From Nanobdellota archaeon (lineage in GTDB: Archaea > Nanobdellota > Nanobdellia > Nanobdellales > Nanobdellaceae): a stretch of DNA of 32,000 nucleotides. Position 1 is the stretch's first letter. Each line of letters begins with the position of its first letter. The notes under the pieces are model-generated. The model saw only the letters and a program-made list of their open reading frames with translations, had not been told where the DNA came from and searched no databases. Below are positions 1 to 32,000 of the stretch, piece after piece. Position numbers and translations under genes: made by a program. The stretch is taken from the NCBI GenBank assembly GCA_042850255.1, contig AP031373.1, positions 570,001 to 602,000 on the forward strand. The letters are read 5' to 3'.

Positions 1-18
1 AATTTATATAAAATGTTT

Positions 19-597
19 TTATGGTTTTCCTTTTGAGTATCCTTTAGTAACTCCCATAGCTATTAAATGAGCAACCCTTACTGGTTCAGGAATTCTTGAA
101 TATATTGATGTTAACTTTATTATTTCTATTACTTCTTCTTTTTCTATTCCATAATATTGAAAATATAATTTTCCATATTTAGTTTCAAAGTATTCGGTCT
201 TTGGATATCTTTTTATTATTTCTATTCTTTTTTCTCCATTTATAGTATGTCTAGCAGCTTCTATAAATTTTTCTAGATTTGGTTTTTTTCTTACAACAGA
301 TATAATTGGTAAGTTTAATTTTTCATATAAATATTCAAAATCTAATAAATTAAAACCTGCAAATGATATTCCATTTGTCATAATAACTTTTATTTGATAA
401 TAATGTTTTGTTCTTTTAATCATTTCTACAATTTTATCGTTTACATCAAATCCGTCAACTTCTATTTTATTAGATAAAACACCATCAATTTGTTTATGTC
501 CTCTCATTATTACTCCAACTATTAAAGATAATTTATCTTTATTTCTATCAAAATATCCATCATCAATTCCTATTATTCTAATTTCATTTTTAACCAT
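19..597 (-). CDS. UPF0215/DUF99 family protein (endonuclease V-like fold, function unknown)
   Basis: 192-aa ORF. 'IRIIGIDDGYF', 'EVDGFDVNDKI', 'NGISFAGFNLLD' and C-terminal 'IPEPVRVAHLIAMG' fit the archaeal DUF99 pattern as I remember it. Its start overlaps the upstream gene end by 25 nt. Confidence 0.65.
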   Translation of the reverse strand: MVKNEIRIIGIDDGYFDRNKDKLSLIVGVIMRGHKQIDGVLSNKIEVDGFDVNDKIVEMIKRTKHYYQIKVIMTNGISFAGFNLLDFEYLYEKLNLPIISVVRKKPNLEKFIEAARHTINGEKRIEIIKRYPKTEYFETKYGKLYFQYYGIEKEEVIEIIKLTSIYSRIPEPVRVAHLIAMGVTKGYSKGKP

Positions 598-1157
598 TTA
601 TTAATATATTTTTCCCAATCGAATTTAAAAAATATAATACTTAATAATAAAAATAAAATTGAAGAATAAATTGATAAATTCAATAAATTAATTTTTGTTA
701 TATAACTAATTTCTTTTAATAAAAATATTTGAATATAAACTTCTATAAATGATTTAGATATTTTTCCAATTATTGATATAATATAATATTTTATTACATT
801 TAACTTTTCTATACCAAAAGATAAATAAAAGAAATCATCTAATGGTAGAAATGGTAATATTGTAATAAAGAAAAATGCTAAGTTAAAATATTTTATTTTA
901 GAGATCTTTTTTATAAACAACATATTTTTATTTTCTTTTAATGGTTTGGATAAAAATATACCAATAGTATACATAAATAATTTACCAGTTGCTGCTCCTA
1001 AACCCAATATTATTGATACATAAACAATATTTTGTAAATTAACACCAATACTAATTAATACTGGCAATGACAAAGTTGTAAAAGGCGCTCCAAATAATGG
1101 AAAAGCATTTAATATAAATGATTCAAAAAATAAATATAGTATATAAAAGATATTCAT
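573..1157 (-). CDS. Integral membrane protein, DedA/VTT(SNARE-associated)-like
   Basis: 194-aa ORF with several hydrophobic helices. 'GLGAATGKLFMYTIG' and 'ILPFLPLDDFFYLSFG' resemble the DedA/VTT motifs (G..G....Y.lG ; r.iP.iP.d....aG). 4-nt overlap with the mbf1 stop. Confidence 0.45.
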   Translation of the reverse strand: MNIFYILYLFFESFILNAFPLFGAPFTTLSLPVLISIGVNLQNIVYVSIILGLGAATGKLFMYTIGIFLSKPLKENKNMLFIKKISKIKYFNLAFFFITILPFLPLDDFFYLSFGIEKLNVIKYYIISIIGKISKSFIEVYIQIFLLKEISYITKINLLNLSIYSSILFLLLSIIFFKFDWEKYINKWLKMKLE

Positions 1158-1594
1158 TCTTCGAATTCTAATATATCCCCTACAGTAACATAATCAGATT
1201 TCTTATTATTTTCCAATTTTTCCGTTAAAACTTCTTTTTTAGTTATTTTTATATTTAATATTTTTTCAATTTTTTTAGCTAAATTTAAATCCGGTATTAT
1301 CTTTTTATTTTCTATAGCTTTATATAAATTTTCTTTTATTCCCAACAATTTTGCCATATCTTCTTGTTTTAAATTATGCTCTTCTCTATATTTTATTAAT
1401 ATTTTATTATAATTTTCATCAACAACTTCACCAACTATTTCCTTTATTTCTACTTTTTTCTCAATCACATTTCCTTTTTCATCTACAGGTTTCCCATATT
1501 TTTTACACTCTTCGCATACATTTAGTATAGTTCCTTCTATTAATACTTTATATAATTTATTAGTATTCTTGCCACAAAGTTCACATGTACTCAT
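1154..1594 (-). CDS. mbf1: Archaeal multiprotein bridging factor 1 (Zn-ribbon + XRE-type HTH)
   Basis: N-terminal CxxC...CxxC ('CELCGK...CEECKK'). C-terminal HTH segment 'LKQEDMAKLLGIKENLYKAIENKKIIPDLNLAKKIEKILNIKI' is typical of aMBF1. Confidence 0.8.
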   Translation of the reverse strand: MSTCELCGKNTNKLYKVLIEGTILNVCEECKKYGKPVDEKGNVIEKKVEIKEIVGEVVDENYNKILIKYREEHNLKQEDMAKLLGIKENLYKAIENKKIIPDLNLAKKIEKILNIKITKKEVLTEKLENNKKSDYVTVGDILEFEE

Positions 1595-2214
1595 CTTATT
1601 ATTTTTAGTATTTCATCCTTATATTCTATTGCTATTAATATTCCTACTATTATTCCAAATGATATTGCTGTTGCTATTAATAAATAATATAAAGCATCAA
1701 TTAGTATTGTAGAATTCAATCCTATATATGATAATGCAATTGTTATGAAAATATATATAAATAACCCTTTTATAAATACTCTAACATTATTTCTAGCATT
1801 AAATAATATAGAGAGTCCTTCTCCAATTCCTACTCCTAATAAAATAATTATTAATGCACCATATATTAAATTTAAAACATGAAATAAGAAAAATGTCTGT
1901 GGTATACTAATATATATTCCGAAAATTGTAAAATATAAAATTATATAATATTTAACTAAATCCAATATTATTTGTGATAATTTTTTCCCAAAAAATAATG
2001 TAGGATATTTTTCTGTAATATAATCAACTTTTAAGTATCCAAATATAATTCTTAATATAAAAATAATTATTTTTGCTATTATATACCCAATTACAACAAA
2101 TATTATAAACAATATAAAATCTGAAAAATATAATTGAGATTGTGCTATAAATTGTAGAAGTGGTTGTCCTATTGCTTCATATATTCTTAATAATAGTTGT
2201 CCAATAAAATCCAT
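1591..2214 (-). CDS. Polytopic membrane protein, unknown function
   Basis: 207-aa ORF, almost entirely hydrophobic helices. First gene of a four-gene overlapping minus-strand string (2214 to 19). Confidence 0.5.
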   Translation of the reverse strand: MDFIGQLLLRIYEAIGQPLLQFIAQSQLYFSDFILFIIFVVIGYIIAKIIIFILRIIFGYLKVDYITEKYPTLFFGKKLSQIILDLVKYYIILYFTIFGIYISIPQTFFLFHVLNLIYGALIIILLGVGIGEGLSILFNARNNVRVFIKGLFIYIFITIALSYIGLNSTILIDALYYLLIATAISFGIIVGILIAIEYKDEILKIIR

Positions 2215-2235
2215 TAAATTATAATTAAAAAAATT

Positions 2236-2243
2236 TTTATAAA
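2236..2243 (+). promoter_or_regulatory. TATA box (TTTATAAA) preceded by an A-run, upstream of tRNA-Ile
   Basis: 'AAAAAAATTTTTATAAAAGG' at 2227-2246. The 8-mer lies at -34..-27 relative to tRNA position 1. Confidence 0.45.
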
Positions 2244-2269
2244 AGGTTAAATTAAAATATTTTTCATCA

Positions 2270-2342
2270 GGGCCCGTGGCTCAGTGGCTAGAGCGTCCGG
2301 CTGATAACCGGGAGGTCGGGGGTTCGAATCCCCCCGGGCCCA
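2270..2342 (+). tRNA. tRNA-Ile (anticodon GAU)
   Basis: Hand-folded cloverleaf: acceptor GGGCCCG/CGGGCCC, D arm GCTC/GAGC, anticodon stem TCCGG/CCGGG, loop CTGATAA, T arm GGGGG-TTCGAAT-CCCCC, discriminator A. No encoded CCA. Confidence 0.9.
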
Positions 2343-2357
2343 GATTTTATTATTTTG
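2343..2357 (+). terminator. Oligo-T tract after tRNA-Ile
   Basis: 'GATTTTATTATTTTG' directly follows the tRNA 3' end. Archaeal terminators are T-runs. Confidence 0.35.
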
Positions 2358-2414
2358 ATATGATATGAAGATACACTAAAAATAAGCTTCTTTTATTAAT
2401 TTCTAGTTATAATC

Positions 2415-2422
2415 TTTATATA
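2415..2422 (+). promoter_or_regulatory. TATA box (TTTATATA) of pilin-like gene 1
   Basis: Lies at -31..-24 from the ATG at 2446. It sits within the motif 'TTATAATCTTTA' (2407-2418), which also occurs upstream of the paralogue (24730-24741, minus strand). Confidence 0.45.
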
Positions 2423-2445
2423 TTCTTGAATATTTTAATTATATT

Positions 2446-4731
2446 ATGAAATCTATTTCTCCAATTATTGCAACTATATTATTAATAGTTATTGTTATTG
2501 CAATTGCTGCATTATTATATGCATGGTTATCTGGTATGTTTAATTCTATAACATCTTCTACAACTTCTAATACTAATAAATTAACAGATACAATATCATT
2601 TAGTATTGTAAATTTATACTGTTCTAATGGATTATTATATTTTACAATATATAATAATGGAAATATACCAATTGATATTAATAATTCTATAATAACTATA
2701 AATCAAAATAATACTGTTATAGTCGTTAATGGTAATAATATTATATGTAATAATAATATAATTAATCCTGGAGATGAGGAAATATGTTATATAAATAATA
2801 TAACATGTATATATAATCCTTATACAAATATTAATCCTCAAGTATCATTAACATATCAAGGAATAAGTAATAGTAATAATTTAGGTATAGGATATGAAAT
2901 ATTAAATGGTAATAATAATACTATTAGTAGTTATTCTTCAACTAATAATACTAATTCTACAAGTAGTTCTCCAAGTAATACTACTAATACTACATCTTCC
3001 TCTCCATCATCTTCTTCACCAAGTAATACAACAAATAGTACTATATCAAATATACCTTATTATACTGTAACATTATATAATTCTCAACCCATTAATACTC
3101 CTTCTCCATTCCAACAAGATATTGCAATATGTAATGGAACAACAATACAAAATCCATATTTTGATATAGTTGGATACAATTCTACCTCAGGATCATATTC
3201 CGCATCTGTTACTTTACCTCAAAATGCAACATTATATTTATGTAATGGAGCAAGTAGTGATTTAAATTCGCTTTCATCGTTTTCTTGGATATCACAAGAA
3301 ATATCGGAAGGTACTGTTAGCCTAGGGTATCAAAATTCAAATATATGTTCTGATTCTGGTATTTCAAACTTAACGGTAGGTGGGGTTGCAATAAATACAA
3401 ACGAGTATTATAATTTCCAAGGTGATGTTTTTAGAAATGTAATCTCTTTCTCCTATAATTATATTGTAAATGCAACATCAAATGTTACAATATCAATTGC
3501 TTGTGGATATGGTGAATGTAGTTCTATTACATTACCTTCGGGCTGTCAAGTATTATTTAATACAGTAGGGCTAGATAACCATGAAACATCCTTCTTTGCA
3601 GTATGTTATAACCAATCTCCAGGAACATATACAATATCTGGATCATTAAGCTATTATGGAGATGCATCAATAGGAATATATGAATTTTCTCCATATCTTC
3701 CAAATTTAGGTTCTAATTTTGCATATGTAAATAATCAAACAATATTTAATGAAATAGATTATAATGGTCAGAATGTATATTTCTTTAGTAATACATCAAA
3801 TATAAATGGATCATTGTTATATTCTTGGTATGAAGGAGAAGCAGATTATAATAATTTATATTGTAAAATATGGTGGGTAAATATATCTAATGGAATTCCT
3901 GCAAATAGTAATTATACAATTTATATGTATATTGGAAATAATAGTAATAATTATTATTCACAATATTATCCTTATGTAGGTGTATCACCACAAGTTATTT
4001 CAGGTTACGATAACGGTCAAGATATATTTATATCTTATGGATATTTTAATAATACATTTGATGGTTGGAGTGCTTATAATTATTCTGATAGTTTTGTACC
4101 CTTACCAACGCCTTATGGTATTGAAATGCTAAATAATATATCTTATGAAGGAACATATATTTTACCATATAATAACGGAAATGTTCCAGAGATACCATTA
4201 ATTGTGGAAGAGGCTTGGTATTATAGTGGAATTAATAACGGAGATATTGTTTCAAAAGAGGCCAACTCCATTTCTTTATTTGGAAATACTAGTGAACAAG
4301 TAGATATAAATAATAATGGAGTTGTACCAGCTTCCAATTATTCTACATCAACTCAATTTGCATATGATCCAGGCATTTATACTGACTACTTAGAGTACGC
4401 AACAAATAATCAAGTCTTAAACTCTACATATTTTTCAACTTCTGGTGGTGTATTTTATTCATATTTACTAGTTAACCAAACTTATGCTCAAGCTGGTTGG
4501 TATCACTATAATCTTAACCAAATGTGGATTCCATTAATATTATTAGATAGCTACTCATTAGATCAGAATTATTATACATATTCAGATCTAAATTATAATC
4601 CTTTTCAATATCATACTTTAGAAATTGGTGCTGGAGCAGGATTTTCATATGGGTCTTATCAATATGTAGAATGGGTAGTTGCTAGAGCATATCCTCCTAA
4701 TGGAATTATGCCTTCAATCTATATAAGTTAA
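2446..4731 (+). CDS. Large surface protein: archaeal type IV pilin-like (class III) signal peptide, Cys-containing N-terminal beta domain, S/T/N-rich stalk, interrupted DUF2341-like C-terminal module
   Basis: N-terminus 'MKS/ISPIIATILLIVIVIAIAALLYAWLSGMF' matches the Pilin_N (PF07790-type) pattern. 'PFQQDIAI...FAYVNNQT...YSWYEGE...IWWVNISNGIPANSNYTIYMYIG...WVVARAYPPNGIMPS' resembles DUF2341 proteins of thermoacidophilic archaea (from memory). Many N-x-S/T sequons. Confidence 0.7.
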   Translation: MKSISPIIATILLIVIVIAIAALLYAWLSGMFNSITSSTTSNTNKLTDTISFSIVNLYCSNGLLYFTIYNNGNIPIDINNSIITINQNNTVIVVNGNNIICNNNIINPGDEEICYINNITCIYNPYTNINPQVSLTYQGISNSNNLGIGYEILNGNNNTISSYSSTNNTNSTSSSPSNTTNTTSSSPSSSSPSNTTNSTISNIPYYTVTLYNSQPINTPSPFQQDIAICNGTTIQNPYFDIVGYNSTSGSYSASVTLPQNATLYLCNGASSDLNSLSSFSWISQEISEGTVSLGYQNSNICSDSGISNLTVGGVAINTNEYYNFQGDVFRNVISFSYNYIVNATSNVTISIACGYGECSSITLPSGCQVLFNTVGLDNHETSFFAVCYNQSPGTYTISGSLSYYGDASIGIYEFSPYLPNLGSNFAYVNNQTIFNEIDYNGQNVYFFSNTSNINGSLLYSWYEGEADYNNLYCKIWWVNISNGIPANSNYTIYMYIGNNSNNYYSQYYPYVGVSPQVISGYDNGQDIFISYGYFNNTFDGWSAYNYSDSFVPLPTPYGIEMLNNISYEGTYILPYNNGNVPEIPLIVEEAWYYSGINNGDIVSKEANSISLFGNTSEQVDINNNGVVPASNYSTSTQFAYDPGIYTDYLEYATNNQVLNSTYFSTSGGVFYSYLLVNQTYAQAGWYHYNLNQMWIPLILLDSYSLDQNYYTYSDLNYNPFQYHTLEIGAGAGFSYGSYQYVEWVVARAYPPNGIMPSIYIS
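2965..3042 (+). repeat. Imperfect in-frame direct repeat encoding 'SSPSNTTN(T/S)T' twice within an S/T/N-rich linker
   Basis: 'agttctccaagtaatactactaatact' (from 2965) and 'tcttcaccaagtaatacaacaaatagt' (from 3013). The paralogue at 23103-24689 lacks this linker. Confidence 0.6.
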
Positions 4732-4736
4732 AAAAC

Positions 4737-4863
4737 TGCGGGGGAGGGGATTTGAACCCCTGGCGGGCCTTAACCCATCGGGTCTCTTACCTTGTGGTGC
4801 GGCGAATAGATTATATTATCAAGGTCTTAAGCCCGACCCCTTTGACCGCTCGGGCACCCCCGC
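4737..4863 (-). tRNA. tRNA-Leu (anticodon UAA), class II long variable arm, with intron
   Basis: Minus strand: GCGGGGG-TG-CCC-GAGCGGTCAAA-GGG-G-TCGGG-CTTAAG[intron]A-CCCGA-TGGGTTAAGGCCCGCC-AGGGG-TTCAAAT-CCCCT-CCCCCGC-A. Exons total 85 nt. A T6 run follows the 3' end and overlaps the stop codon of the opposite-strand gene. Confidence 0.85.
4784..4825 (-). other. tRNA intron (about 42 nt) at canonical position 37/38
   Basis: Interrupts the anticodon loop after CTTAAG. The intron ends carry the complementary hexamers ACCTTG...CAAGGT. The exact splice points are ambiguous by one A. Confidence 0.7.
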
Positions 4864-4889
4864 GTATTTTTAATTAATAATGATTTGTC

Positions 4890-4897
4890 TTTTAAAA
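4890..4897. promoter_or_regulatory. Palindromic TATA element TTTTAAAA, apparently shared by divergent tRNA-Leu and rps8e
   Basis: It is the only TATA-like box at a suitable distance in the 56-nt spacer: -30..-23 from the S8e ATG (4920) and -34..-27 from tRNA-Leu position 1 (4863). Confidence 0.45.
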
Positions 4898-4919
4898 TTT
4901 TTTCATTATAATTAAAGAA

Positions 4920-5339
4920 ATGGTAACTGTATATAGAAAATTAGGATTATCAATATATCAAGGTAAGGACTTAAGAAAAGAAAGTGGTAAAATTAAAACA
5001 CCTAATAGTAAAAAGAGAAGAATACACTATGGTAGATATTCTACATATACTAAATTATCTAAAAGTAATGATGAATTAAGATATATTGTAAGGGTAAAAG
5101 GTGGTAATTATAAAGTAAAATTAAAAGAAGCTTTATACGCAAATGTTTTGAACCCAGATAATAAAGAAATTAAAAAAGTAAAAATATTAGAAGTAGTTAA
5201 AAATCCAAATGATAAAAACTTAGATAGATTAAAGATTATAACAAAAAATACTATAATAAATACTGAAATAGGAAAAGCTGTTGTAGTATCAAGACCAGGA
5301 CAGGACGGAGTTATAAATGCTGTATTATTAAAGCAATAA
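4920..5339 (+). CDS. rps8e: 30S ribosomal protein S8e
   Basis: 'QGKDLRKESGKIK...KKRR', 'VRVKGGNYKVKL' and C-terminal 'VVVSRPGQDGVINAVLLK' are S8e hallmarks. Confidence 0.85.
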   Translation: MVTVYRKLGLSIYQGKDLRKESGKIKTPNSKKRRIHYGRYSTYTKLSKSNDELRYIVRVKGGNYKVKLKEALYANVLNPDNKEIKKVKILEVVKNPNDKNLDRLKIITKNTIINTEIGKAVVVSRPGQDGVINAVLLKQ

Positions 5340-5393
5340 TTTTTAAATAAGGTAAAAATAAATTTATAAAATCTTTTTGCATATTCATACTTT

Positions 5394-5612
5394 ATGGATA
5401 TAGTCAGACCTTTGGATGTAATAACACAATCAAAAGGTAAAGAAATAATAGTAGAAATGAAGAATGGTAAACAATATAGAGGAAAATTAGTAGCATCAGA
5501 TGTTCATCCTAATATGGTATTAGAAGATGCAACAGAATTAGACACAAACAAAAAATTACCTTGGATATTCTTAAGGGGAGATAATATATCAGTTATAAAA
5601 CCAGCAGAATAA
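5394..5612 (+). CDS. Sm-like (LSm/SmAP) RNA-binding protein
   Basis: 72 aa. Sm1/Sm2 pattern: 'PLDVI...GKEIIVEMKNGKQYRGKLVASDVHPNMVLEDA...IFLRGDNISVI'. Confidence 0.85.
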   Translation: MDIVRPLDVITQSKGKEIIVEMKNGKQYRGKLVASDVHPNMVLEDATELDTNKKLPWIFLRGDNISVIKPAE

Positions 5613-5616
5613 AAAA

Positions 5617-5883
5617 TTAAACAAGATCTTCTTCAGATACAACTATATAATCTCCAACTGCCTTAACAGCAACAAAAGGTACTAAAAATCCATCTTTTGT
5701 TTTTTCTAATCCTAATCTTTCAGCATTTTCAGTAGGATTCTTTAATATAATATTTAATACTTCTCCACTTTTTTCTTCGAATTGCAAGTCTGCTACGTCT
5801 CCTAATTTTCTACCTTTATCAGTAACTACCGGTCTATTTATTAAAGATGAGGCTTCATATCTATCCATAATATAAAAATACAA
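5617..5883 (-). CDS. PRC-barrel domain protein
   Basis: 88 aa. 'LINRPVVTDKGRKLGDVADLQFEEKSGEVLNIIL...FVAVKAVGDYIVV' fits the PRC-barrel pattern. Confidence 0.6.
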   Translation of the reverse strand: MYFYIMDRYEASSLINRPVVTDKGRKLGDVADLQFEEKSGEVLNIILKNPTENAERLGLEKTKDGFLVPFVAVKAVGDYIVVSEEDLV

Positions 5884-5902
5884 AATACGAAATTATAAAG
5901 TT

Positions 5903-6880
5903 TTATACATCCCTTACCCCTTCTTCCGTTATTTTAAATACTGCTTCCCTCTCAGGTAAATGAGGAGCATCAATCAATCTTGCAATCCTAGTCCTTTCTT
6001 TACCCTTTCTTAAGAATATTCTATATGTTATTGCATGAGCTAGTACATGTCCACCGACTGCTTGTTGATCTAATGCAAAGAACCCTTCAGGTTTTGCCAT
6101 AACCTGGTTAGTAACATATACTGCAATATTATATACAGTTGCTAACTTTAATAGATCCCTTAAATGTTGGTTCAACTTTTGCTGCCTTTCTGCTAAATTA
6201 CTTCTTCCAACATATTCTGCTCTAAAATGTGCAGTAATGGAATCTATTACCAATAATCTAATATTTCTTCCTTCATGTATTAAAGAAGGTATTTTCTTTA
6301 CAATATTAATTTGATGATCAGAATTATATGCTCTAATAAACAATATATTCTTTAAAACAGATTCAGGATCTAATCCTACACCCTTTGCCATTTGTACAAT
6401 TCTTTCAGGTCTAAATGTTCCTTCTGTATCAATATATACTGCTTGAGCAGGTTTATCCTGTTCACTTAATCCTCCTTTATCTTTTGGTAATTGTACATTA
6501 ACTGCCAACTGATGTCCTAATTGTGTTTTTCCCGATCCAAATTCACCAAATGCTTCTACTAAAGATTGAGTTTCAATTCCTCCTCCTAATAAATCATCCA
6601 AAGCTTTCGATCCTGTAGTTATTCTTTCAATTACTTGTCTAGAATTAAAGTAATCATATGCAGTTTTAAATCCTTGACCTACTATATCTTGAGCTAATTC
6701 AACTAATTTCTTTGCAGTTTCTTCACCCAATCCGCATTTTTCAACTAATTCATGAGTAGAAGACATTGCTAAATCTTCTATTGTAAATATACCAGCTTCT
6801 CTTAACTTTTGTGCAGTTTTTGGGCCTACTCCAGGCAAATCTTCTAAACTTTTTATTTTTTCTTCTTCCTCTGTAGCCAT
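5903..6880 (-). CDS. radA: DNA repair and recombination protein RadA
   Basis: N-terminal HhH '[19 protein letters not shown]', Walker A 'GEFGSGKTQ', '[15 protein letters not shown]' and 'VYVTNQV'. AATATAAA box at -29..-22 (6902-6909). Confidence 0.95.
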
Positions 6881-6910
6881 TAAGATTATATAAATTCAAA
6901 CTTTATATTT

Positions 6911-7510
6911 TTATATATTCATAAAATCTTTTATTAATAATTCATTTATTTTATTTTCATCCAAAGATAAATATCTTAAATAATTTATTTCTTCTTTATT
7001 CAATTTTAATAACTTAGATCCATGGAATCCTTTTGATTTATCATTTTTTACATCTAATATAGGTAATAGTATTGATATTCCATTTTCTTCTAACAGTATT
7101 TGATTTAATTTTCCCTCCGAATTTTCAGAATCTTTATCTATCAATATTTTAGATATTATAACAACTTTCTTCTCATTATATATCTTTTCCAAAAATTCTC
7201 CATAACTTTTATTTTTAATATTATATAAATTATAAAAATATAATTCTCCATTATTTTCAATTAAAAAATCTATTTTTACATTTCCTTCAATGTTAAATTC
7301 ATTATATATCATTGATTTTTTATCATTTTTTATCCTAAATTTTATATTACAATTTTTTAAATTAAATACATTATAATAAATCTTTTCATCTAAATTTATT
7401 TCAAATATTTTATCATAATCTATATTATATTCATTTTTAATTATTTCATATTTATCAAAGTTCCTATCATAGTATTTCCTAAACAATTCTTTAAAAAATG
7501 TTGAATCCAT
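6911..7510 (-). CDS. Miniature SufB/SufD-like protein (candidate Fe-S scaffold partner of SufC)
   Basis: 199 aa, overlaps the sufC stop by 20 nt. C-terminus 'LPILDVKNDKSKGFHGSKLLKLNKEEINYLRYLSLDENKINELLIKDF' aligns by eye to the SufB/D signature '[48 protein letters not shown]'. Confidence 0.4.
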   Translation of the reverse strand: MDSTFFKELFRKYYDRNFDKYEIIKNEYNIDYDKIFEINLDEKIYYNVFNLKNCNIKFRIKNDKKSMIYNEFNIEGNVKIDFLIENNGELYFYNLYNIKNKSYGEFLEKIYNEKKVVIISKILIDKDSENSEGKLNQILLEENGISILLPILDVKNDKSKGFHGSKLLKLNKEEINYLRYLSLDENKINELLIKDFMNI

Positions 7511-8180
7511 ATTCTTCTATTTTATCCAATATTTCTTTACCTCCTTGATATTTTACTTCCCCATTTAAAATTATTACTACTTTATCTATATCTAAATCTT
7601 TTACAAATTTTAAATTATGCGAAATTAAAATTATCATTCTTCCTTCTTCTTTAAATTTCTTTAAATAATCCTTTAATTTTTCCAAAAATTCTATATCAGA
7701 TCCTGAATCTATTTCATCAAATATTAATATTTTTCTATTTAATAATATAGATAATAATAACGAAAATCTTTTCTTTTCTCCTCCAGATAAGTTATAATTT
7801 ATACCTCTATCTAAAAAATCATCTGGTAATCCTAATTCTTTTCCTAATTTTTTTATTTCTTCTTCATTATAATTATTTAAAATATTCATTAATAATGTTC
7901 TTGTTTTAATATTTTCTATCTCTATTGGATTTTGAAATGAATAATATATATATTTTGCTATATTTTCTGTTTTTTCATTTGTTATATCAATATTATCTAG
8001 TATTATTTTCCCATCTTTTTTGAAATTTTCATCATTTAATATTGCTTTGCACAAAGATGTTTTTCCAGAACCATTTGGTCCAAATATTAAATATAATTTT
8101 CCATAATCAAATTCTAAATTTACATTTTTCAATATTTTTTTATCTTCATAATATATATTAAGATTTTTTATCTCGAGCAT
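7491..8180 (-). CDS. sufC: Fe-S cluster assembly ATPase SufC
   Basis: Walker A 'GPNGSGKTS', 'FQNPIEI', signature 'LSGGEKKR', Walker B 'ILIFDEIDSGSDI'. Colinear with E. coli SufC through to the C-terminal 'EEYGF'. Confidence 0.8.
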   Translation of the reverse strand: MLEIKNLNIYYEDKKILKNVNLEFDYGKLYLIFGPNGSGKTSLCKAILNDENFKKDGKIILDNIDITNEKTENIAKYIYYSFQNPIEIENIKTRTLLMNILNNYNEEEIKKLGKELGLPDDFLDRGINYNLSGGEKKRFSLLLSILLNRKILIFDEIDSGSDIEFLEKLKDYLKKFKEEGRMIILISHNLKFVKDLDIDKVVIILNGEVKYQGGKEILDKIEEYGFNIF

Positions 8181-8219
8181 TCAGAATAATTATAAAAAAT
8201 ATTTATATATATAACTTTG

Positions 8220-8741
8220 TTATATCTGTCTAGAATTTCTAAAAGAAGGAGTTAAACCTCTTAATGCTCTTTTTCTATGTTTTTTCAATAATAACCAGGA
8301 ATATTCTTCTCTATTATATATATTAGGATTGTTCGGATCTACTAATATTACTTCAAACCATTTATATTTACCATCTTCTCCTACGTAATAAGATCCTAAT
8401 ATTTCCATATTTGAATATTTTCTTTGAACTCTTTGTTCTGCAATTGATTGTAATGATATATTTAAAGGTCTGTAAAATTGATAATTAACGGATTTTACAT
8501 GTCTTGGCATATCCTTTCTTTTCCTCCATCCTTTTTTTACTCTTACCCTTACTAATACTATTCCATTTATTGGTTTCCATCCTAATCTTCTAGCTTTATC
8601 TAATCTAGTAGGTCTTTCAATTCTAACTATTTCAGGTTCTCTTCTCCAAATTATCAATCTTTCTCTAATAAATTTTTTTATTCTTTCATCTTTAAATCTC
8701 TTTTTCCATATTTCGGAAATATAAGAATAAAAAGATTTCAT
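8220..8741 (-). CDS. rpl15e: 50S ribosomal protein L15e
   Basis: 'YISEIWKK', 'RLIIWRREPEIVRIERPTRLDKARRLGWKPINGIVLVRVRVKKG' is a typical L15e N-terminus. Confidence 0.9.
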   Translation of the reverse strand: MKSFYSYISEIWKKRFKDERIKKFIRERLIIWRREPEIVRIERPTRLDKARRLGWKPINGIVLVRVRVKKGWRKRKDMPRHVKSVNYQFYRPLNISLQSIAEQRVQRKYSNMEILGSYYVGEDGKYKWFEVILVDPNNPNIYNREEYSWLLLKKHRKRALRGLTPSFRNSRQI

Positions 8742-9001
8742 TGTTTTTGTTGATTACTATCTTGTTTATTCTCTTCCTTTTTTTCCTCCTCTTCCAATTC
8801 TTTTTCTATTTCCTTTAGTTCTTTTTCTAATTTTTTATCCTCGAATCCTATCCATAACAATATTATCCCTAGTATTAAAAATATTGGTCCTAATAATCCT
8901 TTTATAATAATTATTACCTCTTCTAACCAATACCATACTAATCCTATTCCCAATAATAATAATACTACCCCTAAAGCAGATTCTTTTATCCAATCCTTCA
9001 T
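8738..9001 (-). CDS. Small membrane protein with E/K-rich tail
   Basis: 87 aa with two hydrophobic helices and then 'KELKEIEKELEEEEKKEENK'. 4-nt overlap with the rpl15e start. No recognisable family. Confidence 0.4.
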   Translation of the reverse strand: MKDWIKESALGVVLLLLGIGLVWYWLEEVIIIIKGLLGPIFLILGIILLWIGFEDKKLEKELKEIEKELEEEEKKEENKQDSNQQKQ

Positions 9002-9041
9002 TTAATATTAACTATAAATAACTTTTTTAAATATAATATTA

Positions 9042-9932
9042 ATGCATGAAATTATCAAAGAATTAGAAAATTTAATTAATCAAATACCAAAAGGAAAAGT
9101 TACTACATTTAAAATATTGTCAGAGTATCTCGGATCAACATATTCTATAAAATTTATATTGCAATATTATAAAAAATTAAATGTTCCTTGGTGGAGGATT
9201 GTAAATGAAAATGGTATAGTAAGAGATCTTGAACAAAAAGAATTATTAACAAAGGAAGGGGTAATAATTAAAAATGATAAAGTAGATTTAGATAAATATC
9301 TATTTGATAGATTTTATGTTAAAGAAAAAATATTAGAAAAATATAGGAAAATACAGCTAGAATTAGTGAAAAATATTATTTTGGAAGATAGAGTAAATAA
9401 CATAAATTATGTAGGAGGTGTAGATTTAAGTTATGATAAAGATTTTGGATATATAGTATATGTTATATTGGATAAAGAATTAAATGTAATAAATAAATAT
9501 ATATTTAAAGAAAAAATAGAGTTTCCATATATTCCATCTTTTCTAGCATTTAGAGAAGGAGAACCAATTATAAAAACATTTAATAAAATTAGAGAAAAAA
9601 TTGATATTTTATTTGTAAATGGACACGGAGTTTCTCATCCAGCGAAAATGGGTCTTGCATCATATGTAGGGGTCAAATTAAATATCCCAACAATTGGAAT
9701 TACAAAATCTCTATTATATGGAAAAATAATAGGTAATAAAATAATAATAGATAATGAAGTTAGAGGATTTGTAATAGAAAAATTTAATAGAAAAATATTT
9801 GTATCTCCTGGAAATTTAATATCTTTAGAAAAAAGTAAAGAATTGTCTGAAAAATTTTGGATAAAAGGAAATTATCCAGAACCAATTAGATTAGCTGATG
9901 AAATAAGTAAAAAGATTAAACATAAGGGATAA
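9042..9932 (+). CDS. Fusion protein: alkyltransferase-like (ATL/AGT DNA-binding) domain + endonuclease V domain
   Basis: aa 15-60 'IPKGKVTTFKILSEYLG...NVPWWRIVNENG' fits the AGT/ATL C-terminal domain, with Trp where AGT has the reactive Cys. aa 120-296 carry the EndoV motifs 'GGVDLSY', 'PYIPSFLAFRE', 'FVNGHGVSHP', 'IPTIGITK' and 'PEPIRLAD'. Confidence 0.8.
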   Translation: MHEIIKELENLINQIPKGKVTTFKILSEYLGSTYSIKFILQYYKKLNVPWWRIVNENGIVRDLEQKELLTKEGVIIKNDKVDLDKYLFDRFYVKEKILEKYRKIQLELVKNIILEDRVNNINYVGGVDLSYDKDFGYIVYVILDKELNVINKYIFKEKIEFPYIPSFLAFREGEPIIKTFNKIREKIDILFVNGHGVSHPAKMGLASYVGVKLNIPTIGITKSLLYGKIIGNKIIIDNEVRGFVIEKFNRKIFVSPGNLISLEKSKELSEKFWIKGNYPEPIRLADEISKKIKHKG

Positions 9933-10233
9933 CCTTTTTTATATATTCTTTAAATTTATCTACCTTCAAGTATAGCGCAGACAATATATCATAAGTAGAA
10001 TATTGTAGAACAGATGGTGTTATATAGTCTGAAGAAAACTTATGAGTAATTATATAACAAATATATAGTGATAATAATAATCCTGCAGTATTATATAAAT
10101 ATAATTTCTCTAAACTTTTTGAATTATCTGGAAAATAATATTTTATTACATTAACTATAAGTTTCTTTAATCTTGGATATTTATAAAAAATTCTGTCTAA
10201 TTTTTCCTCTAAATTCTTTTTATTAAATTTCAT
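9916..10233 (-). CDS. Hypothetical protein (one hydrophobic segment)
   Basis: 105-aa ORF whose start overlaps the aIF5A stop by 4 nt (operon-like). No family recognised. Confidence 0.35.
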   Translation of the reverse strand: MKFNKKNLEEKLDRIFYKYPRLKKLIVNVIKYYFPDNSKSLEKLYLYNTAGLLLSLYICYIITHKFSSDYITPSVLQYSTYDILSALYLKVDKFKEYIKKVIPYV

Positions 10234-10631
10234 TCTCTAAATGCCTGTACTATTATTTTTTCTCCTATATCCCAAATTAATACTTTCTGTCCTTCTTGTA
10301 CTTTTCCTTTCAAATTTTCATCAATAACCTTTGCATCAAATGTTTCATATGTATCTAAGTTCATTACTGTATAAACATCATCAGATACTTTTGCTATTAC
10401 TTGTCCTCTTATTTTATTAATCACAGGAACTTCTATAGGATCCTGTGTTGGTTTTACTAGTTCAGTGGTTTTACCAGATACTAATGATCTTATTACTATT
10501 CTTGCCTTTGCAGAACCATGTTTCCCAGTTTTAGCAGTTTCCATTTCCAATACTTCCCATACTTCATTATTGTACCATACATATGATCCTTTCTTCAAAT
10601 CAATTACTTTTTTTACTTGTATTTCTGGCAT
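10230..10631 (-). CDS. eif5a: Translation initiation factor 5A (aIF5A)
   Basis: Hypusine-site motif 'KTGKHGSAKARIV', with the usual SH3-like N-domain and OB C-domain length (133 aa). Confidence 0.9.
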   Translation of the reverse strand: MPEIQVKKVIDLKKGSYVWYNNEVWEVLEMETAKTGKHGSAKARIVIRSLVSGKTTELVKPTQDPIEVPVINKIRGQVIAKVSDDVYTVMNLDTYETFDAKVIDENLKGKVQEGQKVLIWDIGEKIIVQAFRE

Positions 10632-10672
10632 TCTATAATATATTTCTTAAATATTTAAATAATTATTTTAGA

Positions 10673-11881
10673 ATGGAAGTAGAGTATTTAAAAAATGATG
10701 TACCATTATATAAAATATATTTAGATAATGTTAATAGCATAGGTATTGGAATAGGATTTAATATAGGTTCTATATATGAAGAAAAAGATAAGAGAGGTAT
10801 ATCTCACTTTCTAGAACATATGATGTTTAAATCTAATGAAAAGTATACTGCAGAGCAAATTGATTATGGATTAGAATTAAATGGTGGAATTTCTAATGCT
10901 TATACATCTTATGATATAACTGGATACATTGTAGAGACAATACCAGAAGGGTTTAATAAAGTATTAGATATATTGTATTATGCAATAATAAATAAAAAAT
11001 ATAAACAGGAAGAATTTGAAAATGAGAAAAAAGTTGTTATGTCTGAAATATTGAGATATGAAAACGATCCAGAAAGTTTATTACATCTTTACTTAGGTAA
11101 ATCATTATTTGGAGATTCTGATATTGGAGATCCAATAGGCGGTACAAAAGATACTATAATAAATATAAATAAAGAAGATATTGAAGAATTTAAGGAAAAA
11201 TATTACAATCCTGATAACATGATAATTCTTTTAGAAGGGAAATTTAATGATGACCATGTAAAATTAGTAAAAGAATATTTTGAAAAAATGGAAGGAAATA
11301 GTAATAAAAAGAAAGAACCTTCTGTTAGTGATGGAAAAGATATTATAATTAAAAAAGATGGAATAAGGGATCAAATATATTATTCTTTATCTACAAATTT
11401 TAATGAAGAAGATTTAATTAATTTAGAAGCTTTATCTTCAATATTATCTGGAGGTGTATCATCAAAAGTATTTCAAATATTTAGAAATAAATATGGAATT
11501 GGATATTCTGTTTATTTATTTACAACTTTAATATATAAATATTCAATATTATCATTAATGATCCCAGGATTTGATAAAGATAAAGAAAATATGTTAAATG
11601 ATGCTATAAATTATTTTATAGATAAGTATAATGAGTATATAGATAAAGAATATATAGATGGTAGGATAAGAAGAGAGAAATTTTTATATCTAACAAAAAC
11701 AAAGGATAATATATTTAGAAGATTATTTGAAGATATAGAATATATAATTAAATTTGGAAAAAGTATTGATGATATAGAGAAAGAAGTAGAGGAAATTATA
11801 AAAAATAATTATATAGATTTGGAAAAATATTTAAAGAAATTATATAATGGTAAAAAAGTAATAATATATCCAAATGATTGA
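10673..11881 (+). CDS. M16 (pitrilysin) family zinc peptidase
   Basis: Inverted zinc motif HxxEH in 'ISHFLEHMMFKS'. I chose the ATG at 10673 (MEVEYLK...) because the track start at 10583 lies antisense inside aIF5A. Confidence 0.75.
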   Translation: MEVEYLKNDVPLYKIYLDNVNSIGIGIGFNIGSIYEEKDKRGISHFLEHMMFKSNEKYTAEQIDYGLELNGGISNAYTSYDITGYIVETIPEGFNKVLDILYYAIINKKYKQEEFENEKKVVMSEILRYENDPESLLHLYLGKSLFGDSDIGDPIGGTKDTIININKEDIEEFKEKYYNPDNMIILLEGKFNDDHVKLVKEYFEKMEGNSNKKKEPSVSDGKDIIIKKDGIRDQIYYSLSTNFNEEDLINLEALSSILSGGVSSKVFQIFRNKYGIGYSVYLFTTLIYKYSILSLMIPGFDKDKENMLNDAINYFIDKYNEYIDKEYIDGRIRREKFLYLTKTKDNIFRRLFEDIEYIIKFGKSIDDIEKEVEEIIKNNYIDLEKYLKKLYNGKKVIIYPND

Positions 11882-12506
11882 AGAAATAATAAAAGGAATA
11901 AAAGAAACATTAGAAGAAAATAATATAAATGAAAAATTAGCTTCTCCATATATTTGGGAAAAATATAAAGATCCATTAAAGGTATTAATAACTATATTGT
12001 TATCTATAAGGGTTAGAGAAGAAAAGACATTGGAAGTTTCCGAGAGACTATTTAATAAATTTAAAACACTTGAAGATTTAAAAAGAGCAAGTTTGGAAGA
12101 AATAAAAGATACTATAAAAGATATTGGATTATATAATAATAAAGCAAAATGGATAAAAGAAATTGTGAATTTATGGGATTATAGTAAATATTGCGATGAA
12201 GAATATATAAGGAGTTTACCAGGAATTGGGAGAAAAGTTGCAAATGTATATTTAATAATTGTATGTAACAAAAATTATATTGCAGTAGATACTCATGTTC
12301 ATAGAATATTTAATAGAATTGGCATTGTTAATACAAAATATCCTGAAGATACAGAAAAAGAATTATATAAAATTATTCCAGAAAAATATTGGAAAGATAT
12401 AAATTTTTTATTTGTAATATTTGGAAGAAATATTTGTAAACCTATAAATCCAAAATGTAATATTTGTAAAATAAAAAATATATGTAATTATGGAAAAAAT
12501 TATTGA
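11874..12506 (+). CDS. nth: Endonuclease III (HhH-GPD DNA glycosylase/AP lyase)
   Basis: HhH 'LPGIGRKVANVYL', 'VDTHVHRIFNRIG', and a C-terminal C-x6-C-x2-C-x5-C cluster ('CKPINPKCNICKIKNIC'). Confidence 0.85.
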   Translation: MIEEIIKGIKETLEENNINEKLASPYIWEKYKDPLKVLITILLSIRVREEKTLEVSERLFNKFKTLEDLKRASLEEIKDTIKDIGLYNNKAKWIKEIVNLWDYSKYCDEEYIRSLPGIGRKVANVYLIIVCNKNYIAVDTHVHRIFNRIGIVNTKYPEDTEKELYKIIPEKYWKDINFLFVIFGRNICKPINPKCNICKIKNICNYGKNY

Positions 12507-13114
12507 GGAGGAACAGATATTTTCAATAAATTTGCGTGTTCATCTGTTATATTTTCTTCTGCATATTTTTCTAATTTTATGCTTTCTTCTATTTTTATCT
12601 TATAAAATCCTATTTTCTTATTTTGCACATCTGCAATAAATGTTCTTATATCTGGTAAAGATTTTAAATAATCTTTTATTTTTTGATCAGATAATATTGT
12701 AGATAACTGTTTTGTTGCTAACCAGGTTCTTCCATGTATTAACAAAGCTTTATTATAATTATTCTTCATTAATTCTTCAATAGTCTTCTTTGTCATATCA
12801 TTTATTACTGATAGTTTTTGTTCTCCTCCGAATACGATAAATATAGCATCCGGATTATATTTTAATACTTCTTTTATAGTTTCCGATAGTTTATTTTCTT
12901 CATACAAAAATACTTTTGCGCTTTCATCCTTATAATTACCCTTTGATAGGAATCCTCCAATTACTGCTCCAACCATTGAAGAACATATCCTATCTGGATA
13001 CAATATTATTGCTACTCTTTTATATCCTTCTAATAGATCTCTACCAGTAAAATATCCTGTTAATCCTCTTAAATAAATTTCTTGGTCTAAAGAAGCTCTA
13101 CTTATTGTGTCCAT
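12500..13114 (-). CDS. Conserved-looking hypothetical protein (alpha/beta)
   Basis: 204-aa ORF with non-low-complexity composition. Convergent with nth, overlapping it by 7 nt. I cannot assign a family. Confidence 0.5.
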   Translation of the reverse strand: MDTISRASLDQEIYLRGLTGYFTGRDLLEGYKRVAIILYPDRICSSMVGAVIGGFLSKGNYKDESAKVFLYEENKLSETIKEVLKYNPDAIFIVFGGEQKLSVINDMTKKTIEELMKNNYNKALLIHGRTWLATKQLSTILSDQKIKDYLKSLPDIRTFIADVQNKKIGFYKIKIEESIKLEKYAEENITDEHANLLKISVPPQ

Positions 13115-13179
13115 AACTAAGTTATATAACTAAAACTTAAAAATTTAAAATAAAAGAAAGAAAAATATAGAAGGAGCCT

Positions 13180-13422
13180 TTATAATTTCTTAAATATTGC
13201 ACCTACTGCTAATTGTATATCTTCTCTCTTTACTGTTGTTCTTTTTCCGTGTGTTGCCAATGATACAGCTTCTTTTGCAATTTCAAAAGCTATGTCTTCT
13301 AATTGTTGTTTTAGGAATCTGATTGCCTTATCTGATACCCTTGTAACTCCAGCTTGTTCACCCTTTTGTTTTAAGATCCTTTCTACTACAGCCATTGGAA
13401 TTCCTCTTTCTCCTCTTGCCAT
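13180..13422 (-). CDS. Archaeal histone (HMf family)
   Basis: 'GIPMAVVERILKQ...VTRVSDKAIRFLKQQLEDIAFEIAKEAVSLATHGKRTTVKREDIQLAV' is a histone fold. The ATG at 13422 (MARGERG) is preferred because a TTTATAAA box sits at -30..-23. The track start at 13488 is a TTG upstream of that box. Confidence 0.85.
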   Translation of the reverse strand: MARGERGIPMAVVERILKQKGEQAGVTRVSDKAIRFLKQQLEDIAFEIAKEAVSLATHGKRTTVKREDIQLAVGAIFKKL

Positions 13423-13444
13423 AAAAATATATATTATGATTGTA

Positions 13445-13452
13445 TTTATAAA
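13445..13452 (-). promoter_or_regulatory. TATA box TTTATAAA of the histone gene
   Basis: Lies at -30..-23 from the ATG at 13422, which implies a leaderless mRNA. Confidence 0.5.
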
Positions 13453-13617
13453 ACTTTTCTTATTTTCCTTTTCATGAACCAAATTCAATCATAAGGACTA
13501 TTAGATCTAATATTTTGCATTTTCTTTTTGATACCTATATCATACACCATATATATAACACCAGTCATACTAACTTACCCCAATAATTTTTTATAAGGGA
13601 AAATAGTAAAAAATAGT

Positions 13618-14364
13618 TTATTCTCTAGGAGCTAGTACAAATCCGAATCTAAATTTATCAGTAGATTTATAGTCAATCCATATTGGTTTTCCTGAATCAA
13701 ATTTAAATGTTAAAGTATCTGATATTTTTGCTACTTTTGATAATTTATACAAATATTCTACAGAATATCTTGCTAAAGCTTTTGATGGAACTTCCATTGA
13801 TAATACACTTTCGTCTTGTGGAGTTAAATCAATTCTCATATCCTTTAATTCCCCTTCTGCAATGAAGGATACTTTTGGTCCATCGGGATCAGCTACTACT
13901 TTTAATTCATCAGCAATTACTTTTGCAGAGTCTATTATATCATAAAATGCTTTAGAATCCATTTCAACTTTTATAGGTAATTCTAAATTTGGCAATTCCA
14001 TAAATGATCCTTCAGATTCTATTAATGGTAATGTAAAAACCTTCTTAGCTTTGCTTTTTACTTCTATTACTAGTTTATTTTTCTCTTTATCAATTTCTAA
14101 AGTTAATTGATCTTTTAATTTTACCTTTCCCAATATCTTTCTTAAGTCTTCTAAATTTATTGTAAACTTTTCTTCTTCATTTACATCATATTCTGTAAAC
14201 ATATTTGGATACATATCCAATAATATTACTGCTACGTTTGCTGGATCTAATGATGATAAAAATATTCCATCTTTGTTTGCTTTGAATGTTCCTTCTGATA
14301 GAAAACTTACTATTGCTGGCATTATATTTTTTAATTCTTTAGCTTGAGGAAAAGTAACTTTCAT
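13618..14364 (-). CDS. pcn: DNA polymerase sliding clamp (PCNA)
   Basis: 248 aa. 'AKELKNIMPAIVSFLSEGTFKANKDGIFLSSLDPANVAVILLDM' and the two-domain length are typical of PCNA. A T6 run follows 5 nt after the stop. Confidence 0.9.
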   Translation of the reverse strand: MKVTFPQAKELKNIMPAIVSFLSEGTFKANKDGIFLSSLDPANVAVILLDMYPNMFTEYDVNEEEKFTINLEDLRKILGKVKLKDQLTLEIDKEKNKLVIEVKSKAKKVFTLPLIESEGSFMELPNLELPIKVEMDSKAFYDIIDSAKVIADELKVVADPDGPKVSFIAEGELKDMRIDLTPQDESVLSMEVPSKALARYSVEYLYKLSKVAKISDTLTFKFDSGKPIWIDYKSTDKFRFGFVLAPRE

Positions 14365-14451
14365 AAATAATATTTTCCAAAAAGTTTAATAAAAGTATCA
14401 GATAGAATAATATATCTTAAGTAGTTTATGAATCTTAAAAATTGTAATATA

Positions 14452-14670
14452 CTAGACGGTTGCTTTTCCCTGGAAATATCCTATTATTATTCCAGCCAAG
14501 AATATGAATAATGCTTGCAATGGAGTATTTTTAATTATATCATAAAGTTGATAGAAACCTTCTAAAAAATTACCATGATATACAACATAAGAATATCCTC
14601 CTATAATTGCTGCTATTATCAATAAAGCAATAACAAATGCAGTTCCTCTACTATAATATTGACTTCTCAT
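14452..14670 (-). CDS. Small two-helix membrane protein
   Basis: 72-aa ORF with two clear hydrophobic helices. It fills the gap between the helicase and PCNA genes. No family recognised. Confidence 0.4.
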   Translation of the reverse strand: MRSQYYSRGTAFVIALLIIAAIIGGYSYVVYHGNFLEGFYQLYDIIKNTPLQALFIFLAGIIIGYFQGKATV

Positions 14671-14677
14671 TATCTTC

Positions 14678-17272
14678 TTAATGTATATCTTTATTTAAAA
14701 ATATTTTATATATAAATCTTCCAGAATATTTGTCTAAATATTCATTGTAATTTCCGCATTTAGGAGAATATACACATCTAGGACATCCGTCTAAGCATTT
14801 ACAAGAATATAAGGATTTTATTGATTTCTTAACCAATTTTTCTATATTATTAAATAATATTTCTGCTAATCCTACTCCAGATTCATATCCTTCATATATA
14901 AATATAGTTGGTTTATTTGTTTGAGGATGTATAGGATAAGAATATCCACCAAGTTCTTGTGAATCTACAAAAGTTACTATTGGAGATATTTTTATTATAT
15001 TATGTTCTATTGCATGTAATCCAGATTTAAATGAAGATTGATAATCCACTATTTTCTTAACTAAAAAATTTAATATTTTATCTTTTATTCCATAATTTTT
15101 TTCTAAATATTCTTCAATTATCTCTTTAATTTTTTTAGATGCTAATCCTCTATATTTTTCATAGAAATAATCTTTATTTATTGTAGATGCAAAATTATAT
15201 ATTTCTCCAACATCGATTTTATAATTTTTATCTTTTATATACCTTTCTAATCTTTCTTTAAAGAAATTAAAATATAAATCTTCTGATTTTTTATATTTTT
15301 CAGGTATTATCATCCATATAGCTTTTGTATTAAATTCGTGTACAATACTTTTTTCATAATAATTTATATTTTGCATATAATCTTCTCCAGTCTTATATTT
15401 TTCTATATATCCTATATATTCTTTTCTAACTTTTATTTCTCCTAAATATATCTCCCAATCATTTAAATTTTTCTTATCAATTGTATTTATTATTTTTACA
15501 TCTTCAAAATATATCGGTTGAGTTTCTATATAAGGTACTTCGGGCCTGAAGAAAATAAATGTAATATTATCTATATTATAATAATCTGTTACTCTTATTG
15601 TCTTTCCTGCAGAATAATATACCATACCTGGTAATAAATATTCATAGAATGCGTATTCATCTATTTCTTCTAATATTTTTCCTTGACCCTTTAACATATT
15701 TACAACCCTTATTAAACTTTCTTTTTTCCTTATTCTTCTTATCATTTCTTCTTCATCTTTATTTAAGTCTACAATATAAAATATTTTATCAGATATATTT
15801 CTTAATCCAGAATATATTATTTGATTATTTAATTTATAATATTCTTTTCCAAACAATGGATCTTTTATTTTTTTAACTATTTGATTATCTTCTAGATCTT
15901 TTAGATATTTTTTCTCAATATCATTTAAAATACTTTCATCTATTCTTCCAAATTCATTTATTAAATATTGTAAATGCTTTTTAACTACTTTTTCATTATC
16001 TAAATTTAATGGTATATTATCTAATTTATTTTTTTCTATTCTATCAAAGAATTCTTTTATATTTGTAGAATAATAAAAATCTAGAGCATCTTTTTTAAAT
16101 ACCATTATATTTAATCCATCAGATATTCTACCAGATCTTCCAAATCTTTGTATTATAGATGATATACCATCTCTTGGGATCCCATAATTTACTACAGATT
16201 TTATTTCTCCAATATCTATTCCTAATTCTAATGCAGATGTGGTTAATAAAATTAAATATTCATTATTTTTAAACTTTTGTTCAATTTCTCTTCTTTTTTC
16301 CCTTAAATAACTAGCCTTATATGTATATATTTTATTTTCTTTATCCAACTCATTTATATCAAACTTCAATAATTCTACTCCTTTTTTTGATTCTATAAAA
16401 ACTAAAGATTTTATATTATTTTCTAATAAAATCCTTATAGTTCTCCTTAATATTAGTCTAGAACTTAAATTTTTTGGATCGATTGCAATAATAAATCTTT
16501 TATATCTTTTACTATAATCTTTATCAATTAATTCAAAATCTAAATCAAACATTTTTTTAGCAAATTCTTTTGGATTTCTTAATGTTGCAGATAATGTTAA
16601 TATTTTGAAATTATTATTTTTATAGAAATATTTTAATAATCTGACTAATCTTCTAAAAGTATATGCAGAATTTGTTCCAAATACTCCTCTATAAGAATGT
16701 AACTCATCTACAACCATCAAATCTAAATTTTTAAAGAAATAAAATAATTTATCATGATTTTTTAATAAATATAAATGCAGGTTATCTATTGTAGTTAATA
16801 TCAGATTTGGTCTTTCTCTTATTATTTTTTCTTTTTCAGAATATGTTAGATCTCCCAATATAAATTTCATTTTTAAATTCAATTTTTTATTTGTAAAGTT
16901 TTCAAAATCTTTTATTAATTCTTCAAATTTTTCATATTGATCATATAATAATGCTCTTAATGGATATATTAATAAAAAAGTTTTATTTGGATATGATAAT
17001 ATATTATCAATAATATATAATCTAAATATATGTGATTTACCGGATGCTGTTGGTGTTGTAACAATTACATTTTTATTATTATATAATAATTTTAATGATT
17101 CAACCTGATGTTTGTATAATCTAAAATTTATATAATTTAAATATTCATTTATTTCTTTATTTTTAAATTCAAAATTATCAAATTCAGGTTCTTTATTTTC
17201 TAACAATTTTATACCAACAATATGATCATTAAATTCTTTTTCAAATATTTCTTTAATATTATCAATATTCAT
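14678..17272 (-). CDS. DExH-box helicase with C-terminal DUF1998-type zinc module (MrfA/YprA/Hrq1-like)
   Basis: Motif I 'TPTASGKSH', motif II 'VVDELHSY', motif VI 'QRFGRSGR'. C-terminal four-Cys 'CKCLDGCPRCVYSPKCGNYNEYLDK'. Confidence 0.85.
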   Translation of the reverse strand: MNIDNIKEIFEKEFNDHIVGIKLLENKEPEFDNFEFKNKEINEYLNYINFRLYKHQVESLKLLYNNKNVIVTTPTASGKSHIFRLYIIDNILSYPNKTFLLIYPLRALLYDQYEKFEELIKDFENFTNKKLNLKMKFILGDLTYSEKEKIIRERPNLILTTIDNLHLYLLKNHDKLFYFFKNLDLMVVDELHSYRGVFGTNSAYTFRRLVRLLKYFYKNNNFKILTLSATLRNPKEFAKKMFDLDFELIDKDYSKRYKRFIIAIDPKNLSSRLILRRTIRILLENNIKSLVFIESKKGVELLKFDINELDKENKIYTYKASYLREKRREIEQKFKNNEYLILLTTSALELGIDIGEIKSVVNYGIPRDGISSIIQRFGRSGRISDGLNIMVFKKDALDFYYSTNIKEFFDRIEKNKLDNIPLNLDNEKVVKKHLQYLINEFGRIDESILNDIEKKYLKDLEDNQIVKKIKDPLFGKEYYKLNNQIIYSGLRNISDKIFYIVDLNKDEEEMIRRIRKKESLIRVVNMLKGQGKILEEIDEYAFYEYLLPGMVYYSAGKTIRVTDYYNIDNITFIFFRPEVPYIETQPIYFEDVKIINTIDKKNLNDWEIYLGEIKVRKEYIGYIEKYKTGEDYMQNINYYEKSIVHEFNTKAIWMIIPEKYKKSEDLYFNFFKERLERYIKDKNYKIDVGEIYNFASTINKDYFYEKYRGLASKKIKEIIEEYLEKNYGIKDKILNFLVKKIVDYQSSFKSGLHAIEHNIIKISPIVTFVDSQELGGYSYPIHPQTNKPTIFIYEGYESGVGLAEILFNNIEKLVKKSIKSLYSCKCLDGCPRCVYSPKCGNYNEYLDKYSGRFIYKIFLNKDIH

Positions 17273-17281
17273 ATCTTTTAT

Positions 17282-18697
17282 TTAGTGACTTATATTTATT
17301 TGTCTTTCATTTATTTTATAATTTGCTATAAATATTGAAAATATTCCTGAAATTATCATAAATATTATTCCAAATAATGATATATAATTAAATGCAGTAG
17401 AAGATGGTAAAAATCCTAATACTAAATATTCATTATTTATATTATAAACTAAAGGTACCTGGTATATCTGCATTAATGTTGTAGATAATACAGGTCCAAT
17501 TGCACTTCCCAATGTCCTTAATAATGTATTCAATCCTAATCCTGTAGTTCTATATTCATCAGGCAAAGATATAGAAACCATATTTACTAATGGGATCATT
17601 AAAGAAACCATTCCTATAGCCATAACAAATCCATCTAATAATAAATCAAAAGTTGTAGATCTATTAATTATTAGTAATATGAAAGAAATTACAGATAAAA
17701 ATATACCCAAAAATATTATTGGTTTTGGTCCTCTTTTTGGTAATAACTTTCCAAATAAAGGTCCAAAAATTAGCATTCCTAAAGATATTGGAGATATTAA
17801 AGTTCCTGATTGAACAATTGTTAATCCTAATCCATATGGTTTTGGTAATTGTGTATAATATGTAAAAAATATAAATAAAGAAAATAATGATATTCCTGAA
17901 AATACTCCTATAATATTTGATACTAAAAAGTTTCTTATTTTTAATAAATCAAATCTTAATAATGGTTCTTTTAATCTTTTTTCTATTAATATAAATATCA
18001 TAAATGTAATAATACTAAATATTAAATAATATATTTCACTAAACCATCCATATTCTGATCCTAAAGTTAAATAAATTAATAATAATGATACAGAAATTGC
18101 TAAAAATGTTGAACCAAAATAATCTACAGATTCTTTTAATCTTTTTCCTGTATGTGGTAAATAAATATATGATAATATAAATAATATTGCAGATAATATT
18201 GCTGCAGTATGAAATGCAGCTGGCCAACCTAAATATTGAACAATATATGATCCAATTAATAATCCTAAGGCAGGACCAATTCCTAATGTTGCACTTAAGA
18301 TTCCTTGTGCATATGCTAATTTTTCTTTAGAATATAAATCTGTAATAATTGATATTGCGATAGGAAATACAGCAAATCCTAAACCTTGTATAGCTCTGGC
18401 AAATATTAAAAAATATATATTCGGAGAAAAACCAGCTAATGATACTGCAATAATATAAAATAATATTGCCAATAAATATGTTCTTCTTTTTCCATGAATA
18501 TCTGCAACTTTTCCCATAATTGGAGAAGCTGCAGCACCGACTATCATATATGCAGTTGTAACCCAGCTTACTATATTTTCAGATACTCCAAAATATTGTT
18601 GTATATCATATAAAGCAGGAACAACCATTGTTTCAACATAATTTACTATAAGTAACATGGAAGCTAATAGTAACAATATTTTGGTATTATAATCCAT
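17282..18697 (-). CDS. MFS transporter (DHA2/EmrB-like, about 14 TM)
   Basis: 471 aa and polytopic. MFS motif A-like 'GKVADIHGKRRTYLLA'. Confidence 0.8.
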   Translation of the reverse strand: MDYNTKILLLLASMLLIVNYVETMVVPALYDIQQYFGVSENIVSWVTTAYMIVGAAASPIMGKVADIHGKRRTYLLAILFYIIAVSLAGFSPNIYFLIFARAIQGLGFAVFPIAISIITDLYSKEKLAYAQGILSATLGIGPALGLLIGSYIVQYLGWPAAFHTAAILSAILFILSYIYLPHTGKRLKESVDYFGSTFLAISVSLLLIYLTLGSEYGWFSEIYYLIFSIITFMIFILIEKRLKEPLLRFDLLKIRNFLVSNIIGVFSGISLFSLFIFFTYYTQLPKPYGLGLTIVQSGTLISPISLGMLIFGPLFGKLLPKRGPKPIIFLGIFLSVISFILLIINRSTTFDLLLDGFVMAIGMVSLMIPLVNMVSISLPDEYRTTGLGLNTLLRTLGSAIGPVLSTTLMQIYQVPLVYNINNEYLVLGFLPSSTAFNYISLFGIIFMIISGIFSIFIANYKINERQINISH

Positions 18698-18761
18698 TTT
18701 TTAGATTTATATTAAAAGTTTAAATGAATAATGTAACTACTAATATTATTCGAAAGGTATT

Positions 18762-18769
18762 TTTATAAA
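18762..18769 (+). promoter_or_regulatory. TATA box TTTATAAA of the 18792 surface-protein gene
   Basis: Lies at -30..-23 from the ATG at 18792. Confidence 0.45.
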
Positions 18770-18791
18770 AATAATTTAAAAGTAAGAAATA

Positions 18792-20315
18792 ATGGATAAA
18801 AAATTACTATTATTTCTATTATTATTTCTTCTATTTCCAATACATTCACAAATGAACCTAATTATTTATCCTCAGGTAAATCAAATAATTGAAGGAGGAC
18901 AAAATTTTGTACCAATAACATTTACAATAATAAATGCAGGTCCAACACTATTTAATGTCACATTTTATCCAATAAATGAATTTCCATTTTATCAGGCAAA
19001 TTATTATAATAATACACAAAATATAACAATAGAACAAATAAATCAAGGACAAAATATTACAATAACACTTTTCTATTATATTTCTCCAAATATAAATCCT
19101 GGTATATATGAAATACAGGTTGGAGCATATGAATATTATTATGGATTACAAAATTCTGAAATATTAAATACATCAATACCAATATTAGGTTATACAAATT
19201 TTTCTATTAACTCATTTTTTGGAACTCAAAATAATATAATTTTACCTTATAATAATCAAAAAGATGTGCCATTAACATTTGTTATAATAAATGATGGAAA
19301 TACAATACTAAATAATGTAACAGTATATTTCAATAATAACTCTAATATAGAATTTTTAGAAAATCAATATTATATAGGAATATTACCAATAGGACAGCCT
19401 TATTTTTTAACTACATATGTAAATATTAATAATTTATCTACAGGTATAAATTATGTAACATTAAATATTTCATATTTTGATGGAGATTATCAAACAATAA
19501 ATGTTCCAATTAATTTTGGATATACTAATATAGGAATAAATACTTATACTAATCCTGTAACAATATATCCGGGTAATCCTGTTCTATTAGATTCTATAAT
19601 ATTTAATTATGGTAATCAACCTGCAGGTAATTTTTATATAAATATATATTCTCCATTTGAATTATTAACATCAAATTATTATAATTTGGGAATATTGTAT
19701 CCAGGGTCTATATATAATATTTCATCATTAATATATATTCCAAGTAATACTTCTCCAGGTTATTATCCAATAATTTATGAATTAAATTATAATAACCAAC
19801 AATATAATTATACATATTATATACATGTATTGGGAGAAGCAAACATTTCAATAACAAATGTATATTATAATAATTTATATCCAGGATCTTCAGAAGTACC
19901 CATTACTGTTAATATAAAGAATATAGGAAATGTTGAAGCAAAGAATTTAATTGCAATAATTGGATCTAATAATGTAATATATCCATATGTAAGTTCTTCA
20001 AATCCATTAAGAGCATTAACAGCTTCAGAAATAAATGTAGGAAATTTATATCCAAATCAAAGTATAAATATAACATTTATAATAAAAGTATCATCTGGAG
20101 CTAATTATGGAAATTATTCTTTACCAATAATATTTGTATGGAATCAATCAGAATCTTTATATCCATTTTCTCAAGAAGAAAATATAAATATACAAGTAAT
20201 TGAACCTTTCTATTATAATCCAGAATTTTATATTAAAATAATAATCCCAATAATAATAGTAATAATTATTGGACTTATGTTATATAAATTTAGAAAAAGA
20301 AAGAATAAAAAATGA
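18792..20315 (+). CDS. Secreted, C-terminally membrane-anchored multi-domain surface protein (COG1361/CARDB-like beta-sandwich repeats)
   Basis: Signal peptide 'MDKKLLLFLLLFLLFPIHSQ'. About four ~100-aa units with the recurring pattern 'V(P/L)ITFxIxNxGxxxxxNVxV...PGxYxI'. C-terminal TM 'IIIPIIIVIIIGLMLY' plus 'KFRKRKNKK'. Dense in N-x-S/T sequons. Confidence 0.6.
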   Translation: MDKKLLLFLLLFLLFPIHSQMNLIIYPQVNQIIEGGQNFVPITFTIINAGPTLFNVTFYPINEFPFYQANYYNNTQNITIEQINQGQNITITLFYYISPNINPGIYEIQVGAYEYYYGLQNSEILNTSIPILGYTNFSINSFFGTQNNIILPYNNQKDVPLTFVIINDGNTILNNVTVYFNNNSNIEFLENQYYIGILPIGQPYFLTTYVNINNLSTGINYVTLNISYFDGDYQTINVPINFGYTNIGINTYTNPVTIYPGNPVLLDSIIFNYGNQPAGNFYINIYSPFELLTSNYYNLGILYPGSIYNISSLIYIPSNTSPGYYPIIYELNYNNQQYNYTYYIHVLGEANISITNVYYNNLYPGSSEVPITVNIKNIGNVEAKNLIAIIGSNNVIYPYVSSSNPLRALTASEINVGNLYPNQSINITFIIKVSSGANYGNYSLPIIFVWNQSESLYPFSQEENINIQVIEPFYYNPEFYIKIIIPIIIVIIIGLMLYKFRKRKNKK

Positions 20316-21979
20316 AATATTTTTCCGAATTAGCAGAAGTAATGGAAAAAGTTGAAAAAATCAATGAAAAAAGTTTGAAAGTTGATGTTTTATCAAGATT
20401 TATAAGAAGTTTAGATAAAAATGAATTAAAAATAACTATCTGGTTAATTTTGGGAAATACTGAAGAAGAATGGATTGAAAGAAAATTAAATGTATCTGTT
20501 GGGACTATAGTAAGGGTATTAAAAGATTTGGGAGTAAATATGAAAGAATTATCATTATTATATAAAAATACCGGAGATTTGGGAGAAGCTGTAAAAGTTA
20601 TATATCAAAATAAACAAATTAATATAAATAAATGGTTTAGTAAAAAATATACTATAATAGAAATATATAATGAATTAAAGAAATTAGAAAGATTAGAAGG
20701 GGAAGGATCTAGGGAAAAAAGAATATTATATCTAGAAGGTATATATAAAAATTTAGATCCTTTGGAAGCAAAATTATTGACGAGAATATTGCAAGGAGAT
20801 ATGAGATACGGAGTATTAGAAGGAACAATTGAAGATGTTTTATCTTACATTTATAGTATTCCAGATGATAAAATAAAGATTGCTCATGCAATAATTGGAG
20901 ATATTGGAGTTTTAGCAGAATATTTATATGATAATAAAAATGTAGATAATATAAATATTAGATTATTTCATCCATTTAAACCAATGCTTGCAGAAAAGGC
21001 GAATAATTTTAGAGAAGTTTTTGAAGAACACAATGGTATCTCTGCATTTGAATTTAAATTTGATGGAATAAGGGCACAGATACATAAAAAGGGAAATGAA
21101 GTAAAAATATTTACTAGAAGATTAAAGGAAGTAACAGATTCATTTCCAGATATTGTAAAATTAATATTAGATAATATAAAAAATAATGAAGTTGTAATTG
21201 AGGGAGAAATTGTTGGTTGGGATTATAATAAAAATTTACCATTACCATTTCAAGAAATTGTAAAAAGAATAAAAAGAGAGTATGAAATTGAAAAATATAT
21301 AAAAGAAATACCTGCAAGATTATTTTTATTTGATATAATATATTTAGATGGACAATTATTAATAAATAAACCATATCAGGAAAGAAGAAAGATATTGGAA
21401 AGTATAAAAGGTAATATTGATTTAACTCCAATGATAATAACTAAAAGTGAAGAAGAGGCAAAGAAATTTTTTGAAGAATCTGTAAATATGAAAAATGAAG
21501 GATTGGTTGCAAAAAAATTAGATTCTATATATATTCCTGGAAAAAGGGATAAATCTTGGTTAAAAATTAAAGGTCATTTAGAACCATTGGATTTAGTAAT
21601 AATTGGAGGAGAATGGGGTCATAGTAGGAGAAAAAATTTTATTTCAGATCTATATTTAGCAGCAAGAGATGAAGGAACTGGAAGATTTTTAATGGTTACA
21701 AAAACATTTAAAGGATTATCAGATAAAGAATATGAACAATTGACGAAAGAATTATTAAAATATAAAATAAAAGAAGAAGGAAGAATTGTATGGTTCCAAC
21801 CTAAAATAGTTGTAGAAGTAATATATGATGAGATACAGAAAAGTCCAAAATATGAATCTGGATATGCACTAAGATTTGCAAGAGTAAATAGAATAAGATG
21901 GGATAAAAGCGAAAAGGATGCAGATACAATACAAAGGATAAAGGAATTATATGAAAAACAAAAGAAAGAAGAAATATGA
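20312..21979 (+). CDS. lig: ATP-dependent DNA ligase
   Basis: Adenylation motif I 'FEFKFDGIRAQIH', 'VIEGEIV', 'EGLVAKKLDSIYIPGKRDKSWLKIK', plus an OB-domain tail. 555 aa. Confidence 0.9.
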   Translation: MKYFSELAEVMEKVEKINEKSLKVDVLSRFIRSLDKNELKITIWLILGNTEEEWIERKLNVSVGTIVRVLKDLGVNMKELSLLYKNTGDLGEAVKVIYQNKQININKWFSKKYTIIEIYNELKKLERLEGEGSREKRILYLEGIYKNLDPLEAKLLTRILQGDMRYGVLEGTIEDVLSYIYSIPDDKIKIAHAIIGDIGVLAEYLYDNKNVDNINIRLFHPFKPMLAEKANNFREVFEEHNGISAFEFKFDGIRAQIHKKGNEVKIFTRRLKEVTDSFPDIVKLILDNIKNNEVVIEGEIVGWDYNKNLPLPFQEIVKRIKREYEIEKYIKEIPARLFLFDIIYLDGQLLINKPYQERRKILESIKGNIDLTPMIITKSEEEAKKFFEESVNMKNEGLVAKKLDSIYIPGKRDKSWLKIKGHLEPLDLVIIGGEWGHSRRKNFISDLYLAARDEGTGRFLMVTKTFKGLSDKEYEQLTKELLKYKIKEEGRIVWFQPKIVVEVIYDEIQKSPKYESGYALRFARVNRIRWDKSEKDADTIQRIKELYEKQKKEEI

Positions 21980-23106
21980 ATAAAAATATAAATATTTTAA
22001 TAATATTTAGAATATTTAGAAGTTCAATTGCAGGATATATTACAGTATTTTTACCATTATTTTTATATAATGTATTAAAATTATCTTTAATTGATATAGG
22101 AATATTATTTGCATTGGGATCTTTATTTCAATCAATTTTATCATTTTTTATAGGATATTTAGGAGATAAATATAATAAGAAAAAATTATTATTTTATATT
22201 TCATTATTATTCCCTTTATCTTTAGTTATTCTTTATTTTTCTTCAAATATATATTTATTGATTATTTCATTTATTTTAGGTGGATTTGGGACTGTTGGTG
22301 CATTGGCTGGAGGCGGTGTTGGAGCAGTTGTTACTCCTATAATGAATTCTTTAATAACTGGATATGTAAATGAAAATAGAGAAAAGATTTATTCATATTT
22401 TATAATTATTTCAGGTTTGTCAGGTTCTTTAGGTGCATTATTGTTGTTCTTTTATTATAAATTTGTTTTAATATTTGGAATAATTATTTTATTATTTTCT
22501 TCTTTACTATTATTAAAATTAGATGAACCAAAAGAGATTATAATAAATAATAAAGAAGAAAGAAAAGTTGAAGGTTTAATAATATTATCTGGATTTTTAA
22601 ATGGAGCTTCTGCAGGAATAATTTATAATTTCTTACCAATAATATTTAACCATTATTTAGATTTTTCAAAAGATCAAATTAGTTTAATATATACTATTAC
22701 AGGTTTAATATCTGTTATATCACTATATTTTATTGAAAAATATATTAATTGGAATATATTTAAGAAAATTGTTTCATTTAGAATTATTTCATCAATATTT
22801 TTAATAATATTTTTAATTTCTACAATTTTTGTTTTATCAATTATTTCAATATTATCATTCATAATTTATACAACATTTAGGGTTGCATCAATTCCTTCTC
22901 AACAAGAAGTTATATCAGAAAATATTGGAAAAAGATTATCTGAAACATTTGGAGCAAATCAAAGTACAAGAATTTTAGGATCATTTATATTTCAATCTTT
23001 AGGAGGATATTTATTATCTTTATCAATTATTGCACCATTTTTAATATCTTCGATATTTTTATCAACAAGCGCATTCATTTATTATAAAATTAGAAGAATG
23101 AATTAA
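21976..23106 (+). CDS. MFS-type transporter
   Basis: 376 aa with about 10-12 TM helices. Motif-A-like 'GYLGDKYNKKKLLF'. Confidence 0.6.
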   Translation: MNKNINILIIFRIFRSSIAGYITVFLPLFLYNVLKLSLIDIGILFALGSLFQSILSFFIGYLGDKYNKKKLLFYISLLFPLSLVILYFSSNIYLLIISFILGGFGTVGALAGGGVGAVVTPIMNSLITGYVNENREKIYSYFIIISGLSGSLGALLLFFYYKFVLIFGIIILLFSSLLLLKLDEPKEIIINNKEERKVEGLIILSGFLNGASAGIIYNFLPIIFNHYLDFSKDQISLIYTITGLISVISLYFIEKYINWNIFKKIVSFRIISSIFLIIFLISTIFVLSIISILSFIIYTTFRVASIPSQQEVISENIGKRLSETFGANQSTRILGSFIFQSLGGYLLSLSIIAPFLISSIFLSTSAFIYYKIRRMN

Positions 23107-24689
23107 CTTATATAAATTGAAGGCATTACTCCATTTGGTGGATATGCTCTTGCAACTACCCATTCTACATATTGATAAGAAATACTTCCGCCAGTACCTG
23201 CTCCTATTTCTAATGTAGGATATTGAAATGGACTATAATTTAAATTAGCATATGTATAATTATTATAATTTACTGAATACGTATCTAATAATGTTAAAGG
23301 CACCCAAACCTGATTTGAACTATATTGATACCAACCTGTTTGTGCATAAGTATTATTAACTATAAGATATGTATAAAATGTACCTGCATATGTAGTAAAA
23401 GATGTCTGAGATAGTATATTATTGGTATATGCTGATTTTAAATATGTAGCTGGTCCTGATTCCGAATTACATGATCCAGGATAATATTCGAATTGGACAA
23501 ATGTAGAAGAACTTGATGCAGGTGTAGATCCACCACAAGTAGTAGGATTTACATTATATGCATCGATTTGATTATTCGTATTTCCAAATAAGGATATCGT
23601 ATTAGCATCTGCACCAGAACTTTCATACCAAGCTTCTTCTACAATTATTGGTATTTCTGGTATAGCTTCATTATTATATGGTAATATAAATGTTCCTTCC
23701 CACTCGCTATTATTTAACATTTCTATACCATTCGATGTTATAGTAGGAGTATAAGATGTATGGGCAGTAGAAGATTGATATACTATCCAACCATCAAAAG
23801 TATTATTAAAATACCCATAAGATATAAATACATATTGACCATTATCATAACCTTGAATAACTTGAGGGGATGCTCCTACATATGGATAAAATAGTTGATA
23901 ATAATTATTATTTCCGATACCCATATATACTGTTATATTGCTATTTGCTGGAATACCATTTGGAATATTTACCCACCATACATCGCAACTTACTCCACCA
24001 TCATTTAATTGGCCTTCAAACCAAGAATATGATAGTCTATTATTAAAATAAAATAATACATTATCTCCATTAGAATTTATTTCATTAAATAATGTTTGAT
24101 TATTTACATATGCAAAATTATTACCTAAATTTATTGTTCCATTACATATTGCAATATCTTGTTGGAATGGAGCAGAGGTATTTTGGTTTTGATTATTAGA
24201 TAGAATTATTGGAATAGGATTAGAAAAATATAAAACTGTATATCCTGATCCTAGATTTTTACTTTCACTTACTCCATTATAATTTATTGTTATTTGTGGA
24301 TTAATATTTATATTACTATTATATGCACATACTGTATTATTTACATAGCATATACTTTGTTGATTTGGTAATATTATATTATTATTACATATAATATTAT
24401 TTCCATTAATAGATATTACATTATTATTTTCATTTATAGTTATTATAGAATTATTTATATCTATTGGAATATTACCATTATTATAGATAATAAAATATAA
24501 TCTATTACTAGAACAATATGTATTTACAATACTAAATGATGCATATTGAGATTGTTTATTTATATTAGAATTTACAGAAGAAATTAATCCATTAAACATA
24601 CCTGTTAGAAATGCATATGTTAATCCAGAAATTGAAACTACAATAACTATTAATAATATAGTTGATATTATTGGAGATATAGATTTCAT
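23103..24689 (-). CDS. Pilin-signal-peptide surface protein, shorter paralogue of 2446-4731 (uninterrupted DUF2341-like module)
   Basis: 'MKS/ISPIISTILLIVIVVSISGLTYAFLTGMF'. Colinear with the paralogue over aa 1-150 (40/60 identical in the first 60 aa by hand count) and from 'PFQQDIAICNGT' to an almost identical end, 'YQYVEWVVARAYPPNGVMPSIYIS'. Confidence 0.7.
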   Translation of the reverse strand: MKSISPIISTILLIVIVVSISGLTYAFLTGMFNGLISSVNSNINKQSQYASFSIVNTYCSSNRLYFIIYNNGNIPIDINNSIITINENNNVISINGNNIICNNNIILPNQQSICYVNNTVCAYNSNININPQITINYNGVSESKNLGSGYTVLYFSNPIPIILSNNQNQNTSAPFQQDIAICNGTINLGNNFAYVNNQTLFNEINSNGDNVLFYFNNRLSYSWFEGQLNDGGVSCDVWWVNIPNGIPANSNITVYMGIGNNNYYQLFYPYVGASPQVIQGYDNGQYVFISYGYFNNTFDGWIVYQSSTAHTSYTPTITSNGIEMLNNSEWEGTFILPYNNEAIPEIPIIVEEAWYESSGADANTISLFGNTNNQIDAYNVNPTTCGGSTPASSSSTFVQFEYYPGSCNSESGPATYLKSAYTNNILSQTSFTTYAGTFYTYLIVNNTYAQTGWYQYSSNQVWVPLTLLDTYSVNYNNYTYANLNYSPFQYPTLEIGAGTGGSISYQYVEWVVARAYPPNGVMPSIYIS

Positions 24690-24835
24690 AATATTATTAA
24701 GATATTTAAGGATTTTAAGATTTATTATCTAAAGATTATAATCTGGTCAGAAATTATATATTACTGCTAAATTTTTGATATATTTAATTTGGATAATGTT
24801 ATAAATTATAAGGCAAATAATTAGTGCTTATAAAA

Positions 24836-24843
24836 TTTATAAA
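24836..24843 (+). promoter_or_regulatory. TATA box TTTATAAA of vapB, embedded in an imperfect palindrome
   Basis: Lies at -31..-24 from the ATG at 24867. The arms 'TTATAAATTATAAG' (24799-24812) and 'CTTATAAAATTTATAA' (24827-24842) are reverse complements apart from a 2-nt insertion. Confidence 0.4.
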
Positions 24844-24866
24844 TATATATACAAATATATATACAT

Positions 24867-25085
24867 ATGAGGACTATAATGATTAGAGATGAAGTATATG
24901 AAAAATTAAGAAAATTAAAAAGAAAAGGAGAATCTTTTAGCGATCTAATAGAAAGATTAATAAAATTAAGGAAAAAAAGAGAAAACAAAGTAAAAAAATT
25001 ATTAGAAAAATATGCAGGTACTCTGGAAGATGATGAATTAGTAAAAATAATAGAAGAAGAAAGAAAGAAATTTTATATTAAATGA
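24867..25085 (+). CDS. vapB: VapB-type antitoxin (COG1753/UPF0330-like)
   Basis: 72 aa. 'TIMIRDEVYEKLRKLKRKGESFSDLIERLIK' matches the small archaeal antitoxin family paired with PIN toxins. 4-nt overlap with vapC. Confidence 0.7.
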   Translation: MRTIMIRDEVYEKLRKLKRKGESFSDLIERLIKLRKKRENKVKKLLEKYAGTLEDDELVKIIEEERKKFYIK

Positions 25086-25486
25086 TACTAGATTCTTCAA
25101 TAATAATAAGATCATTTAGAAATAAAGAATTTTATAATAAAATAAAAGATAAAATAAAAGATCCTAAAATAACTTATATCACTTTTTATGAATTATTAAA
25201 GGGAGCATTCTATAAGAAATATAAGTATAATGATTATATAAATTATGCTAAAATTCTAAATATATTGAAAAATATTAAAATAATAAAAATAAGGAGAATA
25301 GATATAATATTATCATCTAAAATATGGGCAAAACTGAAAATTAATGGAATAGAAATAAATGATGCAGATATTATAATTGCAGCTATGTGTATTAATAGAA
25401 AAGAAAAACTATTAACTTCTGATAAAGATTTTGAAAAAATAAAAAATATATATAAAGATTTTAATGTAGAAATAATAGAAGTCTAA
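25082..25486 (+). CDS. vapC: PIN-domain ribonuclease toxin VapC
   Basis: 'MILDSSIII' (first acidic residue), 'NDADIIIAAMCI' and 'LLTSDKDFEKI' form the PIN acidic set. Confidence 0.8.
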   Translation: MILDSSIIIRSFRNKEFYNKIKDKIKDPKITYITFYELLKGAFYKKYKYNDYINYAKILNILKNIKIIKIRRIDIILSSKIWAKLKINGIEINDADIIIAAMCINRKEKLLTSDKDFEKIKNIYKDFNVEIIEV

Positions 25487-25512
25487 ATTTAATAATTTGT
25501 TTAATTATTAGT

Positions 25513-25586
25513 TGGGGCGGGTGGGATTTGAACCCACGACCTTCCGGTCTTCAGCCGGACGCTCTCCCGGTCTGAGCTACCGCCCC
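25513..25586 (-). tRNA. tRNA-Phe (anticodon GAA)
   Basis: Minus strand: GGGGCGG-TA-GCTC-AGACCGGGA-GAGC-G-TCCGG-CTGAAGA-CCGGA-AGGTC-GTGGG-TTCAAAT-CCCAC-CCGCCCC-A. Confidence 0.9.
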
Positions 25587-25599
25587 TTACAATATTAAT

Positions 25600-25607
25600 T
25601 TTTATTA
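25600..25607 (+). promoter_or_regulatory. TATA-like box TTTTATTA of the XPD gene
   Basis: Lies at -30..-23 from the ATG at 25630, inside the 43-nt spacer shared with tRNA-Phe. Confidence 0.4.
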
Positions 25608-25629
25608 TCCATAACTTTATATTTTTATA

Positions 25630-27435
25630 ATGATAGAAAACTATTATCCAATATTAAAAAATAGACCATTTCAAATTGATGTTGTAGAAAAAATATTAAA
25701 TTATATTAATAATAATAAAAAATTTATTCTATTAGATTCTCCTACAGGTTCTGGTAAAACAATTATAGCATTAACTATTGCAGATTATTTATCAAAAAAT
25801 GATTTTATAACACATATTGCTGTAAGGACTACTGAAGAAATAAAAAGATATTTAGAAGATTCTGAAAAAATAAATACAATATTAAGATTATTTCCAAATA
25901 AAAAGAAAACATGTCCATTATTCTTTAAATCAAATTTATCTGGTGAAGAAATTGTATGTGCAGATTGTATATATAAAAAATCATTATATGAACCTGAAAG
26001 ATTATATAAAAGATTAAAGAAATTAAACTATGATTTTATTAAATTAACAAAAATTGAATATAAAAAAATAAAGGAAAATAAAAATGCAAAATGTATATAT
26101 CAATCATTTAAAAAAATAGATTCAAATATTTATATATCTACTTATCCATATGTATTTAATCAATATTTAAATGAAATATTATCATTGGATGGAGAACCAG
26201 ATTTTTTAATAATGGACGAATCTCATAATTTATTAACAACAATAATAAATCCAATATCCATATCATTTAGGAAATATATAGAAAAAAGTTTTGGAAAAAG
26301 AAAAGAAGAAAATCTATTATTTCAAGATTTAATAAAAGAATTAGAAATAATAAAAAATGCATTAAATATTCCTGATCAAGATTTTAAATATTTAAGGGAA
26401 GAATTAATTAAATTTTCAGATGATTTATTATCATTTATCGAAAATATAATTGCAAAAAAATTTAATACAAGGGATATAACATTAATAAAGGAAAGAATAG
26501 AAAAAACATCAAAAGAAATATATATTGATAGGGAAAAATTAAAAGAAATATTTGATAAATATGAAAAATTATTAGATAATTTATCATTTTATTGGGAAAC
26601 ATATAAAAGATATTTATCAAAAAATAAATTGGAATTACCTAAAAAGAGATGGAATATAAATAAAATATTAAAATTATATTATTCTTTAGCATCTTCAGAA
26701 ATATTTTGGATATTAAATTTATTTAAATTGGAAGGATATATAACAAAATTTGAAGAAATAATTAAAGCTTTTGATAATTATAAATCCATAATTTTAATGT
26801 CAGGAAGTAATTTTACAAAAGAAGATTTTATTAAATTATATAAAGTAAAAGATGTAGAATACTTAAAAGTTGATGTAAAGTATGGAGAAAAAGAATATGA
26901 AGTAATATATAATTTTTCTTCAAAATATTCTTTAAGAAAAGATATAAGAAATATTGAAAATTTAATTGGAGATATAAAATTTATTGCAAATAATCTGGAA
27001 AAATATCAATTATATATGTTTCCTTCTTATTCCTTTATGAAAGAAATATATGAAAAATTAGATATAAAGGATAGGATATTTTTAGATGATGGAGAAAAAT
27101 CTTTAAACAAAATATTGGAAACTGATAAAGATATAATATTTACATATGCAAGATCTAGATATATAGAAGGAATACAATTGGTAAAAAATAATCAATCATT
27201 ATTAAAAGTGATTGTAATTGTTGGAAAACCATATCCTCCACCACCAAATGCATCAATATTAATTAATAAATTAATAAAAGATAATAATTTAGATTATATA
27301 GAATTTGCAGAAATATTAAAAGATATAAATATAAAACAGGTAATTGGAAGGGCAATAAGATTTCCAAATGATAAAGTAAAAATATTTTTTATTGATGATA
27401 GATTTAGAAAAGTAGAAATAAAAAAATATTTATAA
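25630..27435 (+). CDS. xpd: XPD/Rad3-family 5'-3' DNA helicase with 4Fe-4S domain
   Basis: Walker A 'SPTGSGKT', 'LIMDESHNL', four Cys between motifs I and II ('KTCPLF', 'VCADC', 'AKCIYQ'), and C-terminal 'QVIGRAIRFPNDKVKIFFIDDRF'. Confidence 0.85.
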   Translation: MIENYYPILKNRPFQIDVVEKILNYINNNKKFILLDSPTGSGKTIIALTIADYLSKNDFITHIAVRTTEEIKRYLEDSEKINTILRLFPNKKKTCPLFFKSNLSGEEIVCADCIYKKSLYEPERLYKRLKKLNYDFIKLTKIEYKKIKENKNAKCIYQSFKKIDSNIYISTYPYVFNQYLNEILSLDGEPDFLIMDESHNLLTTIINPISISFRKYIEKSFGKRKEENLLFQDLIKELEIIKNALNIPDQDFKYLREELIKFSDDLLSFIENIIAKKFNTRDITLIKERIEKTSKEIYIDREKLKEIFDKYEKLLDNLSFYWETYKRYLSKNKLELPKKRWNINKILKLYYSLASSEIFWILNLFKLEGYITKFEEIIKAFDNYKSIILMSGSNFTKEDFIKLYKVKDVEYLKVDVKYGEKEYEVIYNFSSKYSLRKDIRNIENLIGDIKFIANNLEKYQLYMFPSYSFMKEIYEKLDIKDRIFLDDGEKSLNKILETDKDIIFTYARSRYIEGIQLVKNNQSLLKVIVIVGKPYPPPPNASILINKLIKDNNLDYIEFAEILKDINIKQVIGRAIRFPNDKVKIFFIDDRFRKVEIKKYL

Positions 27436-28614
27436 TTATTCATATCTTAATGCAACATTTGGATCTATTCTAGAAGCTCTTATTGCAGGTAAAGTTCCTG
27501 AAAGTACTCCAACTCCAAAAGGTAATAATAATGATAATAGTATTAATTGAATATTTACATAAGGTTGTAATGCGCTGTATCCTAAGAATTTAAATATAAA
27601 AGATGCTATATAAGAAAATGCGTATCCCATAAGCATCCCAAATATCCCTCCAACTAATCCTATAATACCAGATTCTAATAAAAATAATAATAAAACTTGA
27701 TAACTCTTCATTCCCAAAGCCTTTAACAATCCTACTTCTTTGTATCTTTCTAATGTAGATGTATACATCGTATTTAATATATTTATTGCAGATATTATAA
27801 TAGATATAGATGCTAATATTAATGAGAATAAAGTTAATCCTCCTAAAACACTATTTATTGATTTTTCAATTGATTGAGCAGTAATAATTATATAACTTTG
27901 TCCCTTTAAACTATTTATATAATTTTTTATTGATGTATATGCAAGATTAAAGTTTGAAACAATTATTATCAAATAATTATAATTTATATTTCCAAATAAT
28001 TTTTCATAATATCCTTCTGGAAATATTATTGAATCATCTATTTCTGGAGATCCTGTTTGTTGAAATATTCCAACTACTTCACATTTTTGTCCAAAAATAT
28101 TTATATAATCTCCAACACTTATTTTTTCATTTTGTATAGACTTTGTTGCAACATCATATCCTATATCTACCTGACACTGATAATTATTATTAATCAAAGT
28201 TCCTTGATATATTTTATAATCCATATATTGTAAATAATTAGAATATTTAGTATTTATTACCAAAACTTCTGCTCCTGCTTGTTGATTATTATATGAAAAA
28301 GTAGTAGGAGTTAAATATGCAGGAATTGTCAATTCAACTCCAGGTAATCTTTGTATATTTTGAATAAAATTATTTGTTATATAACCAGTTATACTTGCAC
28401 TAAATCCAATTCTTGCACCAGGATATACATATATTACTTTACTACCTATAGTATTTAATTGACTTTGTATATAATATTGTAAGCCATTTGATAAAGAAAT
28501 TAGTACAAATATTGTTGCAACTCCTATTGTAATTCCTAATGAAGTTAAAAAAGTTCTAATTTTTTTAGTTCTTAAATATTTTATTATAAAAAATATATAA
28601 TCCTCTATATTCAT
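27436..28614 (-). CDS. MacB/FtsX-type ABC transporter permease (4 TM + large extracytoplasmic domain)
   Basis: 392 aa: TM1, then an extracytoplasmic domain of about 220 aa, then three C-terminal TMs. Ends with the family-typical 'PAIRASRIDPNVALRYE'. Confidence 0.8.
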   Translation of the reverse strand: MNIEDYIFFIIKYLRTKKIRTFLTSLGITIGVATIFVLISLSNGLQYYIQSQLNTIGSKVIYVYPGARIGFSASITGYITNNFIQNIQRLPGVELTIPAYLTPTTFSYNNQQAGAEVLVINTKYSNYLQYMDYKIYQGTLINNNYQCQVDIGYDVATKSIQNEKISVGDYINIFGQKCEVVGIFQQTGSPEIDDSIIFPEGYYEKLFGNINYNYLIIIVSNFNLAYTSIKNYINSLKGQSYIIITAQSIEKSINSVLGGLTLFSLILASISIIISAINILNTMYTSTLERYKEVGLLKALGMKSYQVLLLFLLESGIIGLVGGIFGMLMGYAFSYIASFIFKFLGYSALQPYVNIQLILLSLLLPFGVGVLSGTLPAIRASRIDPNVALRYE

Positions 28615-30026
28615 TTCTTTCTTCTTTTAATATAATATATTATTCCTATAATTATTATAATTAATATTAATACTCCAAATATATTTATTCCTCCGCTTTT
28701 TATTCTTATATATGTATATCCCAATTGTGCTAATGTGAAATTATATGTTTTTGTATAATCATTTCCAAATATATCAGTATAATATAAAGTTAGATATATT
28801 GTTGAATTTGGCAATGCATTACTTATTGTAAATACTATAGAATTTGAATTTCCAGGATCCAATTCTCCTACATATCCTTGAGATGGTGTTAATATACAAT
28901 TTTTACAATAAGCATTTACATATAAATTATATGCTGGAGCATTTCCATAATTAAATATATTCAATGTTATAGTTCCATCAGAATAATATCCAGATAATGT
29001 TATTTTTGGATATGCATTTATATTTTCTACTATATTCCCTTGTAAATTATATTGGATAGAGTTTGAATAGTAAGAAACTGTAAATGGTATATATATTGTT
29101 CCATAAACTCCATTTTGTACTATTATATTTAATGGAATTGTTATAGACTCTCCAGGATTTATATTTTGTATATAAATTATATTATTTACTATTGAAACAT
29201 TACTTTGTCCGAATTGCAATGATAAATCATTTATTGGAGAGTTTGTAGGATTATATAATGTTATATTTATTGTATTTTCCCCTATATTTAAATAAGAAAC
29301 ATTATATAATAGTTCTATTTTATTATTTTCAGGTTCTATTGGTAAATTTATGGTTTCTATATAATTATATATATTTCCAAGAGAATCTTGGAATTGTATA
29401 TCTAATGGTATTGTACAATAATTATTTGCATAATTAGCAGGTATTATTACTTTAAAGTTAATTAATTGAGAACCTGAAAAGTTAGAAAAATATATTGAAG
29501 ACGGATTTATTGAACATTCAGAATAATTTGAATATATTAATACATTATATATTTCTCCTCCATTATCTGTTAAATTTATTGATAAATTTGCAATTGCTCC
29601 ATAATAATTATTAGAATAATAATATTCTGGAATAGTAATATAAGGGATATTTTGAACAATTAGTGGATAAAATTGAGAAAAATATCCTATACCTTGAGTA
29701 TTTACATAACTTCCATTAATAACTATATTATAAAAACCTTGAGGGCAATTTTCATATACTTGTAAAGGAAAGCAATAATAATTATTTGGACTTATAGAAG
29801 TTATAGTTAAAGAAGTTATATTGGAATAAACACAGTAAGGATAATAAATATTCAAATTTATTGAATTATCCATTACTCCATCATTATTAAATAAACAAAC
29901 TTGCAGATTTACATTATTGTTACTATTTACTATCTGAGGTGCTATCTTTGTTATATTTACCTGTAAAGAAAATATAGGATATAATAGTAATATTAGTGAT
30001 AATATAGTCAATATTTTCTTATTCAT
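28611..30026 (-). CDS. Secreted, C-terminally anchored multi-domain surface protein (COG1361/CARDB-like), encoded inside the ABC operon
   Basis: Signal peptide 'MNKKILTILSLILLLYPIFSLQ'. Repeated beta-sandwich-like units, e.g. 'ITLNIFNYGNAPAYNLYVNA...GELDPGNSNSIVFTI'. C-terminal TM 'GVLILIIIIIGIIYY' plus 'IKRRKK'. 4-nt overlap with the permease start. Confidence 0.6.
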   Translation of the reverse strand: MNKKILTILSLILLLYPIFSLQVNITKIAPQIVNSNNNVNLQVCLFNNDGVMDNSINLNIYYPYCVYSNITSLTITSISPNNYYCFPLQVYENCPQGFYNIVINGSYVNTQGIGYFSQFYPLIVQNIPYITIPEYYYSNNYYGAIANLSINLTDNGGEIYNVLIYSNYSECSINPSSIYFSNFSGSQLINFKVIIPANYANNYCTIPLDIQFQDSLGNIYNYIETINLPIEPENNKIELLYNVSYLNIGENTINITLYNPTNSPINDLSLQFGQSNVSIVNNIIYIQNINPGESITIPLNIIVQNGVYGTIYIPFTVSYYSNSIQYNLQGNIVENINAYPKITLSGYYSDGTITLNIFNYGNAPAYNLYVNAYCKNCILTPSQGYVGELDPGNSNSIVFTISNALPNSTIYLTLYYTDIFGNDYTKTYNFTLAQLGYTYIRIKSGGINIFGVLILIIIIIGIIYYIKRRKK

Positions 30027-30057
30027 TTATTTTAGATTCTTTGATATATTTAAAAAA

Positions 30058-30756
30058 CTATTTTAATAGTTCCAGTGCTTCTTCTATTGTTGCATTATAT
30101 GATAATATTTTACCACTTCTTATTACTACTATTCTATTTGTTTGTTCTGCAATCTTTGGATCATGCGTTACTATTACTACTGTTTTACCTTCTTCTTTAT
30201 TTAAATTTTTCAATATATTCATAACATCTTTTGCGGATTTTTCATCTAAATTTCCAGTAGGTTCATCCGCTAAAATTAGTTCAGGATTATTTATTAATGC
30301 TCTTGCAATTGCAACTCTTTGTTGTTGTCCTCCAGATAATTGATTTGGATAATGGTTTAATCTATTACCTAATCCTAATCTTTCTAAAATTTCTTTTGCC
30401 TTTTCTATATTATTTTTTCCAGAAATTCTTGAAGGTATAGTTACATTTTCTAATGCGGTTAAATAATTAAATAAATAAAATTGTTGGAATACAAATCCTA
30501 TTTTTTTGTTTCTTATTTCTGATAATTTATTATCTGATAAATTAGATATATCTTCTCCAAATAAATAAACCTTACCAGAAGTAGGTCTATCTAATAATCC
30601 AATTATTGATAATAATGTAGATTTACCAGAACCAGAAGGTCCCATAATTGATACTAGCTCACCTTCCTTTATTTCTAAATCAATATTATCCAATGCTTTT
30701 ATCTCACTATCTCCCATTTTATATATCTTTGTCACCTTTTCCAATTTTATTATCAT
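30058..30756 (-). CDS. ABC transporter ATP-binding protein (MacB/LolD, COG1136 type)
   Basis: Walker A 'GPSGSGKST', 'IGFVFQQFYL', signature 'LSGGQQQRVAIARAL', Walker B 'LILADEPTGNLD', H-loop 'VTHD'. Confidence 0.9.
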   Translation of the reverse strand: MIIKLEKVTKIYKMGDSEIKALDNIDLEIKEGELVSIMGPSGSGKSTLLSIIGLLDRPTSGKVYLFGEDISNLSDNKLSEIRNKKIGFVFQQFYLFNYLTALENVTIPSRISGKNNIEKAKEILERLGLGNRLNHYPNQLSGGQQQRVAIARALINNPELILADEPTGNLDEKSAKDVMNILKNLNKEEGKTVVIVTHDPKIAEQTNRIVVIRSGKILSYNATIEEALELLK

Positions 30757-30807
30757 AATATCTTATTTATAATTTTTGTATAAAAATATGGTAGAAAGTT
30801 CCTTATA

Positions 30808-31077
30808 GTGGAATATCAAATATTCTATATGGAAAGAGAAATTCTTATACTTGTAATATTTTTTGTAGTATTTGCAGTATTGTTTATGTATATATACTGT
30901 TTTTTAACTAATATGAAAGAGTTTGGAATTGGATTAAAATGTATTGCATGGGAAAATCAACAAATTACTATAAATAATATACAACATAATATTATTAATT
31001 ATATTAATGGTTATGAATCTGTACAGATTTTGTATAATCTAAATGAAGAAATAGGAAATGGATGCGATTATATATAA
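30808..31077 (+). CDS. Hypothetical small membrane protein
   Basis: The ORF starts with GTG at 30808; an alternative ATG lies at 30829. One hydrophobic helix. A 'TATAAAAAT' box lies about 26 nt before the GTG. No family recognised. Confidence 0.3.
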   Translation: MEYQIFYMEREILILVIFFVVFAVLFMYIYCFLTNMKEFGIGLKCIAWENQQITINNIQHNIINYINGYESVQILYNLNEEIGNGCDYI

Positions 31078-31107
31078 TTTTTTTAAAGATTACTTTTAAT
31101 TTTTTTA

Positions 31108-32000
31108 ATGATTGAAATAGATGGTTCTTATGGAGAAGGAGGAGGACAAATATTAAGGACAGCATTATCCTTATCTGTAATATTTAAACAAGATATTTAT
31201 ATAAAAAATATTAGAAAAAATAGAAATCCTCCTGGATTAAAGAATCAGCATTTACATACAATATTATTATTAAAGAAAATTACCAATGCGGAGACAAATG
31301 AAATAAAAATAGGATCTGAGGAATTATATTTTAAACCTAGAAATATAAATCCTGGAATATATAAGGAAAATTTAGAGACTGCAGGTTCTATTACATTATT
31401 ATTACAAGGTATATTACTACCTTTATTATTTTCAAAAGATAAAATAAAATTAAAGATAATAGGAGGAACTGATGTAAAAAATTCTCCATCTTTAGATTAT
31501 TTTAGATATGTTTTATTACCATATTATAATATATTTGGAAAAGTAAAATTAGAAATAATAAAAAGGGGATTCTATCCAAAAGGAAATGGAGAAATAAAAT
31601 TAGAAATATATCCAAGATATCATTTAGAAGATTATGATAATATTAACTCTTTTTTAAAAGATATAAATAATATAAAAGAATTAAATATTCCTGAAGAAAA
31701 TTCTGAAGAAATATATATTTATTCTGTTGCTACAAAGGATTTAAAAGATAGAAATGTTGCAGAAAGAATGATAAATTCTGCAATAAAATTATTTTACAAA
31801 TATCCAGAAATAAAAATTAGAAGATATATAGAATATGTAGATTCTTTATCTACAGGAGCAGTAATTACTATAGTAGGTAAAAAAGGAGATTATTATTTTG
31901 GATCGGATTTTTTAGGAGAAAAAGGTTTGTCATCAGAGATAGTTGGAAAAAATGCTGCAGAAAAATTTTTGAAGGTATTAGAAAACAATGTTTCTGTTGA
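31108..32000 (+). CDS. rtcA: RNA 3'-terminal phosphate cyclase RtcA (partial; continues past the window end)
   Basis: Hand translation from the ATG at 31108: 'MIEIDGSYGEGGGQILRTALSLSVIF...NIRKNRNPPGLKNQHL...ETAGSITLLLQ...GGTDVKNSPSLDY'. No stop codon before 32000. Absent from the ORF track because the frame is open-ended. Confidence 0.85.
   Translation, partial: MIEIDGSYGEGGGQILRTALSLSVIFKQDIYIKNIRKNRNPPGLKNQHLHTILLLKKITNAETNEIKIGSEELYFKPRNINPGIYKENLETAGSITLLLQGILLPLLFSKDKIKLKIIGGTDVKNSPSLDYFRYVLLPYYNIFGKVKLEIIKRGFYPKGNGEIKLEIYPRYHLEDYDNINSFLKDINNIKELNIPEENSEEIYIYSVATKDLKDRNVAERMINSAIKLFYKYPEIKIRRYIEYVDSLSTGAVITIVGKKGDYYFGSDFLGEKGLSSEIVGKNAAEKFLKVLENNVSV

Follow-up and report, generated by a model that had tools for sequence, protein, structure and literature searches.

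Modular pilins are defined by a class III signal and a pilin moiety followed by a C-terminal module (PMC9934059). In PilC of Streptococcus sanguinis, this module is a concanavalin-A-like lectin, and the protein is located at the pilus tip and binds glycans (PMC9934059); PilB is treated in PMC8179133. In archaea, DUF2341 proteins encoded in type IV pilus (T4P) loci have been predicted to be tip adhesins (PMC4858521), and a screen for defects in transformation repeatedly hit the DUF2341 gene MMJJ_08210 of M. maripaludis (PMC10133366). The hot-spring Nanoarchaeota possess T4P systems, but their pilins have not been identified, and for one clade of nanoarchaeal T4P ATPases no cognate pilins could be identified (Makarova et al., 2016).

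The Nanobdellota archaeon YN1 and Nanobdella belong to the small number of cultivated systems in which the ways that DPANN ectosymbionts find and hold on to their hosts can be studied. The surface glycans of the symbiont differ from those of its host. Cryo-electron tomography of YN1 and Nanobdella revealed elaborate attachment organelles and odd filaments to which no protein has been assigned, including, in Nanobdella, unexplained 'thorns' on the archaella and a rough 15-nm filament. Here, we analyze a YN1 protein, YN1_6470, that is a strong candidate, on sequence evidence, for part of the parasite's grip on its host.

Locus and domain architecture of YN1_6470

YN1, the Nanobdellota archaeon from which the protein comes, is in culture and lives as an ectosymbiont of Sulfurisphaera. 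YN1_6470 is encoded by an ORF (2446..4731, +) of 761 codons plus a stop within the analyzed window, a 32,000-nt stretch of the YN1 genome. The ORF starts with ATG, its length and the exact MKS N-terminus are as given in the first-pass annotation, the database match is 100% identical, and the more than 200 homologs rule out a spurious or chance ORF. As also noted previously, the gene lies between two tRNA genes. The tRNA-Ile(GAU) gene ends 103 nt upstream of the ORF, and a class II tRNA-Leu(UAA) gene with a long variable arm and an intron of ~40 nt, missed by ARAGORN and detected by Rfam only, is convergent with YN1_6470 and starts 5 nt past its stop codon. The features of the locus are as follows.

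2270..2342, +, tRNA-Ile(GAU) (ARAGORN; Rfam, 74.8 bits)
2397..2445, +, AT-rich region upstream of YN1_6470, with a TATA-like box ~25-30 nt before the ATG
2446..2541, +, predicted class III (prepilin-type) signal peptide and hydrophobic alpha-1 helix, residues 1-32, MKS/ISPIIATILLIV (TIGR02537)
2542..2895, +, predicted globular beta-domain of the pilin, with four Cys, UpsA-like, residues 33-150 (NF046073, 8fk7, small-pilin alignment)
2896..3057, +, S/T/N-rich linker or stalk, residues 151-204, with 7 sequons (composition)
3058..3141, +, predicted first strands of the jelly-roll, residues 205-232, YYTVTLYNSQPINTPSPFQQDIAICNGT (alignments; pLDDT 75-80)
3142..3702, +, six-Cys beta-domain inside the jelly-roll module, residues 233-419, 187 aa (alignments)
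3703..4035, +, first half of the module, divergent DUF2341, residues 420-530, core about 437-503 (profile comparisons)
4036..4728, +, predicted second half of the concanavalin-A-like jelly-roll, residues 531-761, ending WVVARAYPPNGIMPS (Foldseek)
4737..4863, -, tRNA-Leu(UAA) (Rfam, 46.5 bits versus a gathering score of 29; alignment, sequence)
23103..24689, -, paralog YN1_6700, 528 aa, with the same pilin anchor and an uninterrupted module, no stalk and no insert (BLASTP)

The AT-rich upstream region is a putative promoter. It falls within a 77%-identical inverted repeat (pair I2; 2397-2580 versus 24555-24738) that is common to the upstream regions of YN1_6470 and YN1_6700. All 30 larger ORFs of the window that were scanned are housekeeping genes or have no match; there are no pilus assembly genes among them, in agreement with the first-pass annotation, and none were found near the small pilins of the lineage. 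The composition of YN1_6470 is unusual (14% N, 13% S, 8% T) and includes only 6 K/R residues in all (K+R 0.8%), as would suit exposure to acid; with so few cleavage sites, the protein will probably escape proteomics based on trypsin. The protein had been described as saturated with N-x-S/T sequons, and 30 are indeed present, but this number mostly reflects the N/S/T-rich composition (21.8 +/- 3.9 expected, p ~0.02).

Residues 1-150 make up a complete archaeal type IV pilin. The N-terminus scores well above the cutoff of TIGR02537, arch_flag_Nterm (33.4 bits versus 20, residues 2-32), a helix is predicted at residues 6-35 in the structure model, and we infer that cleavage occurs after MKS. The class III, pilin-type N-terminus proposed from the sequence is thus upheld by TIGR02537 but not by Pfam Pilin_N (PF07790), against which YN1_6470 scores 20.3 bits (E 0.001), below the gathering score of 25.2, so that direct membership in this Pfam family has to be rejected; Pilin_N matches 19 of the 36 family members at E <= 1. 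Among the first 32 residues, 26 are identical to those of the stand-alone pilin YN1_1520, and this common alpha-1 helix is what co-assembly of the two proteins would need.

The N-domain, which has the four cysteines that had been noticed (residues 59, 101, 114 and 121), aligns end to end with the stand-alone, 155-163-aa UpsA-like pilins of the lineage (40-64% identity). Its best NCBIfam match is UpsA (NF046073; E 1.2e-17, 64.3 bits), with a score short of the cutoff of 130, as are those of YN1_6700 (49.6 bits) and YN1_1520 (80.7 bits), whereas a stand-alone Nanobsidianus small pilin passes (136.6). Compared with the PDB, the family profile retrieved a subunit of the Pyrobaculum flagellar-like T4 pilus (8fk7, E 2.2e-5), which was also matched by the N-domain model in Foldseek (E 1.7e-3, target-normalised TM of 0.51 at 21% identity), along with FlaF (4p94). 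Recent acquisition of UpsA from the host is unsupported, given that all 57 homologs of the N-domain are nanoarchaeal.

The pilin moiety is followed by the S/T/N-rich stalk described in the first-pass annotation, a 54-aa segment with pLDDT of 27-38 that is absent from YN1_6700 (alignment gaps) and is probably flexible and glycosylated. All the parts listed in that annotation are present, but its linear layout omitted a domain: in most homologs, residues 205-232 are contiguous with residue 420 onward, and in YN1_6470 the module is interrupted by the six-Cys domain. This domain occurs in only 6 of the 334 proteins retrieved. In one protein (P0189), it precedes an uninterrupted module, which argues that it is an independent domain, and it is modeled with pLDDT of 86-94 at about residues 325-415. 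No Pfam match was obtained for residues 233-419, and a search with the nested domain as the sole query was uninformative because it returned nothing, not even the self-match.

The head itself is predicted to be a ~370-aa concanavalin-A-like jelly-roll. The motifs previously taken to indicate DUF2341 are all present (PFQQ, residues 221-224; SWYEGE...WWVNISNGIPANSNYTIYMYIG, 460-497; WVVARAYPPNGIMPS, 743-757). Taken to the letter, the assignment to this family nearly fails, since Pfam DUF2341 (PF10102, gathering score 23.4) does not match YN1_6470 even at E <= 10 and direct membership can be dismissed. The relationship nevertheless emerges through intermediates. DUF2341 weakly matches 15 of the 36 family members at E <= 1 (best E 7.9e-4). 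A search with the module profile yields 771 relatives; of 56 remote ones sampled, 35 carry DUF2341 (best E 1e-20), and a remote relative is named 'LamG-like jellyroll'. The link is further supported by hhalign at 100% probability (E 4.8e-60, 321 columns). Mapped onto YN1_6470, the DUF2341 region covers residues ~437-503, in agreement with the earlier placement of the motif. The homology of the YN1_6470 module to bona fide DUF2341 proteins is, transitively, statistically supported.

A sequence search of the PDB with the head yielded nothing. By contrast, a Foldseek search of the PDB with the modeled head retrieved ERGIC-53 (4ygc; E 4.8e-6, target-normalised TM of 0.61 over 248 columns) as well as Emp46p, VIP36 and legume lectins, with 61 matches at E <= 1e-3, mostly lectins. 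The models are of moderate confidence only: the full-length AF2 model has a pLDDT of 57 (poor) and a second model 70, with 75-90 across the jelly-roll module in the latter.

Paralogs, relatives and viral homologs

The account of the window in the first-pass annotation missed a second member of the family, YN1_6700, which shares 60% and 53% identity with YN1_6470 in two BLASTP blocks and inverted repeats of 72-92% identity at the DNA level, and shows the common architecture of the family. In another paralog, YN1_8890, the anchor is identical to that of YN1_6470 (150/150 residues) whereas the insert and the C-terminal half of the head are only 58-61% identical; residues 531-761 are the most divergent part among the YN1 paralogs. 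Judging from these alignments, the anchor remains constant and the head varies.

Elsewhere in the family, the head module is joined to other anchors: some members have a Sec signal and a T/S tail, others a C-terminal TM helix, and still others no more than a helix. The head would thus be able to work independently of a pilus. Between genera whose hosts differ, the heads are 55-63% identical, which seems rather conserved for a determinant of host specificity, and the module has a wide distribution among acidophilic archaea as a whole. In Nanobdella, the module of MJ1_0776 is fused to a pectin-lyase-like beta-helix, whereas the insert-bearing counterpart of YN1_6470, MJ1_0774, has a different N-terminal anchor and directly follows two ArlF/ArlG-like genes, with matches to ArlF/G far below the cutoff. 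The nature of these small genes and of the MJ1_0774 anchor weakens the case for MJ1_0772-0774 as a minor-pilin operon orthologous to YN1_6470. A second, independent fusion of a pilin with the module in Parvarchaeota and Marsarchaeota (P0161, P0193) was considered but has no Pfam or NCBIfam support; the N-termini of these two proteins look like class III signals by eye.

The head module is also present in proteins of Sulfolobales viruses, namely SIRV2 ORF564 (gp39), SSRV1 ORF22-595 and SMV1 ORF1550, with 26-37% identity in BLASTP (E 3.5e-11 to 1e-22) and 34-117 bits against the family HMM. These rudivirus and bicaudavirus proteins share the hallmark motifs of the module (ItItNsQ..PFQQ, W.nLP..IPAnSsItIYM, YDNGxnVF, RAYPPNGVMPS) but lack the pilin anchor: SMV1 ORF1550 carries a Sec signal, and in the rudiviral proteins the N-domain is unrelated. 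The gene for SIRV2 ORF564 adjoins the tail-fibre gene ORF1070, and SSRV1 ORF22-595 is annotated as a 'putative viral structural protein'; our literature search found no account of the function of SMV1 ORF1550 or SIRV2 ORF564. The viral homologs belong to agents that must attach to Sulfolobales cells, and a role in adsorption is putative.

Possible functions of YN1_6470

Based on the above comparisons, we favor, at a probability of roughly 55%, the interpretation of YN1_6470 as a modular type IV pilin whose head would bind glycans and serve in adhesion to the host; the protein combines a class III signal, a pilin moiety and a C-terminal module, as modular pilins do (PMC9934059). The adhesin or pilus-tip role raised in the first-pass annotation is plausible. 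YN1_6470 would be inserted into the membrane via its N-terminal helix and its short leader, MKS, removed by a prepilin peptidase. The pilin moiety could then join a type IV filament composed mainly of the ~160-aa UpsA-like YN1_1520, or possibly the archaellum; because the head is bulky, such subunits would be confined to the tip or scattered thinly along the shaft. There, the head might attach to a glycan or glycoprotein on the surface of the Sulfolobales host, and so mediate first contact or host recognition. For YN1, the archaellum genes FlaBDEHIJF and filaments have been reported, and no other pilus machinery; from these genes and filaments the presence of a prepilin peptidase is presumed. 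With the T2SSF protein of Nanobdella as the probe, matches were found only in Nanobdella and Nanobsidianus. The pilus part of the scheme is weakened by the scores of Pilin_N and UpsA below the curated cutoffs and by the lack of adjacent assembly genes, and the lectin part by the doubtful prospects of metal-dependent, L-type lectin chemistry at pH 2-3; to our knowledge, glycan binding has been shown for no DUF2341 protein.

Sugar-binding proteins of Sulfolobus that carry class III signals form the bindosome, and YN1_6470 could likewise be a surface lectin that is tethered to the membrane and stays outside any filament, with the N-terminus serving as a signal and anchor or as a short pseudopilus stalk. 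The variety of anchors that display the same head and the absence of neighboring assembly genes are compatible with this possibility, and the 54-aa, putatively glycosylated stalk would suit projection through the S-layer. We nonetheless consider it unlikely because the full globular pilin domain is kept, at 40-64% identity to stand-alone pilins and with a nearly identical alpha-1 helix, whereas the helix-only variants illustrate that mere anchoring does not call for the entire domain, and because the anchor is 100% identical between two YN1 paralogs. Still less probable is an enzymatic role, in which the head would attack glycans of the host surface as a concanavalin-A-like glycoside hydrolase or lyase and help to breach the S-layer. 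The fold includes glucanases, the weaker Foldseek matches include GH43-associated and alginate-lyase proteins, MJ1_0776 pairs the module with a pectin-lyase-like beta-helix, and some acidic residues are nearly invariant (e.g., VEEAW, 587-591). However, the top structural matches are all non-catalytic L-type lectins, no catalytic motif was identified, and we know of no enzymatic member of DUF2341.

A self-directed, structural role, either as an ArlF/ArlG-like link between the filament base and the parasite's own S-layer or as a building block of the cone-shaped attachment organelle, would be suggested by the position of the insert-bearing MJ1_0774 directly after two ArlF/ArlG-like Nanobdella genes and by the match of the N-domain model to FlaF. 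Yet the N-domain of YN1_6470 is UpsA-like rather than ArlF/G-like, MJ1_0774 has another anchor and its neighbors match ArlF/G far below the cutoff, and nothing links the family to the cone; this role, too, is improbable.

If YN1_6470 is indeed a modular adhesive pilin, its family is a concrete candidate for host attachment, with an anchor matching the small pilins of the lineage, a lectin-fold head that varies among paralogs, and homology of this head to proteins of viruses that infect the same host clade; its confirmation would suggest that cellular parasites and viruses of Sulfolobales share a host-binding module. A far-reaching extension, which we regard as speculative and rather unlikely in its entirety, is that the family comprises the host-recognition adhesins of hot-spring Nanobdellota, borne on UpsA-like pili or archaella; that the heads account for the 'thorn-like densities' and rough 15-nm filaments of Nanobdella; that they belong to a family of host-binding modules shared with Sulfolobales viruses; and that recombination between paralogs, keeping the anchor and swapping heads, tunes the host range.

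Comparison with known systems

The first-pass annotation knew of no described function for such an architecture, which was too strong, considering the modular lectin pilin PilC (PMC9934059) and the earlier prediction of DUF2341 proteins as archaeal pilus adhesins (PMC4858521): a protein of this general kind was already known. What appears to be new is the joining of the head module to several anchors, the combination of an identical anchor with a divergent head in YN1_8890, and the homology to proteins of Sulfolobales viruses. The large DUF2341 proteins of the Epd-type T4P loci (arCOG03508) tie the same module family to archaeal type IV pili. However, they are separate proteins encoded inside pilus operons, and fusion to a pilin is not described in PMC4858521, whereas in YN1_6470 a module below the Pfam DUF2341 threshold is fused to an UpsA-like pilin outside any operon.

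The best NCBIfam match of the N-domain links YN1_6470 to the UpsA/UpsB pilins of the UV-inducible pili of Sulfolobales. UpsA, however, is a protein of ~140 aa with no appended head, YN1_6470 is not an UpsA equivalog (64 versus 130 bits), and no UpsE or UpsF genes were seen near YN1_6470. In the host clade, Ups pili mediate species-specific, glycan-dependent cell-cell recognition. The L-type lectins (ERGIC-53/LMAN1, Emp46p, VIP36 and legume lectins) share the beta-jelly-roll fold with the head over ~245 columns, at only ~10% identity, and the head of YN1_6470 differs from them in its DUF2341-type N-terminal elaboration and its nested domain.

The closest known analog of YN1_6470 is, by architecture, the bacterial PilC. 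Both proteins have a class III signal and a pilin moiety onto which a concanavalin-A-like module is grafted, and are far larger than a structural pilin. The pilin moiety of PilC is unrelated in sequence and unusually short, and its module is preceded by an Ig-like spacer and has no nested domain, whereas YN1_6470 has an S/T stalk and a nested domain. PilC is encoded in a pil operon together with partner minor pilins, whereas the YN1_6470 gene stands alone; and the tip location and glycan binding of PilC are experimental, whereas those of YN1_6470 are predicted. If the function proposed here is correct, modular lectin pilins would extend from bacteria to archaea.

The gene, its flanks and its setting

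The query open reading frame begins with ATG and encodes 761 aa; its product matches YN1_6470 from a 'Nanoarchaeota archaeon' genome (773,326 bp) at 100% identity. YN1, the Nanobdellota archaeon 'Ca. Nanofervidus parviconus', lives as an obligate ectosymbiont on Sulfurisphaera ohwakuensis and grows at 55-95 C and pH 2-3. Its cells bear a cone-shaped attachment organelle and 6.6-nm intercellular filaments, archaellum genes (FlaBDEHIJF) are reported, and the paper describing YN1 mentions neither pilins nor YN1_6470 (PMC11420986). The family genes and their adjoining tRNAs in the window are:

2270..2342 (+), tRNA-Ile(GAU), ARAGORN and Rfam
2446..4731 (+), YN1_6470
4737..4863 (-), class II tRNA-Leu(UAA) with intron, Rfam, 46.5 bits
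23103..24689 (-), YN1_6700, 528-aa paralog with the query's pilin anchor and an uninterrupted head, without stalk or insert
25513..25586, tRNA

The first-pass annotation was borne out on the reading frame and its N-terminus, the two flanking tRNAs, the four cysteines of the N-terminal domain, the S/T/N stretch and the C-terminal motifs. Its description of the protein as saturated with N-x-S/T sequons stands in part: 30 are present where composition alone predicts 21.8 +/- 3.9 (p about 0.02), so that the density is mostly an effect of an N/S/T-rich sequence. Lysine and arginine make up 0.8% of the residues. The GC content of the two family genes is 28-32% against a background of 20-25% (window 3001..5000 and 23001..24000), a difference that probably follows from the amino acids encoded (G, S, P, A and Y codons) and is not evidence of transfer. 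A 68-aa antisense ORF inside the query gene, 2635..2841 (-), was rejected as an unsupported artefact of AT-rich sequence.

The tRNA at 4737..4863 (-) was not detected by ARAGORN and is found by the Rfam covariance model alone, in whose alignment the variable arm is long and the anticodon loop is followed by an insertion; the gene reads as an intron-bearing tRNA-Leu(UAA), and ARAGORN-only tRNA counts for the YN1 genome would come out too low.

The window otherwise encodes housekeeping proteins only: MFS and ABC transporters, a PIN-domain protein, a histone, PCNA, DNA ligase, RadA, helicases and ribosomal proteins. A scan of its ORFs gave no pilus ATPase, platform or peptidase gene, in agreement with the earlier statement. 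Three further proteins have no confident family: a 207-aa multi-TM protein, 1591..2214 (-), divergent from the query gene; a 507-aa protein, 18792..20315 (+), with a weak NPCBM_assoc match alone; and a 471-aa protein, 28611..30026 (-), which neighbours FtsX/ABC genes in Nanobsidianus too and may be a transporter accessory subunit.

A pilin anchor, a stalk and an interrupted lectin-like head

The N-terminus had been assigned to the class III, Pilin_N type. The archaellin/type IV pilin N-terminal model TIGR02537 supports this (33.4 bits, NCBIfam cutoff 20), whereas Pfam Pilin_N falls below its threshold (20.3 versus 25.2 bits); the NCBIfam UpsA equivalog model aligns with residues 1-111 (E 1.2e-17) at 64 bits, below its cutoff of 130. 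The family profile matches the flagellar-like type IV pilus subunit 8fk7 of Pyrobaculum calidifontis (E 2.2e-5), and in Foldseek the N-domain of the full-length model matches both 8fk7 (TM 0.51 normalised to target, 21% identity) and FlaF. A search with residues 1-150 alone gave 57 homologs, every one nanoarchaeal and most of them stand-alone pilins of 155-163 aa, including YN1_1520, MJ1_0596 and a Nanobsidianus protein named 'pilin subunit UpsA' by NCBI that passes the UpsA cutoff (136.6 bits). The query N-domain aligns with these small pilins from first to last residue, and 26 of residues 1-32 are identical in YN1_1520, which identifies the anchor as a full copy of the small pilin that the lineage itself possesses. 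The small pilin genes are scattered and not grouped with those for assembly; the distance from MJ1_0596 to a T2SSF gene is 8 kb.

The anchor is followed by two segments and the head that surrounds the second of them:

Residues 151-204, stalk, 54 residues, 78% S/T/N, 7 sequons, very low model confidence
Residues 233-419, nested beta-domain, 187 aa, six Cys, interrupting the jelly-roll past its first strands
Residues 205-232 and 420-761, head module, its two segments contiguous in about 100 homologs

The proposed DUF2341-like module has no Pfam match in the query itself, but the relationship holds at the level of profiles. At E <= 1, 15 of the 36 family members match DUF2341; searched against 1.84 billion representatives, a profile of the module alone retrieves 771 relatives, and of 56 remote relatives sampled 35 have a DUF2341 domain themselves (best E 1e-20). 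Aligned by hhalign, the family and these relatives give a probability of 100% (E 4.8e-60), and the predicted DUF2341 core of the query, residues ~437-503, falls at the place originally named. The named relatives are annotated as 'LamG-like jellyroll' or 'DUF2341' proteins and belong to Micrarchaeia, Parvarchaeota, Marsarchaeota, Thermoplasmatales, Nitrososphaerales and Conexivisphaera, groups known largely from acidic or geothermal habitats. In a second AlphaFold model built from a deeper alignment (pLDDT 70.4, module mostly 75-90), the head matches L-type lectins, namely ERGIC-53, Emp46p, VIP36 and legume lectins (Foldseek E 4.8e-6, TM about 0.6 normalised to target, about 10% identity).

The nested domain has no Pfam match; no part of the model is better predicted than the ~90 residues at the C-terminal end of this domain. 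It occurs in only 6 of 334 fetched proteins (YN1_6470, its paralog YN1_8890, MJ1_0774, MJ1_0776, P0189 and P0168). In P0189 it sits ahead of an uninterrupted module, which shows it to be an independent domain that was later nested.

A combinatorial family with mosaic paralogs and viral relatives

The more than 200 homologs all belong to the Nanopusillus, Nanobsidianus and Nanobdella lineages, several per genome. The commonest form (~530 aa) joins pilin, globular domain and head; others have a pilin-like helix only as anchor, a Sec signal with a T/S-rich tail, a Sec signal with Ig-like repeats and a C-terminal TM helix, or tandem heads. MJ1_0776, named 'pectin lyase-like' in the Kato preprint, combines a Sec signal, an insert-bearing head and a beta-helix. 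MJ1_0774, an insert-bearing head on a non-pilin N-terminal 190 aa unlike the query's anchor, starts 10 nt after a pair of small genes that the same preprint labels 'archaellin-like' (MJ1_0772-0774, Nanobdella locus L001 9068-11968). The best NCBIfam matches of MJ1_0772 are ArlF (54 bits) and ArlG (38 bits), and MJ1_0773 matches ArlF alone (20 bits), against a cutoff of 110; the arrangement gives a hint that the family may be connected with the archaellum.

Residues 1-150 of YN1_8890 and the query are identical (150/150), whereas identity is 91% in the stalk, 96% in the first module strands, 61% in the insert, 91% in the DUF2341 half and 58.5% in the C-terminal half of the head, a mosaic that suggests segmental gene conversion or localised head diversification on a constant anchor. 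The YN1_6700 gene is inverted relative to that of the query, with patchy DNA identity (72-92%) that continues for ~49 nt ahead of each start codon. In Nanobsidianus and Nanopusillus (L002, L003), a single ~540-560-aa member lies between the S8e-LSM-PRC-RadA...M16 and tRNA-Phe-helicase-FtsX-ABC blocks; in YN1 these blocks (window 4920..12506 and 25513..30756) are about 20 kb apart with one paralog each, and each paralog has the opposite orientation to that in the single-gene arrangement. The ancestral order is not recovered by a simple inversion between the paralogs. Of the 13 flanks of family members examined, about 6 have an adjoining tRNA gene (L001 11997-12069 and 17183-17268, L002 9825-9898 and comparison locus L004 7726-7809, besides those in the window), far above a chance expectation of about 0.6 estimated from 43 tRNAs among ~930 YN1 genes; recombination hot spots and shared strong expression signals are possible explanations.

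The N-termini (residues 1-60) of the head-bearing relatives P0161 (Parvarchaeota) and P0193 (Marsarchaeota) read '...RLFQTALEYMLTYGWAVLIIVLI' and '...AKAQTAFEFLLKYAAAFVFIVIV'. They look like the other, Q-T/S-x-E type of class III signal, which Pfam and NCBIfam do not support; the head module starts ~185 aa further on, and these proteins may represent an independent pilin-head fusion.

Among viral models, Foldseek ranked near the top (E 8e-12) a 'DUF2341 domain-containing protein' of Sulfolobales Beppu rod-shaped virus 1; it also matched an unnamed protein of 1311 aa (E 3e-13), a 'putative lectin' from a Sulfolobales filamentous virus and further proteins of crenarchaeal viruses. In sequence searches, tblastn matched ORF1550 of Sulfolobus monocaudavirus SMV1 (L011 4930-9582), to which the family HMM aligns over residues 299-634 (117 bits), including a segment absent from generic DUF2341 relatives. 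The SMV1 module in turn matched 48 virus records, among them SMV2 and the rudiviruses SIRV1/2/4/10/11, ARV1-3, SSRV1, SRV, MRV1 and SBRV1; every host named among the records listed is a member of the Sulfolobales. By BLASTP, the query is 26% identical to SIRV2 ORF564 (gp39, L012 4326-6029) over 312 aa (E 3.5e-11) and 29% identical over 313 aa to SSRV1 ORF595 (L013 3263-5050), annotated as a 'putative viral structural protein'. These alignments establish homology between the head module and proteins conserved in Rudiviridae and Bicaudaviridae, which infect Sulfolobales. In rudiviruses the gene of the homolog adjoins the tail-fibre gene, ORF564 lying directly downstream of ORF1070, whose product is the SIRV2 tail-fibre protein and attaches to type IV pili of the host (PMC7911016). 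The literature searched gave no account of the function of ORF1550, ORF564 or ORF595.

Candidate role and known systems

Architecture, homologies, fold and paralog mosaic are established by the analysis above; for processing, assembly, ligand and biological role we infer the following. YN1_6470 would be a modular pilin that inserts into the membrane via alpha-1, loses its MKS leader to a prepilin peptidase and enters a filament of YN1_1520-type pilin or the archaellum, at the tip or sparsely, with the lectin-fold head projected on the stalk and attaching to a glycan or glycoprotein on the host surface. The surface glycans of host and symbiont differ, and in Nanobdella the archaella carry unexplained thorns in cryoET, which also shows a rough 15-nm filament. 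A membrane-tethered lectin outside any filament remains an alternative, to which the use of other anchors for the head within the family and the lack of assembly machinery nearby both lend weight; however, an entire pilin domain has been kept, 100% identical in two paralogs, and incorporation into a filament is favoured because of this. An enzymatic head, or a structural, ArlF/G-like or cone component, likewise remain as alternatives to the filament-borne adhesin.

The earlier view that no function had been described for such an architecture is overstated, as both modular lectin pilins and DUF2341-pilus associations have been published, and the query is not categorically new. DUF2341 proteins have been predicted to be archaeal pilus adhesins, and hot-spring Nanoarchaeota possess T4P systems, one nanoarchaeal ATPase clade being without identified cognate pilins (PMC4858521). 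What is new, and absent from the YN1, Nanobdella and Nanopusillus papers examined, is that a DPANN archaeon has pilin and head directly fused, that the head holds a nested domain, that the family is combinatorial with mosaic paralogs, and that the head is homologous to proteins of Sulfolobales viruses. The bacterial PilC of S. sanguinis, which is located at the pilus tip and binds glycans (PMC9934059), resembles the query in combining a class III signal, a pilin part and a ConA-like lectin head.

Follow-up and report, generated by a model that had tools for sequence, protein, structure and literature searches.

The DNA analyzed here, referred to as the window, is a 32,000-nucleotide stretch of the chromosome of the Nanobdellota archaeon YN1, an ectosymbiont whose host is Sulfurisphaera ohwakuensis. 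Two inverted, colinear paralogues, designated A and B, lie 18,372 bp apart within it, and each appears to be monocistronic. A preliminary description of the sequence had proposed this pair, and ORF calls together with BLASTP confirm that both reading frames are present. The genes, their modules and their neighbors are listed in Table 1.

Table 1. Features of the window, in order of position, with the evidence for each where applicable.
Feature	Position	Strand	Description	Basis
tRNA-Ile	2270..2342	+	same orientation as A, 104 nt upstream of A	
12-mer TTATAATCTTTA upstream of A	2407..2418	+	overlaps TATA-like box TTTATATA, 24-31 nt before the ATG of A	putative promoter
Gene A	2446..4731	+	761 aa; paralogue of B with the same modules plus linker and insert	ORF, alignment, TIGR02537
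Ser/Thr/Asn-rich linker	2911..3060	+	A only, about aa 156-205	alignment, sequons
187-aa insert module of A	3142..3702	+	aa 233-419, Cys-rich, all-beta, directly after PFQQDIAICNGT	alignment
Lectin-like module of A	3703..4728	+	aa 420-761	60% identical to B module; groups with YN1_8890
Segment between the inverted paralogues	4732..23102		18.4 kb	synteny vs L002, L003, L005, L015, L071, L029
tRNA-Leu(TAA)	4737..4863	-	intron-containing; 3' end 5 nt from the A stop codon	Rfam tRNA, 46.5 bits
Gene B	23103..24689	-	528 aa; modular type-IV-pilin-like protein with C-terminal lectin-like domain	ORF, TIGR02537, AF2, Foldseek
Lectin-like module of B	23106..24131	-	aa 187-528, ConA-like/L-type lectin beta-sandwich	Foldseek, DUF2341
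Most variable lectin-module segment	23430..23609	-	B aa 361-420	identity, pN/pS
Junction and putative A/B gene-conversion tract	24050..24182	-	encodes ...SPFQQDIAICNGT / NLGxNFAYVNNQTxFNEI	exact run, pS, permutation
Pilin module of B	24219..24689	-	aa 1-157; MKS leader, then a hydrophobic helix and an Ig-like beta-sandwich containing the 4 conserved Cys	AF2, family profile
12-mer TTATAATCTTTA upstream of B	24730..24741	-	followed by TTTAGATA; distance to the ATG 13 nt greater than for A	
PIN-domain gene	25082..25486	+	between tRNA-Phe and B	Pfam PIN, 1.6e-12
tRNA-Phe	25513..25586	-	upstream of B, same orientation as B	

BLASTP aligns the two proteins at 60% identity across the C-terminal 357 aa (E 9e-130) and at 53% identity in the N-terminal part (E 3e-39). 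The alignment is gap-free through aa 157, in keeping with the ungapped 150 N-terminal residues described initially, and the 40 identities counted by hand in the first 60 residues are reproduced, with 101/150 over aa 1–150. The near identity of the last 24 residues (23/24) and the four shared cysteines likewise hold; the latter, Cys59, 101, 114 and 121 in both proteins, are invariant among the 48 family members aligned. At the nucleotide level, A and B are 73.4% identical over 1536 aligned nt and have exact runs of 39, 29, 29, 28, 25 and 24 nt in common. Those of 25 and 24 nt fall at the 5' end and one of 29 nt at the 3' end, where identical runs of 23–25 nt had been noted. The 39-nt run encodes SPFQQDIAICNGT, and by our own arithmetic the expectation for a run of this length under uniform divergence at 73.4% identity over 1536 nt is ∼0.002. 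The middle of the proteins, initially seen as differing, is not a diverged homologous stretch; the difference there consists mainly of two insertions in A, the linker and the 187-aa insert.

The composition of both proteins resembles that of surface proteins, with 11–30 N-glycosylation sequons and a Lys plus Arg content of merely 6–7. Sequons of the N-X-S/T type number 30 in A versus 11 in B, and the linker of A is probably glycosylated. Homologues of the insert are found only in the YN1 paralogue YN1_8890 and in two genes of the Nanobdella MJ1 locus L060 (59.6% identity by tblastn against the fetched loci), and large-database searches with the insert or the N-terminal module returned nothing useful. 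The AF2 model of the insert is all-beta and of low confidence (pLDDT 59.8, pTM 0.69), and its Foldseek matches are weak and mixed, including a phage receptor-binding-protein head, a collagen-binding domain and CBM6, all at E ≥ 0.004. On the basis of this model, we call the insert merely a predicted beta-sandwich.

The view that these are pilin-like surface proteins is supported for the N-terminal module. Both proteins begin with a short charged leader and a hydrophobic helix, MKS followed by ISPII(S/A)TILLIVIV..., as is usual for class III signal peptides of archaea, and both pass the archaeal flagellin N-terminus model TIGR02537 (arch_flag_Nterm; 23.8 bits for B and 33.4 bits for A, cutoff 20). 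In the AF2 model of B, a helix spanning residues 6–36 is followed by strands at 52–154 that form a beta-sandwich, with pLDDT of about 70–80 in this region; the overall pLDDT of 72.6 is moderate, and the highly conserved stretch 261–297 is poorly modelled. The best NCBIfam match is the UpsA model NF046073 (E 4e-13 for B, 1e-17 for A). The scores of 49.6 bits (B) and 64.3 bits (A) are far under its cutoff of 130, however, so that A and B are related pilins and the assignment as UpsA was rejected. The Pfam family Pilin_N (PF07790) gives 20.3 bits for A against a gathering score of 25.2 and no match for B. Across the family, Pilin_N matches 46/48 members (best 2.6e-5) and Arch_flagellin 30/48 at E ≤ 1, mostly under the curated cutoffs, and the family profile finds solved archaeal pilins in the PDB, namely 8fk7 (3e-6) and Iho670 (5kyh). 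An exhaustive search with the N-terminal module gave 56 clusters at E ≤ 0.001, consisting of short matches that carry no useful names or taxa; as these lie on very short contigs, they are probably fragments.

The C-terminal module is assigned through its predicted structure. Foldseek comparison of the B model with the PDB returns 111 matches at E ≤ 0.001; of the 50 that were listed, nearly every one is an L-type lectin. They include ERGIC-53 (4ygc, E 1.9e-7, TMt 0.64), VIP36, Emp46p, legume lectins and the Methanocaldococcus jannaschii legume-lectin domain 7elv (TMt 0.66), with TMt of 0.55–0.67 for nearly all single-domain targets among the matches listed. Neither A nor B has a lectin-family or DUF2341 (PF10102) match in Pfam. 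Within the family, DUF2341 matches 24/48 members, all sub-threshold (best E 5.8e-4), and one member, P0065, carries a precomputed PF10102 match. The module is, as modelled, an L-type-lectin-like beta-sandwich with weak resemblance to DUF2341.

The reading that we favor, and consider reasonably probable, is that A and B are modular type-IV-pilin-like proteins that display a lectin-like head for host attachment and evolve by exchange of modules. The N-terminal module would be cut by a prepilin peptidase and then inserted into a type-IV-pilus-like filament, where the bulky head suggests that A and B would be low-abundance subunits or occupy the tip. The head so displayed would bind glycans, most plausibly on the S-layer of the Sulfolobales host, which is heavily N-glycosylated, and glycan binding by the heads of A and B would contribute to attachment and host choice. 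The data show the module architecture, the fold as modelled, the family, the signatures of recombination and the synteny. Processing by the peptidase, incorporation into a filament, glycan binding and the role in host recognition are steps that we infer; the last appears reasonable in light of the lectin fold and of the analogous systems considered below, and makes the two proteins good candidates for host attachment.

An arrangement that dispenses with the filament is less likely, though it deserves serious consideration: A and B could be surface lectins anchored in the membrane or S-layer, with the class III signal peptide used for export and anchoring only. The Sulfolobus sugar-binding proteins with class III signal peptides that make up the "bindosome" provide a model for such proteins. 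Consistent with this arrangement, the 32-kb window contains no pilus assembly genes (ATPase, platform protein or prepilin peptidase), and a head of 370–600 aa is large for a filament subunit. In addition, the lectin module follows ordinary Sec-type signal peptides in other members of the family, so it clearly functions in the absence of a pilin part. Three observations argue for the filament instead. The N-terminal 150 aa go beyond a signal peptide, comprising in the AF2 model a complete pilin-like helix and Ig-like domain. Conversion keeps the pilin module identical between paralogues, suggesting that it is fitted to a shared partner or assembly. Finally, at MJ1 locus L060, a related lectin-bearing gene (MRLQ-type) is the third of three consecutive genes with class-III-like N-termini, after two small pilin-like genes.

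As initially suggested, A and B belong to a multigene family, as evidenced by 323 matches at E ≤ 0.001, of which the named ones are all from Nanopusillus, Nanobsidianus or Nanoarchaeota. The best non-self database match of B is 63% identical, and no close strain variants of B were found. The C-terminal module sits behind at least five different N-termini, and a tandem pair of it occurs in P0002. Exchange between paralogues, and thereby the mosaicism that had been proposed, is real, and most of it is seen at the level of the family; among the YN1 paralogues it was judged from protein sequences, with DNA compared for A and B only. A and YN1_8890 are 100% identical over aa 1–174 and 74% over the whole alignment, so that the remainder is about two-thirds identical. 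Over aa 331–495, B is 67–93% identical to the non-pilin paralogue YN1_6960 versus 20–83% to A or YN1_8890. The contrast is sharpest in the most variable segment, aa 361–420, where B is 67–77% identical to YN1_6960 and merely 20–43% to A or YN1_8890 (27–43% to A). A tree of the lectin modules agrees, joining B with YN1_6960 (97.5% bootstrap), A with YN1_8890 (100%) and the MJ1 sequences with one another (100%). It sorts by genome and never by architecture, groups of the same architecture receiving 0%. On the sequence evidence, neither gene is simply a duplicate of the other.

In Nanobdella MJ1, whole modules are 99–100% identical between paralogues. The genes at L029 and L030 are 95–100% identical from nt 0 to about +590, 31–38% upstream and 45% beyond, and at L060 a pilin-type gene of 655 aa shares a stretch of 1,439 nt, at 99.65% identity, with a Sec-type gene of 1,320 aa. 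We suggest that modules would be exchanged between paralogues of the same genome by gene conversion or recombination whose breakpoints fall at the conserved junction Y-x-I/V-T-I/L-Y-N-x-Q...PFQQDIAICNG that lies between the pilin and lectin modules.

The mosaic pattern between A and B themselves is modest, comprising the two indels and one short tract at this junction; the rest of the profile reflects a conserved core versus variable loops. The tract of ∼130 nt contains the 39-nt run and a stretch of 52 nt at 92% identity, and pS drops there to 0.06–0.08 versus 0.41 overall. The drop is limited to A/B, since nine other gene pairs have pS of 0.33–0.63 at the same place. The codon choice is identical at 29 consecutive conserved codons (permutation p = 0.012, single test).

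These data bear on a simpler account, that A and B are unremarkable paralogues that diverged long ago, whose patchy identity reflects only core and loop constraint together with AT-biased codon usage, and that neither exchange nor adaptive diversification took place. Selection fits this account: diversifying selection had been proposed for the pair, and the values obtained (pN/pS 0.22/0.41, overall dN/dS about 0.43) do not demonstrate it and, on this account, indicate purifying selection. Only in the segment corresponding to B aa 361–420, and in closely related pairs (L015/L017 and L001/L005), is pN about equal to pS. The identity profile, moreover, mostly tracks conservation across the family, and the exact DNA runs code for family-invariant peptides. 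What makes the account improbable is the junction drop in pS being specific to A/B, the position of the B lectin module as sister to YN1_6960 and not A, and the sharp breakpoints in identity in A/YN1_8890 and the MJ1 paralogues.

The lectin-like fold also raises the question of an enzyme, as the ConA-like lectin/glucanase superfamily contains glycoside hydrolases and a ConA-like hydrolase could trim the S-layer glycans of the host. The strand PLIVEEAWY, in which Glu351 is invariant and Glu352 nearly so among the 48 members, would be compatible with this, and the first-listed Foldseek matches of Saccharibacteria PilX1 are a mixture of hydrolases and lectins (PMC11623550). For B, however, the best structural matches among those listed are almost all non-enzymatic L-type lectins, and no glycoside-hydrolase family in Pfam or NCBIfam was matched, which leaves a hydrolase with very little probability.

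The surroundings of A and B are conserved in part. In Nanopusillus and Nanobsidianus, a single pilin-lectin gene lies between tRNA-Leu and tRNA-Phe. The tRNA-Leu(TAA) of the window is orthologous to the tRNA that precedes that gene, as judged by alignment to L002, L003 and L015, and tRNA-Phe also flanks a pilin-lectin gene in Nanopusillus, Nanobsidianus and Nanobdella. In YN1 this locus is divided, A marking one end and B the other, and the 18.4-kb segment links the S8e..RadA..eIF5A block to a block running from a helicase to a DNA ligase and an MFS gene. The arrangement around B is common to YN1 and Nanobdella MJ1, and pilin-type family copies lie just downstream of a tRNA gene in almost every case. 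One simple inversion leading from the Nanopusillus to the YN1 arrangement was rejected because the pilin gene has also changed orientation with respect to the tRNA on either side, which requires at least two events. The PIN-domain gene is absent at this position in the related loci fetched, and tblastn finds no match to it in any of them.

Programmed variation, in which the inverted pair drives a reversible 18.4-kb inversion or serves as donor and acceptor cassettes for high-frequency adhesin switching in the manner of a shufflon or pilE/pilS, is hardly credible: although inverted copies stand at both ends of a segment rearranged relative to Nanopusillus and a conversion tract lies at the junction, the longest identical run is merely 39 nt, both copies are full-length and have promoter-like sequences, B lies in a fixed arrangement that also occurs in MJ1, and the window holds no recombinase gene, silent partial cassettes, reverse transcriptase or template repeat. 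Searches of the window with A, B and four relatives (tblastn and blastn) found only A and B, and the ORFs scanned contain no recombinase or reverse-transcriptase domain; a diversity-generating retroelement, silent cassettes and a shufflon were rejected. In Neisseria, pilin genes vary by gene conversion between paralogous pilE/pilS copies in one genome, and conversion between same-genome pilin-gene copies is likewise what we propose for the A/B family. In the latter, however, all copies are complete and apparently expressed, the window has no silent cassettes, and there is no sign of high frequency. Conversion in this family also often homogenises the conserved pilin module, unlike the diversification of a variable one in pilE/pilS.

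A more ambitious version of the favored reading treats the pilin-lectin paralogues as a repertoire of adhesins that recombines slowly and would determine the host range of thermoacidophilic Nanobdellota. Pilin, insert and lectin modules would be shuffled from copy to copy at PFQQDIAICNG, new copies would be seeded at tRNA 3' ends, the 18.4-kb rearrangement would stem from recombination between the inverted copies A and B, and the heads would recognize the species-specific N-glycans on the S-layer of the Sulfolobales host. We regard this combination as doubtful.

Proteins of this general design have been described elsewhere. The modular type IV minor pilin PilC of Streptococcus sanguinis binds glycans and, in a model, occupies the tip of the pilus together with other minor pilins (PMC9934059). 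It has, in the same order as A and B, a class III signal peptide with a pilin moiety, an Ig-like module and a ConA-like lectin module. The PilC gene, which is bacterial, lies within a pil operon, whereas A and B are multicopy, tRNA-adjacent, outside a pilus locus and module-exchanging; the likeness is one of module order, and binding by A and B is predicted. Saccharibacteria TM7x, like YN1 an ultrasmall obligate episymbiont, has the lectin-like minor pilins PilX1 and PilX2, the former with a C-terminal L-type-lectin-like domain; its pili contribute to host binding, which exogenous sugars lower (PMC11623550). These bacterial pilins belong to type IV pilus systems that are defined and supported by genetic evidence, while A and B are known from sequence and resemble them in domain design. 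The host surface also differs, being a cell-wall polysaccharide for TM7x and a glycosylated S-layer for YN1.

Among archaea, DUF2341 proteins in type IV pilus loci (arCOG03508) are predicted tip adhesins by analogy with PilY1 (PMC4858521). They have in common with A and B the association with archaeal type IV pili, predicted for A and B, and the ConA-clan DUF2341 domain, sub-threshold in the A/B family, and differ in being large, separate proteins within the pilus operons of methanococci and other archaea, whereas in A and B the lectin-like module is fused to the pilin module. Ups pili of Sulfolobales mediate species-specific recognition of S-layer glycans (PMC7064770). The Ups pilins UpsA and UpsB (NF046073/NF046074) are encoded in the ups operon without an appended lectin domain, the UpsA model covering 136 positions. 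The lectin-like protein MJ1_0179 of Nanobdella aerobiophila is described as an N-terminal TM helix, an Ig-like fold and a legume/ConA-like lectin domain, and recognition of the specific host was proposed as its role (bioRxiv 10.1101/2023.10.27.564410). Compared by description only, it has the same architecture as A and B and comes from a sister genus; that paper does not refer to it as a pilin and describes neither a family of paralogues nor exchange of modules nor linkage to tRNA genes.

How DPANN/Nanobdellota ectosymbionts single out one host species and stay attached to it is the question that the A/B family addresses. The papers on YN1 and Nanobdella describe attachment structures and name no adhesin with confidence (PMC11420986; bioRxiv 10.1101/2023.10.27.564410). 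The pilin-lectin family offers concrete, expressible adhesin candidates in three cultivated co-cultures, those of YN1, Nanobdella aerobiophila MJ1 and Nanopusillus acidilobi, and the combination of a pilin module with a lectin-like head matches experimentally supported bacterial adhesins, including those of bacterial episymbionts. Modular pilin-lectin adhesins are already known as a kind, to which A and B add a variant. The module-wise concerted evolution and steady adjacency to tRNA genes are undescribed in the papers searched, and suggest a way for a genome of ∼0.7 Mb to keep varying its surface.

Finally, the 12-nt motif reported upstream of both genes occurs at the two positions described. 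There is a third copy of TTATAATCTTTA at 5230–5241 (minus strand), within the S8e gene, and the three matches compare with 0.26 expected, a count of 3 being reached by 1/100 shuffles. The motif is enriched, yet with one copy inside the S8e gene it was rejected as a specific regulatory element. From its position and the archaeal TATA consensus, we take it to belong to a putative BRE/TATA promoter region, rich in AT and common to A and B by descent.

The preliminary description had presented gene A (761 aa) and gene B (528 aa) as colinear, inverted paralogues, and the alignments bear this out: identity amounts to 60% across the C-terminal 357 aa and 53% across the N-terminal part. No gap interrupts the first 157 aa, and the two proteins agree at 40 of their first 60 residues and at 23 of their last 24. 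Four Cys residues are common to both (positions 59, 101, 114, and 121). At the DNA level, the genes share identical stretches of 39, 29, 29, 28, 25, and 24 nt, and the 12-mer TTATAATCTTTA is indeed found 5' of both; a third copy lies inside the S8e gene, giving three matches where 0.26 would be expected. The middle regions do differ, as had been proposed, and the cause is two insertions in A rather than a diverged homologous region. One is a Ser/Thr/Asn-rich linker; the other, a 187-aa insert, follows immediately after PFQQDIAICNGT in the A/B alignment. The insert is predicted with low confidence to be all-beta, has no clear structural match, and has homologues (59.6% identity) in two genes of other architectures in Nanobdella aerobiophila MJ1.

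Features of the window and of related loci (positions refer to the window unless a locus is named)
Feature	Position	Strand	Remark
Gene A	2446-4731	+	761 aa
Gene B	23103-24689	-	528 aa
B aa 261-297	23799-23909	-	conserved stretch
tRNA near A	2270-2342
tRNA-Leu(TAA)	4737-4863	-	intron-containing
tRNA near B	25513-25586
tRNAs in related loci	L001-L037
PIN-domain (VapC-like) gene	25082-25486	+	between tRNA-Phe and B
eIF5A gene (presumed)	10230-10631	-
M16 peptidase ORF as called	10583-11881	+	49-nt overlap with eIF5A end (10583-10631)
507-aa protein gene	18792-20315	+	adjoins DNA ligase
ABC ATPase/471-aa secreted protein/permease	27436-30756	-	three-gene cluster
Syntenic pilin-lectin gene	L009:742-2336		Nanopusillus sp. 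DS.bin.8
655-aa pilin-type gene	L060:6001-7968		N. aerobiophila MJ1
1,320-aa Sec-signal gene	L060:9153-13115		N. aerobiophila MJ1

Judged by architecture, A and B are modular pilins. Both N-termini score above the cutoff for the archaellin/type IV pilin N-terminal domain and resemble the Sulfolobales pilin UpsA, there below the UpsA cutoff, and a profile built from 48 full-length relatives matches solved archaeal pilins. The AlphaFold model of B (pLDDT 72.6) contains a helix (residues 6–36), an Ig-like sandwich to about residue 154, and then a large all-beta domain, for which Foldseek returns L-type lectins (ERGIC-53, VIP36, Emp46p, legume lectins, and a Methanocaldococcus legume-lectin domain) with E-values down to 2e-7 and, for almost every single-domain target, TMt of 0.55–0.67. 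Asn, Ser, Tyr, and Thr are abundant in both proteins, basic residues are very few, and N-glycosylation sequons are present (11 in B and 30 in A), a composition that fits extracellular proteins of an acidophile. Residues 261–297 of B (YYxxYYPYVGxSPQVIxGYDNGQxVFIxYGYFNNTFD) are among the most conserved in the family, and despite this are modeled with pLDDT below 50; they may form a conserved loop or a binding site dependent on a ligand, metal, or partner.

We consider it reasonably probable that A and B are glycan-binding adhesins, which would be presented on a pilus, or at least anchored through the pilin module, would take part in host attachment, and would have their repertoire renewed as paralogues exchange modules; in this model we infer assembly, binding, and host recognition. 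The closest functional models are PilC of S. sanguinis, which combines pilin, Ig-like, and ConA-like lectin modules, binds glycans, and is modeled at the pilus tip (PMC9934059), and the lectin-like minor pilins of the episymbiont TM7x (PMC11623550). The organism, YN1 ('Ca. Nanofervidus parviconus'; 889 CDSs, GC 23.4%), is an obligate ectosymbiont of Sulfurisphaera ohwakuensis (PMC11420986), and Ups pili of the host's order mediate species-specific recognition of S-layer glycans (PMC7064770). Host recognition was the role proposed in Nanobdella for the lectin-like MJ1_0179 (bioRxiv 10.1101/2023.10.27.564410), which combines an N-terminal helix with an Ig-like fold and a ConA-like domain and may belong to the same family. 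Pilins go unmentioned in the YN1 genome paper (PMC11420986). Type IV pilus systems are reported in Nanoarchaeota besides the archaellum (PMC6142677). The strongest rival is that A and B are surface anchors outside any filament, a role that we regard as unlikely, if still worth weighing.

The preliminary description had also read the A/B alignment as a mosaic. What stands of this is a short tract at the junction, the conserved PFQQDIAICNG motif between the pilin and lectin-like modules; otherwise the A/B amino-acid identity, 40 to 87% in 30-codon windows, mostly tracks family-wide conservation. At the junction, on both flanks of the A insert, pS drops to 0.06–0.08, a feature specific to A/B: the values for this region are 0.11–0.63 in nine other gene pairs and 0.33–0.63 in the four such pairs involving A or B. 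Codon use there is identical at 29 consecutive conserved codons (permutation p = 0.012). We read this as a putative short gene-conversion or crossover tract.

Mosaic signals are stronger between other paralogues than between A and B. Gene A and a further YN1 member, YN1_8890, share 174 aa at 100% identity within an alignment that is 74% identical as a whole, so that the remainder is about two-thirds identical. Residues 331–495 of B are 67–93% identical to the non-pilin paralogue YN1_6960 versus 20–83% to A or YN1_8890, the latter falling to 20–43% within residues 361–420. Two MJ1 genes (L029 and L030) are 95–100% identical between the start codon and the junction, at about +590 nt, and 45% identical past it; visible identity starts about 40 nt 5' of the ATG, and the sequence further upstream is unrelated. 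At another MJ1 locus (L060), a 655-aa pilin-type gene and a neighboring 1,320-aa gene are 99.65% identical over 1,439 nt that comprise the junction, the insert, and the lectin module; the 655-aa gene comes last in a row of three whose products have class-III-like N-termini (159, 152, and 655 aa). The 1,320-aa protein appears to extend into Ig-like repeats and a pectin-lyase-like region, since the MJ1 paper describes its 908–1,320-aa proteins in this way.

A neighbor-joining tree of the lectin modules groups them by genome, with bootstrap support of 97.5% for B with YN1_6960, 100% for A with YN1_8890, 100% for all MJ1 modules, and 90% for Nanopusillus/Nanobsidianus, and never by architecture (0%). 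As the architectures are common to different genera and the lectin modules nevertheless cluster by genome, the tree indicates within-genome concerted evolution or repeated module swapping, and A and B are not simple duplicates of each other. Ordinary divergence of paralogues without exchange is in keeping with the conservation-like A/B profile, and is improbable beside the near-identical modules and the tree.

The family has 323 database relatives at E ≤ 0.001; those with names all belong to Nanopusillus, Nanobsidianus, or 'Nanoarchaeota', and the remainder are unnamed metagenome proteins. Genome scans find several copies per genome (at least four in N. acidilobi 7A and at least six loci in MJ1), and weaker lectin-module relatives in Parvarchaeota, Micrarchaeota, and a few other archaea. 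At least five N-terminus types precede the lectin module: pilin-type MKSISPII, a short pilin type, MRLQSE-type, MARSQ-type, and Sec-type MKLLK. One metagenome member (P0002, 851 aa) contains two complete lectin modules in tandem, each opening with PFQQDIAICN and closing with YPPNGVMP. The syntenic gene of Nanopusillus sp. DS.bin.8 matches B residues 1–528 (best segment 67% identical), and its longest ORF is only 318 aa, which could reflect a frameshift, a pseudogene, or an assembly error.

Diversification under selection had been proposed as well; we found no proof of it. Nei-Gojobori estimates over 513 A/B codons give pS 0.41, pN 0.22, and dN/dS of about 0.43. The most variable segment, B residues 361–420, has pN about equal to pS even in close Nanopusillus pairs, a pattern compatible with relaxed or diversifying selection. 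The best non-self database match of B is 63% identical, and close strain variants were not found. The pilin-lectin gene is among the faster-evolving of its neighborhood, without being extreme: between YN1 and N. acidilobi its identity is 63% (XPD 85%, RadA 88%, FtsX 67%, and the 471-aa secreted protein 63%), and between YN1 and the MJ1 positional orthologue it is 49% (neighboring genes 62–77%). Raised non-synonymous SNP densities are reported for hypothetical surface proteins of Nanoarchaeota (PMC6142677).

Pfam detects weak similarity of the C-terminal module to DUF2341, also of the ConA clan, in half of the family members, and archaeal DUF2341 proteins in type IV pilus loci are predicted tip adhesins (PMC4858521). 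That the module is instead an enzymatic ConA-like hydrolase we consider improbable, and give this slightly less credence than divergence without exchange; the ConA-like superfamily also includes hydrolases, and nearly all of the best Foldseek matches listed are L-type lectins.

In N. acidilobi, Nanobsidianus, and several Nanopusillus MAGs, the locus reads eIF5A...RadA...S8e, tRNA-Leu (intron), one pilin-lectin gene, tRNA-Phe, XPD, FtsX. In YN1 it is split in two: A adjoins the S8e block and tRNA-Leu, whose orthology is established, and B adjoins tRNA-Phe and XPD, with a PIN-domain gene in between. On the B side, MJ1 has the arrangement of YN1. The 18.4 kb from A to B comprise the S8e-to-eIF5A block and a second block, which begins with an M16 peptidase gene and ends with one for an MFS transporter. 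With the two flanking tRNAs as reference, the orientation of the pilin-lectin gene in YN1 and MJ1 is opposite to that in Nanopusillus, and therefore at least two rearrangement events are required. In one consistent scenario, the gene would have flipped between two convergent tRNAs, and two inverted paralogues would then have recombined, inverting the intervening segment and leaving one copy at each end. A programmed inversion or cassette system is the least credible alternative, and we give it very little weight.

Pilin-type family genes lie 49–208 nt 3' of a co-oriented tRNA, at no fewer than six different tRNAs (Leu, Phe, Lys, Val, Arg, and Ile), and tRNA-His is always 28–31 nt 3' of MRLQ-type genes. 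Across these loci, a co-oriented tRNA lies upstream in this way of 25 of the 429 ORFs (5.8%), about half of the 25 being family genes themselves. Recombination or insertion hot spots at tRNA 3' ends and boundaries of rearranged blocks are candidate explanations. The YN1 tRNA-Leu(TAA), missed by ARAGORN in default mode and found by Rfam, has an intron about 25 nt longer than its Nanopusillus/Nanobsidianus orthologues. A tblastn search of the fetched Nanopusillus, Nanobsidianus, and Nanobdella loci found nothing corresponding to the PIN-domain gene at this position, and no antitoxin ORF of at least 80 aa adjoins it.

Modular type IV pilins with a lectin module are already known as a kind of protein, as are lectin-like surface proteins in Nanobdella. 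By literature word searches, the archaeal pilin-lectin family as such, its concerted evolution module by module with breakpoints that fall at a conserved junction, the inverted A/B arrangement at a split locus in YN1, and the tRNA adjacency all appear to be undescribed. The family offers directly testable candidate adhesins, putative in every functional step, in three cultivated DPANN-host systems.

The window itself is AT-rich (GC about 0.17–0.32) and archaeal, with genes for an ATP-dependent DNA ligase, an XPD-type helicase, ribosomal protein S8e, and an intron-containing tRNA, and others that, from reading the protein sequences, we take to be RadA, PCNA, and eIF5A. The true start codon of the M16 peptidase is probably further downstream than called. 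The 507-aa protein carries a signal peptide at its N-terminus, gives a weak NPCBM_assoc/NEW3-like match, and is likely another surface protein; its gene also adjoins DNA ligase in MJ1 (68% identity). Finally, the three-gene cluster for an ABC ATPase, a MacB/FtsX-like permease, and a 471-aa secreted protein that belongs to no Pfam family is conserved, with synteny in Nanopusillus, Nanobsidianus, and Nanobdella; from genus to genus the secreted protein is only 59–63% identical.

What the first reader, a model, noticed from the sequence alone, without database searches (positions are those of the whole stretch)
27436..30756. MacB/FtsX-type ABC operon with a large anchored multi-domain surface protein encoded between ATPase and permease
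The gene order on the minus strand is ATPase (30756-30058), a 31-nt gap, a 471-aa signal-peptide protein with repeated CARDB/COG1361-like beta-sandwich units and a C-terminal TM anchor (30026-28611), then a 4-nt overlap into the 4-TM MacB-type permease (28614-27436). MacB/FtsX-family ABC systems are established mechanotransmission machines that act on extracytoplasmic partners (FtsEX-EnvC, LolCDE, MacAB). I infer that the embedded surface protein is this transporter's partner or substrate. That would make it an ATP-driven surface or adhesion module rather than a conventional importer or exporter. I know of no experimental description of this archaeal arrangement.
Basis: partly seen in the sequence, partly recalled or inferred. 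Interest (0 to 1): 0.7.

Follow-up and report, generated by a model that had tools for sequence, protein, structure and literature searches.

The report
Archaeal MacB-type ABC pump with CARDB partner
This is a three-gene operon for a MacB-type ABC machine whose third gene, a membrane-anchored string of Ig-like (CARDB) domains, proves to be a widespread, archaea-only companion of such pumps that sits where related bacterial pumps carry a membrane-fusion adaptor, and nobody appears to have studied it experimentally.

Summary
The operon is ATPase (30058-30756, -), a 31-nt spacer, a 471-aa anchored protein (28611-30026, -), then a 4-nt ATGA overlap into a 4-TM MacB-type permease (27436-28614, -). 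The window is from Nanobdellota archaeon YN1.

The middle protein has no direct Pfam hit. Its AF2 model shows four beta-sandwich domains. A profile-profile match (99%, E 1e-17) links it to a family in which 34/40 members are Pfam CARDB and which NCBI names "COG1361 S-layer family protein".

The arrangement is not a one-off:
- In 80 reference loci, 39/48 archaeal ATPase-permease pairs enclose such a gene, against 0 true cases in bacteria.
- 16/22 bacterial loci carry a HlyD-type membrane-fusion protein; 0/58 archaeal loci do.
- 6/6 loci anchored on the middle protein are next to MacB permeases.
- Genes mostly overlap or abut.

The partner relationship is well supported. The best mechanistic reading is an archaeal accessory subunit functionally replacing the bacterial adaptor in an extrusion pump. 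This is inferred, not shown. I found no experimental description. New variant of a known kind; interest about 0.6.

The parts
30058..30756 (-). ABC ATPase (NBD), 232 aa, MJ0796/LolD/MacB-NBD type
   Evidence: PF00005 E 3.5e-37. Best NCBIfam matches are MacB, LolD and DevA, all below their equivalog cutoffs. Best PDB match is M. jannaschii MJ0796, E 8e-72. All catalytic motifs are present.
30027..30057 (-). 31-nt spacer between ATPase stop (TAG) and the middle gene's ATG
   Evidence: Read from the sequence. The same 31-nt spacing occurs in the Nanopusillaceae relative L001.
28611..30026 (-). Type-I membrane-anchored protein, 471 aa: signal-like N-terminus, four beta-sandwich (CARDB/COG1361-family) domains, juxtamembrane AQLGY motif, C-terminal TM helix, KRRKK tail
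   Evidence: Topology. AF2 model pLDDT 76 with four beta domains. Generic tandem Ig-like fold matches only. hhalign 98.9%, E 1e-17, to the CARDB-positive family over residues 248-432. 100% identical to NCBI YN1_6750.
28611..28614 (-). ATGA overlap of the middle-gene stop and the permease start (translational coupling)
   Evidence: Sequence read. The median middle-to-permease spacer over 41 triads is 0 nt.
27436..28614 (-). MacB-type (type VII ABC) permease, 392 aa, 4 TM with an extracytoplasmic MacB core domain between TM1 and TM2
   Evidence: MacB_PCD plus FtsX. PDB sequence hits MacB 2e-30, YtrF and Spr0695. The AF2 model (pLDDT 78) superposes on A. baumannii MacB with TM-score 0.79.
30757..31086 (.). 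Divergent intergenic region (about 330 nt) between the ATPase start and an RtcA-like gene running off the window. It contains a TATA-like TTTTTATA at 30779-30786, 23-30 nt upstream of the ATPase ATG
   Evidence: The TATA-like match is weak evidence in a 22% GC genome. No Rfam hit.
18792..20315 (+). Orphan paralog of the middle protein (507 aa; signal-like N-terminus, beta-rich repeats, C-terminal TM plus basic tail) with no adjacent ABC genes. Possibly a second client or partner, or an independent surface protein
   Evidence: hhalign against the ABC-linked family gives 96.6%, E 6e-10, covering residues 156-507 including the TM. Weak NPCBM_assoc hit. Its neighbours are an MFS transporter and a 555-aa ORF not scanned against Pfam.

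Best explanation
The locus is a three-gene operon for a MacB-type (type VII) ABC machine made of three parts. The first is a cytoplasmic ATPase with intact catalytic motifs. The second is a 4-TM permease with a MacB-like extracytoplasmic domain, presumably a homodimer because there is only one permease gene. The third is a type-I membrane-anchored protein with four tandem CARDB-family beta-sandwich domains.

I propose that the anchored protein is the dedicated third subunit of the pump, and that it is the archaeal functional counterpart of the HlyD-type membrane-fusion adaptor that the bacterial relatives of this pump carry. In this model its TM helix and juxtamembrane motif dock against the permease. 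Its two conserved membrane-proximal domains lie beside the permease's extracytoplasmic domain. The variable distal domains reach toward the S-layer. ATP binding and hydrolysis then drive mechanotransmission that expels a substrate from the outer leaflet or the pseudo-periplasm. The substrate is unknown and may be a toxic peptide or an amphiphile.

Shown here: gene content, folds, archaea-wide conservation, tight gene coupling, and mutually exclusive distribution with MFPs. Inferred: physical contact, an adaptor-like role, and export direction. My confidence that the protein is a dedicated partner of the ABC system in some way is about 0.8. My confidence in the specific adaptor or accessory-subunit-of-an-exporter model is about 0.5.
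For: (1) Conservation. 39/48 archaeal ATPase-to-permease pairs have a gap of at least 600 nt, and 38 of these hold an ORF of 275-1566 aa with a signal-like N-terminus, a C-terminal TM and a basic tail. In bacteria the figure is 1/20, and that one is an unrelated distal ATPase (Fisher p 3e-9). (2) 34/40 of these proteins are Pfam CARDB, and the YN1 family is homologous to them. (3) Reciprocal test: 6/6 family members on long contigs lie directly upstream of MacB permeases, with an ATPase in the cluster in 5 and the flank ending early in the sixth. (4) Coupling: median spacers are -4 nt and 0 nt, and about 30/41 junctions of each kind are 15 nt or less. (5) The middle-protein distance matrix tracks the permease (Mantel r 0.80, above the ATPase-permease value of 0.69). 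(6) Complementarity: a HlyD-type MFP lies directly upstream of the ATPase in 16/22 bacterial loci, CPR bacteria included, and in 0/58 archaeal loci and not in this window. (7) The permease is closest to adaptor-dependent pumps: MacB TM-score 0.79, then Spr0695, with the YknZ ectodomain also matching. (8) What is conserved is the membrane-proximal module, meaning the last two domains, the EAxxLG motif, the TM and the aromatic-basic tail. The shortest family members have about two domains. (9) PadR or MarR regulators lie upstream in 10/27 loci. From background knowledge, these regulators often control inducible efflux operons in bacteria. (10) The triad is retained in the 0.6-0.77 Mb genomes of YN1, Nanopusillus acidilobi and Nanobdella aerobiophila.
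Against: The middle protein shares neither fold nor gene position with MFPs, which sit upstream of the ATPase, so 'replacement' is an analogy based on distribution. The Mantel correlation can arise from shared descent alone. The 80 loci are the best matches to a DPANN-centred permease alignment and are not a random sample. About 10 archaeal loci lack the gene. YN1 also has an orphan paralog away from any ABC genes, which fits a one-machine, several-clients model at least as well. No substrate is indicated, and YN1 has no regulator upstream.
Confidence: 0.5

Rival explanations
1. Cargo or client model (Lol-like). The anchored CARDB protein is the substrate. The MacB-type machine grips its C-terminal TM anchor and uses ATP to extract, release or reposition the protein onto the cell surface or S-layer.
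For: LolCDE, a type VII ABC, extracts membrane-anchored proteins, and LolE and LolC are among the structural matches of the permease. The family's most constant feature is a C-terminal TM plus basic tail with a juxtamembrane motif, which resembles C-terminal sorting signals. Ectodomain length varies widely, 275-1566 aa. YN1 has a second family member with the same anchor away from the operon, which could be another client.
Against: One-to-one operon linkage with overlapping codons across phyla is typical of stoichiometric subunits. By contrast, the lipoprotein clients of LolCDE are encoded all over the genome (background knowledge). The two membrane-proximal domains are conserved, not just the anchor. 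The permease is nearer to MacB and Spr0695 than to LolC/E, and LolC/E equivalog scores are far below cutoff. No acceptor or chaperone gene is seen in the locus.
Confidence: 0.17
2. First reader's model. This is an FtsEX-like signalling or actuation module in which ATP-driven conformational change in the permease controls the surface protein, for adhesion to the host cell or for envelope remodelling, and nothing is exported.
For: FtsEX-EnvC, FtsEX-PcsB and FtsEX-RipC are precedents for type VII ABCs that actuate an extracytoplasmic partner (background knowledge). The system is retained in tiny genomes of obligate ectosymbionts. The CARDB name refers to cell adhesion, and tandem Ig-like arrays are common in adhesins.
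Against: The triad occurs in free-living methanogens, Thaumarchaeota and many others, so host adhesion cannot be its general role. FtsX and FtsE models score poorly or below cutoff: FtsX_actino 34 bits against a cutoff of 250, and FtsE 219 against 265. No enzymatic, coiled-coil or known ligand-binding domain is present. Within Nanopusillaceae the protein diverges only slightly faster than the permease, 69-73% against 74% identity, which is not the pattern of a fast-evolving host-binding adhesin. PadR/MarR regulators upstream in relatives suggest a stress or efflux role.
Confidence: 0.15
3. Unrelated neighbour. The middle gene encodes an independent surface or S-layer protein that merely shares a transcription unit with an ordinary ABC exporter.
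For: Databases call the family 'S-layer family protein'. An orphan paralog exists without ABC genes. About 10 archaeal loci have the ABC pair without it.
Against: Adjacency is conserved across archaeal phyla whichever gene is used as the anchor. Start and stop codons overlap. Distance matrices correlate. The YN1 paper assigns the putative S-layer proteins to other genes, YN1_5000 and YN1_2560 (PMC11420986). COG1361 proteins are also reported in Thermoplasma, which lacks a visible S-layer (PMC10354927).
Confidence: 0.08

Closest known systems
MacAB-TolC and Gram-positive MacB-like pumps with an MFP adaptor (S. pneumoniae Spr0693-0694-0695; B. subtilis YknXYZ)
   Same: The ATPase and permease are homologous. 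The permease model superposes on A. baumannii MacB (TM-score 0.79) and on Spr0695 (0.62), with a 4-TM topology and an extracytoplasmic MacB core domain. Both kinds of system have an operon-encoded, membrane-anchored extracytoplasmic third component.
   Different: No HlyD-type MFP occurs here or in any of the 58 archaeal loci. The third component is an unrelated fold, tandem beta-sandwiches anchored by a C-terminal TM, whereas MFPs have an N-terminal anchor (background knowledge). There is no outer membrane or TolC. The NBD and TMD are separate genes, whereas E. coli MacB is fused.
LolCDE lipoprotein-release system
   Same: Type VII ABC fold. The ATPase scores 263 bits on the LolD model, and LolC/E are structural matches. 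Both are ideas about extracting a membrane-anchored protein.
   Different: All Lol equivalog cutoffs are missed (LolD 263 against 308; lolCE 70 against 362). No LolA- or LolB-like gene is present. The candidate client is proteinaceous and TM-anchored rather than lipid-anchored, and it is encoded within the operon.
FtsEX with EnvC, PcsB, RipC or CwlO
   Same: A type VII ABC that acts on an extracytoplasmic partner by mechanotransmission without transport.
   Different: The FtsE and FtsX models fall below cutoff. The partner here has no coiled-coil or hydrolase-activating domain. The permease carries a full MacB_PCD.
M. jannaschii MJ0796 (classic model ABC ATPase; PDB 1F3O, 1L2T)
   Same: Closest solved relative of the YN1 ATPase (E 8e-72). 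It is regarded as a representative MacB/LolD-family NBD (PMC8277102).
   Different: Only the isolated NBD has been studied. From memory, its neighbours include a COG1361-type protein and an FtsX-type permease.
COG1361 / Pfam CARDB 'S-layer domain' proteins; Sulfolobales SlaB-like stalk proteins
   Same: The layout is a signal peptide, tandem beta-sandwich domains and a C-terminal TM anchor. Homologs are named COG1361 by NCBI and hit CARDB.
   Different: The YN1 protein does not reach any Pfam or NCBIfam model directly. There is no evidence that it forms or anchors an S-layer. The comparison with SlaB rests on my memory of its architecture and was not tested.

Membership tests
ABC transporter ATPase (PF00005), MacB/LolD/MJ0796 subgroup | Walker A, Q-loop, LSGG signature, Walker B and H-loop, with best similarity to MacB-family NBDs | tested here: met
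   PF00005 E 3.5e-37. Motifs at residues 39, 90, 140, 160 and 197. Top NCBIfam matches are MacB, LolD and DevA. Top PDB matches are MJ0796, Spr0694 and MacB.
MacB/FtsX-type (type VII) ABC permease | Four TM helices, a large extracytoplasmic domain (MacB_PCD) between TM1 and TM2, and the FtsX C-terminal domain | tested here: met
   MacB_PCD 4e-21 and FtsX 9e-19. Four TM segments. AF2 model against MacB 5gko gives TM-score 0.79, E 4e-23.
MacB/FtsX-type (type VII) ABC permease | Mechanotransmission: ATP-driven movement of the extracytoplasmic domain, with no transmembrane substrate path | not testable with these tools
   Requires structures in different nucleotide states, or biochemistry.
MacAB-type tripartite efflux pump | HlyD-family membrane-fusion (adaptor) protein encoded with the pump | tested here: not met
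   No MFP homolog in the window or in 58 archaeal loci. Present in 16/22 bacterial loci.
LolCDE | Proteins reach the LolC/LolE/LolD equivalog thresholds | tested here: not met
   LolD 263.2 against 307.75 bits. lolCE 69.8 against 362.45 bits.
FtsEX | Proteins reach the FtsE and FtsX model thresholds | tested here: not met
   FtsE 218.6 against 264.85 bits. FtsX_actino 34.2 against 250 bits.
CARDB (PF07705) / COG1361 family | Direct match of the YN1 middle protein to the family model | tested here: not met
   0 Pfam and 0 NCBIfam families at E up to 0.1.
CARDB (PF07705) / COG1361 family | Homology to bona fide members, and a tandem beta-sandwich fold | tested here: met
   hhalign 98.9%, E 1e-17, to a family in which 34/40 members hit CARDB. 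Some close homologs carry precomputed PF07705. NCBI names relatives 'COG1361 S-layer family protein'. Four beta domains in the AF2 model. The match covers only the two C-terminal domains.
S-layer protein | Forms or anchors the surface lattice | not testable with these tools
   The YN1 paper assigns putative S-layer proteins to other genes (PMC11420986). Localisation data are needed.
Catalogued anti-phage defence systems (PADLOC) | System-specific protein models match the components | tested here: not met
   Only generic ATPase and LolE-like TM matches, and none for the middle protein.

The most novel reading that the evidence does not exclude
Across Archaea, MacB-type ABC pumps have swapped the bacterial membrane-fusion adaptor for an unrelated, C-terminally anchored array of CARDB Ig-like domains. 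The result would be a distinct, uncharacterised class of tripartite envelope machine that spans from the membrane toward the S-layer. In host-dependent Nanobdellota with minimal genomes, it could be one of the few active envelope machines available at or near the host interface, for example to expel host-derived toxic amphiphiles or to handle lipids.
Probability: 0.35. Interest if true: 0.75.

Novelty: new variant of a known kind. Interest (0 to 1): 0.6.

Why it matters
Every well-studied MacB/FtsX-type ABC system works through an extracytoplasmic partner: MacA, LolA, EnvC or PcsB, BceS, TesA. For archaea, which lack an outer membrane, membrane-fusion proteins and murein, no partner has been named.

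This analysis points to one candidate that is conserved across archaeal phyla. Its distribution is the mirror image of bacterial MFPs: about 40/58 archaeal against 0/22 bacterial loci for the CARDB protein, and 0/58 against 16/22 for MFPs.

If the partnership is real, three things follow. It defines an archaeal version of the tripartite pump. It gives a function to the large 'COG1361 S-layer domain' family. It also supplies a compact three-gene target for structural work. In YN1 and its relatives the system survives extreme genome reduction, which suggests it is important for the envelope of these ectosymbionts.

Tried and rejected
1. Pseudo-complex prediction.
2. Natural fusions. The long 'ATPase' ORFs were not Rosetta-stone fusions. 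L023 is probably a frameshifted middle gene plus ATPase. L008 carries an intein-like insertion. L033 is a tandem-NBD ABC ATPase with an N-terminal Cys-rich region.
3. The second 471-aa ORF (17282-18697) is an MFS transporter, so the identical length is a coincidence.
4. Fold search of the middle protein gave only generic tandem Ig-like hits. The afdb50 library was unavailable. Sequence searches of the PDB with both family profiles found no solved relative.
5. I looked for a decayed HAD gene or an RNA gene upstream of the ATPase. There was none. The apparently empty region is a divergent RtcA-like gene running off the window.
6. Permease NJ tree. Partner association follows the domain Archaea rather than a single clade, and YN1 sits on a long branch. 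The tree is too weak to interpret further.
7. Defence-system models gave nothing specific.
8. Nine literature searches, plus reading the YN1, N. equitans proteomics and MacB review papers, found no description of the triad. The Nanobdella surface-architecture paper was not held.
Full report
**Source and observation**

The window matches Nanobdellota (Nanoarchaeota) archaeon YN1. The middle protein is 100% identical to NCBI entry YN1_6750 on a 773-kb contig. GC content is about 22%. YN1 is a cultured ectosymbiont of Sulfurisphaera ohwakuensis (PMC11420986). That paper does not mention this locus.

- The ATPase (30058-30756, minus strand) matches PF00005 at E 3.5e-37 and has every catalytic motif.
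- The permease (27436-28614, minus strand) matches MacB_PCD and FtsX. It has four TM segments with a loop of about 205 residues after TM1.
- I read the junctions directly: TAG, a 31-nt spacer, then ATG; and an ATGA overlap between the middle gene and the permease.
- The operon is bounded upstream by a divergent intergenic region of about 330 nt and an RtcA-like gene that runs off the window. Downstream it abuts a convergent helicase gene with no spacer.

**The middle protein**

It has no Pfam or NCBIfam match at all. Sequence search found only nine relatives, nearly all in Nanopusillaceae.

Hydropathy shows an N-terminal signal-like segment and a C-terminal TM followed by KRRKK. There are 12 N-glycosylation sequons. 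The AF2 model (mean pLDDT 76) shows four beta-sandwich domains strung between those two helices. Foldseek against the PDB returns only generic tandem Ig-like arrays: alpha-2-macroglobulin and C3 MG domains, integrin legs and pilins.

The CARDB/COG1361 label is therefore not directly verifiable on this sequence. It does hold by homology, as described below.

**Conservation, anchored on the permease**

A scan of one genome per species with a diverse permease alignment gave 80 loci, 58 archaeal and 22 bacterial. I called ORFs and classified them with HMMs built from the window proteins, plus a simple topology rule.

A model-free measure is the distance from the ATPase stop to the next permease start.
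- It is at least 600 nt in 39 of 48 archaeal pairs.
- It is at least 600 nt in only 1 of 20 bacterial pairs, and that one involves an unrelated distal ATPase (Fisher p 3e-9).
- In 38 of the archaeal gaps there is one ORF of 275-1566 aa. Every one has a signal-like N-terminus, a C-terminal TM and a basic tail.

The lineages include Woese-, Pace-, Micr-, Aenigm-, Iain- and Nanoarchaeota, Methanosarcinales, Methanoperedens, Methanotrichaceae, Methanolobus (two copies), Desulfurococcales, Caldarchaeum and Thaumarchaeota. Thermoplasmata carries the gene in a different order, upstream of the ATPase.

Further links between these proteins and the YN1 copy:
- 34 of 40 of these proteins hit Pfam CARDB (best E 1e-21), and 27 hit NPCBM_assoc.
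- The YN1 family profile aligns to them at 98.9% probability, E 1e-17, over residues 248-432.
- NCBI names several relatives 'COG1361 S-layer family protein'.
- The triad is also present in Nanopusillus acidilobi and Nanobdella aerobiophila, in a Nanopusillaceae MAG, and in a distant Nanoarchaeota lineage with a PadR gene upstream.

**Conservation, anchored on the middle protein**

To avoid ascertainment through the permease, I sampled six hits of the family profile that sit on long contigs. All six lie immediately upstream of one or two MacB-type permease genes. An ABC ATPase is in the same cluster in five of them, and in the sixth the flank ends before one could be seen.

Gene order differs. 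Two clusters are ATPase-MID-PERM-PERM. Three are MID-PERM-PERM-ATPase, and the sixth is MID-PERM-PERM up to the end of the flank. The constant feature is therefore the middle gene next to the permease, not the middle gene between the ATPase and the permease.

**Coupling and co-inheritance**

- Over 41 triads the median spacer is -4 nt between ATPase and middle gene, and 0 nt between middle gene and permease. About 30 of 41 junctions of each kind are 15 nt or less.
- Mean pairwise identities fall from ATPase (52%) to permease (34%) to the middle protein's C-terminal 200 residues (22%).
- The middle protein's distance matrix correlates with the permease's at r = 0.80. ATPase against permease gives 0.69. 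Both have p < 0.001.
- This fits co-evolution, but shared descent alone could also produce it.

**What is conserved in the middle protein**

An alignment of the C-terminal regions shows four conserved features:
- the end of the last domain (Y-x-D-x-x-N-x-x-Y);
- a juxtamembrane EAxxLG(L/I) motif (AQLGY in YN1);
- the TM helix;
- an aromatic-basic tail.

The profile match covers the last two domains only. The shortest family members are about two domains long. The membrane-proximal module is thus constant, and the distal domains vary.

**Complementarity with bacterial adaptors**

In the bacterial loci, the gene directly upstream of the ATPase is a HlyD-type membrane-fusion protein in 16 of 22 cases, including CPR bacteria. 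Pfam confirmed this for 9 of the 10 proteins tested. No archaeal locus has one, and neither does this window.

The permease's closest solved relatives are pumps that use such adaptors:
- by sequence: MacB 2e-30, YtrF and Spr0695;
- by predicted fold: A. baumannii MacB at TM-score 0.79, Spr0695 at 0.62, and the YknZ ectodomain.

FtsX, FtsE, LolC/E and LolD models all score below their curated cutoffs.

**Regulation in relatives**

PadR regulators lie directly upstream in 7 of 27 loci, and MarR-type regulators in about 3 more. Another PadR example appears. From background knowledge, these regulators frequently control inducible efflux and detoxification operons in bacteria. YN1 itself has no regulator there.

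**Interpretation**

The evidence strongly supports the middle protein as a dedicated partner of the ABC system (about 0.8).

The most economical mechanism (about 0.5) is an accessory subunit of an extrusion pump that takes the role bacteria give to the MFP adaptor. It would be anchored beside the permease by its TM helix, with its conserved proximal domains alongside the permease's extracytoplasmic domain. Physical contact, direction of transport and substrate are all inferred.

The rivals are these:
- A Lol-like cargo model (0.17). It is helped by the sorting-signal-like anchor and by an orphan paralog at 18792-20315.
It is weakened by the presence of the triad in free-living archaea, by the regulators, and by the permease's affinities.
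- Coincidental neighbourhood (0.08).

**Known or new**

Nine full-text searches and several papers gave no description of the arrangement. The main MacB review mentions archaea only through MJ0796 as a model NBD. COG1361 is discussed only as an 'S-layer domain', and is reported even in Thermoplasma spp., for which no S-layer has been visualised. No family member has a solved structure.

The family and its genomic context are visible in public annotation. From memory, they are also visible in COG and arCOG neighbourhood resources, which I could not check. This is therefore a new variant of a known kind of machine, not something categorically new.

**Limits**

- The 80 loci are the best matches to a DPANN-centred query, so they are not a random sample.
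- ORF calls are mechanical.
- The topology rule is crude.
- The NJ tree is not robust.
- The complex prediction could not be run.

Noticed in passing
window 18792-20315 (+): 507-aa orphan paralog of the ABC-linked CARDB-type anchored protein, with the same layout and the same TM plus basic tail, but no ABC genes nearby. It lies between an MFS transporter and a 555-aa ORF that I did not scan against Pfam.
   Followed up: partly
window 23103-24689 (-): 528-aa protein with an archaeal type IV pilin/archaellin-like N-terminus (UpsA-like, E 4e-13; TIGR02537 above cutoff) and a large N/Y-rich C-terminal region. Possibly a surface filament or adhesion component of this ectosymbiont.
   Followed up: no
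window 31087-32000 (+), runs off the window: RNA 3'-phosphate cyclase (RtcA)-like gene, identified by eye from a motif, divergent from the ATPase. It explains the apparently ORF-free 1.2 kb. The 89-aa ORF at 30808-31077 is probably spurious.
   Followed up: partly
L001 4630-5274; L086 1218-1853; L087 1211-1849: In the Nanopusillaceae MAG, N. acidilobi and N. aerobiophila, a HAD-family hydrolase gene directly precedes the ATPase, overlapping its start by 4 nt in two of them and by 1 nt in N. aerobiophila, which makes a possible four-gene operon. YN1 lacks it, and no remnant is detectable in the window.
   Followed up: partly
L008 59-1636 (Methanosarcinales MAG): The triad's ATPase carries an insertion with LAGLIDADG-like and terminal HN-S features. 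It looks like an intein inside the ABC ATPase.
   Followed up: no
L023 5334-6995 (Bathyarchaeota MAG): 553-aa ORF that begins as a signal peptide plus beta-rich ectodomain and ends as the ABC ATPase. Most likely this is a frameshifted middle gene plus ATPase in a long-read MAG, not a true fusion. It implies a MID-ATPase-permease order there.
   Followed up: partly
L055 4683-6287 and L060 (Bipolaricaulota): In L055 a 534-aa protein with no Pfam hit occupies the position upstream of the ATPase where other bacteria have the MFP, and L060 carries a short related fragment. This could be a third kind of accessory protein.
   Followed up: no
A4 alignment; YN1 middle protein residues about 384-396: The last domain of the family carries a strongly conserved acidic loop, Y-I-G-N-x-D-S-D-D-x-E-T. 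In YN1 it is degenerate (YVGELDPGNSNS). It may be a metal-binding or interface site.
   Followed up: no
L034 10226-11062 (-); L036 4718-5560 (-): Two archaeal loci scored as lacking a middle gene have a bitopic protein of about 280 aa on the opposite strand downstream of the permeases, directly after them in L036 and about 2 kb away in L034. The partner may be present there in a rearranged orientation.
   Followed up: no
window 24867-25486 (+) and 25513-25586 (-): Overlapping small gene pair of 72 aa and 134 aa that looks like a toxin-antitoxin (VapBC-like) module, next to tRNA-Phe. The family was not checked.
   Followed up: no
window 7491-8180 (-): A second ABC-type ATPase in the window (E 2e-16 to the triad ATPase). 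Not examined further.
   Followed up: no
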